64,000 nt of DNA. It comes from Opitutales bacterium. GTDB taxonomy: Bacteria; Verrucomicrobiota; Verrucomicrobiia; Opitutales; T3Sed10-336. Positions 1 through 64,000 of the stretch are shown one piece after another. The notes below the pieces were generated by a model. That model saw only the letters and a list, made by a program, of their open reading frames with translations, did no database searches and had not been told where the DNA came from. The translations under genes were made by a program, and so were the position numbers. The stretch lies in NCBI GenBank assembly GCA_007130045.1, contig SLTG01000001.1:44864-108863 (forward strand), given 5' to 3'. Position 1 is the first letter of the stretch. The number at the start of each line of letters is the position of its first letter.

Positions 1-703
1 AGAGGCATCCATCCACCTGATGGTGTCGGGCGCCTCGTTTGTTATCCTGCCGAGCAGCCAGGACCACAAGCGGATCGGAGAGAACGACACCGGTCCCAAC
101 ACCGGCGGGATGGGAGCCTATTCCCCGGCCGAGCTGGTCGATTCAGCCATGCTCGAAACGATTCGCGACGGCATCGCCCGGCCATCGGTCGATGCGATCG
201 CCCGGGAAGGACTGGATTTCCGCGGCACGCTGTACATCGGGCTCATGCTGACCGCGTCGGGCCCCAGGGTCCTTGAGCTCAACGTCCGTTTCGGCGATCC
301 GGAAACCCAGGTGATCCTGCCGCGAATGGAAACCGATCCTCTCGAACTCATGCTCGCCTGCGCAAAAGGCGGGCCCGTGCCCGAGACATTGAAAACTCGT
401 CCGGAGAGCGCCATGTGCGTCGTCATCTCCGCCGGCGGTTATCCTGGAAACTACCGGAAGGGCGACACGATAGACCTGCCGAAGCCACTGCCGCGCGACA
501 CGTTCGTTTTTCATGCCGGAACCGTGCGCGAGCCGAACGGAACCCTGAAAACCGCCGGGGGCCGCGTGCTGGGTGTTACGGCGATCGCGCGAACCCTCGC
601 CGATGCCGCCCGCGATGCCTACGCCGCATGCGACCGGATCCGCTTCTCCGGTATGTATTTTCGCCGGGATATCGGAGCGAAACAGCTATCCAGGCAATCG
701 TGA
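1..703 (+). CDS. purD: Phosphoribosylamine--glycine ligase (GAR synthetase), C-terminal part; 5' end lies outside the window
   Basis: Frame open from the window edge (ORF track 20..703). PurD/ATP-grasp blocks 'NTGGMGAYSPA', 'LELNVRFGDPETQ' and 'TAGGRVLGVTA'. Confidence 0.9.
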   Translation, partial: EASIHLMVSGASFVILPSSQDHKRIGENDTGPNTGGMGAYSPAELVDSAMLETIRDGIARPSVDAIAREGLDFRGTLYIGLMLTASGPRVLELNVRFGDPETQVILPRMETDPLELMLACAKGGPVPETLKTRPESAMCVVISAGGYPGNYRKGDTIDLPKPLPRDTFVFHAGTVREPNGTLKTAGGRVLGVTAIARTLADAARDAYAACDRIRFSGMYFRRDIGAKQLSRQS

Positions 704-854
704 TCGGAACAATTGACGGCCGGTTCGCCGAATACACAAGCGGAACAGCAATCCGCGAAGAATGTCGCAATGCACGTCGTCCGCCGCCAAGACACTCTCC
801 TCGCGGGGCTTTCCTCTTGTCCGGAACTGGTGTAAAGTGACCAAGGAATTTTTC

Positions 855-1877
855 ATGAAGACTACTGTAATCCGTTCGATCATCCCTCTCCTGGGGTCCG
901 CCATTCTCGGCGCTTCATTATGCGCGCAGGAAACCGACGAAACCGCCGTGGTCCGGGATTTGTGGAATACACCCGACATATTTCCTCCCGAATTCTTCCC
1001 TGAAGCCGATACCCTGACGAAGAACGACATTTTTATCGAGGGATTGAAAAGCTATTTCCCCAACCGCGTTTACCGGGAAAGGCCCGAACTGAACCCGGGT
1101 CCCGACACGGAACCGCGCATCGAGAACATGATGGCGGGCGTCACGTATATCCGTGTCTATAATCTCGCGTCCGCTCTGCCGATCCTCGAACGGGAACTTC
1201 CCAACGGAACTCTGGTCATCGACCTCCGCAACGTTCAGGCCGATCGTGATCGCGCGCTTCAATTCTGTTCGCTGCTCGCGATCGACGAAGGGATCACGCT
1301 TTCGCTGATCGAGCTCCACCAGGCGGAGGATTCGGACGCCACCGGTGAGACTCTGGCCATCGAGCCCGCGGTGATCCGCCGTCCGCTGCAGCCTGTCTTT
1401 ACGCTCACCAACCGGGACACCGCCGGCCCGGTCGAGGCGGTTCTCGCGGAATTAAAGGACCGGGGGCAGATTATTTCGATCGGAACGTCCACGGCCGGAA
1501 GAACAGGTTCCTTCCGGCGGGTGATGGAAGACCCTTCACTCTACGTCCTCAGCGGAGAGTTGCGGCCGGGATCCGGGGTTTCCCTCCTCAAGACCGGTTT
1601 TGTTCCGTCGGTAAACATCGCGGTTTCTCCGGATGACGACAGGGCGGCCTACCAGGCGATGGAGGACGGGAAATCACTCCGCGCACTCGTTCGATCGGAA
1701 AACGACCACAACAGTGACGACCTTGTCGAGGCACTCGGTTTTCAGGAGTTGCTCGAACAGGACGACACCCCCTCCGAAGAAGACGCGGGTATCGTTGATC
1801 CGATCCTCCAGCGCGCTTATTTCATTGCGACGGCGCTGAAGTCGATCGGGAAGATCCCGGCTCCCGAGTCGAACTGA
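855..1877 (+). CDS. Secreted S41 (C-terminal processing peptidase)-like protein with an apparently substituted Ser/Lys dyad
   Basis: ORF 762..1877. The internal ATG at 855 gives the signal peptide 'MKTTVIRSIIPLLGSAILGASLCAQE'. S41-like blocks: 'YIRVYN', 'LVIDLRN', 'TLTNRDTAGPVEAVLAELKD..IGTSTAGRTG' and 'GFVPSVNI'. Confidence 0.6.
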   Translation: MKTTVIRSIIPLLGSAILGASLCAQETDETAVVRDLWNTPDIFPPEFFPEADTLTKNDIFIEGLKSYFPNRVYRERPELNPGPDTEPRIENMMAGVTYIRVYNLASALPILERELPNGTLVIDLRNVQADRDRALQFCSLLAIDEGITLSLIELHQAEDSDATGETLAIEPAVIRRPLQPVFTLTNRDTAGPVEAVLAELKDRGQIISIGTSTAGRTGSFRRVMEDPSLYVLSGELRPGSGVSLLKTGFVPSVNIAVSPDDDRAAYQAMEDGKSLRALVRSENDHNSDDLVEALGFQELLEQDDTPSEEDAGIVDPILQRAYFIATALKSIGKIPAPESN

Positions 1878-1880
1878 TCC

Positions 1881-2360
1881 ATGTCGAATTTTCCCGGAAA
1901 GATTCTGTTCGTCTGCACGGCAAATATCTGCCGGAGCCCGATGGCCCAAAAGCTTCTCGAACACGCGCTGAAAAACGAATCCCCTCCATTGTCCTCGGCG
2001 GAAGTCGATTCGGCGGGCGTCGCCGCCTATCCCGGGGACCGCGCCTCGGAGAACGCAGTGCTCGCCCTGAAAAAAGTCGGCATCGATCTCGCGGACCACC
2101 GCAGCCGGATCGTTTCAGCCAGTCTCCTCGAGGAATCCGCCGTCGTATTCTCAATGACCGAAAACCACCGGCAAATTCTGACCACCCATTTTTCGAAACT
2201 GCCCGAACACCTCTATTTGATGCGCGAATTTCTTTCTTCGGAAGAAGGAAACGAGATTCCGGATCCCTTCGGCGCGGACCTAAGGGCTTACGAAGCCTGC
2301 CGCGACAGCATGGTCGAAGCGATCCCGCCTATCCTGCGATTTCTCCGAACGCTCACCTGA
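1881..2360 (+). CDS. Low-molecular-weight protein-tyrosine phosphatase family protein
   Basis: N-terminal CX5R P-loop 'ILFVCTANICRSPMAQ' and a distal 'IPDPFG' Asp loop. The 159 aa size is typical of the family. Confidence 0.85.
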   Translation: MSNFPGKILFVCTANICRSPMAQKLLEHALKNESPPLSSAEVDSAGVAAYPGDRASENAVLALKKVGIDLADHRSRIVSASLLEESAVVFSMTENHRQILTTHFSKLPEHLYLMREFLSSEEGNEIPDPFGADLRAYEACRDSMVEAIPPILRFLRTLT

Positions 2361-2426
2361 AATCGCGGGCTCTTTTTCATCAGGGCCGCGAAAATCCCCT
2401 TTACGTCGTTCCGTTTTTGTAGGACC

Positions 2427-3719
2427 GTGGTTTCTTCACAAATTATGACCGTTGCAGACAACAGCATCACCCTCTCATCCGCCGGTTTATCCGATCTGGA
2501 CCCGGATATCTCCGCGGCCATTCAATCGGAACGCGACCGGCAACAGAATCACATCGAGCTGATCGCCTCGGAGAACTTCACCCTTCCGGCGGTAATGGAA
2601 GCGCAGGGCAGCGTGCTCACCAACAAGTACGCCGAAGGCTACCCCGGCAAACGCTGGTACGGAGGCTGCGAGCATGTTGACGTCGTCGAACGGCTTGCGA
2701 TCAAGCGGGCCAAAGCCCTGTTCGGGGCGGAACACGCCAACGTTCAGCCTCATTCGGGAAGCCAGGCGAACACCGCCGTCTACCTTGCCGCGCTCAAGCC
2801 CGGGGACAAGATACTTACCATGAATCTGAGCCACGGCGGACACCTGACTCACGGTCACCCGATGAACTTTAGCGGCAAGTTCTTCGAGGTCGTCAACTAC
2901 GGAGTCAGCAAGAACGACGAGCACATCGATTACGACGAGATAGCCGAGGTCGCCGCCCGCGAGAAACCCGCCATGATCACCGTCGGCGCCTCCGCTTACT
3001 CCCGTGTAATCGACTTCGAACGCATGGCAAAAATCGCCCGGGACTGCGGCGCGCTGCTTCTGGCCGACATCGCGCATATCGCCGGACTCGTGGCCGCCGG
3101 TCTGCATCCTTCCCCGGTGCCCCACGCCGACTTTACCACGACCACCACACACAAAACCCTTCGGGGCCCGAGGGGCGGCCTGATCCTTTGTTCAGGGGAA
3201 CATGCCAAAGCCATTGACTCCTCGGTGTTTCCGGGCGTCCAGGGAGGCCCGCTCATGCACGTCATCGCGGCCAAAGCAGTCTGCTTCGGCCAGGCCGCCA
3301 AACCGGAATTCAAGAAATACCAGCAACAGGTCGTCTCCAATGCGAAAACCCTCGCGGAAGGAATGAGCTCACGCGGCTTTCGAATCGTGAGCGGCGGTAC
3401 GGACAATCACCTGATGATGATTGACTTGCGTGACAAGAATCCCGATCTCACGGGCAAGAAAGCCCAGGAGGCGCTTGATCGGGCACACATTACCTGCAAC
3501 AAGAACACCATTCCGTTCGAGACCCGCAGCCCGTTTCAGGCGAGTGGAATCCGCTTGGGAACCCCTGCGGTGACATCACGCGGAATGGGCGAATCGGAGA
3601 TGCTGGAGATCGCGGAAGCGATCAATCTCGTTCTCAGTCAACCTAATGCGGATGAATCGATCACGGAGGCAAGAGAGAAAGCGCTCGCCCTCTGTGAACA
3701 ATTTCCACTTCCTTATTAA
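2427..3719 (+). CDS. glyA: Serine hydroxymethyltransferase
   Basis: Blocks 'ELIASENF', '[18 protein letters not shown]', '[14 protein letters not shown]' (PLP lysine) and '[12 protein letters not shown]'. GTG at 2427; the in-frame ATG at 2445 is an alternative start. Confidence 0.95.
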
Positions 3720-3946
3720 TTTTCAGCTTGCAACCGGGAATATTTGTGGCAAGTTTTTTATAACTTGAAACTTCTTAACGCTTATTGTTTAGATGGGAAC
3801 AGAAAAAATTTGAGCAATGATTAACGGTGAATGTCGCCTCGTCTAGTGATAAGCCTTTTAGTAACGATCAAACAGATAACAACTCACCGGCTCACTCCCA
3901 TCGAATAAGTAAAACATCAATCCATAAACTTAATCCAACACAGTAT

Positions 3947-4678
3947 ATGAACATCCATCCCAAAAAGGGCTTCACCCTGATTGAACTTCTCACCGTTATC
4001 GCGATCATCGGCATCCTTGCCTCGATCCTCATTCCTACCGTGAGTAAGGTCCGGGAAAGTGCGCGAAGAACGATCGACTCGAGTAATATCAGGCAGGTCG
4101 GGCAAGGCGCGCTGATCTATGCCAACGATAACCGGGAACAGCTTCCCGGCCCGAATATGGTCGTCAGGTTCCAGGGGGACAACGAGCAGGAAATTAACAG
4201 CATCCACTTTTACGCCGCGGCTCTGGCTGTCGGCGGCGGGTTGAATGATGCCGAAATCTGGGTGTCCGGCAGCGACGGCAGCGCCAACCTCCTGCGCAAC
4301 CCCTCGACCGTTCTTAATGCCCAACGCAACGGGCTCAATACCGATGGTACGCCTGGCTTTGGCTCTGCGGACCTTTCGTTCGCGGTGTTCGGAGGGCTCA
4401 ATATGGGCCATCGTTCGACCACGCCGATCGCCTGGACCCGCGGGCTTCAAACAAACGGCAATTGGGCCAACGATAGTGTGTACAGGGGCGACGGCGGACA
4501 CATCGTATTCATGGGCGGCAACGTTAAGTGGCAGCGGAACCTGACCGGTGACAACCGAGTGATCGATGCAACGAGCGGAGAACGGACCACGAACCTCGGT
4601 GACACTGTTCGCGATGGTGATAATATCCGCGTCTGGGGTCAGGGCGACGGTCACGATACACTCGGTCATGGCGGATGA
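3947..4678 (+). CDS. Prepilin-type N-terminal cleavage/methylation domain protein (PVC-style pseudopilin-like, DUF1559-like)
   Basis: ORF 3827..4678. The ATG at 3947 gives 'MNIHPKKGFTLIELLTVIAIIGILASILIP', a class III signal. The C-terminal 'GGHIVFMGGNVKW' resembles the H-X9-DG block. A sampled 100 nt is about 51% GC. Confidence 0.8.
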   Translation: MNIHPKKGFTLIELLTVIAIIGILASILIPTVSKVRESARRTIDSSNIRQVGQGALIYANDNREQLPGPNMVVRFQGDNEQEINSIHFYAAALAVGGGLNDAEIWVSGSDGSANLLRNPSTVLNAQRNGLNTDGTPGFGSADLSFAVFGGLNMGHRSTTPIAWTRGLQTNGNWANDSVYRGDGGHIVFMGGNVKWQRNLTGDNRVIDATSGERTTNLGDTVRDGDNIRVWGQGDGHDTLGHGG

Positions 4679-4753
4679 CGACGACGTGGCGGGGCTGGGT
4701 TTAACAGCCTCCCACTGAGAGAAATTTCTCTCCTGAAAACAATTAACAACCGT

Positions 4754-4787
4754 AAAAAAGGCCGGGGTGCATACCCGGCCTTTTTTT
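4754..4787 (+). terminator. Rho-independent terminator downstream of the pseudopilin-like gene
   Basis: The sequence is 'aaaaaaGGCCGGGgtgcataCCCGGCCttttttt': a 7-bp GC stem, a 7-nt loop and a T7 run. Confidence 0.8.
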
Positions 4788-4893
4788 GGGGAATACGGCA
4801 TCGACGGTGTCCAACGGGCACCGACCGATCTGAAGGGAGGGTGTACCGATATCGGTGTTGCAAAGACTCAAGTCCCACATTTTCCTTAAACGC

Positions 4894-6588
4894 ATGCCCG
4901 ATGCACCCACCTACATTATCGGTCACAAGAATCCCGACGCCGATTCGATTTGCGCCGCAATCGCCTATTCCGACTTCAAACGCAGGCACGGAAACGAGCG
5001 TTGCATCGCCGCGCGCTGCGGCAATTCCAACGCCCGGATCGACGTCATACTCGATCGATTCGGCGTTCAGCTTCCCTTGTTCCTCGGCGACGTGACCCCC
5101 CGCATCCGCGACATTATGGTACGGGAGGTGATCAAAATTCATCGCGGGGCCACCTGCGCCGAAGCCCTGGAACTCATCGACACCCACGACATCCGAATCC
5201 TGCCCGTGATCGATTCCGAAAACCGCCTGGACGGAACCGTCTCCATCTTCCAGCTCGGCGAATACTTTATTCCCAAGATACGCGAGCCGAAGGAAATGCG
5301 ACGGGTCCATGCCACGTCGGTCAACTCGATCATACGGTCCCTGAAAGCGCGCGTGCTCCACTCGGTGAACGAAGAGCGCAGCGAGGATCTCTTTGTCCGC
5401 ATCGGCGCCATGGATATCCGCTCCTTCGGAAGATTCTCGGAAACGGAAGCCATCGCGCCAGACAAGAGCGTGATCGTCGTCGGTGATCGCCGGGACATCC
5501 AGGAGCACTCCATCCGAATGGGTGTGCGATTGCTGGTGATTACCGGAGGGCTTGATCTCGAAGAGGATATTGTGCGAATGGCGCGTGATCGCGGAACCAG
5601 CCTGATCGTCAGCCCCTACGATTCCGCCACGACGGCCTGGAGTATCCGGTGCGCCTCGACGCTCGACCGCCTGGTCGAGAAGGACTCACCGCGCTTCAGT
5701 CCCGACCAAAGTCTCCGTGATATCAAAAAAAGGATTACCGCTCACAACGCCGCCGCCTTCATCGTCACCGACGATACCGGCGGACTCCTCGGAATCTTTA
5801 CAAAGACTGACATTCTCAAGCCGGTCCAAACACGGCTTATCCTGGTCGATCATAACGAATTGACCCAGGCAGTCACGGGTGCTGCGGAAGTCAATATCGT
5901 CGAGATCGTCGATCACCACCGCCTTGGCAACCTGCACACCAACCAACCCATCCTCTTTCTGAACGAGCCTGTCGGATCCACCTGCACCATCATCGCCGAT
6001 TTATACCGGCGCGAGGGACTCGATCCCTCTCGGGAGATTGCCGGCATCATGATGAGCGGAATAATTTCCGACACTTTGAACCTGAACAGTCCCACGGCCA
6101 CCGCCAAGGACAGGAGCCTTCTGAAATGGCTCTCCACTCTCGCCGGAATCGAATCGGACGATCTCGCGGACATCATCTTCAGTTCCGGATCAGTCATCCT
6201 AAGCCATTCACCGGCCGAAGTGATCCGGAGCGACTATAAGATCTACGAGGAGACCGGACGGCGTTTCTCCGTCTCCCAGGTCGAGGAGCTTGGATTCGGC
6301 AATTTCCGGGAAAAATCCGATGCGTTGCTAGTCGCTTTGGAGGATCTGAAAAAGGAGGAGAAACTTCACTTTTCCGCTCTCCTCGTCACCGACATCAACA
6401 CCCAGAACTCCCTTCTCCTGATCCGCGGCGATCCCGATTTCATCCAGCGCATTCCCTTCCCCGCTCATGAAAAAGGGGAAAGCTTCGAGCTTCATGGTGT
6501 CGTCAGCCGGAAGAAACAACTGATTCCTTTCCTGATCGGGCTCATGCAAAGTATTCCCGAATTGGAGGAAAAGACGGGCGGCCTATAG
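4894..6588 (+). CDS. CBS-domain-containing family II (DHH/DHHA2) inorganic pyrophosphatase-like protein
   Basis: ORF 4855..6588, with an ATG at 4894. DHH N-terminus 'IIGHKNPDADSICAAIAY', an inserted CBS-pair region, 'VDHHRLG', and DHHA2 block 'GIISDTLNLNSPTAT'. Confidence 0.8.
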   Translation: MPDAPTYIIGHKNPDADSICAAIAYSDFKRRHGNERCIAARCGNSNARIDVILDRFGVQLPLFLGDVTPRIRDIMVREVIKIHRGATCAEALELIDTHDIRILPVIDSENRLDGTVSIFQLGEYFIPKIREPKEMRRVHATSVNSIIRSLKARVLHSVNEERSEDLFVRIGAMDIRSFGRFSETEAIAPDKSVIVVGDRRDIQEHSIRMGVRLLVITGGLDLEEDIVRMARDRGTSLIVSPYDSATTAWSIRCASTLDRLVEKDSPRFSPDQSLRDIKKRITAHNAAAFIVTDDTGGLLGIFTKTDILKPVQTRLILVDHNELTQAVTGAAEVNIVEIVDHHRLGNLHTNQPILFLNEPVGSTCTIIADLYRREGLDPSREIAGIMMSGIISDTLNLNSPTATAKDRSLLKWLSTLAGIESDDLADIIFSSGSVILSHSPAEVIRSDYKIYEETGRRFSVSQVEELGFGNFREKSDALLVALEDLKKEEKLHFSALLVTDINTQNSLLLIRGDPDFIQRIPFPAHEKGESFELHGVVSRKKQLIPFLIGLMQSIPELEEKTGGL

Positions 6589-6706
6589 GCTCGGAACTCC
6601 ACCGCGTCGCGTTTTGTTATCCGCCGGAGCCTCGTGCAGGGTGTGTCTTCGCACCCGTCGTCAATGCATTCATCGCAATCGGAAATACCGCAAGCCGCGC
6701 CCGAAT

Positions 6707-6736
6707 TGTTAACCCACCTGAATTTTCCGCTTAACA
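6707..6736. promoter_or_regulatory. Candidate BirA-type biotin operator upstream of bioA
   Basis: Inverted repeat 'ATTGTTAACC'-N-'GCTTAACATT' (TGTTAAC-N16-cTTAACA, 6/7 complementary), 77 nt upstream of the bioA ATG. It matches the known TGTnAAC-N14-16-GTTnACA operator architecture. Confidence 0.45.
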
Positions 6737-6812
6737 TTCATGTCGTCACCCTCTAAAAGCAGACGAACAATGGAACTCTTTCCCCGTAAAGAGGGTTGGG
6801 AATCAATACATC

Positions 6813-8210
6813 ATGCCGGCAAACAAATCCGATGCAACACCCGAAGGCGATCCGACTCAATGGGATCGCGATCACTCCTGGCATCCGTTTTCCCAGATGC
6901 AGGAGTACCTTCAGTTCCCGCCCGTCCACATCGCATCCGGCCGGGGCTGCTGGTTGACCGATACACAGGGGAAGCGCTATCTGGACGCAACCGCATCCAT
7001 CTGGACCAACGTCCACGGGCACAACGACCCGGACCTGAACGCGGCAATCACGGACCAGCTTGGAAAAGTCGCCCACACAACCATGCTCGGTATCAGCCAT
7101 CCCGCCGGCGCCGAGCTCGCCCGCAAGCTTGCCTCGATTGCTCCCGGCGACCTCACCCGCTCGTTTTTCAGCGACACCGGCGCGAACGCGGTCGAGATCG
7201 CCCTCAAGATGTCCCTGCAATATTGGCAGCTCAGGGGACACAAATCCAAGGACCGGGTGATCGGCCTGCGGGACGCCTATCACGGCGACACGATGGCCGC
7301 CATGGCCGTGGGTGACTCGAAGACCTTCCATCATCGTTTCCGTTCCTGGTTTTTTAACACAATCAAACTCCCGCGCCCCGAATGCGAGGAACGCGGCGGA
7401 CGTATTATCCACGCCGACGACCGTTGGAGCATCAAGATCCTGCGCAAGCTCCTCGAAAGGCAGGCTGAGAAAGTGACGGCCGTCATCATGGAACCCTCGG
7501 TCATGGGCGCCGCGGGAATGCGCCTGCATCCGCCGGGGTTTCTGAAAAAGGTCGCCGATCTCTGCCGTGAATTCTCCGTTCACCTGATTCTTGACGAAAT
7601 CTTTGTCGGTTTCGGGCGCACCGGGCCGATGCTGGTTTGCGCGGAAGACGGCGTGACCCCTGATTTCCTCTGCCTGGCCAAAGGGCTCAGCGGCGGATAC
7701 CTGCCGCTTGCCGCCACCGTCGTTCGCGAACCCATCTACGAAGCCTTCCTCGGCCCCTTCGAAGATTTTCGCGCTTTCTTTCACGGTCACACGTTCACGG
7801 GAAACCCCCTCGCGGCCGCCGTTTCCCTCACCAGCATCAGGAAGCTCGAACCCATGATCGCTTCGGGTGAGATCCGCCGAAAGGTTGAAGTCTTCGGCAG
7901 GATGGTCACCGAACATTTCGAGAATCATCCGCATGTCGCGGCGATCCGGCAACGGGGGTTGTGCGCGGCGATTGACCTGGTCGCGGATCGCGAATCCGGC
8001 GCTTCGTTCCCTGTCCCGGAACGCTTCGGCATTCAGGTTGCCTTGCGCGCCCGCGATCTCGGATTGTTGCTCCGTCCGATCCACGACACGCTGCTGCTGG
8101 TTCCGCCGCTTTCCGTCACCGGGGAAGAGATTCGATTCCTCGTTGAGAAGACCCTTTCCGCTCTCGACGCAAGCCTCGCCGTCCGCCACGTGGCGGCGCC
8201 GGCTCATTAA
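6813..8210 (+). CDS. bioA: Adenosylmethionine-8-amino-7-oxononanoate aminotransferase
   Basis: Class III PLP aminotransferase blocks 'HSWHPFSQM', 'LDEIFVGFGRTG' and 'LAKGLSGGYLPLAAT'. It is the first gene of the bio cluster. Confidence 0.9.
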   Translation: MPANKSDATPEGDPTQWDRDHSWHPFSQMQEYLQFPPVHIASGRGCWLTDTQGKRYLDATASIWTNVHGHNDPDLNAAITDQLGKVAHTTMLGISHPAGAELARKLASIAPGDLTRSFFSDTGANAVEIALKMSLQYWQLRGHKSKDRVIGLRDAYHGDTMAAMAVGDSKTFHHRFRSWFFNTIKLPRPECEERGGRIIHADDRWSIKILRKLLERQAEKVTAVIMEPSVMGAAGMRLHPPGFLKKVADLCREFSVHLILDEIFVGFGRTGPMLVCAEDGVTPDFLCLAKGLSGGYLPLAATVVREPIYEAFLGPFEDFRAFFHGHTFTGNPLAAAVSLTSIRKLEPMIASGEIRRKVEVFGRMVTEHFENHPHVAAIRQRGLCAAIDLVADRESGASFPVPERFGIQVALRARDLGLLLRPIHDTLLLVPPLSVTGEEIRFLVEKTLSALDASLAVRHVAAPAH

Positions 8211-8213
8211 CAA

Positions 8214-9227
8214 ATGCAACTCACACCGCTGATACCGGAACCCATGCCAAACCAATACACGTTCGACGAAATCCGGGAGATCCACGACCTCCCGTTCACC
8301 ACCTTGATTTTTCGCGCCCAGCAGATCCACCAGAAGTTCCAGGATCCGGCCGGTGTCCAACTCTGCACACTGCAATCGATCAAGACCGGCCAATGTCCCG
8401 AGAACTGCAAGTACTGCCCGCAGTCGGCGCATTACGACACCCCCGTCGATGCCGAGCCGCTGATGGACAGCGAAGACATCACCGGAAAGGCGGCCGAAGC
8501 CAAAGCGGGCGGAGCATCCCGTTTCTGTATGGGCGCCGCGTGGCGGGACGTCCGGGACGGCCCCCAATTCGACTCCGTCCTCGACACAGTCCGGAAAGTG
8601 TCGGACATGGGGCTGGAGGTGTGCTGCACCATGGGGATGCTTCGCGAAGACCAGGCCGTGCGCCTAAAAGAAGCCGGATGTGCCGTTTACAACCATAACC
8701 TGGATACATCGCGCGAGTTCTACCCGGAGATCATCACCACCCGCACCTACGACGACCGGCTTCAGACATTGAAAAATGTCCGCAAGGCAGGGCTCGAAGT
8801 CTGCGCCGGGGGCATTCTCGGCATGGGCGAAAGCACCGAGGATCGCCTCAGGCTCCTCATGGAACTCGCCGATCTCGATCCCCACCCCGACTCCGTCCCG
8901 ATCAACGCGCTCGTGCCGGTTCCGGGCACGCCGCTGGAAAACATGGAGCCGGTTTCCTGTTTCGAATTCGTTCGCATCATCGCCACCGCCCGAATCCTCA
9001 TGCCTCGCAGCATCGTGCGTCTTTCGGCGGGCCGCACGGAAATGAGCGCGGAAGCCCAGGCTCTTTGTTTTCTTGCCGGGGCAAACAGTATCTTCCTCGG
9101 CGAGAAGCTTCTCACAACGCCGAACCCGGAGAAGTCGGAGGATTTTCGCCTGTTGAAGGATCTCGGCTTGTATCCGCTCGATCCGGAAGAAGCCCGGAAT
9201 TTCCACCGGCAGGCCGAACCGGCGTAA
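8214..9227 (+). CDS. bioB: Biotin synthase (radical SAM)
   Basis: 'GQCPENCKYCPQS' CX3CX2C motif and 'RFCMGAAWR', 337 aa. It starts 3 nt after the bioA stop. Confidence 0.95.
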   Translation: MQLTPLIPEPMPNQYTFDEIREIHDLPFTTLIFRAQQIHQKFQDPAGVQLCTLQSIKTGQCPENCKYCPQSAHYDTPVDAEPLMDSEDITGKAAEAKAGGASRFCMGAAWRDVRDGPQFDSVLDTVRKVSDMGLEVCCTMGMLREDQAVRLKEAGCAVYNHNLDTSREFYPEIITTRTYDDRLQTLKNVRKAGLEVCAGGILGMGESTEDRLRLLMELADLDPHPDSVPINALVPVPGTPLENMEPVSCFEFVRIIATARILMPRSIVRLSAGRTEMSAEAQALCFLAGANSIFLGEKLLTTPNPEKSEDFRLLKDLGLYPLDPEEARNFHRQAEPA

Positions 9228-9290
9228 CCGCCTCGTCCACCGCGCCCGGGTCCCCGAGCATTGTGGCCGTTCAACCAGCACGTAACAGCG

Positions 9291-10025
9291 ATGCGCACCT
9301 TGTTCATCAGCGGAAGTGACACCGGCATCGGCAAGACCCGGCTCACCGGAATCCTGGCAGCGTTGCTCCCGGATCCCGGCGAAACCGTTCAGATCGTCAA
9401 GCCCGTGGAAACGGGTCTCCCGGCCGATGTCGAGGGGGACGCCGCAGCCGCCTCAACGCTTGCGCGTGATCGCGGCCGCTTCGCGGACGCGCGCACGCTT
9501 TTCCGGTTTCCCGCCGCGCTCGCGCCGGTGGCGGCCGCCGAGAACGCCGGAAAAGCACTCAAAGCCGCCGAATTGCTCGCTGCGATGAGCCGGCCGCCCG
9601 CCTGCGATTGGCGCTTCGTCGAGGGCGCGGGCGGCATTGCCGTGCCGATTGAAGCGAATGGCTGCGACTGGGCCGATTTTGCCGTGGAACTCGGAATGGT
9701 TCACGTCGTCCTCGTTGTTCCCGACCGCCTCGGAGCAATCAACCAGGGGCGGCTCGCCGCCCATTACGTGCAGAGCAAGGGACTGCGTTTTTCGATGTGG
9801 CTCAATGAGACGGAACCTCAACCGGCCGAGATTCGACGCTCGAACCGGTGCGGGCTGGAGGACGTCGGGATTTCGCCGGTGTTTACTCTCGACCATAACG
9901 CGAACGGCCCGGGAGCGGAAGAATCGGTCAGAGCATTCTACCGGAATGTCCGCGCCCCATTAACTTCGCCCTCACCCGAATCGCCCGGCAAAACGCCAGG
10001 CGGGATCCCGGAATACCAGCTTTGA
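9291..10025 (+). CDS. bioD: Dethiobiotin synthetase
   Basis: ORF 9261..10025. The ATG at 9291 gives 'MRTLFISGSDTGIGKT' (P-loop). Also 'EGAGGIAVP'. Its stop overlaps the bioF TTG start. Confidence 0.85.
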   Translation: MRTLFISGSDTGIGKTRLTGILAALLPDPGETVQIVKPVETGLPADVEGDAAAASTLARDRGRFADARTLFRFPAALAPVAAAENAGKALKAAELLAAMSRPPACDWRFVEGAGGIAVPIEANGCDWADFAVELGMVHVVLVVPDRLGAINQGRLAAHYVQSKGLRFSMWLNETEPQPAEIRRSNRCGLEDVGISPVFTLDHNANGPGAEESVRAFYRNVRAPLTSPSPESPGKTPGGIPEYQL

Positions 10026-11185
10026 CTTCACTTCTGGAAAACCGAATCCATTCCGCTCTTGAAGAGCGCAGGACGGCAGGCACGCTGCGCGCGCTGAGTC
10101 CGCGCTCCGCTGACGATGATTCCCTCAACCTCGCCGACAACGACACCCTCGATCTCGCCCGGGACCCCTCCGTAATCGAAGCGGCCTGCGCCGCCAATCG
10201 CCGATGGGGTTGCTCCTCGTCGGCCTCCCCTCTTATCACCGGCTATACCGACGCCCACAACGCGCTGGAAAGAACTCTCTGCGAATGGCACGGCGCCCCC
10301 TCCTGTCTTGTCTGGAACAGCGGGTTCACGGCAAACCAGGCAGTCCTCGGGCGGCTGCCGGCCAAAGGCGACCTCGTCCTCGCCGACCGGCTGATCCACA
10401 ACAGTATGATTTCCGGCATACTTGGAAGCGGCGCCCGGCTCCGGCGCTTCCGGCACAACGATCTCTCCGGCCTGGAGGCGCTATTGAAGAATGAAGCCTC
10501 GGGAGGCCGCAGCGTTTTCGTGGTGACCGAAACCGTTTACAGCATGGACGGGGACTACCCGGATCCGGCGCGGATGGCCGCCCTCAAAAAACGCAATCCT
10601 TTCTTCTGGGTGGTGGACGAAGCCCATGCCACGGGTTGGTTCGGGAAAACAGGCGCCGGTCTATTGGAGGAATCCGGTACGAGTTCCCATGCGGATGTCA
10701 TCGTGGGGACGCTGGGAAAAGCTCTCGGCTCCCAGGGCGCGTACACGCTGTTCCGCAATGAACGGATTCGGGACTACCTTATCAACGTCGCGGGCGAGTT
10801 TATCTACTCCACCTACCTGCCCCCCGCCTGCGCCGCGGCCGCTTCCACCGCGGTCGAGCGATGCCGCGAGCTCGCCGCCAGCCGGCACGAGTGGAGAACG
10901 GCGTCGTCAATGTTTCGTCGCCAACTCGCTGCGGACGGATGGAACGTTCCCGATGGAGACTCGCCCATCGTTCCCGTCTTGGCCGGCGATCCCGGACGGA
11001 CAATGAGCATCGCCGCGTCCCTCGCGCGAAGCGGAATTCTGGTCGGAGCGGTCCGTCCGCCGACCGTGCCGCCGGACACCAGCCGCCTTCGCATCTCGCT
11101 GAAACGAAGTCTTTCCGATCCGGATTACGCCCGGATTCGAGCAGCGCTTGCACGCGCATCGGAATCGGATTCGAGAATCCAATGA
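10022..11185 (+). CDS. bioF: 8-amino-7-oxononanoate synthase
   Basis: Alpha-oxoamine synthase blocks 'TETVYSMDGD', 'VDEAHATG' and 'GTLGKALGSQGAY' (PLP lysine). The TTG start overlaps the bioD stop (TTGA). Confidence 0.9.
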   Translation: MTSLLENRIHSALEERRTAGTLRALSPRSADDDSLNLADNDTLDLARDPSVIEAACAANRRWGCSSSASPLITGYTDAHNALERTLCEWHGAPSCLVWNSGFTANQAVLGRLPAKGDLVLADRLIHNSMISGILGSGARLRRFRHNDLSGLEALLKNEASGGRSVFVVTETVYSMDGDYPDPARMAALKKRNPFFWVVDEAHATGWFGKTGAGLLEESGTSSHADVIVGTLGKALGSQGAYTLFRNERIRDYLINVAGEFIYSTYLPPACAAAASTAVERCRELAASRHEWRTASSMFRRQLAADGWNVPDGDSPIVPVLAGDPGRTMSIAASLARSGILVGAVRPPTVPPDTSRLRISLKRSLSDPDYARIRAALARASESDSRIQ

Positions 11186-11799
11186 ACATCCTTTGGGTCA
11201 ACGGTTGGGGAATCCCCGCCGAATGGTTGCGGAATCTGGCCGCCGGCATTTTCCCTGACGCCGCTCACACGGTTGTGCCGCCGCTTGCGGAACACGAACT
11301 CCTGCACGAACGAAACCGCTTTGATCGCGTCGCCGGTTACTCGCTCGGCGCGTTCCTCGTGCTCCGGGAAGAGATCCAGCTCCCCTGCGGCCGGCCTGTC
11401 GCCCTGCTGGCTCCTTATTTCAGTTTCGTCGCGGAGGATGGCCTCGGAGGGCGCGTGCAACGGACTCGGCTTCGTTACCTGAACCGTTGGTTTAAGCGCG
11501 AACCGGCCGGCGCGCTCAACGATTTCTACGAACGCGCCGGACTGCGGGAACTGTCTGGCCGATCGGACCTTCCGTACGAGCGCAAACAACTTCTTTCCGG
11601 CCTTGAACTCCTGATGAATGGAACGGTCCCGGCAGCGTGGCCGGAAAGAGCCTCGGGCTTCGTCGGGGCGGACGATCCCCTGCTCGACGCAACCCGGTTG
11701 CACGAACTGTGTCCGCACCTGAACGTCATTTCAGGAAGCGGCCATCATCCCGCCCCGTTGATGCGATCATTGAACCGCCACTGGACTTCACCATGCTGA
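11182..11799 (+). CDS. Short alpha/beta hydrolase, putative pimeloyl-[ACP] methyl ester esterase (BioH/BioG-type role by context)
   Basis: The ATG at 11182 overlaps the bioF stop (ATGA). 205 aa. Nucleophile elbow 'GYSLGA' and C-terminal 'GSGHHP'. It sits between bioF and bioC. Confidence 0.55.
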   Translation: MNILWVNGWGIPAEWLRNLAAGIFPDAAHTVVPPLAEHELLHERNRFDRVAGYSLGAFLVLREEIQLPCGRPVALLAPYFSFVAEDGLGGRVQRTRLRYLNRWFKREPAGALNDFYERAGLRELSGRSDLPYERKQLLSGLELLMNGTVPAAWPERASGFVGADDPLLDATRLHELCPHLNVISGSGHHPAPLMRSLNRHWTSPC

Positions 11800-11868
11800 A
11801 AGTTCACGATTCCAGACCCGCAATCAACACGCACGAAGACCCGCTTCCGGAAATGCGCTGTTTCTCTC

Positions 11869-12591
11869 ATGTCCCGCATGGATCACCGATTCGATAAAGC
11901 CGCCCGCACGTACGACGCCTTCGCGCAAGTGCAGCGGGCGATGGCCGATTGGCTTGCCGAATGGATCCCCGCCGAACGAACCGGCAGCGCCATCGAAATC
12001 GGAGCCGGCACGGGATTATTTACCCGTCACCTGCGCCCCTGGAGCGAATCCCTTCGAGCGACGGACCTTTCGGGAAAAATGGTTGGTACGGGAATGAAGA
12101 AATATCCGGAGATCGAATGGATGGTGCGCGACGCCGGTAAAATCGAACCGGAGACCTATGACTGGATTTTTTCGTGCAGTTTTCTCCAGTGGAGCGAATC
12201 CCCGCAGACATTGCTCGAGTTGTGGCGCCGGAGTCTCGTTCCCGGCGGAAAGGTTCTGGCCGGATTCTTTATCGAAGGAGCGCTGGTCGAACTGAACCGG
12301 ATTCTCGGCGACGAGGCGCCCGTTCCGCGCCGGGATTGGAACGACTGGCGAAGGATTTTTTCCCGCGCCGGATTCCGAATTCTCAGCACCGAAGTCCGCG
12401 CCACTCACTGCACGTACGCATCCTCGCTCGAACTGTTTCGTCATCTGCACCGAATCGGCGCCACCGGCAAACCCCGACTGAACCCTTCCGGGATGAAAAA
12501 GCTCCTCAATACCTACACCGAGGCGTGCGGAATCCCCGGCGGCGGAGTGAAAGCGACCTGGAAGTATTGCCGTCTCCTTGCCGAACGTTGA
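11869..12591 (+). CDS. bioC: Malonyl-[ACP] O-methyltransferase
   Basis: Class I SAM methyltransferase motif I 'AIEIGAGTGLFTRHL'. 240 aa. It is the last gene of the bio cluster. Confidence 0.75.
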   Translation: MSRMDHRFDKAARTYDAFAQVQRAMADWLAEWIPAERTGSAIEIGAGTGLFTRHLRPWSESLRATDLSGKMVGTGMKKYPEIEWMVRDAGKIEPETYDWIFSCSFLQWSESPQTLLELWRRSLVPGGKVLAGFFIEGALVELNRILGDEAPVPRRDWNDWRRIFSRAGFRILSTEVRATHCTYASSLELFRHLHRIGATGKPRLNPSGMKKLLNTYTEACGIPGGGVKATWKYCRLLAER

Positions 12592-12631
12592 CCGGAACCG
12601 CTGCCGGGGCGACCGAGCCACTTGATTCGGT

Positions 12632-13312
12632 TTACCCTTCCCCGACGAAGAGGAAACGGTCGGCCAATTGATTGAGCGCGCGGCGCGCCGGGCGAAACAC
12701 GTCGGCCAGTTCGCCGACGACCGGTGTGAGATCGTACCTGCCCGCCAGCCGGTGCCCCCCGGCGACGCGCAAATGGCTCTCCCCTAGAGTTTCGTAATAG
12801 TCGATGCCCGGGGCGCCCCGGCGCCTCGACCGGCAACCGATGTGTTCGGCATATATCCCGGAAAGAAACAGCGCCACGTTACCGATATGCAAAGACATGA
12901 AAAAGCGCAGTTCTTCGGAGGCGTCCTGCATCGCCGCCATCATATCGGTCAGATAATCCATCACCGGCAATCGGCCGCCCGCCGGCCGGCGTATCCGCTC
13001 GAGTCGACTGAAGTCGCTCAGGACCGATGCGACGTAATCCGCGAGAGTGCGTTCCGCCAGACCCGCACGCAGAAAGACCCGGCGCACCATGATGTAAAAA
13101 TAGAACGGCGTGGAGACCGACACCAGGCGGTCCTCTTCCAGCAACGCGTGAAAGAGTCGCTCGTTATCCAAAATCCTGTCGCAGCCTTCAGAATCACCGA
13201 GCAGACGATAAAGCGCCTCCTTTTCCTTCTCCCCGCTCGCCAGTTGCTCCGCGACAAACTCATAATCCGAGGGCACAAAGCGGAGCCTGCATCTGGGACC
13301 TATTACGTGCAT
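12632..13312 (-). CDS. Conserved-looking hypothetical protein
   Basis: 226-aa ORF with coding-like composition and no motif I recognise. It is convergent with bioC. Confidence 0.5.
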   Translation of the reverse strand: MHVIGPRCRLRFVPSDYEFVAEQLASGEKEKEALYRLLGDSEGCDRILDNERLFHALLEEDRLVSVSTPFYFYIMVRRVFLRAGLAERTLADYVASVLSDFSRLERIRRPAGGRLPVMDYLTDMMAAMQDASEELRFFMSLHIGNVALFLSGIYAEHIGCRSRRRGAPGIDYYETLGESHLRVAGGHRLAGRYDLTPVVGELADVFRPARRALNQLADRFLFVGEG

Positions 13313-13405
13313 GGATACGTTTTCGGGTCTGACGGAAAAGAATCAGGATCTATCGGAAGCGTACTCGCAACCGGACAATTCGCAAACTCTTTATGAATCG
13401 ATATA

Positions 13406-13418
13406 TTGCACCGTGCAA
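13406..13418. promoter_or_regulatory. Perfect palindrome, candidate enhancer-binding-protein site upstream of the glnA sigma54 promoter
   Basis: 'TTGCACcGTGCAA' lies about 100 nt upstream of the -24/-12 element. TGCAC half-sites recall NtrC sites (TGCACC-N5-GGTGCA), but the spacing differs. Confidence 0.3.
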
Positions 13419-13505
13419 CCGATTCGGCTTGAAATCAGGCGAAAGGCGTTGAGAGAACACCCCGTTCCATGTCGATTCCTGGCCACTCCCTTCGAAATTG
13501 AGGCT

Positions 13506-13520
13506 TGGCATCGTTTTTGC
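13506..13520 (+). promoter_or_regulatory. Sigma54 (-24/-12) promoter of glnA
   Basis: 'TGGCAT-cgttt-TTGC' matches TGGCAC-N5-TTGC with correct spacing, about 112 nt upstream of the glnA ATG. Confidence 0.55.
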
Positions 13521-13631
13521 CTATGAGAATACTCGCCGTAATCCCGGTCTTCGGCGCGTTAATGTTCACTTAAACACTGCGTTAACCTCCGCACGGAGAT
13601 AAAACCGACAGCGTTAAAACCACCAATACCA

Positions 13632-15053
13632 ATGGCAAAAACCAAGACACCTAAAGAAGTACTCGAACTGGCAAAAAAGAATGACGTCAAGATCGTCGAT
13701 CTGAAGTTTACCGACATCCTGGGCGCATGGCAGCATTTCTCGATTCCGTTGTCGGAATTGACAGAAGAGGTTTTTGAAGAAGGCCTCGGATTCGACGGTT
13801 CCAGCATTCGCGGTTGGAAAACGATCGATGCCTCGGACATGCTCGTTATTCCGGACCCGGTCACCGCCTTCCTCGACCCCTTCACGCTCCATTCGACACT
13901 CAGCCTCACCTGTGCGATCTCCGATCCGGTCACCCGCGAGCCGTACGAACGCGATCCTCGCGGAATCGCGATCAAGGCCGAAGCGTTTCTAAAATCAACC
14001 GGTGTCGCCGATACCGCGTTTTTCGGACCCGAAGCCGAATTCTTCGTTTTCGACGACGTCCGTTTCGACACCCAGTCCAACACCTCCTTCTACCATGTCG
14101 ACTCGGTGGAGGGGACCTGGAACCGGGGAAACGAAGAGTTTCCCAACCTCGGATACAAGATCCGTCACAAGGAAGGCTATCTCCCCGTGGCGCCGGCCGA
14201 CAAGCACGTGGACATCCGCAACGAAATGATTCTTACGATGATTGATCTCGGGATCGATATCGAACGCGAACACCACGAAGTCTCGACCGCGGGTCAGGCC
14301 GAAATCGACGTCGTGTTCGACACGCTCCTGAGCATGGGGGACAAGATGTGCCTCTACAAGTACATCGTGCGCAATATCGCCCACAAACACGGCAAGACCG
14401 CGACGTTCATGCCCAAACCGCTCTACTTGGACAACGGTTCCGGCATGCACATCCACTCTTCGCTGTGGAAGGACGGAAAACCGCTTTTCGCAGGCGACGG
14501 CTATGCCGGCCTCAGCGAAATGGCCTTGAACTACATCGGGGGCATACTCAAGCACGCGCCCACCCTTTGCGCGCTCTGCAACCCGACGAACAACAGTTAT
14601 AAGCGGCTGACGCCGGGTTTCGAGGCGCCGGTCAACCTGGCCTACTCGGCCCGGAACCGTTCGGCGTCAATCCGCATCCCGACCTACAGCGCCAGTCCCA
14701 AGGCAAAGCGCGTGGAATACCGGACGCCGGACCCGTCCGCCAACCCGTACCTCGCCTTTTCCGCCATCATGATGGCCGGGCTCGACGGGATTCTCAACAA
14801 GATCGATCCGGGCGACGCGGTTGACAAGAACCTCTACGAACTCGAGCCGGAAGAGCTCTCCAGGATTCCGACCGTACCGGATTCTCTCCGCGGAGCATTC
14901 GAAGCGCTGGAAAACGATCACGAGTTTCTCATGCAGGGAGATGTCTTCACGAAGGACTTCATTGACAACTTCGTCGATATCAAGAAGGCCGAATACGACG
15001 CGGTACGGGTACGCCCGCACCCGTACGAATTCCACATGTACTACGACATTTGA
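13632..15053 (+). CDS. glnA: Glutamine synthetase type I
   Basis: Blocks 'FDGSSIRGW', '[18 protein letters not shown]', '[13 protein letters not shown]', 'ASIRIP' and 'NLYELEPEE'. 473 aa. Confidence 0.95.
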
Positions 15054-15136
15054 TCACGCCGCATCCGTAACGGAATTCGAGGTTCGTTTCGTCCGGGAGC
15101 GTTCGGTGACGAATCTCTGAGCAATCCGAGCCCGCG

Positions 15137-16663
15137 CTACAACCTTCCCAGCCAGTCGCTGAGCGGTCCCTGGAAAAAGCCGAGAACGACGGTCGCCGCC
15201 GCGAGTGTCCCGAGAATCAGCCGGCTGATCGAGCTGATCTCCGGCCATTCGCGGGAGCGTGCCGCTTCCTCAGGCGAAACCTGCCAGTACTGGAAAACCG
15301 CGGCCTTGATCCACCCGAAATAATAATAGATTGAAAGGACCACCCCGAAGACCGATACGGCCAACAACCAGTAAAGCCCCGCCTGGAACGCCGCGATAAA
15401 AATCAGAAGTTTGCCGATGAAGCCTGCCAGGGGCGGGATGCCCGCCAGCGACCCGAGCCCGACCACCAGCACTCCGCCCAGAAAGGGACGGTTTTTCGCC
15501 AGGTCGAGATAATCTTCGAGTTCGTCACCGGTCCCGTCTTCAGGCGACAGATGGGCCATCACACCAAAAACGGCGAACGATCCGAGAAGATAGGTAACGA
15601 GGTAAAAGACAACCGCCCCCATCGCCCAGGGCACGTAAAGCGAAGCGATCACACCGACCAGAAGGTAGCCGGCATGCGCGATTCCGGATAGACCCATCAG
15701 CCGCTTGGTGTTGCGCTGCGTCAGTGCCGCAATGTTTCCGTAGAGGATCGTCAGAATCGCGAGAAGGCTCAGCAATGGAACAAGGATCGTCTCCATAGGC
15801 TGAAACACTTTCAGGACCAGCGTCAGCAACACCGCGAACCCGGCGGCCTTGGACGCCACCGCGAGGAAGGCGGTAACGGGCGTGGACGCGCCCTGGTAAA
15901 CGTCGGGCACCCAGATCTGGAACGGAAACGCGGCGATCTTGAACGCCACGCCCGCGATCACCAGGATCATCCCGATAATCGCAATATTGCTTTCAGGATG
16001 ATTCTTAAGAAACGCGTTAAGGGCGCCGAAATTCATCGAGTCCGATGAGGACCCTTCCAGCAACGGATTGCCGGCGATACCGTAGAGCAGGGCGATCCCG
16101 AACAGCATCACCGCTGAGCTGAGCGCCGCCAGCACCAGGTATTTCAGTCCGGCTTCGAGCGCAATTGCCTGGTAACGTAGATAGCACACCAAAACAAAAA
16201 AACCCACCGTCACCGTCTCCAGGGAAATAAAGAACAATACGAAGTGGTTGCTCTGGGCGAGCAGCATCAACGCCGCCGTGACCACCAGCGCAATATGGAA
16301 AAACTCGACCTTCGGCACCTGCTTTCCCGCAAGCGAAATGGTCGCCAGGTGACAGACCAACAGGGAGCTCACCAGGAAGAAGACCCGCATCACCTGCCCC
16401 ACTCCGTCGTGAAACAGCATCCCCCCGAATGTCTCCTGCCCGATGTATCCGCCGCCGGCGCGGAAAAACGCGAGAAACCAGACAAGCACCACAAGCTGCC
16501 CGATAATCGCAACCCTGGGGATCAGGACGTGTCGGTTCTTCGGAAGGAAAATCTCCAACACCAACAGGGTCAGTGCCAGAACTCCCAGGGCGATTTCCGG
16601 AAGGATTGCGCCCCACTGATTGGAAGCGGCGATCTCCTTGAATTCTATTAAATGGTCACTCAT
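15137..16663 (-). CDS. nuoN: NADH-quinone oxidoreductase subunit N
   Basis: ORF 15137..16804; the ATG at 16663 gives 'MSDHLIEFKEI'. Polytopic antiporter-like protein. It is last in the J-K-L-M-N order and overlaps the nuoM stop by 8 nt. Confidence 0.85.
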   Translation of the reverse strand: MSDHLIEFKEIAASNQWGAILPEIALGVLALTLLVLEIFLPKNRHVLIPRVAIIGQLVVLVWFLAFFRAGGGYIGQETFGGMLFHDGVGQVMRVFFLVSSLLVCHLATISLAGKQVPKVEFFHIALVVTAALMLLAQSNHFVLFFISLETVTVGFFVLVCYLRYQAIALEAGLKYLVLAALSSAVMLFGIALLYGIAGNPLLEGSSSDSMNFGALNAFLKNHPESNIAIIGMILVIAGVAFKIAAFPFQIWVPDVYQGASTPVTAFLAVASKAAGFAVLLTLVLKVFQPMETILVPLLSLLAILTILYGNIAALTQRNTKRLMGLSGIAHAGYLLVGVIASLYVPWAMGAVVFYLVTYLLGSFAVFGVMAHLSPEDGTGDELEDYLDLAKNRPFLGGVLVVGLGSLAGIPPLAGFIGKLLIFIAAFQAGLYWLLAVSVFGVVLSIYYYFGWIKAAVFQYWQVSPEEAARSREWPEISSISRLILGTLAAATVVLGFFQGPLSDWLGRL

Positions 16664-18314
16664 GGGAATGGTTATCCATCTTGATCGCAGTGCGGACCTC
16701 CGTTCCCGGCGGCGCACAACAGGTAGGCAATCTTTCCGCAAAGCCGTACGAAGCGGCTCCTTCAGCCGAGCCGGGCGTCGCGTCCGCCGCTTCAATCGCG
16801 ACATCGCCGCCTCCGTACATCGGCGCCACGGTTTCGTTTATTCCGTCGGTGAGCGAACGTGGCCACAGCCCCACAAGGATCAGAAGCGCCAGCAGGACAA
16901 GTGCCGGCGTCCGCTCGAACCATAGTATGTCGTGGATCGTTTTCCCTTTCGACGCCTTCCTGAACTCATCCGTTTCCTCGCCGAAAAAGATGTTTCCGGC
17001 CGCGCGCAATCCATAGACAGCCGAAATCACGACCCCGAACACCGCCGGAACCACCATCCATTCACGGTACTGCCAAAGCCCGATAAACACGGTCAGCTCG
17101 CCCCAGAAGTTCGCGAGTCCGGGTCCCGGAAGACCGATGCTGGCGAGCATGGCCGTCACAAAGAACGCCGCCAGGACCGGAGCCTTCCGCGCGAGCCCAC
17201 CCATCTCCCTCATATCAAAGGTTCCGGTCCGCTGGTAAATGCAGTTCCCCAGCAGGAACAGGAGGGCGACTGTCAGCCCGTGCGCGAACATCAGGATGAC
17301 CGCGCCTCCCACCCCGACGGCGGACAGACACGCCAGACCGAGGAAACAGTATCCCATGTGCATGACGGAACTGAATCCGATCATCTGCTTGAGATCGCGT
17401 TGCGCAACGGTAACAAAGCCGATGACGATCACGTTTCCGAGGGCCAGAAGGGCGAGCAGGTACATCCAGCTCGCCGCTCCTTCCGGCAGCAGGGGCGCGC
17501 CGATTTGAATCAGGCCGTAGAGGCCGAACTTCTTGAGAACCCCGGCGTGCAGCATGGCCGCCGACGTGGGCGCCGCGCCATAGCCCAATGCAGCCCAGGT
17601 GTGGAACGGCCAGAGTGAAACGAGAATCCCGAACCCGAACAGCAGGAGCGCAAACGTGTGCCGCTGTGCAACACTGCCGATGCTCTGCCCTTCGAGGGCG
17701 TTTTTCAGGCTGATGATATCGAACGATGTCGCCCCGCTCTGCACGTAAAGCGCAATCAGCCCGACCAGCGACAGCAGCGCACCGAGCGAGAGGTAAATCG
17801 TCATCTTCATGGCGGCGTAGTGCCGCTCGCGCCCGCCCCAGATACCGATCATCAGAAACGTTGGAATCAGGGCGATTTCGTGAAAGAAGTAGAAAAAGAA
17901 AACATCGACAGAGGCAAAGATCCCCATCAACCCGCCGTGCATGAAAAGCAGCAGCGCCAGGTATTGCCGCAATCGTTCGGCAGGCGAAACCAGAGCGTAA
18001 AACCCCGCGGCGAATCCGGCGACTCCCGCCAGAACAAAGAGCGGCAAAGATATTCCGTTGAGTCCCAGTTTGAGCGAAATGCCCACGATGCCGAGGCCCG
18101 TCGGGACTTCTGTAAGGAACGCATAACCCGTTTCCGGATCGGGCGAGAACGCGAACCAGAGCCAAAGCGAAACCAACGCCGGAAACAGAAATCCCACGAA
18201 CGCGAGCTTCCGGGCAAACACGTTGGCCGAGGTGCCGAACAACAGCAGAATGCCGCCGAAAATGATCGGAACGAAAACGGAGAGTTGAAGCAGACTTTCG
18301 GAAATCTCAGCCAT
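16656..18314 (-). CDS. nuoM: NADH-quinone oxidoreductase subunit M
   Basis: ORF 16656..18359; the ATG at 18314 gives 'MAEISESLLQL'. Antiporter-like blocks 'KLGLNGISLPLF', 'WPFHTWA' and 'LKKFGLYGL'. Confidence 0.9.
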   Translation of the reverse strand: MAEISESLLQLSVFVPIIFGGILLLFGTSANVFARKLAFVGFLFPALVSLWLWFAFSPDPETGYAFLTEVPTGLGIVGISLKLGLNGISLPLFVLAGVAGFAAGFYALVSPAERLRQYLALLLFMHGGLMGIFASVDVFFFYFFHEIALIPTFLMIGIWGGRERHYAAMKMTIYLSLGALLSLVGLIALYVQSGATSFDIISLKNALEGQSIGSVAQRHTFALLLFGFGILVSLWPFHTWAALGYGAAPTSAAMLHAGVLKKFGLYGLIQIGAPLLPEGAASWMYLLALLALGNVIVIGFVTVAQRDLKQMIGFSSVMHMGYCFLGLACLSAVGVGGAVILMFAHGLTVALLFLLGNCIYQRTGTFDMREMGGLARKAPVLAAFFVTAMLASIGLPGPGLANFWGELTVFIGLWQYREWMVVPAVFGVVISAVYGLRAAGNIFFGEETDEFRKASKGKTIHDILWFERTPALVLLALLILVGLWPRSLTDGINETVAPMYGGGDVAIEAADATPGSAEGAASYGFAERLPTCCAPPGTEVRTAIKMDNHSHE

Positions 18315-18331
18315 AACCGGAAAAAGTGGGT

Positions 18332-20200
18332 TCAGAGAATGAAGCCAACAAAAAGCCACATCAGCACCACACCGAGAAAGATCCAGTACACGTACCCGTG
18401 CAGACTCCCGGTCTGGGCGGACTTGATGCCAAGACTCACAAACCCGATTATCCCGGCCGCGCCGCGAACGATCAGGCCGGAGATCACAATGTGATCGAAA
18501 AAATTAATCAGACTGGAAAAGCGCTGCTGAACCTTCACCACGTACCAGTCGTAAACGTCGTCAAAGAAGAAAGCGCGCGCCAGGAACGAATGTATCGCCG
18601 GCCGGTGTTGTTCCAGCCGATCCTTCCGCGCGCCTGCTCCGTAAAAAAGCCACGCCGCGACCAGGCCCGCGACAAGCACCGAAATCGACACTCCCGCCAC
18701 CAGTGCAAAATCGCCCCCCTCGGCGTGCGGCACGTGCATCATGATGTCGTGAAAGATCGCCGGGTGCATGAACTCGTAGCCCGCCAGCACCGAAAAAATC
18801 GCAAGGATCACCAACGGGCCCGTCATCACCCAACCATTCTCGCGGGCATCACTCGCGGCCTCGCTCTTCGCCTCACCGAAAAACGCCGTCAGCCAAAGCC
18901 GCGTCATGTAAAACGCGGTCAGAAGCGCCGTCAACGCCAAAATAACGAACACCGCCTTGCTGTTCGCCCAGGCAAGATAAAGAATAGCGTCCTTGCTGAA
19001 GAAGCCCGCAAGTCCGGGCATGCCGATCAGCGCGAGCACGCCGATGGTAAATGTGGCGAATGTGATCGGCATTGTGACACGAAGGCCGCCCATGCGGTAG
19101 ATGCTCTGCTCGTGATGGCAGGCGTGGATGACCGAGCCCGCACCCAGAAAGAGGAGGGCCTTGAAAAATCCGTGCGTTACCAGGTGGAACATCGCCGCGC
19201 CTATACCCGCCTGGATCGCCGTGCCCGTCTCTCCATCGAGAACAAGCGCTCCGAGCCCGAACGCGGCCACCATATAGCCGAGCTGGGAAATCGTCGAGTA
19301 CGCCAGGATTTTCTTTATATCGGTCTGCGTGATCGCGCACAGGGACCCCAGCACCGCTGTCAGCGCGCCTACCCACATAATCACCGCCATGGCGTCGGGC
19401 GGGATCAGGAAGAAGATCCGGCAGAGGAGATAGATGCCAGCCGCAACCATCGTCGCCGCATGGATCAGGGCCGAAACCGGCGTCGGGCCTTCCATCGCAT
19501 CCGGCAGCCAGACGTGCAGCGGAATCTGTCCCGACTTGCCGAGCGCGCTGCAGAACAGAAGCAACCCGATGCCGACGTGCAGAATCTCCGGATCGGCCCC
19601 CACCAGCGCTTCCATTTCGAACAGGTTGAGGGTCCCGAAATGCCAGTAGCTCCAGATGATGCCCAGCAGGAAACCGAAATCGCCCAGACGGTTGACGATG
19701 AACGCCTTTTTCGCGGCGGCCGCCGCCGAGGGCTTGTGGTAGTAATGATTTATCAGCAGGAACGAACTGAGCCCCACCAACTCCCAGAAAATGAACATCA
19801 TGATCAGGTTGTTGGCGAACACGATCCCCATCATCGAAAACATGAACAACGACAACCCCGCGAAATAGCGTGCCTTGCCCGGATCGTCCTTCATGTATCC
19901 CAAGCTGAAGACATGAATCAGGAAACCGACCACTGCGACGACGAACAGGAGCAGCGCGGCGAGGTCGTTGAAATAGAACCCCATCGAGACCGTATACTCG
20001 CCAAAGGTCATCCAGTCATAAGAAAACTCTTCGCGAATATTTCCGAAAATAAGGTAAAGGGAACCGATGAGCACCACTGCGGCGGCCGCAAGGGACACGG
20101 CGGCCGCCAGTTCCCCCCGGCGCCTGAGAAAAGCGCCGATGAGACCTGCCGAAACGAACGGAACCAGCAGAAGGATGACGATCAGATGCTCGACGCTCAT
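18332..20200 (-). CDS. nuoL: NADH-quinone oxidoreductase subunit L
   Basis: 622 aa. Blocks 'IFWELVGLSSFLLI', 'GKSGQIPLHVWLPDAMEGPTPVSALIHAATMV' and 'AYSTISQLGYM'. Confidence 0.95.
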   Translation of the reverse strand: MSVEHLIVILLLVPFVSAGLIGAFLRRRGELAAAVSLAAAAVVLIGSLYLIFGNIREEFSYDWMTFGEYTVSMGFYFNDLAALLLFVVAVVGFLIHVFSLGYMKDDPGKARYFAGLSLFMFSMMGIVFANNLIMMFIFWELVGLSSFLLINHYYHKPSAAAAAKKAFIVNRLGDFGFLLGIIWSYWHFGTLNLFEMEALVGADPEILHVGIGLLLFCSALGKSGQIPLHVWLPDAMEGPTPVSALIHAATMVAAGIYLLCRIFFLIPPDAMAVIMWVGALTAVLGSLCAITQTDIKKILAYSTISQLGYMVAAFGLGALVLDGETGTAIQAGIGAAMFHLVTHGFFKALLFLGAGSVIHACHHEQSIYRMGGLRVTMPITFATFTIGVLALIGMPGLAGFFSKDAILYLAWANSKAVFVILALTALLTAFYMTRLWLTAFFGEAKSEAASDARENGWVMTGPLVILAIFSVLAGYEFMHPAIFHDIMMHVPHAEGGDFALVAGVSISVLVAGLVAAWLFYGAGARKDRLEQHRPAIHSFLARAFFFDDVYDWYVVKVQQRFSSLINFFDHIVISGLIVRGAAGIIGFVSLGIKSAQTGSLHGYVYWIFLGVVLMWLFVGFIL

Positions 20201-20201
20201 T

Positions 20202-20507
20202 TCAGTGCTTCAGATGATTGAGGGCCGGCAACATAACGGTTCCGCGCCTGCGGAAAAGCTCGACGACGATCGCCAGACCGACCGCTACTTCGGCGGCGGC
20301 GACGGTAATAATGAAAAAGACGAAAACGTTGCCATCCATCGTTCCGTTGAACCGGGAAAAACCCACCAGCGCCAAAGTGACCGCATTGAGCATCAACTCC
20401 AGGCACATGTACACCACCAGAACATTCCGGCGCACGAGAACGCCGACAAATCCGAACGTAAACAAGAGCGCACTGGTCGCCAGAAACTCGTGAATTCCGA
20501 TATTCAT
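20202..20507 (-). CDS. nuoK: NADH-quinone oxidoreductase subunit K
   Basis: 101 aa with 3 TM helices. '[12 protein letters not shown]' and '[12 protein letters not shown]' are typical of NuoK. Confidence 0.9.
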
Positions 20508-20545
20508 GATTCAGATTTCTTTCGCCGGAATCATAATCCCTCGGT

Positions 20546-21091
20546 TCATACCCCCTCCCGCGATCCGGACGCATTCCTGTAGCGCTTGCTGATCAGGATC
20601 ACTCCGATCATGGCCACGAGTAGCAGAAAGCCCGCCACCTGGAAGGGCAGCATGTACGAGGTGAACAAATGATAACCGTACTGGTTCGGAACATCGCCCA
20701 CCGGCGCGGTCGTCGCCAGCGTGCGTTTCTCGGCGACTCCCGCAACCACCAAGTCTTCCGAGATAACAATGGACACAACCCCGACCAGGAGGAGCACGAA
20801 AGCCACCAAACTCGCCGCGGTAGTCAGACTTCCCGGGCTGACCCGCCGCTTCTCCCCCTCGTCAAGCAGCATGATCACGAAAAGAAACAGCACCACGACC
20901 GCGCCTGCGTACACAAGTACCTGAACGACAGCAAGAAAGTAAGCGGACAGCAGAACGAAGAGCGACGCGACCCCCACTAGCGACACAATTAGCGCCATCG
21001 CCGCGTTCACCGCGTTCCTGGTCAAAACGACACAGGCGGCGCTCCCCAACGTCACAATCGCGAAGATATAAAACAAAACGTCCACCATCAT
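20546..21091 (-). CDS. nuoJ: NADH-quinone oxidoreductase subunit J
   Basis: ORF 20546..21208; the ATG at 21091/21088 gives 'MMVDVLFYIFAIVTLGSAACVVLTRNAV'. NuoJ-like block 'VQVLVYAGAVVVLFLFVIMLL'. Confidence 0.85.
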   Translation of the reverse strand: MMVDVLFYIFAIVTLGSAACVVLTRNAVNAAMALIVSLVGVASLFVLLSAYFLAVVQVLVYAGAVVVLFLFVIMLLDEGEKRRVSPGSLTTAASLVAFVLLLVGVVSIVISEDLVVAGVAEKRTLATTAPVGDVPNQYGYHLFTSYMLPFQVAGFLLLVAMIGVILISKRYRNASGSREGV

Positions 21092-21264
21092 GGAAACAAA
21101 TAAAACAGGAGATACCTGCGGGGAATGGCAACGACAAATTTCAAAACCCATTCGCCTTGCGGCTTGGCGCCGGAGATTCGGTGATTCGGTGATCCGGCTC
21201 AACGGCAATGAAACGCGGGAAAAACCGTTCGCCGACCCGGCTCGCCGACCCGGCCCGCGTGCGG

Positions 21265-21393
21265 GGGGCGCGGGTGAAACAGAATCTTCTCCGGGTCAAC
21301 TTGAGCCCGCACGCCGTTTACCCCGGAAACCCGGGCACCGGGAAAACGACCGTGGCGCGTTCGATGGGACGCATTTTTATTCAAGAAGGTTTG
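21265..21393 (+). pseudogene. Remnant of a CbbX/SpoVK-type AAA+ ATPase gene (Walker A region only)
   Basis: ORF 21208..21489 contains 'LSPHAVYPGNPGTGKTTVARSMGRIFIQEGL' (Walker A at 21325..21348). It lacks both the upstream N-domain and everything after Walker A (no Walker B or arginine finger). Confidence 0.6.
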
Positions 21394-21526
21394 AAAAGAC
21401 TCGAGAAAATATCTGACCGTTCTTTCGTGCACCATCCACTGTTATGCCGCATAATGATTCCCTTTTATTTCGAATGTGTTAATCTGTAATCCGGTCATTC
21501 GATCCAACCATCCAATCTATTCGATT

Positions 21527-23437
21527 ATGAGTAATCAGCCCTTGACGATCAGAGATAATCTTGAAAGCGAGTATTCCGATATTTACACACCGCAAGCTCT
21601 GGAAGCATTGAACGTCCTCTCGCACCTCAATCCGGAGGTGAAGGAACTGATGGCCAAACGGATCAGGCGCAGAGAACAGCGACGCATAGACAAAACGCGA
21701 ATCGATTTTCTGAACCCGTCATCAACGATTCCCGGAACGGACATCATGGTAGAGGACGCGCGTCTGGGCCGTTTCGAAGGAGCACGAGTCCCGGACGATC
21801 TGCAGCGTCAGTGGATTCAGGGGACGGGACCCGCGGCGAAGCCGAACTCATTGGTGCGAAACAGCATTAGAAATGTCGCTTACGCACTGCTTTCCGGTGC
21901 GGACGGGTGGATGTTTGATGGTGAGGATGCCCTTGGGCAGACGAAGGCCATGTCTCTGGACAACCAGCGAAACTTGAAGTTGGCGATCGGCCGGGATCCA
22001 CTTTTCCTGAAAGTGGCTGAAGAGGTCGCTGAGGGGATCAACCGATGGTCGGAGGTGTTTTTTGAGAAAAGGATTGTTCCCAACTGGAAAGATCAGATCG
22101 ACGCGACGACCATTATCTTTCGAGCGAGAGGCCTTCACTTGGATGACCGGCATTTGCGCGATGCAAACGGGGTGGCAATGGCCGCTTCAATAACGGATAT
22201 GACGCTATATGTGGTCAACAATTACAGGGAGCTTTCCAAACAGGATGCCTCTATTGTATTGTATATTCCCAAAATCCAGACAGCGGAGGAGGCGGCGCTC
22301 TGGAATCGGATGTTATCGGTTCTGGAGAAACACCTTGGTCTTGAGATCGGTACGATCAAGGCCTATGTACTTGTCGAACAGCTCGAAGCTACGTATCAAA
22401 TAATGGAGATAAGGGCTGCGTTGGGAAAGCATTTTGTTGGTTTCAATACCGGCCGTTGGGACTACATCAACAGCGTGGCCGATGCAATGGCCTGGGACGA
22501 ATCCTTTATACAGCCAAAGATCGAAGAGATTACGATGACATATGGTTATATGCGAAACTATGAAGATCGTGTCCGGAGGGCTGTCAATACGCCGGATATC
22601 AATGGCAACTGTACCTTGTGGCAGGGTGGAATGGAGCCCAATATTCCCGTTGGTTCCGACGAAGGGGTGGAGGCCGGCATGAAGAAGGCCGTTGCCGGAG
22701 CCGAGCGGGAGCAACGTGCCGGAGCCAGCGGCAAATGGGTGGCACACTGGAAGATGGTTCATATTGTACGCCCCGTCTGGGAGAAGGTTGGAGAGGATAA
22801 TCAGATGGGACGTCGGTTTCCGGCCCTCGGTTATTCGAAGGAGGATGCCGATGGCCTTGTACTTCTGGAACCGGCGGAAACCTCTGTTCGTGGAGCCAGG
22901 AATCTGTTGAGTGTGGCGATTCAGTACGGAAATGCCTTTGGACAGGGCCTTCAGGCGGCGGCCCTCAAGCCTGCCGACTTCTTTGGAAACGAAGATGTCC
23001 TCTATTTGATGGAGGATATGGCTACAGGTGAAATCCGGTTGAGTATTCTATGGGAATGGGTGCACAAGGGAGCAAAACTCACCACCGATGATCCGGAATC
23101 CGGAACAAGGAAAGGAGGTCTGTTCAGCCGTGAGCTTTTTGAAAAGCTCTTGGCGGAGGAGTATGAAAAGCTTATCAATGCGGATGACCGGGATGTTTAC
23201 GATGAATCCAAGAGAACCACGCTGCCCATTGCCCGGGAGATTGTCTGCAGCTATGTCCTCAACCGGACCAAATTGCCCTGGTTTATCGATCTGTTGAATC
23301 TCAACCTGAATAACGAGGATCTGGATTTAGCCAGAGAGCGGATTAACAAATACATCGATGCCTTTAACAAAGACGGGACCCGAATTACTGAAAACCTTGA
23401 TTTCCCCGCTCCCTCAAGGCAACCGCCTGGTTCATGA
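21527..23437 (+). CDS. Malate synthase (A-type-like, extended)
   Basis: ORF 21476..23437, with an ATG at 21527. 'MFDGEDALGQ' (compare ADFEDS), 'RARGLHLDDRH' (compare RPRGWHL) and 'GFNTGRWDYINS' (compare GLNCGRWDYIFS). Two hand-counted 100-nt samples give 48% and 43% GC. Confidence 0.8.
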   Translation: MSNQPLTIRDNLESEYSDIYTPQALEALNVLSHLNPEVKELMAKRIRRREQRRIDKTRIDFLNPSSTIPGTDIMVEDARLGRFEGARVPDDLQRQWIQGTGPAAKPNSLVRNSIRNVAYALLSGADGWMFDGEDALGQTKAMSLDNQRNLKLAIGRDPLFLKVAEEVAEGINRWSEVFFEKRIVPNWKDQIDATTIIFRARGLHLDDRHLRDANGVAMAASITDMTLYVVNNYRELSKQDASIVLYIPKIQTAEEAALWNRMLSVLEKHLGLEIGTIKAYVLVEQLEATYQIMEIRAALGKHFVGFNTGRWDYINSVADAMAWDESFIQPKIEEITMTYGYMRNYEDRVRRAVNTPDINGNCTLWQGGMEPNIPVGSDEGVEAGMKKAVAGAEREQRAGASGKWVAHWKMVHIVRPVWEKVGEDNQMGRRFPALGYSKEDADGLVLLEPAETSVRGARNLLSVAIQYGNAFGQGLQAAALKPADFFGNEDVLYLMEDMATGEIRLSILWEWVHKGAKLTTDDPESGTRKGGLFSRELFEKLLAEEYEKLINADDRDVYDESKRTTLPIAREIVCSYVLNRTKLPWFIDLLNLNLNNEDLDLARERINKYIDAFNKDGTRITENLDFPAPSRQPPGS

Positions 23438-23874
23438 TCGTGCCGGCCAATCATTTAGACGGGTTCATTTATGAGTCCGGAGGATTCCGCCTTCATTGAT
23501 GAACTGAATTGGTCTATGGACCGTGATGCTTTCAGCGTCGAATTGCGAAATCTGTTGCCGCTTGATGGTCATCGCATTCCACGAAGACGAAGACGGAATC
23601 ACCGCCGAGGCACGGAGCCCTGACGATTAACCCGACTTCGCAGGCAAGCGGACCGGGATACTGCTATTGTCGTTTATCTTCGGTACCGGCGTCGGCTGGC
23701 TGATTCCATCTCGGTTGGCGTTGTTGTGGGTTGCGCCCGTTGTCGGGAAAGAATGCCTTCGTTTCGGCCTGCTGTGCGCCTCTTTTCTGACAGTCGCACT
23801 GGCAATCTACGGCTCAGCCGCGTGAAACGCGTTTGAATCGTCGCGCAGGTCAGGTCCGCCCGATACCTGCGGCA

Positions 23875-26835
23875 TCACGGCAGCGTGACCTGAACGCTCC
23901 CGAAAGCGCGGGCGGCGGACGGGTCGAGCGGGATTCGCACGACGACCCGCTTCCAGTCAGCGCTGATCGCGGTGACTTCCGTTTGCCCGTTCGCCGGGTG
24001 CCAGGTGGCGAGATCGGTCGAGTACCGGGGCGTGTAGATCAGGCCGGTGTCCCGTCGCCGCACGAACTCGATCACCAGCGCCGGTTCCGGACCGTCCTCG
24101 AACGCAACGGCCGGAAGACCGGCGTTCCCGCCCGCGCCGCGTACCAGTCTCCGGTGGTCGGCTTCCGACAAATCCATGTTGAAGGCGTATTTGAGAAGGT
24201 TGTACACGCCTTCGCCAAACGGGTCGGCGTCGGGCTCGGCAAGACCGCCGCTCAGCCCCGCCTCGTCCATCGCCGCGTCGAAACGCAGGCGTTCCTTCAG
24301 GTTAAAGACGGCCACGATGTCCGTATCCGAATCGAGCACCACGGCCACCAATGCCGCCGTCCTCTCGATGTCGCCCGCCCAGCGCGCAAAAACCGAGTCC
24401 TCTCCGGCAACGGCCTCGATTTGAAGTTCGGCGCCCGTTTCGAGTTGGCCGATAATAGGAAATTCCGAAATGGTCTGGCCGCCGATCACAATCGAACCAT
24501 GCCCGTCGCCAACAGTATCGATAAAATACATACGGTGACCGGGCGATCGGAAGAATTCGATCGGTGTGGGAACGAGACGATCCTCCGTATCCCCGTGGCC
24601 GAGCCGGCCGGAAAGGTTGGCGCCGAATGTGAACACGGTGCCGTCCTCTGAGAGCAATACCGTGTGGTTCGCGCCCGCAGCGATCTCAACGATCGTGTGC
24701 CCGGAAAGGTGTTCATGTTCGATCAAAACGGGAACGAGGCGATTTTCCCTATCTCCGTGCCCGAGTTGCCCCAGAATATTTCGTCCGAACGTAAATACGG
24801 TTCCGTCTTCCGACAGAAGCACGGAGTGTTCGCCTCCCGCCGAAATCCTTCTGATGTTATGATTCACCAGGTTCTCATGGTCGATCAAGGCCGGTAACAC
24901 ACGGACCTCCGTCCCGCCATGTCCGAGCCGACCGTATGCGCCGCTTCCGAATGCAAAAGCCTTCCCTCCCAACGAGCGCAATATTGTATGGATTCCTCCT
25001 GCTGAGATATCTGCAATGGCCTGTCCCGAAACGTCCCCTGCGGCGACCCGTACGGGCACCAGGCTGTTGGGCATATTCTCGCGCCCCAACTGCCCGAACT
25101 GGTTATCGCCAAAGCCAAATACTGTCCCGTTTCCGGAAAGGAGGAGCGAGTGCGCTCCTCCGGGAGACCGGCCGATCTGCCCACCCGTTCCGGCCGCGAC
25201 GCTCCGGATAGTGAATCCCGACAGGCTGGCGTGCTCGATCCTGGTCGGTGTGTCCCTGGAACTTTGATTTCCGTGCCCGAGCTGCCCACCCCGTCCGGAC
25301 CCAAACGTGAAAGCCGTACCATCCGAAGCGGTCAGAATGGTTTGGGACATCCCGGCGGCCGCTCCGGTAATTATGTAGCCGTCCAGCCCTTGATACTCGA
25401 TCGGCGTCGGAACGAAGCGATTCTGGTTATCCCCGTGCCCCAACTGTCCCGAGGACCCACTTCCAAATGTAAGAACCGTTCCGTCAGCGGAAAGCAGTAC
25501 GGTGTGCCGTAATCCGGCCGCGACGTCGATTATGGTGTGGCCGGACAGATTTTCGTGTTCGATGGGAATCGGCACCCAGCGGTCCACTTGGTCGCCGTGA
25601 CCGAGCTGGCCCCACAGCCCCCGGCCGAACGTGTACACCGTGCCGTCCGCCGAAAGGAGAACAGTATGCTGCCCACCGGCGGCGAGCTTCGGTTCAACCA
25701 TTCCGGGAACCACCGAGATCGTAAAAGCCTCTTCGTATGTAATGTAAACCGAGGCGGAGGATACGGCCGCCAGCCGGATGGAGTACTCGCCGGGTTCGAG
25801 AGGACCGGTGGTTCGCAGTTCATTACCGGAAACCGAGAAGTTCGTGTTGTTGTCGTCACCGGCACCCGAAGCCAGGGCAAAATGCAGCGTTTCGTCATCG
25901 GCGGCATCCACGTGGAGCGGGCTCACAGCCATCCCGTCGCCCGTACGCTCCGTCCCGATCGATTGGCGCCAGAGCACGATCCGCCGTGACCCGAACACTG
26001 CCCCGATTTCCAGGTCCTCGTCCAACGTCACAACCGCCAGGGGTTCGGTCCCACTCGCATCGAAGACCCAGCGGTCGAAAAACGATCCCTCTTCCGCCAT
26101 CGCCTCGAGGTGATATTCGGCGCCGGTTTCCGCCTGCATAAGAATCGGAAAACTGGATACAGGTTCGCCGTTTACCAGAACGGTTCCTCCTCCGTCGCCG
26201 AGGCGCTCAATGCGAAGCATGCGGTTTCCCGGCCTCCTGAAAGTCTCTATGGGCGTCGGCACGAAGCGGAACACGGTGTCCCCGTGGCCGAGCTGCCCGA
26301 GCGCGCCCCGGCCAAACGTAAACACCGTGCCGTCCTCGGACCAGAGAACCGAATGGTCGCCTCCGGCAGCGATGCCGACGATCATGTGCCCGGTCAGGTT
26401 CTCGTGCTCGATCGCCACCGGCACACTGCGGGATTGGGTGTCATCATCCCCCAGCCAACTGTCCCCGAACGAAAACACCGTTCCCTTCGACGAGAGGAGG
26501 AGCGTGCGATAGGTGACCGCCGCGACCCGAATGATGGTGTGGCCTGCAATATTCCCGTGCTCGATCGGCGTCGGCTCCATACGGTCGATCTGATCACCGT
26601 GTCCCAATGCTCCACCCCATCCCCCGCCAAACGTAAACACGGTCCCGTCGGCGGAAAGAAGCACCGTGTGCCGAGCCCCGGCAGCCACATCCACGATGGT
26701 GTGTTCGGAGAGAAGCGGATGCTCGATCGCCACCGGAATCGATCGGTCGTCGGTATCCCCGTGTCCCAGTTGGCCGAAACGACCCGCGCCAAATGTGAAC
26801 ACTTCACCGTCGGGCGAGAGATAGACCGTGGCGTT
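23875..26835 (-). CDS. Giant RCC1-repeat surface protein, C-terminal segment (continues ORF 26394..29945 after a 1-nt frame change; the ORF track starts it at GTG 26802)
   Basis: 11 RCC1 blades ('DGTVFTFG.G..GQLGHGD'), two B-repeat-like domains ('LVNGEPVSSFP..FDRW..AVF'), one cadherin-like domain ('HFALASGAGDDNNTNFSVSGNELRT') and a C-terminal 'GVYNLLKYAFNMD...STDLATW' domain. The frame stays open upstream of 26802 to 26835 and encodes 'NATVYLSPDGE'. Confidence 0.85.
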   Translation of the reverse strand, partial: NATVYLSPDGEVFTFGAGRFGQLGHGDTDDRSIPVAIEHPLLSEHTIVDVAAGARHTVLLSADGTVFTFGGGWGGALGHGDQIDRMEPTPIEHGNIAGHTIIRVAAVTYRTLLLSSKGTVFSFGDSWLGDDDTQSRSVPVAIEHENLTGHMIVGIAAGGDHSVLWSEDGTVFTFGRGALGQLGHGDTVFRFVPTPIETFRRPGNRMLRIERLGDGGGTVLVNGEPVSSFPILMQAETGAEYHLEAMAEEGSFFDRWVFDASGTEPLAVVTLDEDLEIGAVFGSRRIVLWRQSIGTERTGDGMAVSPLHVDAADDETLHFALASGAGDDNNTNFSVSGNELRTTGPLEPGEYSIRLAAVSSASVYITYEEAFTISVVPGMVEPKLAAGGQHTVLLSADGTVYTFGRGLWGQLGHGDQVDRWVPIPIEHENLSGHTIIDVAAGLRHTVLLSADGTVLTFGSGSSGQLGHGDNQNRFVPTPIEYQGLDGYIITGAAAGMSQTILTASDGTAFTFGSGRGGQLGHGNQSSRDTPTRIEHASLSGFTIRSVAAGTGGQIGRSPGGAHSLLLSGNGTVFGFGDNQFGQLGRENMPNSLVPVRVAAGDVSGQAIADISAGGIHTILRSLGGKAFAFGSGAYGRLGHGGTEVRVLPALIDHENLVNHNIRRISAGGEHSVLLSEDGTVFTFGRNILGQLGHGDRENRLVPVLIEHEHLSGHTIVEIAAGANHTVLLSEDGTVFTFGANLSGRLGHGDTEDRLVPTPIEFFRSPGHRMYFIDTVGDGHGSIVIGGQTISEFPIIGQLETGAELQIEAVAGEDSVFARWAGDIERTAALVAVVLDSDTDIVAVFNLKERLRFDAAMDEAGLSGGLAEPDADPFGEGVYNLLKYAFNMDLSEADHRRLVRGAGGNAGLPAVAFEDGPEPALVIEFVRRRDTGLIYTPRYSTDLATWHPANGQTEVTAISADWKRVVVRIPLDPSAARAFGSVQVTLP

Positions 26836-29828
26836 CCGCCAACGGCAATCTTTGACTCGACCGCAACGACGCGAATCGTGAACGCCCTTTCAATGATCAG
26901 GCCATTCCCGCCGGTGGCGCGCAGCCGGATCGAATACTCGCCTGTCTGAAGCTCGTCGCCGAGGAGGAGTTCGTTGCCATCGATCGTGAAACGCCCATTG
27001 TCTTCGTCTCCCTCGCCGGACACCAAAGCGAAGGTGAACGTTTCCCCCGGTGGCGCCACGGCGTGAAGACGACTGACCAATGCGCCGGGGACAGCCCGTT
27101 CGGCGGCAATCGACTGGTTCCAAATCACTATTTTCCGCAATTTGAAGATGGCCGTCACATCTTTGTGATCGTCGAGAACCAGGCTCTGTGAAAACTCCGT
27201 GCCGCTCAGGTCCCCCGCCCAGTGATCAAAAAAGGAGTCTTCTTCCGAAATCGCCTCCAGCGCGAGTTCTTCGTCGCCTTCGCCCAGGAAGTAGTAGGGA
27301 AATTCGAGAACCGGTTCGCCGTTTACAAGCAATTGCCCCGATCCGGTGCCCGCAGCGTCCAGGCGAAGCACCCTCTTGCCAAGGAGATTCAGAAGCTCGA
27401 TTCGTGCAGGCCGGAGCCTGTCTTCCTTGTCGCCCAGTCCCAGTTGGCCGCCGTCGCCCCGGCCGAAGGTGAAGACCGTGCCGCCCGATGAAACGAGCAC
27501 CGTATGAGAACCGCCCGTTGCCAGACCGGTGACTGCATGTCCGAACACATCTTCTTGCGCGATTGGAGTCGGCACCAGGCGGTTGTCGGTATCCCCGTGT
27601 CCCAAACGCCCGTTGGCCCCCCACCCAAACGTCAATACGGTGCCGTCCTGCGTAAGCACCGCGGTAAAGGCGCCGCCTGCTGCGATTGAATCGATCGTGT
27701 GCCCCAATAGGCTTGCGGTGGGAACCTGGGTTGGCACAAACCGTGTGGCGGTATCGCCGTGTCCGAGTTGACCGCTTCCTCCGGCGCCAAAGGTAAACAC
27801 GGCGCCCTGCGACGAAAGCAACACCGTGTGAGATCCCGCGGCGACGGCAGCGACGATGAGGTGCCCGGCCAGGTGCTCATGCTGGATGGGAGTGGGCTCA
27901 AGCCGGTTCTCTGTGTCTCCGTGCCCCAGCCTCCCGCTTACGCCGGAACCGAAGGTGAATACCGTGCCGTCCGCGGAGAGCAGGACCGTAAAACTCGCTC
28001 CGGCCGCCACATCGATAATCCTGTGGCCGATGAGCGAATCGTGCTCGACAGGTGCCGGAAGTGTCAGGTCCTGCGTGTTCCCGTGACCGAGTCGGCCGAA
28101 CCCGCCCGAACCGACGGTGTACACGGTGCCGTCCGATCCGAGAAGAACCGTGTGCGAATTGCCGCCCGCCACTTTCGGCGCGACGTTTTCGGAAACGACC
28201 GAAACCACGAATGCGGTCTCGACAGTCCGGCCACCCTGGCTCGTCGCGCGCAAGCGAACGGAGTACGTGCCTTTCGTAAGCGAATCGGTTGTTTGCAGTT
28301 CGTTGCCTTCGACAGCAAACAGCGCGTTGTCCGCGTCGCCTTCGCCGGAAACAAGCCCGAACGTGAACGGATCGTCTTCGGCGCCGGCAGCGTGGAGCAG
28401 TCCGACAACGGCGCCCTCTCCAGTCTGCTCCGCCCCGATCGTATCGTGCCAGAGTACGAACGCGCTTTCCCCGAAGACCGCCTTGACGGTTTTGTCCGCG
28501 TCGGCGATCAACGTACGGGTTCCGCCGGTCCCGCTCAATTCGCCTAGCCAGCGGTCGAAATACGCCCCCGGTTCCGGCACGGCTTCGACCGGCAACTGCG
28601 CATCGGTCTCAAATTGTGTCATAAACGGAAACTCCGAAACTTCCTCGCCTCCGACGAGAAGCGTCCCCTGTCCGCCCCCCGCCGTCTCGAACCGCACCAT
28701 TCTATGCCCGGCCAACCGGAAGAACCCGATCGGCGCAGGCACGAGCCGGTGCTCCGTGTCGAAATGGCCGAGCTGCCCGAGGATTCCCATCCCAAAGGTC
28801 AGCACCGAGCCCTCCGCGGTAAGAACGGCAGTATGGGCGCCGCCCGCAGCCACCTCGACAATCGTCTGTCCGGAAAGACTCTCGTGCCCGATCTGAACCG
28901 GAACGGTCCGGCCCTCCATGTCCCCTTGGCCGAGGCGCCCGAGGTTCCCCGCCCCGAACGTGAATACGGCATCCGCTCCGTACAGAACCGTGTGTGCCGA
29001 TCCCGTGGTAATCCGGGATATTGCGTGTCCGCCGAATACTTCGGAGTCGATCGGGGACGGATCGAGTCGGGCCGAGGTATCCCCATGTCCCAATTGCCCT
29101 TCATTGCCGCGACCGAAAGTCAGGACGGTTCCGTCCGCGGCGAGTAGAACGCTGAACCGGGTTCCGGCCGCAACCTCGACGATCGATTTACCGGAAAGGC
29201 TTTCGTGCTCGATTGGGACGGGTGTCGACCGGTCCACGGTGTCTCCGTGGCCGAGCGCGCCCTCGCGTCCCTGTCCGAACGACAACACAGCACCGTCCGA
29301 CAAATACAGCAGGGTGTGGGATCCTCCCGCGGCGATGCCGGCGATCGTATGTCCGGTCAGGTCTTCGTGCTCGATCGCAACCGGAACGTTGCGGTTCCCC
29401 GTGTCGCCGTGCCCGAGCCTTCCGTGCGATCCCAGACCGAAAGTGAAAACGGTGCCGTCCGACGAGAGCAGGACCGTGTGCGCCCCGCCTGCGGCAATAC
29501 CGGTAATCGTGTGACCTGAAAGGTTTCCGTGGACGATCTTCGTGGGAACGTGCCGGTTGGCGGTGTCGCCGTGTCCGAGTCGGCCGTCGACGCCCGAACC
29601 GAAGGTGAAAACCGTTCCGTCATTGGAAAGGAGCACGGTGTGGTGGTCGCCCGCGGCCACATCGACGATAGTGTGCCCCGAAAGGGCTTGATGTTCGATC
29701 GCAACCGGGATTGTCCGGGACTCGGTGTCCCCGTGTCCGAGCTGTCCCCGGGTCCCGCGTCCGAAGGTAAACACGGCGCCGTCCGAAGACAGCAGAACGG
29801 TATGGAAGATCCCGGCGGAGACCTTTGC
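24295..29828 (-). repeat. Intragenic repeat region: 23 RCC1 blades of about 50 codons in four super-modules
   Basis: Recurrent coding repeat '..HTVLLS.DGTVFTFG.G..G.LGHGD...R..P..IEH..L.GH.I..VAAG'. The blades are arranged 7+5+4+7. Super-module boundaries fall near 28182/28181, 26859/26858 and 25705/25704. Confidence 0.85.
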
Positions 29829-29945
29829 CTCCGGGATTCCGAAGTCCGTAACGGGAGCGGCTCGCTCCGATGCGGCGCGAACCGCAGTGTATGATAGCGC
29901 AATTATGCCGAAGACGGCAAGCAGGCGGAGGGTTTGGGATTTCAT
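26394..29945 (-). CDS. Giant RCC1-repeat surface protein, N-terminal segment (meaningful coding 26835..29945; 26394..26834 is an out-of-frame tail)
   Basis: Signal peptide 'MKSQTLRLLAVFGIIALSYTAVRAA'. 12 RCC1 blades in two super-modules, each followed by a B-repeat-like and a cadherin-like domain ('FGLVSGEGDADNALFAVEGNEL', 'FALVSGEGDEDNGRFTIDGNEL'). After 'ESKIAVGG' the translation becomes Arg/Ser/Trp-rich nonsense. Confidence 0.85.
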   Translation of the reverse strand: MKSQTLRLLAVFGIIALSYTAVRAASERAAPVTDFGIPEAKVSAGIFHTVLLSSDGAVFTFGRGTRGQLGHGDTESRTIPVAIEHQALSGHTIVDVAAGDHHTVLLSNDGTVFTFGSGVDGRLGHGDTANRHVPTKIVHGNLSGHTITGIAAGGAHTVLLSSDGTVFTFGLGSHGRLGHGDTGNRNVPVAIEHEDLTGHTIAGIAAGGSHTLLYLSDGAVLSFGQGREGALGHGDTVDRSTPVPIEHESLSGKSIVEVAAGTRFSVLLAADGTVLTFGRGNEGQLGHGDTSARLDPSPIDSEVFGGHAISRITTGSAHTVLYGADAVFTFGAGNLGRLGQGDMEGRTVPVQIGHESLSGQTIVEVAAGGAHTAVLTAEGSVLTFGMGILGQLGHFDTEHRLVPAPIGFFRLAGHRMVRFETAGGGQGTLLVGGEEVSEFPFMTQFETDAQLPVEAVPEPGAYFDRWLGELSGTGGTRTLIADADKTVKAVFGESAFVLWHDTIGAEQTGEGAVVGLLHAAGAEDDPFTFGLVSGEGDADNALFAVEGNELQTTDSLTKGTYSVRLRATSQGGRTVETAFVVSVVSENVAPKVAGGNSHTVLLGSDGTVYTVGSGGFGRLGHGNTQDLTLPAPVEHDSLIGHRIIDVAAGASFTVLLSADGTVFTFGSGVSGRLGHGDTENRLEPTPIQHEHLAGHLIVAAVAAGSHTVLLSSQGAVFTFGAGGSGQLGHGDTATRFVPTQVPTASLLGHTIDSIAAGGAFTAVLTQDGTVLTFGWGANGRLGHGDTDNRLVPTPIAQEDVFGHAVTGLATGGSHTVLVSSGGTVFTFGRGDGGQLGLGDKEDRLRPARIELLNLLGKRVLRLDAAGTGSGQLLVNGEPVLEFPYYFLGEGDEELALEAISEEDSFFDHWAGDLSGTEFSQSLVLDDHKDVTAIFKLRKIVIWNQSIAAERAVPGALVSRLHAVAPPGETFTFALVSGEGDEDNGRFTIDGNELLLGDELQTGEYSIRLRATGGNGLIIERAFTIRVVAVESKIAVGGTPRSISRPTVKCSHLARVVSANWDTGIPTTDRFRWRSSIRFSPNTPSWMWLPGLGTRCFFPPTGPCLRLAGDGVEHWDTVIRSTVWSRRRSSTGILQATPSFGSRRSPIARSSSRRRERCFRSGTVGWGMMTPNPAVCRWRSSTRT

Positions 29946-30293
29946 GGGTTTGAGGCAGGATTGACTGTTGGTTTCCCGGAGAACGATCGCCCCGAAGGAG
30001 GTTTGGGTTACACTGGCATGGGTACCGTTGACTAATACATCAAAAGTTTACCTGGTTCTTTCGCCCAAGTCAACGAACCGTTGGATATATCCCGGCGTCG
30101 TGAGCGCCTGGTTCGATCCCGAACTCTTCGAAATTGAGCCATCCGACGCCGAACCGGAAGCGCTGAATCTCACCCGGGAGAACCTCGCACTTCTGCCAAG
30201 CGGTGTCACATCGATCCGCGGAACGTAGTGTGCCTGCTTGCAAGTGCTTCCTGCATATGCCACTAAGGAACCCGACGCGCCGGGAAGAATCAC

Positions 30294-31307
30294 GTGGAGG
30301 CACAATCCAGAGTTTCAATGGGGTCGCCGGTCCCATTCGAATACCGGAACGGGACATTTCTCCCGGAAGTGGGATTGTGGCTCGATCCGCGGCGGAAGTC
30401 GCCGCTCGCCTTTATTTCCCATGCCCACGCCGATCACGCCGGCCGTCACGATCGCGTGATCGCCTCTCCCGAAACGCTCGCGCTCATGGCGGCGCGCGGG
30501 GTCAGGCAGCGCGATTCGATTCCCATGGCCTATGGCGAGGAGAGCGAACTCAACGGCGGCCGCATCGAGCTCTTTCCCGCAGGGCACGTTTTGGGCTCGG
30601 CGCAAATCCGCATCACCACCGACTCCGGCAGCCTGGTGTACACGGGCGATTTCAAGCTTCGTCCCAACCGTTCCTGCGAAATCGCGGAAATCCGTCAGGC
30701 CGACGTGCTCATCATGGAAACCACCTTTGGCCTCGCCCGCTACCGTTTTCCGCCACTTGAAGAGACTGTCGGCGAAATCGTCGCTTTTTCCCGCGAGAGC
30801 CTGGAGGAAGGAGCGGTCCCGGTATTCCTGGTTTACTCGCTCGGCAAAGCCCAGGAAGTCCTCTCGATCCTCGGCGATGCCGGGTTCGAGGTCCTTGTAC
30901 ATGAGTCCATCAATCGAGTTACCCGGGTGTACCGGGAATTCGACCGTCCGCTTCCCCAGTGCGCGTGCCTGGACGAAGGGCGAGCCGAGGGCAAGGTGGT
31001 TCTGTTTCCGCCGTCCGCCCGGCGCCCGAAAGCGATCGCAGGCTCCGCACCGGTTCGAACCGCTGCGGTCACGGGCTGGGGGTTGGATCCCTCGGCGCGC
31101 TATCGGTACGGGTGCGACGCGGTCTTTCCGTTGTCGGATCACGCGGACTACGACGACTTGTTCCGATATGTGGAACGGGTCAATCCGCAGGTGGTGTACA
31201 CACTGCACGGCTACGCCGAAGAATTCGCCCGCGACCTGCGGACACGGGGCGTCGAAGCCTGGTCGCTCATTTCCGAAAACCAGATGGAGTTGCCGCTTGA
31301 CCTGTAA
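30294..31307 (+). CDS. Metallo-beta-lactamase/beta-CASP-like nuclease (ligase-associated DNA-damage-response exonuclease family-like)
   Basis: 'FISHAHADHAG' (HxHxDH), 'GHVLGSA', 'YTGDFK', 'METTFG' and C-terminal 'LSDHADYDDL...TLHG'. Alternative ATG at 30318. Confidence 0.7.
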   Translation: MEAQSRVSMGSPVPFEYRNGTFLPEVGLWLDPRRKSPLAFISHAHADHAGRHDRVIASPETLALMAARGVRQRDSIPMAYGEESELNGGRIELFPAGHVLGSAQIRITTDSGSLVYTGDFKLRPNRSCEIAEIRQADVLIMETTFGLARYRFPPLEETVGEIVAFSRESLEEGAVPVFLVYSLGKAQEVLSILGDAGFEVLVHESINRVTRVYREFDRPLPQCACLDEGRAEGKVVLFPPSARRPKAIAGSAPVRTAAVTGWGLDPSARYRYGCDAVFPLSDHADYDDLFRYVERVNPQVVYTLHGYAEEFARDLRTRGVEAWSLISENQMELPLDL

Positions 31308-31545
31308 ACAGTCCGGAGACCTTAACCCCGAATTAACCCAACCCGGCGGGACCGGCACCAAGAACGATCGGGCGAGGCAGCTCGCGCTTACCAGTCTCGG
31401 CCACAGCCGTATGCAGAGGCAAGACCAACGAAAAAGCAGGCCGCCGGCTGGCGACCTGCCTCTCACCCATAAACAAGGCTTCGTACAAGCCCGAATCAAT
31501 CACCGTGCTTGATCCGGAAATCTGGAATCCGACGGGCAATCAACC

Positions 31546-32004
31546 TCATGCGCCGCCGGCGCCACGTTGGCGGCGTTCACCGCCGCCGGCACTACGTTGC
31601 TCCCGAAGTTCTTCCCCGCGGGCGGGTCGTTGGCGACGTTCAACGGCACCGGCGCCACGTTGTTCCCGAAGCTCTTCCAGATGGGCGGTCCAGGCTTCCA
31701 ACTGTTCTTCGGTAAGGGCCTTCTCGATGACTTCGTTCATGGATTCTCGGAGTGCGACCATCGCTTCACGGCGCGACTCGCGATCCTGTGCGGCCTCCAA
31801 ACCCTCCTGGAGTTCGGTAAGGGCCGCTTCGAGGTACTCCTGCTGCGGTTCGCTGAGTTGAAGCACCTCGTTCATCCGCTCGAGTTGTCTTTCGGCGAAG
31901 TTGCCGCCGCCGCGTTGCTGAGGGCCGCGTTCCGCCTGCGCCATGACCATCGGAGTAAAGCCGGCCAAACCAAGGGCTAACAAAAGGACGAAAATCTTTT
32001 TCAT
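31546..32004 (-). CDS. Periplasmic Spy/CpxP-family (LTXXQ-motif) protein
   Basis: ORF 31546..32064; the ATG at 32004 gives signal peptide 'MKKIFVLLLALGLAGFTPMVMAQA'. Helical, with 'LSEPQQ' and 'LTEEQLEAW' motifs. The Arg/Gly-rich C-terminus carries a short internal repeat. Confidence 0.6.
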   Translation of the reverse strand: MKKIFVLLLALGLAGFTPMVMAQAERGPQQRGGGNFAERQLERMNEVLQLSEPQQEYLEAALTELQEGLEAAQDRESRREAMVALRESMNEVIEKALTEEQLEAWTAHLEELREQRGAGAVERRQRPARGEELREQRSAGGGERRQRGAGGA

Positions 32005-32301
32005 AACGTAATCTACAGTTTGTGAATTGATGGTTGTTGTTCGCGAACGGACCAACCGGTCCATTCCTAACAGGTTAAACCCCGCGCAGTTTTAATAGTT
32101 GCATATCATGTCTCATATTCAGGTCTCTTTCAATGACCCGAAAACGGGCCGCGGAACGTGCCGAACCTCCGTTCGCCACACCGGACTCACGAAGGCTCAG
32201 ATTCATAAATATAATGTTTTCCCCTATTATTAGTTAGGTATTTGACTTATTGTGAATCGGGCGCGTCGATGCTACCGTGGAAGCTCATCCAATAAAAAAA
32301 T

Positions 32302-33096
32302 ATGGAAAACAACATCCCTCAAGGGGGGCTGCATGCCCCGGTGCAAGAAATTTCAACCCGCAAGGCCCCCATCGTTTTCCGCCGTAAACGGGGTCGGTGG
32401 CACGAGGCATCCCTGACCCGCTGGTTTCGTTTCACCCTGGAGGAAGCCCGCGAGGTCGCGCGAACCCGTTCACGAACCGCGCCCAAGGCAACGGTCGCAG
32501 CGGCAGTGCCGACCCGAGCGACTCAGGAGGTCGCCGACGGACCGAAACCCGCGGCCCGCGAAATCGGCGCCGCTTCGGTCTCCGACATCCTCGGACACGA
32601 CAACCGACCCGCCTCCACGGCGGCCAAGCCGAAAAACGATGGCGTTCCCAGAAAGTTTCTCCGTTATTTCAAGCTCCTGCTCGACCTGCGCGAACACGTG
32701 GCAGCCGAACTCGAGCTCCATACCAGGGACACGCTCAAACACTCCAGCAGGGAAGACGCCGGAGACCTTTCGGGCTACAGCCTGCACACGGCCGATTCCG
32801 CAACGGATTCGTTCGACCGCGATTTTGCCCTGAGTCTGGTTTCGACGGAACAGGAAGCCCTCGCCGAGATCGATTCCGCCATCAGGCGCATCCACGACGG
32901 CACTTACGGGGTCTGTGAAGTCACCGGACGGCCCATCGAAAAAGAACGGCTTCTCGCGGTCCCGTTTACCCGCTTTTCATTCGAGGGACAAATGAACCAT
33001 GAGAGGCATCCCAAGATGCACGTCCGCCGCGAAGGCGCGTTCCTGGATTCCTCCTACGAAAACCGTGCTTCCCCGACAGGCGGATTTGAGGAATAA
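32302..33096 (+). CDS. DksA/TraR-family protein with a long N-terminal extension and a degenerate zinc finger
   Basis: C-terminal half 'DSATDSFDRDFALSLVSTEQEALAEIDSAIRRIHDGTYGVCEVTGRPIEKERLLAVPFTRFSFEGQ' follows the DksA coiled-coil plus finger pattern. Only 1 of the 4 Cys is retained. Confidence 0.65.
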   Translation: MENNIPQGGLHAPVQEISTRKAPIVFRRKRGRWHEASLTRWFRFTLEEAREVARTRSRTAPKATVAAAVPTRATQEVADGPKPAAREIGAASVSDILGHDNRPASTAAKPKNDGVPRKFLRYFKLLLDLREHVAAELELHTRDTLKHSSREDAGDLSGYSLHTADSATDSFDRDFALSLVSTEQEALAEIDSAIRRIHDGTYGVCEVTGRPIEKERLLAVPFTRFSFEGQMNHERHPKMHVRREGAFLDSSYENRASPTGGFEE

Positions 33097-33305
33097 CCCG
33101 GCCTGATCAAGTACGCGGAAATGACGGCTTGGAAAATAGCTCTCTAGCGGAGGCGTCGTGGAGTTCAGTGGTGTCGGCTCGCCGCGTCCGACGATGACAA
33201 AAGTCGATAAGCGGGTTATATTCAGAAACCAAAGCGGGTGCCAACCCGTCGGAATCTGAAACGCCGATTCCGGTTGTTCCGGATGGGAAAACCGCCACTC
33301 TATCT

Positions 33306-34259
33306 ATGCATCGTTTCCTTGCCAAACCATTGGACTGGCTCGTCATACGCGCAGCGACCGCATTCCTTCCGCGAAACCGGATCGATACCGAGCGCGACCC
33401 GGAGCTTGAGAAGTTCATGGAAGACCCCTTGCGTTTTCTTCTCGGGGATCCCGGTTCCCCTGAGCTCAACTTCTCCACTCCCCGCAATTTCACCTTCAGG
33501 TCCCCCGTTCGGACCCCGTGGCCGGAAAACAATACCGTCTCCGGAAAACTTTACCGGTGTGTAAACGAGTCGGAAAGGAATCCCACAGTAATCCTTCTGC
33601 ACGGATGGAACGACAATCTCGGCTACACGTTGCGCCTCCCCTTATACGCCCGCCTCCTCAATCGATCCGGGCTGAATGCGGTGATCCCGAGACTTCCCTA
33701 TCACGGCCCACGCCGACCGCAAACCCGCGGAGCGATGCGCGACTTCATTTCAAGCGATCCGGCCCGGATGCTCGAAGCGACGCGACAAGCGGTCCTGGAA
33801 ATCCGCGCGCTAACCACGTGGCTCCTGGATCACAAAGCCGGACCCGTCGGACTCTCGGGAACCTCTCTGGGCGGATGGCTCGGAGGGCTCGCGCTCTGCT
33901 CCGATCTTCGCCTGCGTTTCGGCGTGCTGATTACGCCGATTGTCAGCATCGAACAGGCGATTCGCGACCTGCCGTTCTGCGAACCCGTTCGGAGGGCGCT
34001 CCAGGAACATCCGGTTCGCCTGAACCGGATGAACCTCGATGCACATCACCCGAAACCGCCGCCCGAACGCCTCCTGCTAATCGGAGCCCGGCACGACCTT
34101 TTTCTCCCGCCCGAAAAGCTCGAGAGCCTGGCCGCCGCCTGGGGAAACCCGCACCTCTGGCATTTCGATCACGGACACATCAGCGTTGCTTTTTCCGTCC
34201 GGCTTGCCCGAAAAATGGCTGAATGGATTCACCGGACCCTTGCCGGTGACCGGGAATAA
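33306..34259 (+). CDS. Alpha/beta-fold hydrolase
   Basis: 'VILLHGWND', nucleophile elbow 'GTSLGGW', and C-terminal 'FDHGH'. Confidence 0.65.
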   Translation: MHRFLAKPLDWLVIRAATAFLPRNRIDTERDPELEKFMEDPLRFLLGDPGSPELNFSTPRNFTFRSPVRTPWPENNTVSGKLYRCVNESERNPTVILLHGWNDNLGYTLRLPLYARLLNRSGLNAVIPRLPYHGPRRPQTRGAMRDFISSDPARMLEATRQAVLEIRALTTWLLDHKAGPVGLSGTSLGGWLGGLALCSDLRLRFGVLITPIVSIEQAIRDLPFCEPVRRALQEHPVRLNRMNLDAHHPKPPPERLLLIGARHDLFLPPEKLESLAAAWGNPHLWHFDHGHISVAFSVRLARKMAEWIHRTLAGDRE

Positions 34260-34429
34260 CGGTGATCCCTGTTATGGTCTTCTATCCCCAACAACGTTTC
34301 CCGCAATCCTCCTCCGTGCCTCCGAACGCTCAAGGGGTCTTCTCCTTTCCGTCCGACAAAGCCCTTCAACGTCCCCCCGCACCGCTTCGAAAGCAGCGGG
34401 AACGTCGACGCGGGCCGCTCAGTGAGGAA

Positions 34430-35197
34430 TCACGGCGAGACCTCCGGGCCCACGTTTTTCAGCTTAGCCTTTGTGCGATTGAAAATTTCGGCGGGAGAAC
34501 CGTCGGCTTCGACTGTTACCAGCAGATCCCGCTTGGAGTAATACTCGATCAGCGGGCGGGTATTCGCTTCGTAAGCGTCCATTCGCACCCGAACGGACTC
34601 CGGAACGTCGTCCTCCCGCTGGTACAGCGATTCTCCACAGTGATCACATACACCCTCGACCTTTGGGGGTTGCGCGGTGACGTGGAAAACGGCTTTGCAG
34701 CCCGGACAAGTACGACGCCCGCTTAATCGCGCCACCACCTGATCGATCGGCAGCTCGTAGTTCAGCACCGCCGTCAGGGCACATTCCTTCTCTTCCAGGA
34801 ATTCCGAAAGCGCTTCAGCCTGCGCAACCGTACGCGGAAAGCCGTCCAACATGAACCCCCCGCCGCACATCAGACATCGCATCCGTTCGTGAATCAGCTC
34901 CAAAACGATCTCGTCCGGCACCAAATCGCCTCGCAACATGTAATTCAGGGCGCGCGTCATCGTCGGAGAGGCGGTTCCCTTCTCCTGAAGATCCTTCGCC
35001 GCCCTGAAGACGTCGCCGGTGGAAAGATGGCAGACACCATAGTACTCGCTGATTCGCTCTGCCTGGGTGCCCTTTCCGACACCAGGAGCACCGAGCAGCA
35101 CAAACCTCAACGGATTTGCCCGAGTTACTTTCGGCAGAATGCTGCAGGGTACCCTGCCTCCTGTAATCCAGCTTGCCCGGTCGTTTTTTGTCTTCAT
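34430..35197 (-). CDS. adk: Adenylate kinase (zinc-lid type)
   Basis: 'FVLLGAPGVGKGTQAERI', 'LSTGD', and lid 'CPGCKAVFHV...CDHCGESL'. The in-frame TTG at 35110 would give the canonical 'MRFVLLGAPG' N-terminus and is probably the true start. Confidence 0.92.
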   Translation of the reverse strand: MKTKNDRASWITGGRVPCSILPKVTRANPLRFVLLGAPGVGKGTQAERISEYYGVCHLSTGDVFRAAKDLQEKGTASPTMTRALNYMLRGDLVPDEIVLELIHERMRCLMCGGGFMLDGFPRTVAQAEALSEFLEEKECALTAVLNYELPIDQVVARLSGRRTCPGCKAVFHVTAQPPKVEGVCDHCGESLYQREDDVPESVRVRMDAYEANTRPLIEYYSKRDLLVTVEADGSPAEIFNRTKAKLKNVGPEVSP

Positions 35198-35399
35198 GAT
35201 TTCCTCTCAAAATCGCGGAAACGGCGTGCGCGCCTGTCCCGGCTCAAAGTCGTTTTGAAACCCCGATTCATTCGAGGTACGTTGCACGCGCCATCCGAAT
35301 TCCAACAGGCGGAGTTTATCAGGCGGGGCCGGTTTCCTTCTACGTATTTATTGTCAAAAAATCGGCGTTTTCTGCCGGAAATCCGGCGGGGCTTCCGTT

Positions 35400-35651
35400 C
35401 TATCGAAAGCGGACGAAGATACGGCCGAAGTTCTTGCTGTCTTTGTCGATGCGATGGTACTTCGCCTTGATCTCTTTTTGATTGAGAAAGCGGAGGACCC
35501 TTTTCTTCAACTGTCCGCTGCCCTTGCCCGGAATGATCTCCACCAGGGAAATCCGTTTTTCGGCCGCTTCATCGATCACGCGGTTAAGCGCCGACTCGAT
35601 TTGATCGCCACGGTTGAATATATCGTGAAGATCCAGTTTCAGTTTGGCCAT
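35400..35651 (-). CDS. Smr-domain protein
   Basis: 83 aa. 'LDLHD....ALNRVIDEA.....LVEIIPGKGSGQLKKRVLRFL' matches the Smr/MutS2 C-terminal domain pattern. Confidence 0.7.
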   Translation of the reverse strand: MAKLKLDLHDIFNRGDQIESALNRVIDEAAEKRISLVEIIPGKGSGQLKKRVLRFLNQKEIKAKYHRIDKDSKNFGRIFVRFR

Positions 35652-35755
35652 GGGAGGAAAACCGCGGGCATTCGACGATTCCTGCCGTAACCCGAATCCC
35701 GCGGTTGGTTAAACGGCTTTTGCGCGGTTTCTGAACGGAGGTTTTCAGCTTGGGT

Positions 35756-36601
35756 TCAAATTCTCAAGAACAAATACCGGTCGCGGCCGTGGTGGTCCCG
35801 AACGGATTCGATGGAAGTGAACCCGCGCCTGCGAGCGAATTCAGTCAGGGAATCGTGCTGGGCGATCCCGGTTTCAAGCGCCAGCAGCCCTCCCCTTTTC
35901 AGGTGTCGCGGCGCTCCGGCGATGATCGTTTTCAGATCGGCCCGGCCGGATTCCTCGGCCGCCAGCGCCTCGCGCGGCTCGAAGTCCTTCACCTCAGGCT
36001 CGGCGGTCGTCCACTCTTCGGGACTGAGATAGGGAGGATTCGAAACGATCAAATCGAATGGGTCCGCGTCGTCGAGGGCGTCGTACCAATCGGAACAAAG
36101 AAACCCGGCGCGCCCCGCCATCCCGAGGGAATCGGCGTTCTCGCGGGCAAGCTCCATGGCGGCATCGCTTCGGTCGACGGCGGTCCCCGCGGCCTCCGGC
36201 CAATGCTTGAGCAATGAGAGCAATATCGCCCCTGTTCCTGTACCCAAATCCAGGATACGAATGGGCGGACACTCGACCTTATCGATGGTCAATTCGACCA
36301 GTCGCTCCGTCTCCGGTCGCGGAATCAGCGCCCGCCGGTCGGTCCTGATAGTCAGGCTGAAAAACCCGGTTTCGCCAAGGACGTACTGAAGGGGTTCGCG
36401 GGCGCCGCGCCTCCGAACCAGGGGCCGGAGCTCTTCCAGTTCCCGTTCCTGCATGGGACGCTCGAACTGAAGGTAGAGATGGAGGCGCTGGAGCCCCAGC
36501 ACATGGGCGAGCAGCCACTCCGCATCGAGTCGCGGATTTTCGATTCCGCGCGTGCGAAAGTACTCGGTGGTTCGCTTGAGGACTTCGAGGAGCGTCAGCA
36601 T
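35756..36601 (-). CDS. prmC: Peptide chain release factor N5-glutamine methyltransferase
   Basis: 'EPLQYVLGETGFF', 'RALIPRPETE', 'ILDLGTGTGAI' and 'IVSNPPY'. Confidence 0.9.
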   Translation of the reverse strand: MLTLLEVLKRTTEYFRTRGIENPRLDAEWLLAHVLGLQRLHLYLQFERPMQERELEELRPLVRRRGAREPLQYVLGETGFFSLTIRTDRRALIPRPETERLVELTIDKVECPPIRILDLGTGTGAILLSLLKHWPEAAGTAVDRSDAAMELARENADSLGMAGRAGFLCSDWYDALDDADPFDLIVSNPPYLSPEEWTTAEPEVKDFEPREALAAEESGRADLKTIIAGAPRHLKRGGLLALETGIAQHDSLTEFARRRGFTSIESVRDHHGRDRYLFLRI

Positions 36602-36622
36602 GCGGGTATCGCTCGATTCAGG

Positions 36623-37132
36623 TTAGAACGTGCCGGCTGCGGCGCGAATCCTGCGAATGAGTTCCGTCGTGCTGTACCCTTCGAGGAACGGAACAAAACG
36701 GATATCGCTCCCGGTCGCCTCCAAAGCCGTTCGCTCGCCGGGGTCGAGCGTTTCAATCGTGTAATCCCCGGCCTTCGCGTAGAGGTCGGGTTTGATCGCT
36801 TCGATTTCCCGCACGAGACGTTTCCGGTCAAACACGAGAACCGCGTCGACACAATCGAGCGCCGAGAGCGCGTAGGCGCGCTCGGCTTCGCTCTGAACGG
36901 GGCGGGACGGTCCCTTGAGTTCCTTCACGCCAGCATCGTTGTTAATCGCGACAAAAAGAACCTCGCCCAGGGCTCGCGCGGTCGAGAGGAAATAGAGGTG
37001 CCCGGTGTGGAGAAGATCGAAGACCCCGTTGGTCAGGACAACCCGCTTACCCTCGGAACGACACCGCTCGCGGTAAGCAACGGCGCCCTCCAGCGTGTGG
37101 TACTTTGGGTTTTCCAGAGGATTCGGCTTCAC
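36623..37132 (-). CDS. Cytidylyltransferase-family protein, RfaE domain II-like (D-beta-D-heptose 1-phosphate adenylyltransferase)
   Basis: 169 aa. 'VVLTNGVFDLLHTGHLYFL' (HxGH) and 'YSTTELIRRI'. Confidence 0.75.
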   Translation of the reverse strand: MKPNPLENPKYHTLEGAVAYRERCRSEGKRVVLTNGVFDLLHTGHLYFLSTARALGEVLFVAINNDAGVKELKGPSRPVQSEAERAYALSALDCVDAVLVFDRKRLVREIEAIKPDLYAKAGDYTIETLDPGERTALEATGSDIRFVPFLEGYSTTELIRRIRAAAGTF

Positions 37133-37159
37133 AATAATGGCGTGGACTGCCCGTCCGGC

Positions 37160-38317
37160 CTATTCGAAAAACTTCCTGGCCTTGTCGAATATTCCCTTGC
37201 CGGCGGGACCGGCAGGTTCCTCGGCGTCGCCGCTGGCCACGGCAAACTCCTCCAGTATTCGCCGCTGTTCCCCTGTCAGAGAGGTCGGCACCTCGACGTG
37301 AATCCGCACGAGCTGGTCCCCATAGTGACCGCTTCGCAGGTTCGGCATTCCCTTCTTGCGCAGGCGAAAGACCGTTCCCGATTGCGTGCCGGGAGGAATC
37401 TTCAGGTTGGCTTTGCCCGTGAGTGTACGGACTTCGATGTTGCCTCCCAGGGCGGCGAGTGTGAACTTTATGGGCACCTCGCAATAAAGATCGTCGCCCC
37501 GCCTTTCGAAAACCTCGTGCGCCTTGACGTGAATGACGACGTAAAGGTCGCCCGGAGGTCCGCCCTTCACACCGACCTCCCCATTACCGCCGGAACGGAG
37601 CTTTGAGCCGTCGTCCACGCCGGCCGGAATGCGCAGTTTCACGCTGCTCGTCTTGACCGTGCGTCCCTGGCCGCGGCATTCGCGGCAGAGTTTCTCGATC
37701 TTCCGACCGGATCCCTCGCAATCCGGGCAGACCTGCCGAATGCTGAAAAACCCCCGCGAAGTCGTCACCTGCCCGTGTCCGCCGCAGGTGGGACAAACCA
37801 TCGTTTTGGACCCGGGTTCGGCAGCGGAACCCTGGCAACGTTCGCAGGCAACCGGCCGACGGTAGCTGATCTCCTTCTCCACACCGGTGGCGGCCTCCTC
37901 GAGCGTCAGTTCCAGATCGTATCGAAGATCGCCTCCGCGTTGGGCGCCGCCGGTTCCGCCGCCGCCTCCAAAGAATTCCTCGAAAATACCCCCGCTTCCG
38001 CCGCCGCCGCCGCCGAAAACCTCGCGAAAAATGTCGAATGGATCGTGGAATCCACCTCCACCGCGCCCGCCGCCACCGAATCCGCCACCCGCTTCAAACG
38101 CAGCGTGGCCGTAGCGATCGTATGCGGCGCGCTTGTCGGGATCCTTCAATACCTCATAGGCCTCGCCGGCCTGCTTGAACTTCTCTTCGGCCTCCTTGTC
38201 GTCCGGATTCTTGTCCGGATGGAACCGGACCGCCTTCTTGCGGTACGCCTTCTTGATCTCCTCAGCCGAGGCATCGCGAGAGACCCCGAGCACTTCGTAA
38301 TAGTCTTCCTTCTTCAT
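37160..38317 (-). CDS. dnaJ: Molecular chaperone DnaJ
   Basis: J domain 'DYYEVLGV...[17 protein letters not shown]', a G/F region, and four CxxCxGxG repeats ('CERCQGSA', 'CPTCGGHG', 'CPDCEGSG', 'CRECRGQG'). Confidence 0.97.
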
Positions 38318-38335
38318 GTCTCCTTGCCAGGATGC

Positions 38336-39037
38336 TTACTTCTCTCCGGACGACTGATTCGCTGACTGGTCGTCCTCCGACCCTTGCGCCTCGGATTCTC
38401 CGGCCGATTCGGCGCCCCGGGGACCGCCGGACAGCACCACCATCGCCGGACGCAGAAGCCGGTCATTCAGTGCATATCCCCTTCGAATGACGCGGACCAC
38501 CCGGCCCTCGGGCACTTCGTCGTCCGGTTGGTATCCGGTGGATTCATGACGGTGAGGGTCGAACTCCTCCCGCAGGGGATGGATCTCTTCGACGCCGTTT
38601 TTCTTCAGGATCGAATCGATCTGGCGGTATACCATATTGAACCCCTCGGTAATCTCCTTCGCCTCGGGATGTTTTCGCGCCGACTCAAGGCCAAGCACAA
38701 AATTGTCGAGAACGGGCAAAAGGTCCTCCACCAGGCTCGCCGTGGCGTACTTACGCGCCTCCTCCTTCTCCCGCAACGACCGGCGGCGATAGTTCTCCAT
38801 CTCTGCAACCGAACGCAGGTAGTGATCGTAGTTGCTCTTGCTTTCCTGCAGAGCCGCCGACAACTGCTCTTCCAACGAAGGCTCCTGATCTACGGTCACC
38901 TCCTGTTCCTCGTCGTCTTCCGTCGAAGCCTCGCCGCAGGGCTCCGCATTTTCGGATTCGTTGTCGTCCGCGGACGTCTTTTCTGTGGGAACGAGTTCTT
39001 CTTCGTTCATGATATTACGTTGTTTATCTTCGGGCAT
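38336..39037 (-). CDS. grpE: Nucleotide exchange factor GrpE
   Basis: Acidic N-terminus, then 'YLRSVAEMENYRRR', 'LLPVLDNF' and 'GYALNDRLLRPAMV'. Confidence 0.92.
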   Translation of the reverse strand: MPEDKQRNIMNEEELVPTEKTSADDNESENAEPCGEASTEDDEEQEVTVDQEPSLEEQLSAALQESKSNYDHYLRSVAEMENYRRRSLREKEEARKYATASLVEDLLPVLDNFVLGLESARKHPEAKEITEGFNMVYRQIDSILKKNGVEEIHPLREEFDPHRHESTGYQPDDEVPEGRVVRVIRRGYALNDRLLRPAMVVLSGGPRGAESAGESEAQGSEDDQSANQSSGEK

Positions 39038-39092
39038 GCTCGAATTTATAATCCGGATGAAAAAAAATCAAAAAAGTGCTTCAGTCCAGGTT

Positions 39093-39108
39093 CGATTCCA
39101 TGGAATCG
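39093..39108. promoter_or_regulatory. Perfect 16-bp palindrome upstream of grpE-dnaJ (candidate operator; not CIRCE)
   Basis: 'CGATTCCATGGAATCG' lies 56-71 nt upstream of the grpE ATG, between the upstream gene stop (39134) and grpE. Confidence 0.35.
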
Positions 39109-39133
39109 TTTGAAAGCGGAACGGGGCGGCTCC

Positions 39134-39868
39134 TCACGGATCGGCGTTCCCGGCTTCCGGCTGCAATCCTCCGTCGGCCCCAATCTCGGATCGAACTCGC
39201 GAAAGAAACCTTTCCGGCACAATTGCAGTAAAGATCGCATCCGGATCAAAGGATATCCCGGCGGACGCAAACCGCCGAAACAGTTCCGGTGCCACACTCC
39301 GCAAAGAGGTCACATCCGTCAACTCAAGATCGATGTTGACACTGTATTCCTGAACCGATTCGCCGCCGTCCAAAGCGTAATCGACCAACACCACCCTGTC
39401 GATTACCAGGCGAAGCCGTTCGATAACCACCTCTTTCCCCGGATCCAGGCTCTTCCGCTCGTCCAATTGCTCTTCGACCACGCTTCGGAACTCCTCGAAA
39501 TTGATCCGGCCCTCCGCGTTGCGCACCCCGGTAAGGCTGGGAATCTCAATCTCGACCCGTTCCACCACAATTCGATCCCGGAAGAAGGATACCGGCGACG
39601 CCTTGATTTCCATTCGCAACACGTCGATAAAATCCGGGCTGGGATAATGATCCGGATTGCTGATTCCGAATCCGGTCGCCGAAACGGATCCGCGGAACGG
39701 ATTGCTGTTCAGTTCCTCCACACGGGTGGGAAAGCCGGTCTTGGCGGTAATCCCGTATTCGACTATATAAGAAAGAAAAAACATAAACATAACGGCAAGC
39801 GCCAGCGAAAGCAGCAGAAAAAAGGCGATGATCCTCGTCAAGCACCCTGCCTTTCTGCGGATTGCCAT
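39134..39868 (-). CDS. Hypothetical membrane-anchored protein
   Basis: ORF 39134..39892; the ATG at 39868 gives 'MAIRRKAGCLTRIIAFFLLLSLALAVMFMFFL' (N-terminal TM anchor). The rest is soluble-looking with no recognisable motif. Confidence 0.55.
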   Translation of the reverse strand: MAIRRKAGCLTRIIAFFLLLSLALAVMFMFFLSYIVEYGITAKTGFPTRVEELNSNPFRGSVSATGFGISNPDHYPSPDFIDVLRMEIKASPVSFFRDRIVVERVEIEIPSLTGVRNAEGRINFEEFRSVVEEQLDERKSLDPGKEVVIERLRLVIDRVVLVDYALDGGESVQEYSVNIDLELTDVTSLRSVAPELFRRFASAGISFDPDAIFTAIVPERFLSRVRSEIGADGGLQPEAGNADP

Positions 39869-39913
39869 AATTGAAGTGTTGGAAGGGCGCAAGACGCGCC
39901 GCGACCGAATCGA

Positions 39914-40900
39914 TCACTGTGCAGGGATCCTCCCGGCGGCGCAAGAGTGAAACCGGTCGGTCACCAGCACCACCGCGGGAGCGCCGGCAACGAACGCGTG
40001 CTCGGAGGCGCGGGGCAGCAGTACGGTGTCGCCTCGCCGAAGGGCGGTTTCACCGTCCCGGCTTTCCACCTCCCCTTCCGCGACGTGCACGAGAGACGCC
40101 GTCTGCCCGGCCGGGAAAACAAGGTCAGCCTTTCCGGGGCCGAGGTGCATCTTGCGAATGCGGAATTCCACGCAATCCGCCAGAATGCAGTCCTCCCCGC
40201 TCGCGCGAACGGGTTCGGGCTCGATGTCGTTGAAATCGATACAGGCGAGCGATTCCTCGATATGGAGGGTGCGCTTTTTCCCGTCGAGCCCCACTCTTCC
40301 CCAATCGTACACGCGATAGGTCGTATCCGAGTTCTGCTGAATCTCGAGGATCAGGTTTCCGCCGTCGATCGCGTGAATACGGCCACTCGGCACAAAGATC
40401 GAGTCCCCGCGTCCCACTTCGAACCGGTGGACGAATTCTTCGAGCGCCTCTTCGCCCAGAGCCGCCTCAAACCGTTCACGGGTCACCCCGGCTTTTAAAC
40501 CCGCGATCAGAGCGGCTCCGGGCTCGGCGTCCGCAATATACCAGTTTTCGGTCTTCGGTTCGCCGTCCAGTTCGGAGGCAACCGTTGCGGGCGGATGCAC
40601 CTGGAGACTGAGACGCTCCCGGCAATCCAGCCACTTGACCAGAATCGGAAACGCCCGCCCGGGATCGTAACCCGGCCCCATTACCTCGTCCGAATTGCGC
40701 CGGAGAACTTCCCGCAGGGTCAATCCGCGAAACTCCCCGGAGGTGACGACCGACTGAGCCTCGGGCCGGTCCACCACGTCCCAGCTTTCTCCAATAGGCG
40801 CGTCCGCCGGCAACGTGCGCCCAAGCTTCGATTCCAGTCCTCGCCCTCCCCACACTCGCTCCCGGTATAAAGGTTCAAATCTAAGCGGTTGAATCATCAA
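39914..40900 (-). CDS. manA: Mannose-6-phosphate isomerase, class I (cupin type)
   Basis: 'PLRFEPLYRERVWGG', 'GESWDV', 'LSLQVHP', 'GDSIFVPSGRIHAI' and 'EIQQNSDTTYRVYDW'. Confidence 0.8.
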   Translation of the reverse strand: MMIQPLRFEPLYRERVWGGRGLESKLGRTLPADAPIGESWDVVDRPEAQSVVTSGEFRGLTLREVLRRNSDEVMGPGYDPGRAFPILVKWLDCRERLSLQVHPPATVASELDGEPKTENWYIADAEPGAALIAGLKAGVTRERFEAALGEEALEEFVHRFEVGRGDSIFVPSGRIHAIDGGNLILEIQQNSDTTYRVYDWGRVGLDGKKRTLHIEESLACIDFNDIEPEPVRASGEDCILADCVEFRIRKMHLGPGKADLVFPAGQTASLVHVAEGEVESRDGETALRRGDTVLLPRASEHAFVAGAPAVVLVTDRFHSCAAGRIPAQ

Positions 40901-40987
40901 AAAAGAGTTAATTTTCCCTTTCCATCGCGGTCAATCCACATTCGTGCTTTCAATTCCGTAGACAATTGAACTAAATTATCACCTTTA

Positions 40988-43426
40988 ATGGGAAAAAGGA
41001 AGACATCGTCAGGAGACTCCTCAACTGCGTCTCCAACGTTCAATCAGCCCACGAAGGCGAGGTGCCGCCCGTTTATAGGAAGCCTCGTCCTCGTGCTCGG
41101 GTTGATGGTGCTCGTGTCGCTTGCGGACTTTCATCCCGACCAGGATGTCGTAAATACCACCGACCCGACTGGTGAAAACCTCGTCGGACGCTTTGGCGCC
41201 AAGACCGCGTTTTTCGCCTTCTACCTTCTCGGGGGAACAGCCTGGCTGGTGCCGATCCTTTGCATCTGGGTGACATGGATGCTGTTCAGCCGCTCGTACC
41301 GGCTGCGCTATGACAAGATTATCTCCCTCGTGGTCGCGGTCATCACGGGTTCCGGTCTTCTGGCGATGCAGGAGTCCGTCTTCGTCACGGAAGGCATTCA
41401 CACCCAGGGCCCGGGCGGTGCGACAGGTACTCTGCTGTACGATCAACTCCTGAGGTACAATATCGGTGTATTCGGCTCACTCCTGTTGATGGGTATGGCC
41501 TTCGCTTTCAGCATCCTCCTTATATTCACCCGGGATCTCGCCAAAGCCGGCGAAGGATTCTTTAAGAATTTCGGCGAGCGGCGCCGGCAGCGAAAGGAAA
41601 GAAAGGCAAAGATACGGGAAGAACGCCGCCTCGCAAAAGAAAACGCGGCGAAAAATGAGGCCCAAAGAATGCTGGCCGCGGAGCTGAACAACAAGGGGGA
41701 CCCGAGAAAACAGTTGCCCCCGCCGCCCAAGAAAAAGAAACCGAGGCTTCGGGACGTTGCGTCGTCCCCGAGGGACAATCCTCCGGAAGACACGCCGCTG
41801 CCGGCAACCCAATCTCCGGTTTCCGCCAAAGCGGTTCCGTTGAAAATCGTAATGGGCGAAACCACAAAGAAAGCCCGCGCCCCGGCCCTTCCCAAGACGA
41901 AAGGCAATTACCAGTTTCCGGAGCTCGACCTTCTCGACAAGGCCGAAGAGCATCCGGAATCCGCGACCGCCGAGGACCACGTCGAAACGGCCGAGAACCT
42001 CGTCCGGACGCTAAAGGACTTCGGTGTCGAGGTCACGATGGGAGAAGTTCACACCGGCCCGGTCATCACCCGGTACGAGGTATTCCCGGCCGCCGGCGTT
42101 CGGGTCGAACGTATTCTCAGCCTCGACAAGAACATCGCGCTGGCGCTGAAAGCGACCGCCGTCCGGATCATCGCGCCGGTTCCCGGCAAAGGCTGCGTCG
42201 GGATAGAAGTCCCCAACCGCCACGCAAAGCCGGTCCGCATCCGCGAGATCATCGAATCGGAGGACTGGGCGAATTCGCGGGCTGAAATCCCCATCGCGCT
42301 GGGCAAAGACGTCAGCGGAAAGCCGTTGATCGCCGACCTCACCAAGATGCCTCACCTGCTTATCGCCGGCGCCACCGGGGCCGGAAAAACGGTGTGTATA
42401 AACAGCATCATTACGTCGCTCCTGTACCACTCAAGCCCCGAAGACCTTCGTTTTCTGATGGTTGACCCGAAGATCGTCGAAATGAAGGTTTTCAACGACC
42501 TGCCACACATGCTGATTCCCGTCGTGACAGAGCCGAAAAAAGTTCCCGGCGCGCTCAAGTGGCTGATCAACGAGATGGACCGTCGCTACCAGATTTTCGC
42601 CAAGGTCGGCGTACGCAACATAGCCGGTTTCAACACTCACCGGAAACGCGAAGCGGAAAAGGCCGCCTCGGACGCCCGGAAAATCGCGCCCTCCGACGAT
42701 GACTTCTACCAGATCCCCGAAGCCGTCGCCCCCGATGTCGAGGTTCCCCGTGACGCCGACCTCGAGATTCCTGAAAAACTTCCTTACATTGTCGCGATTA
42801 TCGACGAGCTCGCCGACCTCATGATGGTGGCGCCCGCGGACGTGGAATCCGGGATCGCTCGCCTCGCCCAACTCGCCCGCGCGGCGGGAATTCACCTCGT
42901 CATCGCCACCCAACGCCCCTCCGTCAATGTCATCACCGGGGTCATCAAAGCCAATCTCCCCTCTAGAATCGCTTTCCAGGTCGCCTCGAAGGTCGACAGC
43001 CGCACGATCCTCGACACAGGCGGCGCCGACCACTTGATCGGGCGCGGCGACATGCTTTTCTCCCCTCCCGGCAGTTCGCGCCTGGTCCGCTCCCAGGGCG
43101 CGTTCATCTCGGACGACGAAATCAACCGGATAGTCGAGTTCCTCAAACAGAACGGTCCTCCCCAGTTCGCGGAAGATGTGCAGAAACAAATCGAGGAACC
43201 CGAAGGAGAGGGAGATTCGGCCGAAGAAGACGACGACCTGCTCCCGGAAGCGATCGACGTGCTTCGTTCCACCAAACGCGCCTCCACCTCCATGCTTCAG
43301 CGCCGCCTGCGGGTGGGTTACAACCGTGCGGCGCGTTTGATGGAGATAATGGAGCGACGGGGAATCGTCGGTCCTGAAAACGGATCGAGTCCACGCGAGA
43401 TTCTCGTCGATCTTGAATCCGACTGA
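40988..43426 (+). CDS. ftsK: DNA translocase FtsK
   Basis: N-terminal TM helices and a Pro/Lys-rich linker. Motor domain 'PHLLIAGATGAGKTVCIN', 'YIVAIIDELADLMM' and 'ATQRPSVNVITG'. C-terminal gamma domain 'STSMLQRRLRVGYNRAARLME'. Confidence 0.95.
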   Translation: MGKRKTSSGDSSTASPTFNQPTKARCRPFIGSLVLVLGLMVLVSLADFHPDQDVVNTTDPTGENLVGRFGAKTAFFAFYLLGGTAWLVPILCIWVTWMLFSRSYRLRYDKIISLVVAVITGSGLLAMQESVFVTEGIHTQGPGGATGTLLYDQLLRYNIGVFGSLLLMGMAFAFSILLIFTRDLAKAGEGFFKNFGERRRQRKERKAKIREERRLAKENAAKNEAQRMLAAELNNKGDPRKQLPPPPKKKKPRLRDVASSPRDNPPEDTPLPATQSPVSAKAVPLKIVMGETTKKARAPALPKTKGNYQFPELDLLDKAEEHPESATAEDHVETAENLVRTLKDFGVEVTMGEVHTGPVITRYEVFPAAGVRVERILSLDKNIALALKATAVRIIAPVPGKGCVGIEVPNRHAKPVRIREIIESEDWANSRAEIPIALGKDVSGKPLIADLTKMPHLLIAGATGAGKTVCINSIITSLLYHSSPEDLRFLMVDPKIVEMKVFNDLPHMLIPVVTEPKKVPGALKWLINEMDRRYQIFAKVGVRNIAGFNTHRKREAEKAASDARKIAPSDDDFYQIPEAVAPDVEVPRDADLEIPEKLPYIVAIIDELADLMMVAPADVESGIARLAQLARAAGIHLVIATQRPSVNVITGVIKANLPSRIAFQVASKVDSRTILDTGGADHLIGRGDMLFSPPGSSRLVRSQGAFISDDEINRIVEFLKQNGPPQFAEDVQKQIEEPEGEGDSAEEDDDLLPEAIDVLRSTKRASTSMLQRRLRVGYNRAARLMEIMERRGIVGPENGSSPREILVDLESD

Positions 43427-43477
43427 TCAGATTTTTGTGGTATTTTTTTCTTCGGCCCTATAACAAGGAGTCGATAT

Positions 43478-44266
43478 ATGCAAACTATCGGAGACAGACT
43501 CGAAGAAGCCCGCAAGAACAAGGGAGTTTCACTGCGGGAAGCGGCGGAATCGACGAAAATTCGAGGCGAATACCTATCGGCTTATGAAAGCAACTCTTTT
43601 GACATTGATCTGCCTGAAATCTACATCCGCGGATTTCTGCGAAATTACGCCAACTATCTCAAGCTTGACGCCGCGTCGATCCTGACGGATTACGATTCCC
43701 TGTCCTCGGGAGAGCCGTCCTACACTTCTCAGAAAAAGGACGTCCGCAGTGAATCCTACGGACGAATGGACCTTGGCGAGGGCCAGTCAAGCTTTGCGGA
43801 GGGCACAGAGTCCGGGCGGCCCCAGCCGGAGGGAGAGGAGCCCAGGGAACGGCGGAGAGATAGCGCTTTCAGCGCGTTTGAGGTGGCGGACAAGGCCGTC
43901 TATCTCAAGGTCGGCGCGATCGTTGCCGGCGCCCTTGTGCTCGTCGTCGTGCTGTTTTCAGTCGTCCTCTCGGTCATCCGCTCCGACCCCGACGAAAGGC
44001 CCGGAACCGCCGCCGAAAACGAAGCGGGAATCCATGAGTTTTTCCTGGTCGCTCGCGGCGATATCGACAATGTACGCGTCACGGAAGTGGAAACCGACGA
44101 GTTGCTATGGGAAGGTCCCCTTGCCGTGGGCGATCGCATTTCGCTCCAGCGAAGGGGACAGGTGGATATTGTCGTGAGCCAGGCCGAAAATCTCCGTATC
44201 GAAGAGGGAGGCCGCGGCGGCAATCTTGACGGAACCGGACGCGGCAGAGTCCTCTGGGGACAGTAA
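43478..44266 (+). CDS. rodZ: RodZ-like cytoskeleton protein (HTH + TM + C-terminal domain)
   Basis: N-terminal XRE-type HTH 'IGDRLEEARKNKGVSLREAAESTKIRGEYLSAYE', a single TM 'VGAIVAGALVLVVVLFSVVLSVI', and a C-terminal beta-rich domain. Confidence 0.6.
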   Translation: MQTIGDRLEEARKNKGVSLREAAESTKIRGEYLSAYESNSFDIDLPEIYIRGFLRNYANYLKLDAASILTDYDSLSSGEPSYTSQKKDVRSESYGRMDLGEGQSSFAEGTESGRPQPEGEEPRERRRDSAFSAFEVADKAVYLKVGAIVAGALVLVVVLFSVVLSVIRSDPDERPGTAAENEAGIHEFFLVARGDIDNVRVTEVETDELLWEGPLAVGDRISLQRRGQVDIVVSQAENLRIEEGGRGGNLDGTGRGRVLWGQ

Positions 44267-44368
44267 ACCGGCGGCATACGGAGTTTTTGCGGACTTGGTT
44301 GACAAAACCCCCGCGAATGGCCGCGAGGACGGGAGCCGGGCTTCAGTTCGATCGTCGCTGAATCTTCT

Positions 44369-45490
44369 TCAGTTGGCACGGTGGAAAAGCCAGAGGGCGA
44401 CCGCCAGCATTAGAGCATTCGGAAGCCACGCGGAGAGAGCCGGATCCATGATTTCACGCTCGCCGAGCAGCCGGGTTGTGTTGTGCATCAAGAAGTAAGC
44501 AAGAAACAGACCGATGGATTTCAGCACCCCGATCATCGGGTTAACCCGCACACCCGTCACGGAAAAAGGGATCGCGATGCCTACCACAATCAGGCAGCTC
44601 AGTGCGCCCGCAAGGATGTCGTGATACTGGACCGCGTACTGATTCCGCTCCGGGCCGTTGCTATCGGCAAAAAATTCAAGGACTTCGCGCAGTTCAAACA
44701 ATGACAGGTCGCGCGGTCTCCTGTCCAGCAGCAGCATGAAGTGCGGCGATTCAGTAAACGATTCGACGGCCAACTCATCGAACACCGGTGATCGCACCGC
44801 CCATCGCGTTTCAGGATCAAAGGTGATATCCCGCCCATCGCGGAAAATCCAGTGCCCCCTGTCCTCGTCGAATTCCGCCTCCCGCGCCATCACGCGCCGA
44901 ACCACGCGCTGCTCCTCGTCGAGGACGGAAACCGTGACCCCGAATCCTCGCTCCGCAAAAGCGCTGTAGCGATTCATGAACCAGATTCTGCCGTCGCGCC
45001 GGTTGTCAAAGGCGACGTTGCGCGTCACTCCCGCCCGCTCGCCTTCGCCTGCTTCCGCCTGGTGAGCGAACTCGATCCGCTCCCGGAGTACACGCGACTG
45101 CTCGACGGACCACGGGACGAGCCGGGCGTTGAAAAAGAGGTAAAGCGCCGAGAAAAGGATCCCGGCCACCCAGATCGTCCAGGTGATTCGGAACAGGCTG
45201 AATCCGTTGGACCGCAGGGCGACGAACTCGTTGTTGCGCTGAAACTGCCCCATGATGTAGAGCAGCGAGAGCAATAACGACAACGGAAGCACCACAGGAA
45301 GGAAGCTCGGCGCGAGCGTCCCGTAATAGCGAAGGATCTCTCTCAGCCCGGCCTCGTATTCGATCAGCCGGCCGAAGCTGCTGTACATGTCCTCCAGGAA
45401 GAGAAGCCCCAGCGTCACGCCCAGCATCAGGGTCAGGACCTTGAGCCACTCAGCGAGAATGTAGCGATCGACAAGTTTCAATATTCCCAT
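44369..45490 (-). CDS. LptF/LptG-family (YjgP/YjgQ) permease
   Basis: ORF 44369..45589; the ATG at 45490 gives 'MGILKLVDRYILAEWLKVLTLMLGV', a typical family N-terminus. 6-TM layout with a central periplasmic domain. Confidence 0.75.
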   Translation of the reverse strand: MGILKLVDRYILAEWLKVLTLMLGVTLGLLFLEDMYSSFGRLIEYEAGLREILRYYGTLAPSFLPVVLPLSLLLSLLYIMGQFQRNNEFVALRSNGFSLFRITWTIWVAGILFSALYLFFNARLVPWSVEQSRVLRERIEFAHQAEAGEGERAGVTRNVAFDNRRDGRIWFMNRYSAFAERGFGVTVSVLDEEQRVVRRVMAREAEFDEDRGHWIFRDGRDITFDPETRWAVRSPVFDELAVESFTESPHFMLLLDRRPRDLSLFELREVLEFFADSNGPERNQYAVQYHDILAGALSCLIVVGIAIPFSVTGVRVNPMIGVLKSIGLFLAYFLMHNTTRLLGEREIMDPALSAWLPNALMLAVALWLFHRAN

Positions 45491-45755
45491 CGGAAAAGGA
45501 TTGCCGCGCACGAGCAAGCCGGAAATCAGGGAACCGAAAGGAGTCCGCGCAACCAGGTGCATACATTCCACTTCGCCTCGAATCCTCAAACACCGAACGT
45601 TGTCGCCGTTGCATTAAGTTCCTCACCTCTCCCCCTTTTCCGTCCCGTGATCGTTTTCGTAATCGTGGAATGCAGGATACGGCGGGCTGTCGCCAGCGCC
45701 TATGAAAAAGAATCTTTTTTTTGACATTCGTCGAACACCATGTCAGCTTTTGCTC

Positions 45756-45941
45756 ATGATTAAGAAAATTACTACATTATTCGCCGTTCTCGCCTTCGCA
45801 TCGTTCTCCAGCGCCGCACTTGCCTGCAACACTTCGTGTGGGGACAAAGACGGCAAGGACAACACCGAAATCACAACGCCCGCTTCCTTCGAGGTCGCCA
45901 ACTGCGGATGCGGCGGAGGCAAAGATCGCGACGGCGACTGA
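45756..45941 (+). CDS. Small secreted (possibly lipid-anchored) Cys-rich acidic peptide
   Basis: ORF 45702..45941; the ATG at 45756 gives 'MIKKITTLFAVLAFASFSSAALA|CNTSCGDKDGKDNTEITTPASFEVANCGCGGGKDRDGD'. A perfect TTGACA lies at 45721, and a strong terminator follows immediately downstream. Confidence 0.55.
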   Translation: MIKKITTLFAVLAFASFSSAALACNTSCGDKDGKDNTEITTPASFEVANCGCGGGKDRDGD

Positions 45942-45966
45942 CGCCACCCGGATTCTATTTCATTTC

Positions 45967-46004
45967 AAAAAGCGGATGCGGCCGCCCCGCATCCGCTTTT
46001 TTTT
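45967..46004. terminator. Bidirectional rho-independent terminator between convergent genes
   Basis: The sequence is 'caaaaaGCGGATGCGGccgccCCGCATCCGCtttttttt': a 10-bp perfect stem flanked by an A5 run and a T8 run. It serves the small peptide gene (+) and the NTPase pair (-). Confidence 0.85.
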
Positions 46005-46111
46005 GTCCGGGTGATTCCGGAAACGACGAGGTTTCCAGGTTCTTCATTTCCTCGTCTTCGGGACAGGGCCGAATGCGATTCCGTCGTTTGAAATCTTTGA
46101 AGGTTGGCGGT

Positions 46112-47923
46112 TTACCCGCGCCCATTGCCCTCTGGGCTGTCCTTCGACAGATTGAGGAGGAACATGCAAGCGTCGATCCGCGGCTGGCCGACTTCGATCG
46201 TCAGGAGTCCGTCTTCGACCAGTTCGGCGACTGCCTCGTCGTGCTCCTCGCTAATCTGGTTCACACATCGGCTGACTTTGCCCGGCCGCACCAGCACCGA
46301 AACGAGAGTCAGCATGAAAAAACACATTGGCAGCAGGGCGAGAAGAAGGCTGGTTCCCAGCATCGAGAACGGCGCGGCGGGAAAGCGTCCGGACACCTCC
46401 GGCTCACGTCCGAACACTTCTCTCGCCGCGCTGAAGAAATCAAGGTACAGCCCGTAAATCGGCCAGGCAAAAAAGGCCCAGAAAAGGAGAAACCCAATCC
46501 CCCCGCAGAGGACGACGGCCCGGCGCGAGGGCGCCCAGCGTTCAACCGCCGACTGAAAGATATCGGATGAACGCGCCTGCAAACTGCTCAGTCCGGAAAC
46601 TTTTACCTCGATCCGTTCGGAACCGGGAAGGGGTTCGCCTTTGTCCGCTCCGAGTTCGTGGCGAAGGACGAACTCCAGCTCCTTGACCTGCGGGGTCACT
46701 TTCTCCCGAACCGCCTGTTCCACGAAATCGCGAATGCCGCCTTCGACTTCCTTTGAAAACTCCGACGCGTTGCGAAGATTCTTCGCCGCGGCAAAGGCCC
46801 CCGACAGAACCGAGGGCACGCTCCCCATCAACGCCAGGGGAATTCGATCGACCGCTCCGTGGAGCAGGTTGGCGAGCGCGAGGACGGTGCGCCATGGAAA
46901 AAGAAAGTATGGCGTCCGATGCAGGAGCGTCGCCCGCAATCGCTGCCGCACCCCCGCCTTGAGCACACGCTCCGATCCGAGCAGGTGCCCCAGCGTCTCC
47001 CGCGGCAGGGTCGTCTCGAACTCCCGCAGCGATTCCAGCGCCCGCCGGCTGGCCGGGAGGCGTTCAGAAATCAAATCCCCCACGTCCTTTTTGAACCGCC
47101 GGTATTTGTGATTCAATTGCGATTGCGGCAGGTCCTGCAAACGCCGCGGCCCGGCCGCCGCGCGTATCGCTTCCATGAGCCTGCCCGCATCCTCGCGGGA
47201 GATTCGCGATGCGACAGGGTCCACCGCCGCTTCGTCGAGCCCGGAATCGCGTATGCACACCGCGCGGCAGATCCCGGCATGAGGAAGGTCTTTCGCGAGC
47301 CTCGTCTGAAATCCATCCAGATCCTCCGGCGACGGCGCTTCGCGAACGAAATTGACCACCGGCAGGATGAGCGAGCCGTCCGCCCGGGAAAGATAGTGGA
47401 CAACGGCCTTGTCCTCGATCTCCCGCTGCGCGACCACGAGCACCTTCACCAGCGCGCTGTCGAGCGCCCGGACGGCGGCGTCCGCGCGCCGCTCTTCCGC
47501 CTCGTTAAAGCCCGGCACATCTACGAGAGTGTACGGGAAGCCGAGATCCTCGAGATCGCTTTCCGTGCAGCGGATGTGCGCTTCGCTCGCTTCCCGCAAT
47601 CCGAACGGCGGGTTCGGCCCGACCCAGGTCACCTTCTCCGTCGCATCCGCCCGGGCGTAACCGGTTTTCAATCGGCGACGCGTTTCCTCACTGCGAACGA
47701 ACAGGGACAGCAACTGCGTCTTGCCGGAATTCTTCGGACCCGTAAACGCCACGGTCACATGGTCGATCCCGCGGTTCTCGACGATTTCCCGGCAGGAAAG
47801 CCGGAAATCCTCGCACATCCGGGCGACCGCCGAATACCCGTCCCAATCCAGGCCGAGGACGCCCGCGTGACGCTCCACCGCGTCGGCGAGTTCGTTGCAG
47901 GATTCAAGTAGTCTGCACGGCAT
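46112..47923 (-). CDS. Large membrane-hairpin P-loop NTPase, paralog B (divergent dynamin-like/TRAFAC-like)
   Basis: 603 aa. Walker A 'GPKNSGKTQ' (47717..47740) and G3-like 'TLVDVPGF'. 'PVVNFVRE' sits in place of NKxD. A long helical region precedes two hydrophobic helices near the C-terminus. The start lies inside the upstream gene (20-nt overlap). Confidence 0.75.
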   Translation of the reverse strand: MPCRLLESCNELADAVERHAGVLGLDWDGYSAVARMCEDFRLSCREIVENRGIDHVTVAFTGPKNSGKTQLLSLFVRSEETRRRLKTGYARADATEKVTWVGPNPPFGLREASEAHIRCTESDLEDLGFPYTLVDVPGFNEAEERRADAAVRALDSALVKVLVVAQREIEDKAVVHYLSRADGSLILPVVNFVREAPSPEDLDGFQTRLAKDLPHAGICRAVCIRDSGLDEAAVDPVASRISREDAGRLMEAIRAAAGPRRLQDLPQSQLNHKYRRFKKDVGDLISERLPASRRALESLREFETTLPRETLGHLLGSERVLKAGVRQRLRATLLHRTPYFLFPWRTVLALANLLHGAVDRIPLALMGSVPSVLSGAFAAAKNLRNASEFSKEVEGGIRDFVEQAVREKVTPQVKELEFVLRHELGADKGEPLPGSERIEVKVSGLSSLQARSSDIFQSAVERWAPSRRAVVLCGGIGFLLFWAFFAWPIYGLYLDFFSAAREVFGREPEVSGRFPAAPFSMLGTSLLLALLPMCFFMLTLVSVLVRPGKVSRCVNQISEEHDEAVAELVEDGLLTIEVGQPRIDACMFLLNLSKDSPEGNGRG

Positions 47924-50021
47924 GATGTTCCTTCTCCCACTGTTTAAGAATTGCGAGCAGCTTCTTGCGGGCCTTCGGATTCACGGCAAACAGACGCCAC
48001 CCGGCTTCGCGAACGCCGTAGCTCGTGGTGTCAAGCTGCTCTTCCAAGGCGGGTTTGAAAAGCTCTTTTTCATCAAGCATTTCCTCGATGACCGGACGGG
48101 GAATCCCGATCCGGTCGCCCGCGATCGCAATAAAATTACTGAACTGCCTGCATCCGATTTTTTGATTCATCTCGCGGTCGAGCATTCGCAGGGTGCCCGC
48201 CGCCATTAATCCGCCGAGACCGAGCACGCCCATCAACTCGAGCGCGGTGATCCCCAGCACAGACGCCCCGCCGTCGAACGGAATCAGGATCACCGCCGCA
48301 AGCCCGACGAAAAAGGAGCCGAATATGCGAACGGTCGCCTTCAATTTGCTGGTGTTCTTCCAGATCTGCCGGGCCAGCGCGTCCCACTCCTCGCGGGTCA
48401 TGTTCGTGCGCTCCTCCACGCGGTAACGCTCCAGAATCGCACGCGCCTCCTCTTTCCACGATCGCTCCGGACCCGCTTCCCTCGTGGCGACGCTCCAGCG
48501 GTAAAGGAGTTTTTCAATGTCCTTTTCCTGGATCAACTGCTTCTGGAGCCGGTTCTTGAGACTTTCGAATTTTCCACCCGCCCGGAGCCACGGAAAAGCT
48601 CGCGCCATCGCCTCGCGCCCCTGCCTCACCGCTTCGACCGCCCGGTGCACGATTCTACGGCGAAGGGCGATCAGCGGCTTCAGCTGCAACGGCGCCGTCC
48701 GCTCCATACTTTCCTTGAAGCTCATCACGATTTCCGGATCGATCTTGAGGCGAAGTGCCTGATCCCCGTCGTGCATAAGCTCGTGTGCGAGTTCGTGGAG
48801 TTCGCCGGCCGCGCGCTTCACCCGGACGCGCTCCGCGTCCGCCTTCGCATCGAGCGCGGCAAGCTGCTCACGGACTTGTCCGAGCAGGTCCTCCGCAATC
48901 TCGCGCTGGCGCTTTTGCCGGATCACCGCCGGGCGGACCAGGTCCGCCAGACAATGGATCGATCGCTCCTCCTGAATCCGGTCGGGACCGTTTCGTCCGG
49001 CATCGGAATCAATTCTGAAAAAACACGGCTCACGCGCGTCCTCCGGCTTCTGGAAATTCTCGTCCCAGGCCGGTGTGAAGTCACGACTGGCGGGAACAAG
49101 GAAGTCATAGGCGCCGTAGCAGAGGATACCGGTCTTCGTTCGCAACGCCTGGCATAATTCATCGTAAACGGCTTCGGGCGGTTCGGGCGGACGGATCAGG
49201 TTGATCGCAAAAATTCTGACAGCCTCGGGAATGCGCCGCCGCACCAGTTCCCCGAGATCGCGAATCTCGATCTGCGACCGCGGCGTCACGATAATCACCC
49301 CGGCGCAAATTTCGGACGCCTTCGCAATCGCCTCCAGACGCAGGTTCTCTCCTTCCTTCTCGTTCTCCTGCAAGCGTTGCATGTCCGGGCAATCCAGCAA
49401 CGCCACGCCGTGCCGATCCAGACCTTCGTCGAATGCGACCAATGGACGGTGAAACGCGCTCACGTCGGCGTACTGCTCCCGGCTTTCGTCCGGATCTGCG
49501 GAAAGGTGCTCGGGCCGGTCTTCGAAGATAAACCCCAGGATTGTCTCCAGGCGCTCGAACAGCGCCGGATCGGATTCCCATGAACGCGGAATCCAGAGAA
49601 CAAACCGCTGCGTTCCCTGCCGGCTTCCCAACCCGACCGGAACCCGTTCGCGATTCGGCGGAGCCAGAAAGGAGCGCACGAGGGACGACTTGCCGCCGTT
49701 GATTGGTCCAATGACGGCCAGAATCGGCACGTCGCTGAACTCGCGGGCAATCCTCGACGTCGTTTCGAGTCTTTCGTACGCCGCGGGCTCGATCTCCCGC
49801 AAGGCGTCCAGAAACCCCATTTCCTTCGTCTCCGGCCAGGTTTCCCCCACCAGTTGTAAGCCGGGTTCTTTAAGTCCGCTCCAGAATTCGTTAAGATCCA
49901 TGCGCCGTGCGTTCTTGCGTTTCAAATCGATTGCTGTAGACATTAAAGATTCTGTTTGGCCGGTCCTCAATGCGAAAGCCGGATCCGCCAAAAACGAATT
50001 ATTATCGTTAACGCCCTCCAT
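47904..50021 (-). CDS. Large membrane-hairpin P-loop NTPase, paralog A (divergent dynamin-like/TRAFAC-like)
   Basis: 705 aa as called. Walker A 'GPINGGKSS' (49686..49709) and 'ALLDCPD'. 'FAINLIRP' sits in place of NKxD. It has helical stalk-like regions and hydrophobic hairpin 'IFGSFFVGLAAVILIPF...VLGITALELMGVLGLGGLMAAGTL'. Alternative starts at 49943 (M27) or 49901 (M41) are more plausible than 50021. Confidence 0.75.
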   Translation of the reverse strand: MEGVNDNNSFLADPAFALRTGQTESLMSTAIDLKRKNARRMDLNEFWSGLKEPGLQLVGETWPETKEMGFLDALREIEPAAYERLETTSRIAREFSDVPILAVIGPINGGKSSLVRSFLAPPNRERVPVGLGSRQGTQRFVLWIPRSWESDPALFERLETILGFIFEDRPEHLSADPDESREQYADVSAFHRPLVAFDEGLDRHGVALLDCPDMQRLQENEKEGENLRLEAIAKASEICAGVIIVTPRSQIEIRDLGELVRRRIPEAVRIFAINLIRPPEPPEAVYDELCQALRTKTGILCYGAYDFLVPASRDFTPAWDENFQKPEDAREPCFFRIDSDAGRNGPDRIQEERSIHCLADLVRPAVIRQKRQREIAEDLLGQVREQLAALDAKADAERVRVKRAAGELHELAHELMHDGDQALRLKIDPEIVMSFKESMERTAPLQLKPLIALRRRIVHRAVEAVRQGREAMARAFPWLRAGGKFESLKNRLQKQLIQEKDIEKLLYRWSVATREAGPERSWKEEARAILERYRVEERTNMTREEWDALARQIWKNTSKLKATVRIFGSFFVGLAAVILIPFDGGASVLGITALELMGVLGLGGLMAAGTLRMLDREMNQKIGCRQFSNFIAIAGDRIGIPRPVIEEMLDEKELFKPALEEQLDTTSYGVREAGWRLFAVNPKARKKLLAILKQWEKEHHAVQTT

Positions 50022-50976
50022 GGCCGAACCTTATTCGCATCGAAATCTCCTCTCCATCAAGAATCTGACGAAACGCTACGGCGCCCTTACGGCCGTCGAC
50101 GATGTCTCGCTTGAGATCCGGCCCGGCGAGATTTTCGCGCTGCTGGGCGTCAATGGCGCCGGCAAGACAACCATGATCGGGTGCATCACCGGATTGATCT
50201 CCAGGTTTGAGGGAGAAATCCGCATCGCCGGATACGATGTGCGGAAAGATTACCGCATCGCGCGCCAGCTTGTCGGACTCGTCCCCCAGGAACTGAATTT
50301 CGACGGTTTCTTTCCGACCGCCGAAACCCTCCGTTACCAGGGCGGCTACTTCGGGCACCGCGCCAATCGCGCCCGCGCCGATGAACTCCTCGAAACCTTC
50401 TCCCTCACCGAAAAGGCCGACGCCAATACACGCAAACTCTCCGGCGGGATGAAGCGGCGGCTCATGGTCTGCAAGTCGCTCATGCACAGCCCCGCTCTCC
50501 TCTTTCTCGACGAACCGACCGCCGGGGTCGATGTCGACCTGAGGGAAAACCTCTGGAACTACATCCGCAAACTGCGCGACTCCGGCACCACGATCGTCCT
50601 GACCACCCACTACCTCGAAGAGGCCGAGAACCTCGCGGACCGCATCGGGATTATCAACCGGGGTCGACTGCTGCGGGTTGATTCGCGCGATGAGCTTATG
50701 CGCCTCTTCGGGCGGCGCTGGATCGAGGTCCGCCTCTCCGGCCCCGTGCCGTCCGGACTAATGGACCGGTTGGACGACTTTCAACCTGAAACTCCCGCTC
50801 CGGACCGGCTGCGTATCACGTTTTCCGAGCCGGCGCACCACGGCTCGTGCGACGAAGCGCCCGTCAAGCGCCTGATGCGGGAAATCCAGCGCGCCGGCCT
50901 CGAGATGGAAACCCTCGAGGGCGGCAGGAATCGCCTCGAAGATATTTTCCGCGAGGTCGTTCATTCTGACGCGTAA
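50020..50976 (+). CDS. ABC transporter ATP-binding protein (ABC-2 exporter type)
   Basis: The ATG at 50020 gives 'MAEPYSHRNLLSIKNLTKRYG'. Walker A 'GVNGAGKTT', signature 'LSGGMKRR' and Walker B 'LLFLDEPTAGVD'. Confidence 0.92.
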   Translation: MAEPYSHRNLLSIKNLTKRYGALTAVDDVSLEIRPGEIFALLGVNGAGKTTMIGCITGLISRFEGEIRIAGYDVRKDYRIARQLVGLVPQELNFDGFFPTAETLRYQGGYFGHRANRARADELLETFSLTEKADANTRKLSGGMKRRLMVCKSLMHSPALLFLDEPTAGVDVDLRENLWNYIRKLRDSGTTIVLTTHYLEEAENLADRIGIINRGRLLRVDSRDELMRLFGRRWIEVRLSGPVPSGLMDRLDDFQPETPAPDRLRITFSEPAHHGSCDEAPVKRLMREIQRAGLEMETLEGGRNRLEDIFREVVHSDA

Positions 50977-50981
50977 ACGCA

Positions 50982-51896
50982 GTGGCAATGATGAACCCTC
51001 CCGATCCCATGATTCAACCGGCTACCGAAACCGTTGCTTCAGCAGCCCGGAGGAGCGACGGCATGCCGCCACGCGAGGCCGAGGAAGCAGCCCGCCGGCA
51101 CATCACCCAGGTCGAGCGGCGCGCCATAGGGAATCACGGATCGCGGGGAACCTGGATGCTGTTTCGGCGGGAACTGGCGCGCTTCATGAAGGTCGCCGGC
51201 CAGACGATCGTCAGCCCCGTCCTCACGACCATCCTCTGGTTTATCGTCTTCGGCTTTTCCCTGGGCAGCCGCCTCGATCAGATCAACGGCATCCCCTACG
51301 TCGATTTTCTTGTCCCCGGCCTGATCATGCTCAACCTGATCAGTAATGCTTTCCTGAATACGGGTTTCTCGCTTTTCATTTCGAAAGTCCACGGCTCCGT
51401 TGTGGACATCCTCCTCACTCCCCTCACACCGACCCAGATCATGATCGGCTACACCGCCGCGTCGGTGCTTCGTGCCCTGATCATTGGAGGCCTGATCTGG
51501 CTGGTCGCGGAAGTGATGGGCGCCTCGACCCTCCACAACCCGGCATTTACGCTGGCGTTCATGATCCTGACTTCGATGGCGTTCTCCCTCTTCGGGCTGG
51601 TCGTCGCGATCCTTGCCGAGGACTTCGACCACATCAACCTGTTCCCGAGCTTCCTGATCATGCCCCTGACGTTTCTCGGCGGCGTCTTCTATTCGATCGA
51701 GATGCTGCCGTCACCCTGGGACACCGTTTCCCTGGTCAATCCCATCCTCTACATGGTCAACGGGCTGCGTTACGGAATGACCGGTGTCACGGACGTCCCG
51801 GTCGGCCTCGGCCTCTTCCTGGTCACCGGCTCAGTCGCCGTCTTCGGCGCGGTCGCCTACTGGCTGCTGGCCACTGGGAAAAAGCTGCGCGAATGA
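50982..51896 (+). CDS. ABC-2 type transporter permease
   Basis: 6-TM ABC-2 layout: 'RELARFMKVAGQTIVSPVLTTILWFIVFG', 'FLVPGLIM' and 'NPILYMVNGLRYG'. It starts 6 nt after the ATPase gene. There are several close start candidates (GTG 50982, ATG 50988/50991). Confidence 0.85.
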   Translation: MAMMNPPDPMIQPATETVASAARRSDGMPPREAEEAARRHITQVERRAIGNHGSRGTWMLFRRELARFMKVAGQTIVSPVLTTILWFIVFGFSLGSRLDQINGIPYVDFLVPGLIMLNLISNAFLNTGFSLFISKVHGSVVDILLTPLTPTQIMIGYTAASVLRALIIGGLIWLVAEVMGASTLHNPAFTLAFMILTSMAFSLFGLVVAILAEDFDHINLFPSFLIMPLTFLGGVFYSIEMLPSPWDTVSLVNPILYMVNGLRYGMTGVTDVPVGLGLFLVTGSVAVFGAVAYWLLATGKKLRE

Positions 51897-52092
51897 TCCG
51901 GTAACCGAAACCGGGATTCAGCCTGCACTCCTCACAGCCCTGGATCGAGGAGTGATCGATCCGGGCTACCGGGCAACCTCGTGCAGCAGGCCCATGTCGA
52001 AATATTGGCCGGCCACAGTTTCGTGACAACGAACGACAGGGGGCATTTCGAGCAGGAACAATATAACAAATCCGTAATCAGAATTATTATCA

Positions 52093-52695
52093 ATGCGCCG
52101 CACACTCCCATTCCCTGTTTTCCACTTTGCGCTCATAGGATTCGGCTTCACGGGAACGGCTGAAGCCGTCGCGGAAGCGGTTCAAGTCAAGAACGACAAG
52201 CCCTGGTATATCGCCGCATACGCCGGCCCGGTCAGCTATACGCGGTTCAACGAGATCATTCGCTTCCAGACCGACTTCCGCGATTCCTACGTGGCCGCCC
52301 TCTCCGTGGGGCGGGTCCTCTACTCGTACACCCGGTACGCGCAGTGGGAACTCGAAGGACAGACGACGCGCCATTGGGGAAAACAAAATCACTCCGAGAT
52401 CAATGCGGCATTGCTGCTCCGATGGAAGCGGTTTCCCTGGGACCAACACCTCAGGACCTCGGTCGCGATCGGAATCGGCCCCTCCTACGCGTTCGAGATT
52501 CCTCGGATCGAAGATGAACGGCACGACAAAGCCTCGCGGCGCCTTCTCTTCATGCCGTTTGAACTGACCGCCGGACCGAAAAGCGGCGCATGGGAATGCC
52601 TCATTCGCATCCACCACCGTTCCGGCGGATTCGACGTGGTGAGCGAAGCCGGCGGCTCAAACTTCGTCACTCTCGGCCTGCGCCGTTGGTTCTGA
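52093..52695 (+). CDS. Outer-membrane beta-barrel protein, PagL/acyloxyacyl-hydrolase-like (tentative)
   Basis: Signal-like N-terminus, alternating beta-strand pattern and terminal 'LGLRRWF'. The 'IHHRSGGFDVVSEAGGSN' block resembles the PagL His-x-Ser...Glu region. Confidence 0.45.
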   Translation: MRRTLPFPVFHFALIGFGFTGTAEAVAEAVQVKNDKPWYIAAYAGPVSYTRFNEIIRFQTDFRDSYVAALSVGRVLYSYTRYAQWELEGQTTRHWGKQNHSEINAALLLRWKRFPWDQHLRTSVAIGIGPSYAFEIPRIEDERHDKASRRLLFMPFELTAGPKSGAWECLIRIHHRSGGFDVVSEAGGSNFVTLGLRRWF

Positions 52696-52888
52696 GCGGA
52701 TGCCGTGATATTCGTTCCAGGAATTCCGGCAACAACCTCCCGTGAAAGCAGCTCACGCATTCTGATCACCTGCGTTCTCCGGCCGTGTTGTTCGGAGCGG
52801 AACCGGCTCGCGACGAACAGCCTCCCCAGAGGACGGCATTCGAGCGCATGGACAAGGCAGCACTCTCGGCGAACGGGCCAGGTACGTT

Positions 52889-53749
52889 TCAATGCACGAC
52901 TTTATTGAGCGGATATTCGATGATGCCTTCGGCGCCGTACTGCTTCAACTCGGGAATAATTTGGCGCACGACCCGCTCATCGACGATCGTTTCGATCGCG
53001 ACCCACCCGTCGGAGCTGAGCGGTGAAACGGTGGGATTGCGCAGGGACGGAAGTCCCTGAAGGATCTTTTCAAGGTCTTCACTTCGCGCGTTGAGCTTCA
53101 GCCCGACTTTCGATTCGGCCTCCAGGGCCGCTTTCAGGAGGAGCGCGATGTTTTCGATTTTCTTTCGCTTTGACGGATCCTCCCAACTCCGCCTGTTGGC
53201 GATCAGCTTCGTATTGGTTTCGAGCAGGGTTTCGACGATGCGCAGCTTGTTCGCACGGAGAGAATTGCCGGTCTCGGTCAATTCGACGATCGCATCGACG
53301 AGGTCGGGGACCTTCACTTCGGTCGCACCCCAGGAAAACTCCACTTCGGCTTCGACGCCGTGTTCCTTGAGAAACTTGCGGGCAATGTTGACGACCTCGG
53401 TCGCTATCCGTTTGCCCTGCAGGTCCTTGACCGTCTTGACCGGCGAGGACTCCGGAACCGCAAGCACCCAGTATGCGGGCCGCAGGGACGCCCGGTTGTA
53501 CAGCAGGTCGCATACCTCGACGACGTCGGAATCGTTTTCAACCACCCAGTCGCGCCCCGTCAGGCCGCAATCGAAATACCCGTGCTCCACGTACCGGCTG
53601 ATCTCCTGGCCGCGCACAAACCGCCCGTCCAGTTCCTCGTCGTCGATCGAGGGTTTGTAGGAGCGCGAACTCTTGCCAATCCTAAACCCCGCTTTGCCAA
53701 AAAGGCGCAAGGTCGATTCTTCGAGGCTCCCTTTCGGGAGTCCCAACAT
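52889..53749 (-). CDS. hisG: ATP phosphoribosyltransferase (long form)
   Basis: ORF 52889..53860; the ATG at 53749 gives '[22 protein letters not shown]'. Blocks 'DCGLTGRDW' and '[13 protein letters not shown]'. The C-terminal regulatory domain is present. Confidence 0.9.
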
Positions 53750-53968
53750 CAATAATGCCGGTGTATTTTTAGACACCCTCTTAGAAAGAGGAAGAAAGGC
53801 CCGGACATTCAAGTTTATTTTTTTTGACAATCTCTTTACTTTCCTCCTAATAAGGAGCAATCCTTTAGTCGTACAACTATCTTTCGTATTCTTTTCGTTT
53901 TACAATTAATTGAAACAACCCGAGCGCGACCCGACGAGTCCGCCGTCCTCCCCTAAACTCGTTACGCT

Positions 53969-54760
53969 ATGAGCCGTGAAGCAAAACCAACGATCGTCAT
54001 CGTCGAAGACGAGCCCGAACTCGCCAACCTGATATCCGCCAATCTCGAAGAGGCGGGCATGTTGACGATGACGTACAACAGCGCTGCCGCCGCGACGCGT
54101 TTTCTAAAGAAGAACTTTGCAAACCTCCTGCTGCTCGATCTCGGTCTGCCCGACCAGGACGGATTCTCTTTGCTCGAAAGCCTGAAGAAGAGCGCCATCG
54201 AGGTGCCGACGATTTTCGTCACCGGCAACCACTCGGAACTCAACATCATCAAGGGCCTGGAGATCGGCGGGGATGACTACATCACCAAGCCGTTCAGCTT
54301 TCCTGAATTGATCGCGCGCATTCAAGCGGTGCTGAGGAGAACGGAAACCCTCAAGGACCAAAAGGTCACACAGAACGCCAGCCTTGCCGAGGAGCCGTTT
54401 GAATTCTGCGGCGCCAAGGTCAATCCGCACCGCTTGGAGGTCCAGTACCCCAACGGGGAGACATCGACGCTCGGGCGGAAGGAATTGGGCATCCTGCAGT
54501 ACCTTTTCTCCAATCAAAGCGTCGTGCTTTCCCGCAAAAGCCTGATCCACTCCGTCTGGGGTATTCATGCGGACATTCGCAGCCGTTCGCTCGACCAGTA
54601 CATCGTCAAAATCCGTGATTCCCTCTCCAAGGGAGGGTGCTCGCTGGTGCCGTTCCGCACAATTCACGGCGTCGGGTACATTTACGACCCGGAAGACAAG
54701 AGCGACGCCGGCAAGGAAGACAAAGTGAAAGTTGGCGGCGGATCGCCGCAAAAAGGCTGA
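53969..54760 (+). CDS. OmpR-family response regulator (no adjacent histidine kinase)
   Basis: Receiver 'IVIVEDEPELANL...LLLLDLGLPDQDG...ITKPF'. Winged-helix output 'LGRKELGILQYL...DQYIVKIRDSL...IHGVGYIY'. Lys/Gly-rich C-terminal tail. Confidence 0.88.
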   Translation: MSREAKPTIVIVEDEPELANLISANLEEAGMLTMTYNSAAAATRFLKKNFANLLLLDLGLPDQDGFSLLESLKKSAIEVPTIFVTGNHSELNIIKGLEIGGDDYITKPFSFPELIARIQAVLRRTETLKDQKVTQNASLAEEPFEFCGAKVNPHRLEVQYPNGETSTLGRKELGILQYLFSNQSVVLSRKSLIHSVWGIHADIRSRSLDQYIVKIRDSLSKGGCSLVPFRTIHGVGYIYDPEDKSDAGKEDKVKVGGGSPQKG

Positions 54761-54815
54761 ATTGTTCCGGTTCCCGCCGGCAGGACACCGGACTTCGGGA
54801 TTTATTTTTAGGTGA

Positions 54816-56147
54816 ATGACCGAATCGCCTTGTTTTCCGGGCGGCGCAGACTTATCGGAAGAAGGTCCAGCTTCACCAATCGCCATGCCGCACACGACTC
54901 CTCGTCCCGAACGAAAATCGCGTCCTTCCGCAGCAGATCTCCTGGGAGCAGTCGCTCTCATCCTGGCTCCACTGTGCCTGTCCGCCGACGATCTATTCAT
55001 CATCGAAGCCAACGGATCTCGCGGGAGTGGCTCCAGCCTTCCCGACCTGATCCAGGATTTCCTGCTGGCACGGGGACAGTTCTCGGAACTGGAAGGGCAA
55101 CCCGCGTACAACGCCGAGTTGACGTATGCGGGCGTTGCCAACGCCATTGAAATGGACGTTGGAACTACGGGACTCGAAGTTGTATTACGAATTCCCACGA
55201 CCGGATTCGAAAGGACCTTTACAGGGACTTCACGGGAGGACGTGGAAAATCAGATCGAAGATTTCGTCAAGGACGACGGCGCCCGCGAATGGGGCCGGTT
55301 CAACCGCGAGATGGCGAAAAGATCCCTGGTCGCGGTCACCGACGGCAACCCCAACAGCACGACCGCCCACGCGGCGAACTCAATGTTTCAGGAGTTCGGC
55401 CGGCGCCCGGGCCGTACGCAGCTAGACCGCTCGATCGGGAGGGCGGCCGGGAGCCGGATCGGATTCTCCCTGATACCCGCGTACTCCCAGTTTGAGGCCG
55501 GCGACTTCGGCGGTGAGGTCTATTCGCTCCGATTCGCGTTCAAGGCGAAATTCACCGAAAGGATCGGCCTCGTTCTTCTCGCGCCCGCGAATTATGTCCG
55601 GGTCGAAGGGGCGGAAGTTTACCATCTCGGGGCCACCGCAGGCCTTCCATTAACTCTGATTCCCGATAGAGGGCGCGACCCGTTGTATTGGAAAGTCACC
55701 CCTTCCGCGGGAATAATCGGCTCGGGTTCGGCCGATTTCGCGGCAGGCGGTCTCGTGGAGCATTACGCGGTGACGAGTCTACTGGCCTACCAGTTGGGAA
55801 ACTTCACATTGTCCATGGGTAACCAGTACGGGACTTATCGGGGCCGAAACTCCTCCTATCGCGATTTCGACATTCGCACCGACCTCGACCAGCGGATCAT
55901 CAAGAATGGCCTGACGCTGTCCGTTCCCTTTGGCTACCGTTGGGTGATGGATGTTTACGTCGAGGAAACCCGTTTCCGGAAAGAGGCGGCGATCAACCGT
56001 TACAGAGGAGTCGGCGGGGATCTGGTGTTCCGTCTGCCGGGACCATGGGGCGTGGGACGAGGTTACCTGACAGCCGGCGGCGGCTACGACTTCGGCGACG
56101 ACTACTCAGCGATCAAAGGCCGCGCAGGATTCGGGTGGCGATTCTAG
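54816..56147 (+). CDS. Hypothetical secreted / outer-membrane beta-barrel-like protein
   Basis: The internal ATG at 54885 gives 'MPHTTPRPERKSRPSAADLLGAVALILAPLCLSADD' (signal-like). Gly/Tyr-rich alternating pattern with a terminal '...GRAGFGWRF' aromatic residue. Confidence 0.5.
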   Translation: MTESPCFPGGADLSEEGPASPIAMPHTTPRPERKSRPSAADLLGAVALILAPLCLSADDLFIIEANGSRGSGSSLPDLIQDFLLARGQFSELEGQPAYNAELTYAGVANAIEMDVGTTGLEVVLRIPTTGFERTFTGTSREDVENQIEDFVKDDGAREWGRFNREMAKRSLVAVTDGNPNSTTAHAANSMFQEFGRRPGRTQLDRSIGRAAGSRIGFSLIPAYSQFEAGDFGGEVYSLRFAFKAKFTERIGLVLLAPANYVRVEGAEVYHLGATAGLPLTLIPDRGRDPLYWKVTPSAGIIGSGSADFAAGGLVEHYAVTSLLAYQLGNFTLSMGNQYGTYRGRNSSYRDFDIRTDLDQRIIKNGLTLSVPFGYRWVMDVYVEETRFRKEAAINRYRGVGGDLVFRLPGPWGVGRGYLTAGGGYDFGDDYSAIKGRAGFGWRF

Positions 56148-56367
56148 TGTAGCTCGCCGGAAATCATGAAACCTAACGGAAGTTCCTGATTCGCGTCGTA
56201 TCCCCCTGTGTCGTGCTTGCTTGCAAGCGCCAGGCTCGCGCAATCCGGAAAGCGTCTGCAAGCCCCGGCATGCCGGACAGGCAGAACACGCCACAGGAAT
56301 TCCCCCCTCTGGGAGACACCGCCTCTTCCCCCTGTGAGATAGGTTACAACCCGCTTGGCGGGCTACT

Positions 56368-57771
56368 CTATCCCCACATCCTCGCCAGAAACGCGTCGAG
56401 CCGTTTGAGTACGCAGGCTTTTCCCAAGACGGTCAGGAGTCCGTAGAATGACGGCCCGACATTTGTTCCGGAGACAGCGAGACGGGTGGGATGAATGTAT
56501 TCACCTGTAGCGGCGCCGGTCTGCTCAGAAAGAGCGCGCACTTTCTCCTCCAGAATGTCCTCGGTTAACGCCGAAAGCCCCTTCAGGACTTCGCGGATTT
56601 CAGTCAGACGGGCCTTCGGGTCGCCTTTATTGAGAACCTTCTTGCTCGCCTTTTCGTCGATCCTGAAATCCTCCGTAAAAAAATACGCGACGAACCGCGG
56701 GAGATCCTCAATCGAGCGCACTTTTTCCTGGCACAATTTCATCACCTGGTTGAAATAGCGTCGCTCCCGGCTGCCCCAACCTTCGATTTCGACTCCCTCA
56801 TGTTTCAGCGCACCCTCCCCGACCAGGAAACTCCACGCCTCCTCCGTGAACCGCTCAACCGGCATTTCCCTGAGATACGCCGCATTCAGGAACGAGAGCT
56901 TTTTCTCATCGAAACGGGCGTTGTTGCTTTTGATCGCCGGCAAATCGAACAACTGGATGATCTCGTTGATGTCCAACTTTTCGCGATCGTCTTTCGGCGA
57001 CCATCCCAGCAGACAGAGATAGTTGCGGACCGCCTCCGGCACAAAGCGTCGGCGCTGGTATTCCTCGATGAGCGACCCCTGGTCGCGCTTGCTCATCTTT
57101 CCCGGTCCGTTCTCTTTCAAAATCAGTGGAATATGAGCGTATACGGGAGGATTGACCCCAAACGCCTTAAACAGCTCGCAGTGCTTGCTCGTATTGGACA
57201 AATGATCTTCGCCGCGGATCACGTGCGTGATCCCCATCGTGAGGTCGTCCACCACATTGACAAAATGGAACACCGGCTGTCCGTTCTTGCGAAACAGCAC
57301 GAAATCCTGTTCCTCCGCCCGCTCCACGCGGCCGCGAATCCGGTCTTCGATCACCTGCGGCGTCGCCCTCACCTTCTCGACTTCGCACTTTTTGTAGGCG
57401 TCGTATGCGGTGTGCCGCTCGCCCTCCAACCGGAAGTAAACCGCTCCGTCCTTCTCGTAAACACGACCCGCCCCCCTGAGCTTTTCCAGGTAATCCAGGT
57501 AAACTGACGAGCGCTCACTCTGGAAATACGGCCCGTGCCGCCCCCCGACCTCGGGGCCCTCATCCCAGTTCAACCCCAGCCAACGCATTCCATTGAAGAT
57601 CACCGCAAGCGCCTCCTCGGTATTGCGCTCGCGGTCGGTATCCTCGATCCGGAGGACAAACTTTCCGCCCGTATGCCGGGCGTAAAGCCAGTTAAACAAG
57701 GCGGTTCGTGCGCTGCCGATATGAAAGAATCCCGTGGGACTCGGTGCAAAACGTACTCTGACTTCACTCAT
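56368..57771 (-). CDS. gltX: Glutamate--tRNA ligase
   Basis: ORF 56368..57783; the ATG at 57771 gives '[29 protein letters not shown]' (HIGH). KMSKS as 'GKMSKRD'. Confidence 0.95.
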
Positions 57772-57993
57772 GGAAACCCGCAATTAGCGTCCGAATCGAC
57801 CGGAAACGCAAACTGAAAAAGTTCCTCATAATAATACCCACTTAATAATCAAACGTACCTTTTCAGGTATATAGAGCCTGTCTGTTTACATTACCCCGCC
57901 AGCTTTGGCAGCGTTATGGAGAAACGATCCCGGGTTGATCTTTGCTTCAAAGGGGCCAAGTGTTTTCGCATCGCTGACATAAAGGAGAGCACA

Positions 57994-58797
57994 ATGACTG
58001 AAAGTGAGAATGCTCCGTTGATTGAGCCGAGTTCCCTCCCGGGGTGGATTGTACACGAAGACGAACATCTCCTGGTGGTCAACAAGCCCGGCGGAATCGT
58101 TTGCCATCCCTCCAAGAACGGGCCCTGGTCAAGCCTGGCGGGCGCTTTTCGCGAATACCTTGGCGTCGAAACGCTCCACCTCGTCCACCGCCTCGACCGC
58201 GAAACCAGCGGTCTGATTTTGATGGCGAAACACCGCAAGGCTGCACGAATTACCCAGATGGCCTTCCAGAACCGTCAGGTGGAAAAGTCATACATCGGAA
58301 TTCTCCAGGGCGACCTTGCCGAGCCGGTCCTTGTCAACCGGAAACTCGCCCGTGATCCGGAAAGCGCGGTTTATGTGAAACAGACCGTTCGAAATTCCAA
58401 CAGCGCACAGGCGGCGCGCACATATTTCGAACCTTTGTCAAACTCCGCCGGATTTACTCTGGTCCGGATCGCCCCGCTGACCGGGCGCAAGCACCAGATC
58501 CGTGCGCATGCGGCATGGCTGGGAACGCCGCTGGTCGGAGACAAGATTTACGGATCGGATGACAGGCTCTACCTGGAGTTCATTGAATATGGGTGGTTAC
58601 CGCACATGGCGGAAAAACTCCACCTCTCCAGACAGGCCCTTCACGCGCTTCGGCTCCGATTCTCCGCGCCTGAATTCAACGCCGAATTCGACGCGCCGCT
58701 CCCCGAAGATATGCGGGAGTTCTGCAATCGGCACGACCTACATGCGGCCGTCACCGCCCATCGGGCTCCTTCGACCGGACCAGACGGTACTTCCTGA
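57994..58797 (+). CDS. RluA-family pseudouridine synthase
   Basis: ORF 57916..58797. The ATG at 57994 is preceded by the SD-like 'AAAGGAGAG'. Blocks 'LLVVNKPGGIVCHP', catalytic 'HRLDRETSGLILMAK' and 'GRKHQIRAH'. Confidence 0.88.
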   Translation: MTESENAPLIEPSSLPGWIVHEDEHLLVVNKPGGIVCHPSKNGPWSSLAGAFREYLGVETLHLVHRLDRETSGLILMAKHRKAARITQMAFQNRQVEKSYIGILQGDLAEPVLVNRKLARDPESAVYVKQTVRNSNSAQAARTYFEPLSNSAGFTLVRIAPLTGRKHQIRAHAAWLGTPLVGDKIYGSDDRLYLEFIEYGWLPHMAEKLHLSRQALHALRLRFSAPEFNAEFDAPLPEDMREFCNRHDLHAAVTAHRAPSTGPDGTS

Positions 58798-59572
58798 GCA
58801 TCACTGCGGCAATCCGTGCCGCCAACCGTTTCGGCAGGAAAGACGCCGCAGCCGCCAGGAAACGGTTTTTCCATCCGCACACACACATCGTCTTTCCTTT
58901 GGACAACGCATTAAGCGTGATATCAACGACTTCCTCCGCAGTCTGGCTCAAAGCCGGCGAAACGACCCTTTCCCTGGAGCCAGCTATCCGGAAAAACTCC
59001 GTGGTGGTCGGCCCGGGACAAAGCGCGAGCACGCCGATTCCCGTCGAAGCCAGATCCCTTTCCAGCGCCAGACTCCAATGCAGGATAAACGCCTTGCTCG
59101 CCCCGTACGTCGCCATGAAGGGCGTGGGCTGGAAAGCGGCGGTCGAAGCGACATTCACGATCGCCCCGCCCCTCTCGCGGAGAACCGGCAGAAAGTATCC
59201 CGTTAACGCGACGACCGCCCTGACGTTCACATCGACCATCGCAAGGTTCCCGCCAAGCCCGGTCCCGGGAAACTCGCCGTAAGAACCGAATCCACTGTTA
59301 TTGATCAAAAGGAGCTTTCCCGGCGGAAGATCTTCAACAATGGCACGGCAAATGCTTTTCGTTTTAGCGAGATCGACAAGATCGCAAGGGTAATGCCGGA
59401 AGTCGGCGCCCGGAAGATGGAGCCTAGGTTCGGTACGAGAAAGATTGCAAATCACCAAAGATCTGTCTAACCTGTGAAACTGTCGGATGAATGCTTTACC
59501 AATTCCCGAGGAACCACCCGTGACAACCACGGTCGCAATGTCCTGTATGAAGTTTTCCAAACGCTTAGCCAT
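58751..59572 (-). CDS. Short-chain dehydrogenase/reductase (SDR)
   Basis: 'VVTGGSSGIGKAF' (TGxxxGxG), 'NNSG' and 'YGASKAF' (YxxxK). Its 3' end overlaps the convergent rluA-family gene by 47 nt. Confidence 0.85.
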   Translation of the reverse strand: MAKRLENFIQDIATVVVTGGSSGIGKAFIRQFHRLDRSLVICNLSRTEPRLHLPGADFRHYPCDLVDLAKTKSICRAIVEDLPPGKLLLINNSGFGSYGEFPGTGLGGNLAMVDVNVRAVVALTGYFLPVLRERGGAIVNVASTAAFQPTPFMATYGASKAFILHWSLALERDLASTGIGVLALCPGPTTTEFFRIAGSRERVVSPALSQTAEEVVDITLNALSKGKTMCVCGWKNRFLAAAASFLPKRLAARIAAVMLRKYRLVRSKEPDGR

Positions 59573-59622
59573 AACCTTTTCTACCCCGCAATCGTTGGTT
59601 CAACCTAAACTAGAAAGGATAA

Positions 59623-59997
59623 GTGAAAATGAACGATAATGAGCTGATCATCTCCGGACGTCACCTCGACTTGACCGAATCCCTGAAAACATTTGTACGA
59701 GAGAAGGTCGACAAGCTATTTCGACACGAAGAGAGAATCGTCCGCGTGAGAATGGAGCTTGATTGCGATAAGAACCAGGACAAGGAAAACCCGTTTACGG
59801 CCAAGGGCATTATTGAAATCAACGGCCCGGATATGGTGGCCAGCGAAGCCTCGCACGACATTCACAAATCCGTTGACAACCTCGTCAACAAGCTGGACCG
59901 GATGATTCGCAGACGTTCACGGCTGAAGAAGGTCAAACGAAACCACCCGCATTCGATCGAACTACCGTCGGAACTGCCGAAAACCAGTCCGGCTTGA
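59623..59997 (+). CDS. hpf: Ribosome hibernation promoting factor / RaiA family
   Basis: The sequence 'ISGRHLDLTESLKTFVREKVDKLFRHEERIVRVRMEL' matches the family. Short form (about 120 aa). GTG at 59623 or ATG at 59629, after 'AAAGGA'. Confidence 0.85.
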   Translation: MKMNDNELIISGRHLDLTESLKTFVREKVDKLFRHEERIVRVRMELDCDKNQDKENPFTAKGIIEINGPDMVASEASHDIHKSVDNLVNKLDRMIRRRSRLKKVKRNHPHSIELPSELPKTSPA

Positions 59998-60016
59998 GGC
60001 GGCCGGAATCGTTTCG

Positions 60017-60052
60017 GAAAGGCGCGTTCCCAGTGGCCGCGCCTTTCTTCTT
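60017..60052 (+). terminator. Probable terminator hairpin after hpf
   Basis: The sequence is 'GAAAGGCGCGttcccagtggcCGCGCCTTTCttctt': a 10-bp stem, an 11-nt loop and a weak T-rich tail. Confidence 0.5.
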
Positions 60053-60115
60053 GCATAAATTTCAAACATTTCCTTGAAATCCGCTCCAGACCCCGGCACT
60101 GTTAACTTTTTCCGG

Positions 60116-60192
60116 GCACCCGTAGCTCAATTGGATAGAGCACCTGACTACGGATCAGGAGGTTATAGGTTCGACTCCTATCGGGTGTGCCA
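60116..60192 (+). tRNA. tRNA-Arg (anticodon ACG)
   Basis: Hand-folded cloverleaf: acceptor GCACCCG/CGGGTGT (one G-U pair), D arm GCTC/GAGC, anticodon arm CCTGA-CTACGGA-TCAGG, V loop AGGTT, T arm ATAGG-TTCGACT-CCTAT, discriminator G, encoded CCA. Confidence 0.93.
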
Positions 60193-60345
60193 TTTATAGA
60201 GAAGGACTTACGAAGCTATCTGAATCTGGCAAAAAAGATCACTGGTCCGGTTTTGGTCCGGTTCGAAAGTCTCTTCTCACCAGAGGTAAGTCCGATACCC
60301 GCTCATTCCTCTGCCGGGAAACAACCTTTCCCGGGATTGATTTAA

Positions 60346-60549
60346 TCGTGTTTCTCCCAGCTTAAGCGTTATCGCCGCGAAGACGACACCTACCTGCTCT
60401 ACAGTATCGGGCCGAACGGGCAGGATAATGGCGGAGAGGCGATGGAAAGACCGGACGAAGAGGACCCGATACGCCGGAAGGTACCGCGGACGGACCTCCC
60501 GGGAGATATCGTCGCGGGTATCAACCTGCTCCGGCCGCCTGAAGAGTAG
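60346..60549 (+). pseudogene. Start-less 3' remnant of a GspG/pseudopilin-like gene
   Basis: The frame opens after TAA (60343) with no start codon. It encodes '...RYRREDDTYLLYSIGPNGQDNGGEAM...DIVAGINL*', matching the pseudopilin C-terminal 'Y.L.S.G.DG..GG...DI' pattern. The upstream in-frame stretch up to the tRNA lacks any prepilin N-terminus. Confidence 0.45.
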
Positions 60550-60630
60550 AGCCGGGCAACCGCCACCTCCTCGCCCGCTTCCTCATCTCCCCTTGCCAGC
60601 GCGCCGGGCCGCCTGCAAACTCACCCCGCA

Positions 60631-61683
60631 ATGGCCTTCCGTTTCTTCCGCCGCCTGAAACTCGCTCCCGGCGTGACGCTGAATCTCACCAAGCGGGGCG
60701 GCTCGCTCTCCTTCGGCCCGCGGGGCGCCAAGCTGACCGCGGGTACCAGCGGGGTGCGGCGGACCCTCGGCGTCCCCGGGACGGGGCTCTGGTACACCGA
60801 GCACGCGGGGGCGAAACGGGGCCGGGGCACGGGACGATCCCGGGGGTCCGCCAACCGGTCCCCGCCCACACCGACCGTCCGCCCCCGGGACCGGCTCAAA
60901 CTCGGGTTCTTCAAGCGCCTGTTCACGCCGCAGGAGGAGAAAAATTTCGTGGACGGCATGCGGGAACTCGCTCTCGGTAACGCGGAAAAGGCCTACCCTC
61001 TTTTGGTGAAAGCCGCACACCTTCCCGACGCCGCCTTCATGGACGGGATGCAGGCGCTCAAAACGGGCCGGCTCGACGAAGCCGAAGAACACCTCTGCCG
61101 CGCCGGCCGGAAACATGCCGGCCTGGGAAGACTTTTCGAAAAATACGGCCTCGCCCTCGCGATCAGTCTGCCCGTCACCGAGCGCATCTCCGCCCAAACC
61201 GGGCCGTCCCTGCGCGGCATTCACCTCGCCCTGGCAGAAATCCACCAGGCCCAGGGGCGGTGGCAGGAGGCGGTACGGAATTTACGGAAGCTCCACAAAA
61301 ACAACCCGGCCGATCCCGTCGTCACCCTCTCCCTGTGCGAGCTGTTGGTCGAAGAATCGGGGACCGAACAAGCTTGCCGGGAAGTCGTCGAATTGACCAA
61401 GACCGTCGACAACGAATCCGAAATCCACGCCGCCCTCCTCCTCTGGAAGGGCAAGGCCCTCCGGCTCCTCGACCTCCCCACCGCCGCCCGCGACACCCTC
61501 ACCGCCGCCTTCCGCCGCAAAAAAGACCGCTCCGACGACCTCCTCCACGCCATCCAATACGAACGCATCCTCACCTACGAAGCCCTCGGGGCAAACAGCC
61601 GGGCACGGCAGGAGCTGGAGAAGTTGTACGCGGCGGCCCCGGACTATCAGGATGTGGCGGCGAGGTTGGGGGTTGCGGGGTAG
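60631..61683 (+). CDS. DUF4236-domain protein with C-terminal TPR-like repeats
   Basis: N-terminus 'MAFRFFRRLKLAPGVTLNLTKRGGSLSFGPRGAKLTAGTSGVRRTLGVPGTGLWYTEH' is the canonical DUF4236 pattern. A Gly/Arg-rich linker is followed by helical repeat pairs ('ALGNAEKAYPLLVKA', 'HQAQGRWQEAVRNLRKL', 'YEALGANSRARQELEKL'). Confidence 0.75.
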   Translation: MAFRFFRRLKLAPGVTLNLTKRGGSLSFGPRGAKLTAGTSGVRRTLGVPGTGLWYTEHAGAKRGRGTGRSRGSANRSPPTPTVRPRDRLKLGFFKRLFTPQEEKNFVDGMRELALGNAEKAYPLLVKAAHLPDAAFMDGMQALKTGRLDEAEEHLCRAGRKHAGLGRLFEKYGLALAISLPVTERISAQTGPSLRGIHLALAEIHQAQGRWQEAVRNLRKLHKNNPADPVVTLSLCELLVEESGTEQACREVVELTKTVDNESEIHAALLLWKGKALRLLDLPTAARDTLTAAFRRKKDRSDDLLHAIQYERILTYEALGANSRARQELEKLYAAAPDYQDVAARLGVAG

Positions 61684-61707
61684 GCACGGCCCGGTACCGT
61701 CGTCACA

Positions 61708-62193
61708 ATGATCCGTGAAGCAACAGGGCACGACTGCGACGAGATTCGCCAGATCCTCGATGCAGCTTTCGCCCCGAGTATGATCGAATCCCGGATCGTC
61801 TCGGCTGTCGTTTCGGACAATAAACCGTTCTTCGCCTGGGTCGTGGAGATCGACTCCGCCATCGTCGGGTACATCCTTTTCACCCAGGCGACGCGGGGGT
61901 CGGAGCCGATCGGTTTTCACCTGGGACCGGTGGCCGTGTCTCCGGTGTTCCAGAAACAAGGTCTCGGTTCGAAGCTGATTTCAGAAACGCTCCAGATGGA
62001 ACCGCTCCGCGACGCACCCGTTTTCGTGCTGGGCGATCCACGGTTCTACGAACGTTTTGGATTTAAAGAGACTACCAGCGCGATCTGCCCTTACGATGAA
62101 GGCAACCGGCATTTCCGGGCGCTTCGCTGGCGGGATGCGGGGTCTCCGTTCATGGTCGGGTATTGTGAGGCGTTTCGGATTGCCGAGCAGTGA
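61708..62193 (+). CDS. GNAT-family N-acetyltransferase
   Basis: 161 aa. Acetyl-CoA motif A 'VAVSPVFQKQGLGSKLI' (Q/RxxGxG/A) and C-terminal 'YERFGF'. Confidence 0.85.
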   Translation: MIREATGHDCDEIRQILDAAFAPSMIESRIVSAVVSDNKPFFAWVVEIDSAIVGYILFTQATRGSEPIGFHLGPVAVSPVFQKQGLGSKLISETLQMEPLRDAPVFVLGDPRFYERFGFKETTSAICPYDEGNRHFRALRWRDAGSPFMVGYCEAFRIAEQ

Positions 62194-63108
62194 TTCAGGA
62201 ATTCGGCACGACCATTGATAGGGACTCACACCAAGAAGTCCGAGGCCGAAATGATTAGCTCTCCCGCGTTCCCCGGCAACGCGGTAGTCGACACACCCGA
62301 AAAATGACTGTCCGGCGTTCGCCCCGCGCTTCGCAGTCCGCTTGACCATCGGCTCACCGCACCTTGGACATTCCGGAACGTCGCTCGTCTGGAGTTCTGT
62401 CGCCATAGGCTCTGCGGATGCGGTGCCATGCACGTCCTTTCCCAGAAACTCCGCCAGCCCCTCTCCATCAATCAACTCGATCGGTTTTCCGTCTGCGAAC
62501 GCCTTCGCATCGTCGGTGTAGCCGTGCGAGGACACGAAGATTGACCGGTTCGCTTCTTCTCCGGTCACCACGCCGTACAGTTCCCGCACGGCCTTTACCC
62601 CGATCTTGGCACTTCGGTAATGCTTGCACTGGACCAAGACCTTCTCTCCCTCGCCTTTCAAGTCCAAATCCACACCTCCGTCCGGACCGGCCCCGCCGCG
62701 TTCGAATACTTGGTACCCCTGCTGGCGAAAGGCCTCCCCGATCAGAATCTCGAATTCACGCCAGGAAAGCTTTCTGATTGCTTCCAGGTTCCTATTCTGA
62801 GCGAAAAGGTCGTTCCGGCGCCTCTTCCACCGATGGGCCATTAAACCGGAAATGAGGACCGCCATGCCCAAAACTCCCGCGAACAGCGCTCCAATAAGCC
62901 TGAGTGTATCGTTAATTTCCCCAACGTCGCCGGGAAGTCCACCCGCCAGAACTCCCGCCAGAGCCAGGAATCCGGCATACACCGCCAGCGACACGATGAT
63001 GGCAATCGGCATACACCACCAAACCGGCACCCGCCGGAACAGCCAGGTGAATCCGTCCAACAGCAAATCCAGGGGCGCCTCGCGTGCCATGGACAACAAC
63101 TGACGCAT
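61981..63108 (-). CDS. Membrane-anchored Mrr-like restriction endonuclease with C-terminal Zn-ribbon, apparently frameshifted (ancestral stop probably 62255..62257)
   Basis: ORF 61981..63240; probable ATG at 63108 or 63090. 2-3 N-terminal TM helices. Mrr_cat block 'LSWREFEILIGEAFRQQGYQV...GPDGGVDLDL...VLVQCKHYR...VRELYGVV'. Ribbon 'CPRCGEPMVKRTAKRGANAGQSFFGCVDY' is followed by non-homologous read-through, antisense to the GNAT gene. Confidence 0.75.
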   Translation of the reverse strand: MRQLLSMAREAPLDLLLDGFTWLFRRVPVWWCMPIAIIVSLAVYAGFLALAGVLAGGLPGDVGEINDTLRLIGALFAGVLGMAVLISGLMAHRWKRRRNDLFAQNRNLEAIRKLSWREFEILIGEAFRQQGYQVFERGGAGPDGGVDLDLKGEGEKVLVQCKHYRSAKIGVKAVRELYGVVTGEEANRSIFVSSHGYTDDAKAFADGKPIELIDGEGLAEFLGKDVHGTASAEPMATELQTSDVPECPRCGEPMVKRTAKRGANAGQSFFGCVDYRVAGERGRANHFGLGLLGVSPYQWSCRIPESLLGNPKRLTIPDHERRPRIPPAKRPEMPVAFIVRADRAGSLFKSKTFVEPWIAQHENGCVAERFHLERF

Positions 63109-63337
63109 TCTCGTAACGGGTGTCGAACTATTTGGTTTTTTTTGCAACAGCAACGACCGGAAGGAAAGCCCGTTCCTTGATGAGCTCGAAGAGGCCGGCA
63201 TCGAGATCGATGACGTTGACTTGCCCGACCGCGCCGTCACCTACCAAACAGCGGAGCAACTCAAGCAAGCGAACGAATCGGAAGCGAACGACTGAATTTG
63301 GGATGACCCGGTCGGCCAGTGACCTGACCGTCCCTGC

Positions 63338-63979
63338 TCAATGTTTGCGAGAGCCTTCGTTCAGCGTAACGATCTCCTTGTTGAGCGATTCTCGGGAAAT
63401 CGAGAACCTGCTATCCCTTAAGGCTAACATTACCAGTTGATGTGCGTCGAACGCGAAGAGGCATGGCTGTTGCTCCAGCCGGGATCGACTGATTCCATGT
63501 TCTACCGAAAGTGAATCCATTAACGCGGCCAATGCAAACGCAGCCATTCCGGCGTCCATACGGGACTCCTTTCCAGGTTTGTAGATACCCCTGACGGATT
63601 GCCCTTCCAGGACGCCCAAGTCTGCCAGTAGCGATATCGCGTAGCGTGTGGAGCGGGTTACCGGTTCTTTTTCGCCGTAGTATCCGGCGATCTTTCGCTT
63701 TATCTGCTCGCTCTTAACGGAACCCTGAAGCCGGTGCAGCTTTCCGCACACCTCAGCTACCTCCCGGAAAAAGGGGTACGTCGCCAGCAGCATATAAAAT
63801 GACAGAGTCCGCGCCGTGTCCTCTGACGGGCTACGGCGGTAAAGTGATATACCATTGTCCCGAAGGTACGTCAGCTCTTCCCGCGGTTCCAGCCAAACCT
63901 GCCTGAGATAGCGCAGAGACTTACGGACGGATTCCTTGCCCGAAACGTCCCGTGCCAACATCCCCTCAAGCTTTGTCAT
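63338..63979 (-). CDS. Hypothetical protein (all-helical-looking; possible winged-helix), last gene of an operon that continues beyond the window
   Basis: 213-aa ORF. A sampled 100 nt is about 52% GC. Its ATG sits in an ATGA overlap, with a minus-strand frame that stays open to the window edge. No motif I can name with confidence. Confidence 0.6.
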   Translation of the reverse strand: MTKLEGMLARDVSGKESVRKSLRYLRQVWLEPREELTYLRDNGISLYRRSPSEDTARTLSFYMLLATYPFFREVAEVCGKLHRLQGSVKSEQIKRKIAGYYGEKEPVTRSTRYAISLLADLGVLEGQSVRGIYKPGKESRMDAGMAAFALAALMDSLSVEHGISRSRLEQQPCLFAFDAHQLVMLALRDSRFSISRESLNKEIVTLNEGSRKH

Positions 63980-64000
63980 CGCATCGGAAGTTGGGAGGCC

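Follow-up and report, generated by a model that had tools for sequence, protein, structure and literature searches.

A modular RCC1 gene of a soda-lake Opitutales bacterium is interrupted by a single-base deletion

Introduction

Giant proteins consisting only of RCC1 repeats have been described from Oscillospiraceae (bioRxiv 10.1101/2023.11.21.568195). Bacterial extracellular proteins with RCC1-like repeats (RLD proteins) carry the annotation 'alpha-tubulin suppressor-like RCC1 family protein'. The gene analyzed here lies in a window of 64,000 nucleotides assigned to an uncultured soda-lake Opitutales bacterium (Verrucomicrobiota). Like bacterial RLD proteins, its product has tandem RCC1 blades in propeller units, is very large, bears a signal peptide, and is probably extracellular. 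In contrast to other RLD proteins, its propellers alternate regularly with a B-repeat (Flg_new_2) and a cadherin-fold domain, it ends with a Verrucomicrobiota-specific C-terminal domain, and two of its propellers are shortened, to 5 and 4 blades. The gene also resembles ordinary bacterial frameshift pseudogenes, with which it shares a single-base deletion, a truncated product, the lack of signals for recoding, and a still intact downstream ORF, presumably because the inactivation was recent. Nothing essential distinguishes it from them; it is notable only because one natural population was documented with the lesion at two times six years apart. Overall, an ordinary event has struck a rare architecture.

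Results

Two minus-strand ORFs of 1183 aa (26394..29945, ATG start) and 975 aa (23875..26802, GTG start) overlap by 409 nt. The upstream frame reads sensibly until ...ESKIAVGG at codon 1037, the last base of which is nt 26835, and then turns into Arg/Ser/Trp-rich text, an out-of-frame tail of 146 codons plus stop that ends the upstream product (26394..26834, minus strand). Read from 26835, the -1 frame gives NATVYLSPDGEVFTFGAGRFGQLGHGD. Backward it is open only as far as a TGA at 26890-26892, so that the shift is confined to about 55 nt. At the frameshift site (GGC GGA/AC GCC; 26829..26841, minus strand), one base is deleted and the frames meet at 26835; restoring this base yields an ancestral gene of 2,023 codons plus stop (23875..29945, minus strand). 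The deletion site lies in the loop of the quasi-palindrome TGGCG-GAA-CGCCA. The joined junction could be aligned gap-free with 8 further junctions of the cadherin-like-to-RCC1 kind, taken from the window gene and two intact relatives, and the equivalent junction in one of these, P0001, is uninterrupted (DARVALGGRHSAVIDADGGFFTFGSG). We regard the two ORFs as halves of one ancestral gene separated by a single-base frameshift, because the alignment is gap-free and because P0001 agrees in module order and C-terminal domain and has an intact junction. The original prediction had proposed the same two halves and the same breakpoint and had advised a comparison with related genes; both frames read as it described, and P0001 crosses the junction in frame.

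A protein search returned 876 matches at E<=1e-30, many of them from Verrucomicrobiota. Among the matches inspected, the order of the super-modules was found only in P0001 (2,380 aa) and P0004 (1,274 aa), both from one other Opitutia MAG (GCA_050506795.1). Both share 43-46% identity, the module grammar, and a positionally equivalent junction with the window protein; the C-terminal domains are 57% (P0001) and 48% (P0004) identical to that of the window. Unlike the window gene, both are intact and have 7 blades in every propeller (in the last propeller of P0001, the motif count misses one blade because of its degeneracy), and both carry an extra cadherin-fold domain at the N-terminus. Their loci show no synteny with the window locus.

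The joined product starts with a signal-peptide-like N-terminus (MKSQTLRLLAVFGIIALSYTAVRA/AS; 29874..29945, minus strand), as judged by a basic n-region, a hydrophobic core with a mean KD of 3.06 over 10 aa, and a c-region with VRA-A. Four RCC1 propellers follow on the same strand. Propeller 1 (aa 38-407; 28725..29834) and propeller 4 (24556..25692) have 7 blades each by Pfam and blade count. Propeller 2 (27396..28178, 261 aa) has only 5 by blade count, and propeller 3 (26245..26855, 204 aa), which spans the frameshift and includes the degenerate blade FSFGDSWLGDDD, only 4. RCC1 membership required a recurring blade of about 51-55 aa with a score over Pfam's gathering threshold. The joined protein (2,023 aa) shows 23 such stretches for RCC1 (PF00415; E 1e-260, 842.7 bits, cutoff 21.7) and also matches WD40_RLD (PF25390; E 1e-268, 890.7 bits, cutoff 150). 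The signal peptide and the 23 blades, distributed as 7, 5, 4, and 7, had been predicted before, and the Pfam search suggested at that time indeed detected the repeats.

By a seven-blade criterion, units 1 and 4 are complete and units 2 and 3 (5 and 4 blades) are not; the four propellers measure 370, 261, 204, and 379 aa, compared to 371-375 aa in P0001. Since all propellers of the intact relatives are 7-bladed, the comparison identifies units 2 and 3 as products of whole-blade deletions, which may have arisen through earlier in-register recombination between blades. Such deletions would illustrate how the repeat number of propellers drifts by this route.

Each propeller is followed by a B-repeat-like domain (28464..28724, 27135..27395, 25984..26244, and 24304..24555, all minus strand). 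In agreement with the divergent InlB B-repeats originally proposed, the joined protein matches Flg_new_2/divergent InlB B-repeat (PF18998) with E 2.7e-11 and 43.7 bits (cutoff 23.6); one by one, the copies reach 12.5-20 bits, all under the cutoff. Domain 1 alone gave E 6.7e-4, and the AF2 model of domain 4 is all-beta with a pLDDT of about 85-90.

The three cadherin-fold domains (28179..28460, 26856..27131, and 25693..25980, all minus strand) gave no direct match to PF00028 even at E<=10 and no direct sequence match in the PDB. The third was modeled by AF2 (pLDDT 87.6). In a Foldseek search of the PDB with this model, cadherin/protocadherin EC domains accounted for 20 of the 21 top matches (TM up to 0.69), and cadherin EC1/EC2 structures gave TM 0.54-0.69 at prob 1.0. 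Moreover, the profile of the domain (alignment A4) matches P0121 at E 1.3e-19, and P0121 in turn belongs to Pfam Cadherin (PF00028, E 1.2e-13, 51.7 bits, cutoff 28.8). The label 'cadherin-like' is supported, on the basis of a modeled fold and of transitive homology via this intermediate sequence; at the level of a direct Pfam match it did not hold. The domains share with cadherin repeats the motif pattern G-E-G-D-x-D-N ... F-x-V-x-G-x-E-L ... Y-x-I-R-L-x-A. Unlike the tandem arrays of cadherins, they stand as single spacers among other modules. In alignment A4 they end with ...VVSENVAPK or ...VVPGMVEPK, not in tandem, and inspection revealed no evident LDRE / DxNDNxP inter-domain calcium linker.

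The ancestral protein would have been a Sec-exported product of about 2,023 aa with three successive sets of RCC1 propeller, divergent InlB B-repeat, and cadherin-fold domain, followed by a fourth propeller, a B-repeat, and the C-terminal domain, which is of a type common on secreted proteins in Verrucomicrobiota; all architectural statements of the original prediction hold for this order. Signal peptide and domain types suggest a role as surface protein or adhesin, and the intact ancestor may have been a multivalent extracellular binding (adhesin-like) protein whose C-terminal domain served in export or surface attachment.

The C-terminal domain comprises 142 aa (PFGEGVYNLLKYAFNMD ... STDLATW ... 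VQVTLP-stop; 23878..24303, minus strand) and belongs to a Verrucomicrobiota-wide C-terminal family about 125-140 aa in length, the consensus of which reads ...AGLSG..A.P.A.PFGDGV.NLLKYAFNM.L..PD.R.L..G.GTAGLP...LR.EFLRR..SGL.YTP..S.DL..W.P.TG...VT.ID..WERV.V..P.....R.FG.V.V.LP-stop. At least 1,560 cluster representatives (50% identity clusters, E<=1e-3) match the domain, which ends no more than 12 aa from the stop in 147 of the 150 best matches. All named loci bearing it belong to Verrucomicrobiota, and the passenger domains ahead of it are diverse and of the extracellular type. No family in Pfam/NCBIfam matches the window's domain, nor more than 1 of 30 family members, and the curated sorting-signal models in these collections (T9SS CTD, PEP-CTERM, LPXTG, and others) left the window's domain unmatched. 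In distribution it resembles the T9SS CTD of Bacteroidota and PEP-CTERM, which are likewise strictly C-terminal and phylum-restricted, with many unrelated extracellular-type passengers and several copies per genome. In contrast to these, it is longer, unrelated in sequence, and lacks both a terminal transmembrane helix and a basic tail.

The one-base deletion at 26835 is genuine and persists stably in the population. Three separately assembled NCBI MAG assemblies from Cock Soda Lake have the identical junction: PWLC01 (sampled in 2010), SKOE01, and SLCD01 (both sampled in 2016). Compared with SLCD01, SKOE01, and PWLC01, the 13.5-kb locus or the junction is identical; PWLC01 represents a strain variant with 4 SNPs that has retained the frameshift. 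The junction with two As was also found in Logan contigs of SRR490128 and SRR7083929, two independent assemblies. The site, GGAAC, has two As and no homopolymer, blade DNA copies are mutually only 60-73% identical, and the gene is devoid of long exact repeats able to mislead an assembler. It is the same allele in three MAGs and two Logan assemblies, at a site without a homopolymer and in a gene without long exact repeats, that establishes the deletion. An exact look-up of the Asn-restored intact protein in a collection of 15 billion proteins was negative. The top list of the protein similarity search omitted the cluster of the 100%-identical downstream ORF, so that the failure of a near-identical intact allele to turn up there is weak evidence.

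Discussion

The gene is most likely a recently inactivated (young pseudogene) or truncated gene. We consider it probable that a single gene for an exported modular protein, with an adhesin-like intact ancestor, was converted into this state by a genuine deletion, and the pseudogenization originally considered is supported. Translation from the sole start bearing a signal peptide would yield 1,037 native residues (two super-modules) and a 146-residue nonsense tail, that is, an exported N-terminal product without the C-terminal domain. As had been claimed for the downstream half, none of the N-termini of its ORF calls resembles a signal peptide by sequence features, in contrast to the upstream N-terminus, which does so strongly. 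Having neither a signal peptide nor a convincing start, the 987 downstream codons would be silent or give rise to a mislocalised cytoplasmic fragment.

This reading has to be weighed against a functional split into two useful proteins, the second made from an internal start, for example the GTG at 26802 or the ATG that gene callers pick at 26418. Gene callers do annotate a downstream protein of 847-975 aa, and the downstream ORF is intact, its sole SNP being synonymous. However, both starts fall on or in a blade of propeller 3, neither provides a signal-peptide-like N-terminus, no promoter-like site was found near the junction, and the downstream protein is built from domains of the extracellular type, with a C-terminal domain that otherwise occurs on proteins bearing signal peptides, which makes a split unlikely. 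A sequencing or assembly artefact, in which case the gene of the organism would be intact at 2,023 codons and the missing A an error, had been left open by the original prediction. Single-base indels are the most common consensus errors of MAGs, and the frameshift is judged from assembled contigs of related samples, all from one lake and probably obtained by one sequencing technology. But the allele is shared by five assemblies from different pipelines, with runs spanning 2010-2016, one of them from the 4-SNP variant, and neither the non-homopolymeric GGAAC nor the gene, with no long exact repeats, invites such an error; an artefact is quite unlikely.

Programmed -1 ribosomal frameshifting or other recoding could restore the full-length protein, since the shift needed is indeed -1 and the downstream frame is stop-free over 987 codons; the small TGGCG-GAA-CGCCA hairpin at the site would also fit. 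However, the permitted interval (26394-26892) contains no zero-frame X XXY YYZ slippery heptamer, A or T runs of at least 5 are absent, the downstream RNA folds no better than shuffled sequences (MFE -46.7 kcal/mol versus -44.4 on average for shuffles, z -0.66; an equally good fold was reached by 55 of 200 shuffles), and the intact relatives require no frameshift. We therefore give recoding very little credence. Phase variation, also raised originally, would here have switched the gene off by slipped-strand mispairing; it is common among large surface proteins, and an indel of one base fits it. But the site (GGCGGAACGCC) offers only two As and no simple-sequence tract, homopolymer runs of at least 5 (A/T) or 6 (G/C) are missing from the junction region, and all assemblies across six years carry the OFF allele, while an ON allele was never seen. 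A contingency gene is thus extremely improbable. Neither mechanism is supported, since a slippery heptamer, a homopolymer, a repeat tract, and significant RNA structure are all lacking. A minority intact allele or a low level of frameshifting is nonetheless conceivable.

As a clean case, covering several samples, of a young pseudogene caused by a frameshift in wild, uncultured soda-lake Opitutales, the finding is of local value only. It also calls for caution with annotations: both deposited 'RCC1 proteins', at 1,183 aa and at 847-975 aa, represent artefactual halves, and the last 146 residues of one are nonsense. Wider potential lies in the C-terminal domain, the least understood part of the protein, with its large and phylum-restricted family at the very end of diverse extracellular proteins and no model in Pfam/NCBIfam. 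By analogy, it is conceivable, if rather doubtful, that it represents a previously undescribed, Verrucomicrobiota-wide export or surface-anchoring signal and a functional analogue of the T9SS CTD. The frameshift would then matter because it uncouples two super-modules from this signal. Such a signal would mark out the proteins that Verrucomicrobiota, relatives of Akkermansia among them, secrete or display at the surface, and it would hint at a novel machinery for export or attachment.

The 987 downstream codons of the window gene are still free of stops, and the single SNP among them is synonymous. A stop-free 3' half fits a recent inactivation and would also fit continued selection on this half.

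One gene split by a single-base frameshift

Two minus-strand ORFs, 26394..29945 (1183 aa, ATG start) and 23875..26802 (975 aa, GTG start), share 409 nt. The upstream ORF encodes sensible protein through ...RVVAVESKIAVGG, which ends with codon 1037 (final base nt 26835), and past this codon its frame turns into Arg/Ser/Trp-rich text until the stop at 26394. The -1 frame starting at 26835 reads NATVYLSPDGEVFTFGAGRFGQLGHGD and then remains open for 987 codons up to the stop at 23875. Upstream, this frame is blocked by a TGA at 26890-26892, which confines the frame change to ∼55 nt. On the coding strand, the site reads GTT GGC GGA ACG CCA CGG. We aligned the restored junction with eight other junctions between a cadherin-like domain and an RCC1 propeller, two from the window gene itself and the others from its intact relatives P0001 (n = 4) and P0004 (n = 2), and no gap was required. 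This alignment and the rejoining of the two frames bear out the original prediction of a single gene interrupted by a 1-nt frameshift. The finding is real: this is a single gene broken by the loss of one base.

Domain architecture of the joined product

A Pfam analysis of the joined 2,023-aa sequence identified RCC1 (PF00415; 23 stretches, E 1e-260), WD40_RLD (PF25390; E 1e-268), and RCC1_2 (PF13540; E 5e-125), as well as the divergent InlB B-repeat family Flg_new_2 (PF18998; E 2.7e-11), which exceeds the gathering cutoff. Taken singly, each of the four B-repeat-like segments matched PF18998 with E-values from 7e-4 to 0.15. Motif counting and module lengths gave four propellers of 7, 5, 4, and 7 blades (370, 261, 204, and 379 aa, respectively). 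No direct Pfam match was obtained for the cadherin-like domains, and none of the profiles built for the B-repeat, the cadherin-like domain, and the C-terminal domain retrieved anything significant from the PDB sequences. When a profile of nine cadherin-like copies was searched against a 5.8-billion-sequence database, it matched P0121 (E 1.3e-19), a bona fide member of the Pfam Cadherin family (E 1.2e-13). The AlphaFold2 model of copy 3 reached a pLDDT of 87.6, and its top matches in a Foldseek comparison with the PDB were nearly all cadherin EC domains (TM 0.54-0.69, probability 1.0). By sequence inspection and a hydropathy check, the N-terminus (MKSQTLRLLAVFGIIALSYTAVRA|AS) resembles a Sec signal peptide in its n/h/c organization. 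Item by item, the Pfam matches, the blade counts, the cadherin fold, and the N-terminus agree with the anatomy that had been proposed from the sequence.

The frameshift is a genuine allele

It had been left open whether the shift is real or an assembly error. The 1,183-aa frameshifted product, including its nonsense tail, was found on eight contigs, three of which are NCBI MAG contigs. Over 13.5 kb, SLCD01000063 and SKOE01000313 show no difference from the window, and PWLC01000156, with four SNPs over the same span, shares the frameshift. PWLC is Opitutae bacterium CSSed10_219R1 from a MAG set published in 2018 (PMC6146748, supplementary tables); SKOE and SLCD are Opitutales bacteria CSSed162cmA_317 and CSSed162cmB_489 from a 2019 study (PMC6704655, supplementary tables). 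On our reading, the codes in the MAG names stand for sediment of Cock Soda Lake collected in 2010 and in 2016 (top 2 cm, replicates A and B). An identical 71-nt junction is present in two independently assembled Logan contigs (SRR490128 and SRR7083929). The frameshift site is no homopolymer, and the internal repeats of the gene are only 60-73% identical at the DNA level, so that there are no long exact repeats that could mislead an assembler. Since the same allele occurs across the MAG and Logan assemblies, the choice falls on a real mutation, and we conclude from these assemblies that the lake population carries the deletion as a genuine, persistent allele.

By exact look-up, the Asn-restored 2,023-aa protein was absent from a collection of 15 billion proteins. 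Scanning JGI metagenome contigs for the exact pattern of either allele gave zero matches, and a protein-seeded scan for a close ortholog returned only generic RCC1 relatives with at most 46% identity. Negative results of the word-indexed protein search need caution, because it missed the cluster containing the 100%-identical downstream ORF.

We also considered recoding and phase variation, the latter having been suggested in the original prediction. The interval bounded by the two stops contains no X XXY YYZ heptamer, no run of A or of T of at least 5 nt, and no run of G or of C of at least 6 nt, and RNA folding of 121 nt around and past the site was no better than that of shuffled controls (z -0.66). 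Phase variation is unsupported, given that a simple-sequence tract is absent and no in-frame (ON) allele was seen. The 5-bp quasi-palindrome TGGCG-GAA-CGCCA (26829-26841, minus strand) has a 3-nt loop, and the deleted base falls within this loop; restoring an A changes it to GAAA. This quasi-palindrome is not a recoding signal; it may represent a mutational hotspot for small-hairpin-associated deletion or a coincidence.

Consequences for the gene products

Translation from the only start that is followed by a signal peptide would yield the first two super-modules followed by 146 nonsense residues, and the C-terminal domain would be lost. For the downstream half, gene finders predict 847-975 aa with a start within propeller 3; we found no signal-peptide-like N-terminus on this half and no promoter-like site close to the junction. 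The downstream ORF is free of stops, and its sole SNP is synonymous (GAG to GAA on the coding strand, Glu1844). Both observations fit a recent event, one SNP being too little to gauge selection. As a true mutation, the deletion most likely makes the window gene a young pseudogene or truncated gene, which is an ordinary event. The suggestion that the gene is pseudogenised is thus supported, as a genuine one-base deletion would truncate the exported product.

The databases list the halves as separate "proteins" (P0002, P0123, P0271, and P0272). In the 1,183-aa entry, the last 146 residues (26394-26834) are out-of-frame nonsense, and the downstream half has been deposited in versions of 847, 849, and 975 aa with arbitrary and differing starts.

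In the region 21394-34945, the RCC1 gene is preceded by genes for an adenylate kinase, an ABHD18-like hydrolase, a DksA/TraR-type zinc-finger protein, and a Lactamase_B-like protein and followed by a malate synthase gene; no functional link between these flanking genes and the RCC1 gene was seen. Between the strains of 2010 and 2016, there are just 4 SNPs in 13.5 kb.

Relatives and loss of propeller blades

Close relatives were limited to P0001 (2,380 aa, 43% identity) and P0004 (1,274 aa, 46% identity), both encoded in one Opitutia MAG (GCA_050506795.1) at loci without synteny to the window locus. They resemble the window gene in module grammar and also carry its C-terminal domain. In both, an additional cadherin-fold domain separates the signal peptide from propeller 1, whereas in the window gene these two directly adjoin each other. 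Large extracellular RCC1-repeat proteins are common (876 matches at E<=1e-30, many in Verrucomicrobiota), and giant bacterial RCC1 proteins are on record (bioRxiv 10.1101/2023.11.21.568195). Among the matches inspected, only the window gene, P0001, and P0004 display the alternating super-module architecture. The protein belongs to a recognized class of extracellular RCC1-repeat proteins of bacteria, within which its modular arrangement is rare.

The propellers of P0001 and P0004 have seven blades, except for the last unit of P0001, which has six by motif count and in which the seventh blade is probably degenerate. Measured against these seven-bladed propellers, the 5- and 4-blade units of the window gene indicate the loss of two and three whole blades, and propeller 2 (27396-28178) and propeller 3 (26245-26855) look like real in-register recombinational blade deletions. 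Assembly collapse was ruled out as the source of the short units, because blade DNA of 60-73% identity contains no long exact repeats. Sequence inspection likewise ruled out that the frameshift is a side effect of blade deletion. The first two blades of propeller 3 match their counterparts in the third P0001 propeller, which places the lost blades further downstream. The degenerate blade FSFGDSWLGDDD (26400-26560) is probably not a sign of recent decay, since it aligns with an equally degenerate blade of the third P0001 propeller (FTFGRGGLGELGRSP, residues about 1400-1420); from this alignment, it is probably ancestral and peculiar to the third propeller.

A C-terminal domain found throughout the Verrucomicrobiota

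The most interesting by-product of our analysis is an unannotated, phylum-wide C-terminal domain. The last 142 residues (23878-24303, minus strand) fall into a large family confined to the Verrucomicrobiota. They have no Pfam or NCBIfam match, and the same holds across 30 family members. A profile of the domain did not match any solved structure in the PDB. The word-indexed protein search with this domain alone gave no match, although a full HMMER search of 1.84 billion cluster representatives found 1,560 relatives at E<=1e-3 (729 at E<=1e-10). An AlphaFold2 model of B-repeat plus C-terminal domain from a 3-sequence alignment was poor in the domain (pLDDT 30-55), which renders its Foldseek result meaningless.

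A domain copy ends at most 12 residues from the C-terminus in 147 of the 150 best matches. Twenty proteins contain two or three copies, sometimes in tandem. At the genome loci, the match mostly stops 0-3 codons short of the stop codon. When one genome per species was scanned, 299 loci were obtained, often several per genome, and every named one belongs to the Verrucomicrobiota (Opitutia, Akkermansiaceae, Luteolibacter, Prosthecobacter, Haloferula, and others). Such a distribution would be expected of a sorting or anchoring domain, a role that this domain may have. The carrier proteins (P0123-P0270; loci L008-L086) range from 110 to 3,232 aa, and their N-terminal parts are of diverse extracellular types, including ASH/HYDIN Ig-like domains, DUF5122 propellers, MBG, FG-GAP, and FecR. 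About 60% of the full-length carriers passed a crude signal-peptide heuristic.

Follow-up and report, generated by a model that had tools for sequence, protein, structure and literature searches.

A coupled pair of genes on the minus strand

The window analysed here, a stretch of 64,000 nucleotides from contig SLTG01000001.1 of an Opitutales bacterium, carries two adjacent minus-strand genes that encode dynamin-like NTPase partners, hereafter A (47904..49901, 665 aa) and B (46112..47923, 603 aa). An earlier note, made from the sequence alone, had described them as ORFs of 705 and 603 aa overlapping by 20 nt, as does the ORF list, and all motif coordinates given there translate as claimed. The two genes share positions 47904..47923 (minus strand) and are translationally coupled through this overlap. 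A Shine-Dalgarno-like sequence, GGGAGAAGGA (47929..47938, minus strand), can be read within the 3'-terminal part of A, and 5 nt separate it from the ATG with which B begins. The length of A has to be qualified: an ORF of 705 aa does exist and is the longest possible (47904..50021, minus strand), but its leading 40 codons are unconserved among homologues and it would overlap a divergent ABC ATPase gene that starts at 50020 on the plus strand. The 705-aa start is thus probably too long, and the real one lies about 40 codons downstream at M41 (ATG 49901), the start found in the called gene and in homologues. A TTG at 49925 is a possible alternative, because its 'KRKNARRM' resembles the N-terminal 'MKRKKSQG' of the proteins P0002 and P0003. 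The spacer of 118 bp (49902..50019) common to A and the ABC ATPase gene is presumed to contain the promoter of the A-B operon; no sigma-70 consensus was found in it.

Both genes are real and conserved. Seventeen homologues of A (34-100% identity) were collected, and the B family comprises 260 clusters at 50% identity (E<=1e-3), nearly all of about 600 aa and matched over their full length. The claim that A and B are paralogues holds for their N-terminal halves. Pairwise BLASTP is marginal (E 0.01), whereas profile-profile comparison with hhalign reproduced the alignment proposed in the earlier note (96.9%, E 1.6e-10, 159 columns) and, with deeper profiles, extended it to 289 columns (98.4%, E 5.7e-15; A 56-411 versus B 53-348), that is, over the G domain and the first stalk helices. 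The C-terminal halves alone show no detectable similarity by hhalign (12%).

Nucleotide-binding motifs and their degeneration

The G domain of B is compact (residues ~56-225, 47249..47758, minus strand, as delimited by Pfam, AF2 and hhalign) and is preceded by two N-terminal helices (residues 4-52). Its P-loop, GPKNSGKT (47717..47740, minus strand), is nearly invariant over 115 cluster representatives (G62 100%, G67 98%, K68 98%, S/T69 95%). It is followed by a switch I region, ATEKV (47630..47644, minus strand), in which T95 is Thr in 83% and Ser in 7%, and by a canonical DxxG switch II, DVPG (47510..47521, minus strand; D 99%, P 99%, G 89%). The G domain of A, placed by AF2 secondary structure, the family alignment and hhalign to that of B, spans residues ~56-275 (49077..49736, minus strand) and contains an A-specific insert of ~60 residues between switch I and switch II. 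Its P-loop GPINGGKS (49686..49709, minus strand) conforms to GxxNxGK[ST], invariant in the A family, and its switch I (G2) GTQRF (49602..49616, minus strand) to the conserved G[TS][QH]R[FI], so that both the P-loop and the switch-I Thr are intact. The 'G3-like' motif noted earlier is present as D-C-P-D (49383..49394, minus strand), yet it lacks the glycine of DxxG almost invariantly: of 31 sequences covering the site, 30 have Asp in place of Gly and the remaining one reads DTMD. Near-invariance of G1-G3 in B, and invariance of G1 and G2 in A, imply nucleotide binding. Judged from these motifs, B, which has kept the canonical switch II (DxPG), is likely to be the main hydrolase, and A probably binds nucleotide and either has a regulatory role or hydrolyses slowly.

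The same features might be taken to mean that A is a pseudo-NTPase that only scaffolds B at the membrane or serves it as an adaptor, with all enzymatic activity residing in B, possibly as a homo-oligomer. The loss of the switch-II glycine and of the G4 Asp, the lack of any match of A to Pfam or NCBIfam, and a single contig (L017) on which B has no A upstream fit such a view. However, the P-loop, the switch-I motif and DCPD of A are invariant or nearly so down to 24-27% identity, which argues for a selected nucleotide-binding site and not for decay, and we regard this explanation as very unlikely.

Where GTPases carry NKxD, the G4 motif, B reads N-F-V-R (47342..47353, minus strand) and A reads N-L-I-R (49191..49202, minus strand). 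The Asn is invariant in the A family and present in only 33% of the B family, and the Asp is absent across both families. When B is aligned to solved GTPases (BDLP NAWD, Der NKWD, LepA NKID), Arg occupies the Asp position, and the degenerate G4 that had been reported from the two sequences is thereby confirmed. Because neither protein has this Asp, guanine specificity is probably relaxed in both, with ATP or mixed NTP use.

A dynamin-like fold with late hydrophobic hairpins

Structure prediction, which the earlier note had proposed as a check on its dynamin-like assignment, gave a DLP-like fold for each protein (AlphaFold; pLDDT 84.4 and pTM 0.73 for A, pLDDT 79.0 for B). The top Foldseek matches of both models belong exclusively to the dynamin superfamily (E 2e-7 to 1e-4, prob 1.0) and include BDLP (2j69), Cj-DLP1/2 (5owv), IniA, SynDLP, Fzo1/MFN1, OPA1, Drp1 and EHD. 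A is closest to BDLP1 of Nostoc punctiforme (PDB 2J68/2J69/2W6D; E 2.1e-7), and B to Campylobacter jejuni Cj-DLP (5owv_C, E 5.5e-7), with Fzo1, OPA1 and IniA also among its top matches. The alignments far exceed a G domain, reaching 650-860 columns with BDLP, IniA, SynDLP and Cj-DLP; truncated Fzo1/MFN1 structures align over 360-400 columns and give the best TM(target), 0.41-0.51 (rmsd 6-8 Å). Against full-length DLPs, global TM-scores stay low (0.2-0.34; A reaches its highest TM(query), 0.34, with Cj-DLP), so that the fold assignment depends on predicted structures and local 3Di similarity. In a search of a viral library, giant-virus dynamin GTPases ranked first.

At the level of sequence profiles, Pfam Dynamin_N matches 12 of 51 diverse members of the B family and neither A nor B of the window. 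MMR_HSR1 is the sole Pfam family above threshold for the pair (B, 23.6 bits; cut-off 21.9), matching 32 of the 51 B members and 4 of 17 A members, and whole-protein profiles find Der/EngA and HflX as best matches among PDB sequences. Together with the compact G domains (~170-220 aa, small for classical 'large GTPases' and smaller than that of BDLP) and an Era-like P-loop, GxxNxGKSxL, these results could describe regulatory GTPases of the Era/Der type that acquired helical and membrane-anchoring extensions and serve, bound to the membrane, as a switch or an assembly factor, for instance of an envelope or transport complex, with no lipid remodelling; the ABC-2 exporter conserved as divergent neighbour in the closest clade would suit that role. 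We consider this unlikely. The Der/HflX matches are confined to the P-loop region, and with the P-loop removed the best PDB sequence match of the B-family G3-G4 segment is Nostoc BDLP (E 4.3e-4); the corresponding profile of A has no match in the PDB. Over the full length the structural matches are DLPs, and Era/Der-like GTPases come much further down the ranking; tandem paralogues with a tip hairpin are a DLP hallmark, and the ABC neighbour is lost outside that one clade.

Sequence and AF2 models agree on a common layout: a helical element at the N-terminus precedes the compact G domain, which is followed by a long helical region, a late hairpin and a short C-terminal region. The two adjacent hydrophobic helices pointed out earlier near each C-terminus stand up to hydropathy analysis and to family comparison, being conserved in both families past the helical stalk region. 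In A (residues 520-575, 48177..48344, minus strand), the first segment is strongly hydrophobic, the second is Gly-rich with about one acidic residue, and the short loop between them is conserved as PFDxGxS. In B (46292..46525, minus strand), TM1 (residues 467-491) and TM2 (residues 521-544; mean hydropathy +2.1 and ~0 charges over 115 representatives) are joined by a loop of ~29 residues. This loop is net negative and the flank after TM2 carries a net charge of +2.7, which fits an N-in/C-in topology. Tails of ~90 residues in A and ~55 in B follow. On hydropathy and conservation, both hairpins are predicted to insert into the membrane, much as the DLP partner DynB of Streptomyces is anchored by two TM segments (PMC8748795).

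Conservation of the pair and its likely role

The co-occurrence of A and B in relatives, suggested earlier as a check, is extensive: in all sampled loci but one among those with enough upstream DNA, A immediately precedes B on the same strand. This holds for the two most distant loci too (L024 and L026, about 21-27% identity), and the two genes overlap by up to 20 nt or stand up to 39 nt apart. The 18 species-representative genomes are all Verrucomicrobiota. Flanking genes are of housekeeping type (ABC exporter, LptF/G, FtsK, HisG, deformylase, phosphate transport) and vary between genomes; FtsK lies 2.7 kb from the pair in this genome alone.

Some bacterial dynamins also act against phages, and the earlier note had raised the Eleos system. 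If the pair were an anti-phage or abortive-infection module akin to Eleos (LeoA with LeoBC) or to defence of the DynA type, its role during phage infection would be to seal the membrane or to postpone lysis. Eleos, like A and B, consists of two dynamin-like genes (ETEC LeoABC; bioRxiv 10.1101/2022.12.12.520048), and membrane binding by Bacillus subtilis DynA is required for phage defence (PMC12998192). Of the 51 B-family members, 21 match LeoA (best E 7.6e-11) and 14 match LeoBC (best E 8.2e-12), more than any other defence-library model, and B of the window itself matches LeoA (E 7.5e-4). These matches, however, span just 30-130 G-domain residues of 559-601 profile positions, and the pair therefore does not look like a member of Eleos; A matches LeoA only at E 0.06, and LeoBC matches neither protein, so that each is weakly LeoA-like and neither LeoBC-like. 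No defence genes occur near the pair in the neighbourhoods of the examined genomes, gene order around the pair is preserved in the Opitutia clade, a sign of vertical inheritance, and tblastn against 72,556 plasmids and 50,697 phages returned no match. This chromosomal housekeeping context sets the pair apart from Eleos, and a defence role appears quite unlikely.

Among better-known proteins, mitofusin/Fzo1 (with FZL and atlastin-type proteins) shares with A and B the linear order of G domain, helical bundle, two adjacent membrane helices and C-terminal helical tail. These fusion DLPs are eukaryotic or organellar, their post-hairpin tail is much longer, and the Pfam mitofusin and atlastin (GBP) families match neither A nor B. 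The mitofusin G4 is canonical, NRWD, unlike that of A or B. BDLP1 and the cyanobacterial 'Tandem A/B' DLPs have a tandem partner gene upstream, as here (PMC5827413), and BDLP1 likewise bears a membrane-inserting element at the trunk tip; its paddle attaches transiently and in a nucleotide-dependent manner (PMC6104087), whereas the hairpins of A and B look like permanent anchors. The same paper describes Cj-DLP1/DLP2 (PDB 5OWV/5OXF) as adjacent paralogues of one operon, as A and B are, forming a heterotypic membrane-tethering complex, and presents tandem pairing or paired operons with heterotypic function as the norm among bacterial DLPs; mitofusins, too, act as heterotypic isoform pairs. The Cj-DLPs are of comparable size (~600-700 aa) but only 11-14% identical to A and B, and they are cytosolic, binding lipid via a trunk-tip patch, unlike proteins with long hydrophobic hairpins. 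In Fig. 1c of PMC6104087 they are aligned, as its legend states, to other dynamin-family proteins over the GTP-binding motifs G1-G4; A and B lack the G4 Asp, and A has DCPD. Streptomyces DynA/DynB are again an operon-encoded pair, but a TM anchor is reported for DynB only (PMC8748795), and they stabilise FtsZ rings in sporulation, while nothing ties A and B to the divisome.

We therefore favour, with some reserve, a heterotypic, permanently membrane-anchored pair of the mitofusin/BDLP ('fusion DLP') class, encoded by a bicistronic, translationally coupled operon for membrane remodelling. In broader terms, A and B are probably an uncharacterised, very divergent membrane-anchored dynamin-like NTPase pair that reshapes or repairs the cell membrane. 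The two proteins would be made in roughly stoichiometric amounts, with their hairpins as permanent anchors in the cytoplasmic membrane and with G domains, stalks and C-terminal regions on the cytoplasmic side. Nucleotide binding, with B as the likely main hydrolase and A as regulatory or slow partner, would pair the G domains of A and B in a heterodimer and rearrange the stalks, and stretches of cytoplasmic membrane may thereby be tethered, bent, fused or resealed.

A conserved tandem gene pair

Two adjacent minus-strand open reading frames (ORFs) at 47904..50021 (705 aa; the upstream gene, A) and 46112..47923 (603 aa; the downstream gene, B) appear to encode a heterotypic, co-translated pair of membrane-remodelling NTPases of the dynamin superfamily, in the mitofusin/BDLP class (BDLP being the bacterial dynamin-like protein of Nostoc). 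We regard this whole explanation as moderately probable, and we hold the assignment of fold and family by itself with high confidence. The ORFs overlap by 20 nt, at the coordinates that an earlier note on this DNA had given, and every motif position listed there translates exactly as described. A purine-rich site, GGGAGAAGGA, is located at 47929..47938, inside the end of A and 5 nt before the start codon (ATG) of B, and fits translational coupling of the two genes. The 705-aa frame of A proposed earlier does exist, but its start is probably placed 40 codons too early: these codons (49902-50021, minus strand) are not conserved, and a gene beginning there would run over the start codon (50020, plus strand) of a divergent ABC ATPase gene. 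The true start is probably Met41 of the long ORF (49901), giving 665 aa; both the gene annotated in the source assembly and all A homologues begin there. A TTG at 49925 might serve instead, because its KRKNARRM resembles the MKRKKSQG N-terminus found in two homologues. No sigma-70-like promoter was found in the promoter scan, and the terminator scan gave a count of terminator-like sites not clearly above shuffled expectation.

The divergent gene encodes the ABC ATPase of an ABC-2-type exporter (50020-50976, plus strand), separated from A by a 118-bp spacer and followed by the ABC-2 permease (50982-51896, plus strand). This exporter is kept next to the pair at four loci from the closest Opitutia metagenome-assembled genomes (L006, L007, L008 and L010; 77-85% amino acid identity) and is absent from more distant genomes, and the shared synteny argues for vertical inheritance in that clade. 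A functional link between exporter and pair is possible but unsupported. Over the region compared, the window is identical to contig SLCD01000063.1 of the metagenome-assembled genome GCA_007125965.1.

Searches with A recovered 17 homologues (34-100% identity), none of which carries a Pfam domain. A first search with B returned 11 homologues, and the same 11 were found again using a diverse B alignment; an exhaustive B profile search reached 260 clusters (50% identity) at E<=1e-3, with 179 at E<=1e-30, nearly all of about 600 aa and matching end to end. The DNA around B relatives was fetched across the whole divergence range, and B was directly preceded by an A-family gene in the same orientation at every locus with enough upstream sequence except L017. 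Among these relatives the stop of A and the start of B overlap by up to 20 nt or are separated by up to 39 nt. The A-B order is retained even at the most distant loci, L024 (pair at 919-4971 on a contig of 40% GC, present also in GCA_002163335.1) and L026 (pair at 2876-6824, with a Ser/Thr kinase-FGE-sulfatase fusion gene upstream), whose proteins are 21-27% identical to those of the window. L017 is a 3.6-kb contig (1-3619) on which the B-family gene (1557-3344) is preceded by an ORF for a UbiX-like flavin prenyltransferase (73-624); the contig is short, and its A gene could be elsewhere in the genome.

The flanking genes have a housekeeping character throughout, namely the ABC exporter, LptF/G and FtsK here and ExbD with deformylase, phosphate transport, or PolX with PlsY in other genomes. 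Since they vary between genomes, the conserved unit consists of A and B alone. All 18 species-representative genomes recovered belong to the Verrucomicrobiota (Opitutia/Opitutales, Verrucomicrobiales and Chthoniobacterales), a result obtained with search patterns drawn from the closer subgroup. Through its most distant members (L024-L027), the family may reach beyond the Verrucomicrobiota lineages identified.

Two other regions of the window were noted. AT skew on the plus strand is strongly positive (0.17-0.28) across positions 14000-21000, coinciding with three long and very hydrophobic minus-strand ORFs (15137-16804, 16656-18359 and 18332-20200) that look like NuoN/M/L-type antiporter-like subunits of NADH dehydrogenase; the skew is the ordinary codon-composition bias of membrane proteins. 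Further along, a minus-strand ORF of 975 aa (23875-26802) contains many RCC1-like repeats ('GQLGHGD...') and a C-terminal region, and adjoins a very long ORF (26394-29945, 1183 aa).

Predicted fold and nucleotide-binding motifs

AlphaFold2 models built from family alignments (A: pLDDT 84.4, pTM 0.73; B: pLDDT 79.0, pTM 0.66) show the same order in both proteins: the G domain, of alpha/beta type, is preceded by N-terminal helices and followed by long helices that span about 200 residues, then by two hydrophobic helices and, at the C-terminus, by a short alpha/beta region. A helical neck and trunk (BSE/stalk) and an overall fold like that of dynamin-like proteins (DLPs) are present in the models. 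In Foldseek searches of the PDB, the top matches of both were exclusively members of the dynamin superfamily (E 2e-7 to 1e-4, probability 1.0). These were, for A, BDLP (2j69, E 2.1e-7), Drp1, CmDnm1, SynDLP, IniA and dynamin-1, followed by Fzo1, the Campylobacter jejuni DLP (Cj-DLP) chain 5owv_C, OPA1, EHD and MFN1, and, for B, Cj-DLP (5owv_C and 5oxf_C, E 5.5e-7), Fzo1, OPA1, IniA, Drp1, SynDLP and MFN1. The alignments extend far past the G domain, and SRP/FtsY, IRG, Toc, Era/Der and EF-type GTPases ranked far lower; in the viral structure library, giant-virus dynamin GTPases lead. The best superpositions were on truncated Fzo1/MFN1 structures comprising the G domain and first helical bundle, where 360-400 columns align at an rmsd of 6-8 Å (TM(target) 0.41-0.51). 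Full-length DLPs aligned over 650-860 columns with low TM-scores, as is expected for hinged, elongated proteins; the low global TM-scores (0.2-0.5) nevertheless limit the strength of this evidence.

Sequence libraries lend weak agreement. The only Pfam family above threshold for B is MMR_HSR1 (PF01926; 23.6 bits against a gathering threshold of 21.9), a generic G-domain model that says little on function; A is unmatched. At E<=0.01 this model matched 32 of 51 diverse B members and 4 of 17 A members. Dynamin_N (PF00350) matched neither window protein at E<=1, and at E<=0.01 it recognized 12 of the 51 B members (best 1.1e-5) and none of the 17 A members. No Pfam mitofusin, dynamin or GBP family matched A or B at E<=1, NCBIfam gave just spurious sub-threshold matches for them, and whole-protein profiles compared with PDB sequences found P-loop-level matches to Der, HflX and ABC proteins only.

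Motif conservation was counted in 115 full-length cluster representatives of the B family and in 32 A-family sequences, 31 of which cover the motifs. The G1 P-loop is nearly invariant in B (G62 100%, G67 and K68 98%, Ser/Thr69 95%) and reads GxxNxGK[ST] in 31/31 A sequences. The putative switch-I Thr (G2), assigned by position in both proteins, is T95 in B (83% Thr, 7% Ser), and A conserves G[TS][QH]R[FI]. Switch II (G3) is DVPG in B (D135 and P137 99%, G138 89%); in A it is DCPD in 30 of 31 sequences and DTMD in the other, so that Asp in place of the Gly of DxxG is a conserved trait. The guanine-specificity motif of the dynamin superfamily, [NT]KxD (G4), occurs in neither protein. At this position A has N-[LFKM]-x-[RKSG], with invariant Asn and no Asp; in B, N191 is kept in 33% of members (Arg 21%, Thr 17%, Val 10%) and no conserved Asp follows.

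The register of G4 was checked by comparing PDB sequences with a G3-G4 profile of the B family, built without the P-loop. The best match was Nostoc BDLP (E 4.3e-4), and NAWD of BDLP, NKWD of Der and NKID of LepA all align with the N-x-x-R of the B family (NFVR in B), so the specificity Asp corresponds to R194. The corresponding profile of A gave no meaningful match. A GBP/atlastin-type RD motif (FVR[DE], shifted by one residue) was considered and set aside, since in the alignment it is Arg that occupies the Asp position; the poor conservation, across B sequences, of the acidic residue next to it also appears to disfavour this motif. The degenerate G4 noticed earlier by eye is therefore real and family-wide, and general knowledge of GTPases suggests that the pair may have a relaxed or altered nucleotide specificity.

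The flavour of the P-loop and the MMR_HSR1 matches would also suit membrane-tethered regulatory GTPases of the Era/Der kind, devoid of remodelling activity, but the full-length fold matches are to DLPs and BDLP is the best match once the P-loop is removed, so that this reading seems unlikely to us. The dynamin-like character first proposed for the pair is upheld by these same results.

That A and B are paralogues stands for one half of the proteins. BLASTP between them gave a marginal match at the P-loop (E 0.01), and profile-profile comparison gave 96.9% (E 1.6e-10, 159 columns), reproducing the previous by-eye alignment, and rose with deeper alignments to 98.4% (E 5.7e-15, 289 columns; A 56-411, B 53-348). 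Detected homology spans the G domain and first stalk helices but does not extend to the C-terminal halves (remaining helices and hairpin), whose hhalign comparison was not significant (12%). Paralogy over the full length is plausible given the common layout, and is not claimed here because those halves show no detectable similarity.

Membrane hairpins and proposed function

In Kyte-Doolittle scans, A and B each have two peaks that exceed 1.6. In the B family, TM2 is practically uncharged (mean hydropathy +2.1) and TM1 less hydrophobic (+1.4); at least two hydrophobic segments were found in 106 of 115 members. Net charge is +2.7 over the 15 residues that follow TM2 and negative over the loop of about 30 residues, a pattern that the positive-inside rule predicts for an N-in/C-in hairpin. 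In the A family, segment 1 is clearly hydrophobic (+1.6); segment 2 is Gly-rich, less hydrophobic (+1.35), with about one acidic residue, and may either span the membrane as a helix or form a re-entrant wedge. The late hairpins described earlier are thus borne out by hydropathy, and they are conserved after the helical region in both families as a predicted membrane-binding element. The BDLP paddle and the transmembrane region of mitofusin/Fzo1 are located at the tip of the trunk (PMC6104087), and the hairpins of A and B, placed after the helical stalk, resemble them in linear order.

From membrane insertion onward, the explanation is one that we infer. Both proteins would probably be anchored permanently in the cytoplasmic membrane, where nucleotide-dependent pairing of G domains and rearrangement of the stalks may tether, bend, fuse or reseal membrane, by analogy with the Cj-DLP1/2 tetramer that tethers membranes, the heterotypic fusion carried out by mitofusins and the membrane repair by DynA (PMC6104087, PMC12998192). 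With its canonical switch II, B is the likely hydrolase. A keeps P-loop and switch I intact beside its invariant DCPD, and would probably bind nucleotide as a regulatory partner. That A is purely a pseudo-enzyme scaffold is unlikely, as its nucleotide-binding motifs are invariant. The bacterial cytoplasm is faced by one membrane only; with both partners anchored in it, any action in trans would therefore join regions of that same membrane, with invaginations, septa or lesions as candidate sites.

The earlier note had also raised phage defence, as known from Eleos, as a possibility, which the data do not favour. The closest defence models are indeed LeoA and LeoBC, found in 21 and 14 of the 51 diverse B members, but coverage is tiny: matches across the family span 30-130 residues, and library matches are always short G-domain stretches. 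In the window, LeoA matches B (E 7.5e-4, profile positions 105-198 of 559) and A (E 0.063) and LeoBC has no match; an Eleos system comprises a LeoA gene and an adjacent LeoBC gene, each matched over most of its length, and this is not seen here. The genomic context is housekeeping rather than that of a defence island, one clade shows evidence of vertical inheritance, and tblastn found no copy in the plasmid or phage collections. An Eleos-like role is, in consequence, quite improbable.

Relation to known dynamin-like proteins

Tandem DLP operons with heterotypic function are already known, and A and B are likewise in tandem. In Streptomyces, DynB is a DLP partner anchored by two transmembrane segments (PMC8748795). 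Tandem, heterotypic and two-TM-anchored DLPs having all been described, this kind of system is not new. The order of elements in mitofusin/Fzo (G domain, heptad or helical region, two transmembrane helices, C-terminal helical region) is also that of A and B, as a likeness of layout only. The pair differs from known DLPs in belonging to a family largely missed by Dynamin_N and either unannotated or labelled 'GTPase domain-containing', in having hairpins in both partners and compact G domains, and in lacking the G4 specificity motif family-wide, with an invariant DxxD switch II in one partner. Hairpins in two partners, family-wide loss of G4 and an invariant Gly-to-Asp change in switch II are not seen together in characterized examples. 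We found no Verrucomicrobia DLP pair described in the literature, just reviews mentioning both terms.

Unusual internal membranes are a known trait of the Verrucomicrobiota, a PVC phylum. A bolder proposal, to which we give little probability, is that the pair is a bacterial counterpart of the homotypic fusogens of the mitofusin/atlastin type, permanently anchored and fusing or tethering invaginations of the cytoplasmic membrane in these bacteria. Given the family-wide loss of G4 and the DCPD of one partner, its substrate would then be ATP or a mixture of NTPs instead of GTP. If true, the pair would represent a lineage-specific machine for shaping endomembranes and, the EHD ATPases apart, the first family of DLPs to lack guanine specificity.

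For the dynamin-superfamily pair as such, about 260 clusters now labelled 'hypothetical' or 'GTPase domain-containing' are flagged as dynamin-like. A and B may provide a natural test case for the division of labour between active and regulatory G domains in heterotypic DLP pairs, for whether GTP is specifically needed for DLP mechanics, and for permanently anchored bacterial DLPs on a single membrane system. The pair holds no categorical surprise, but it is well suited to studies of DLP biochemistry and of Verrucomicrobiota cell biology.
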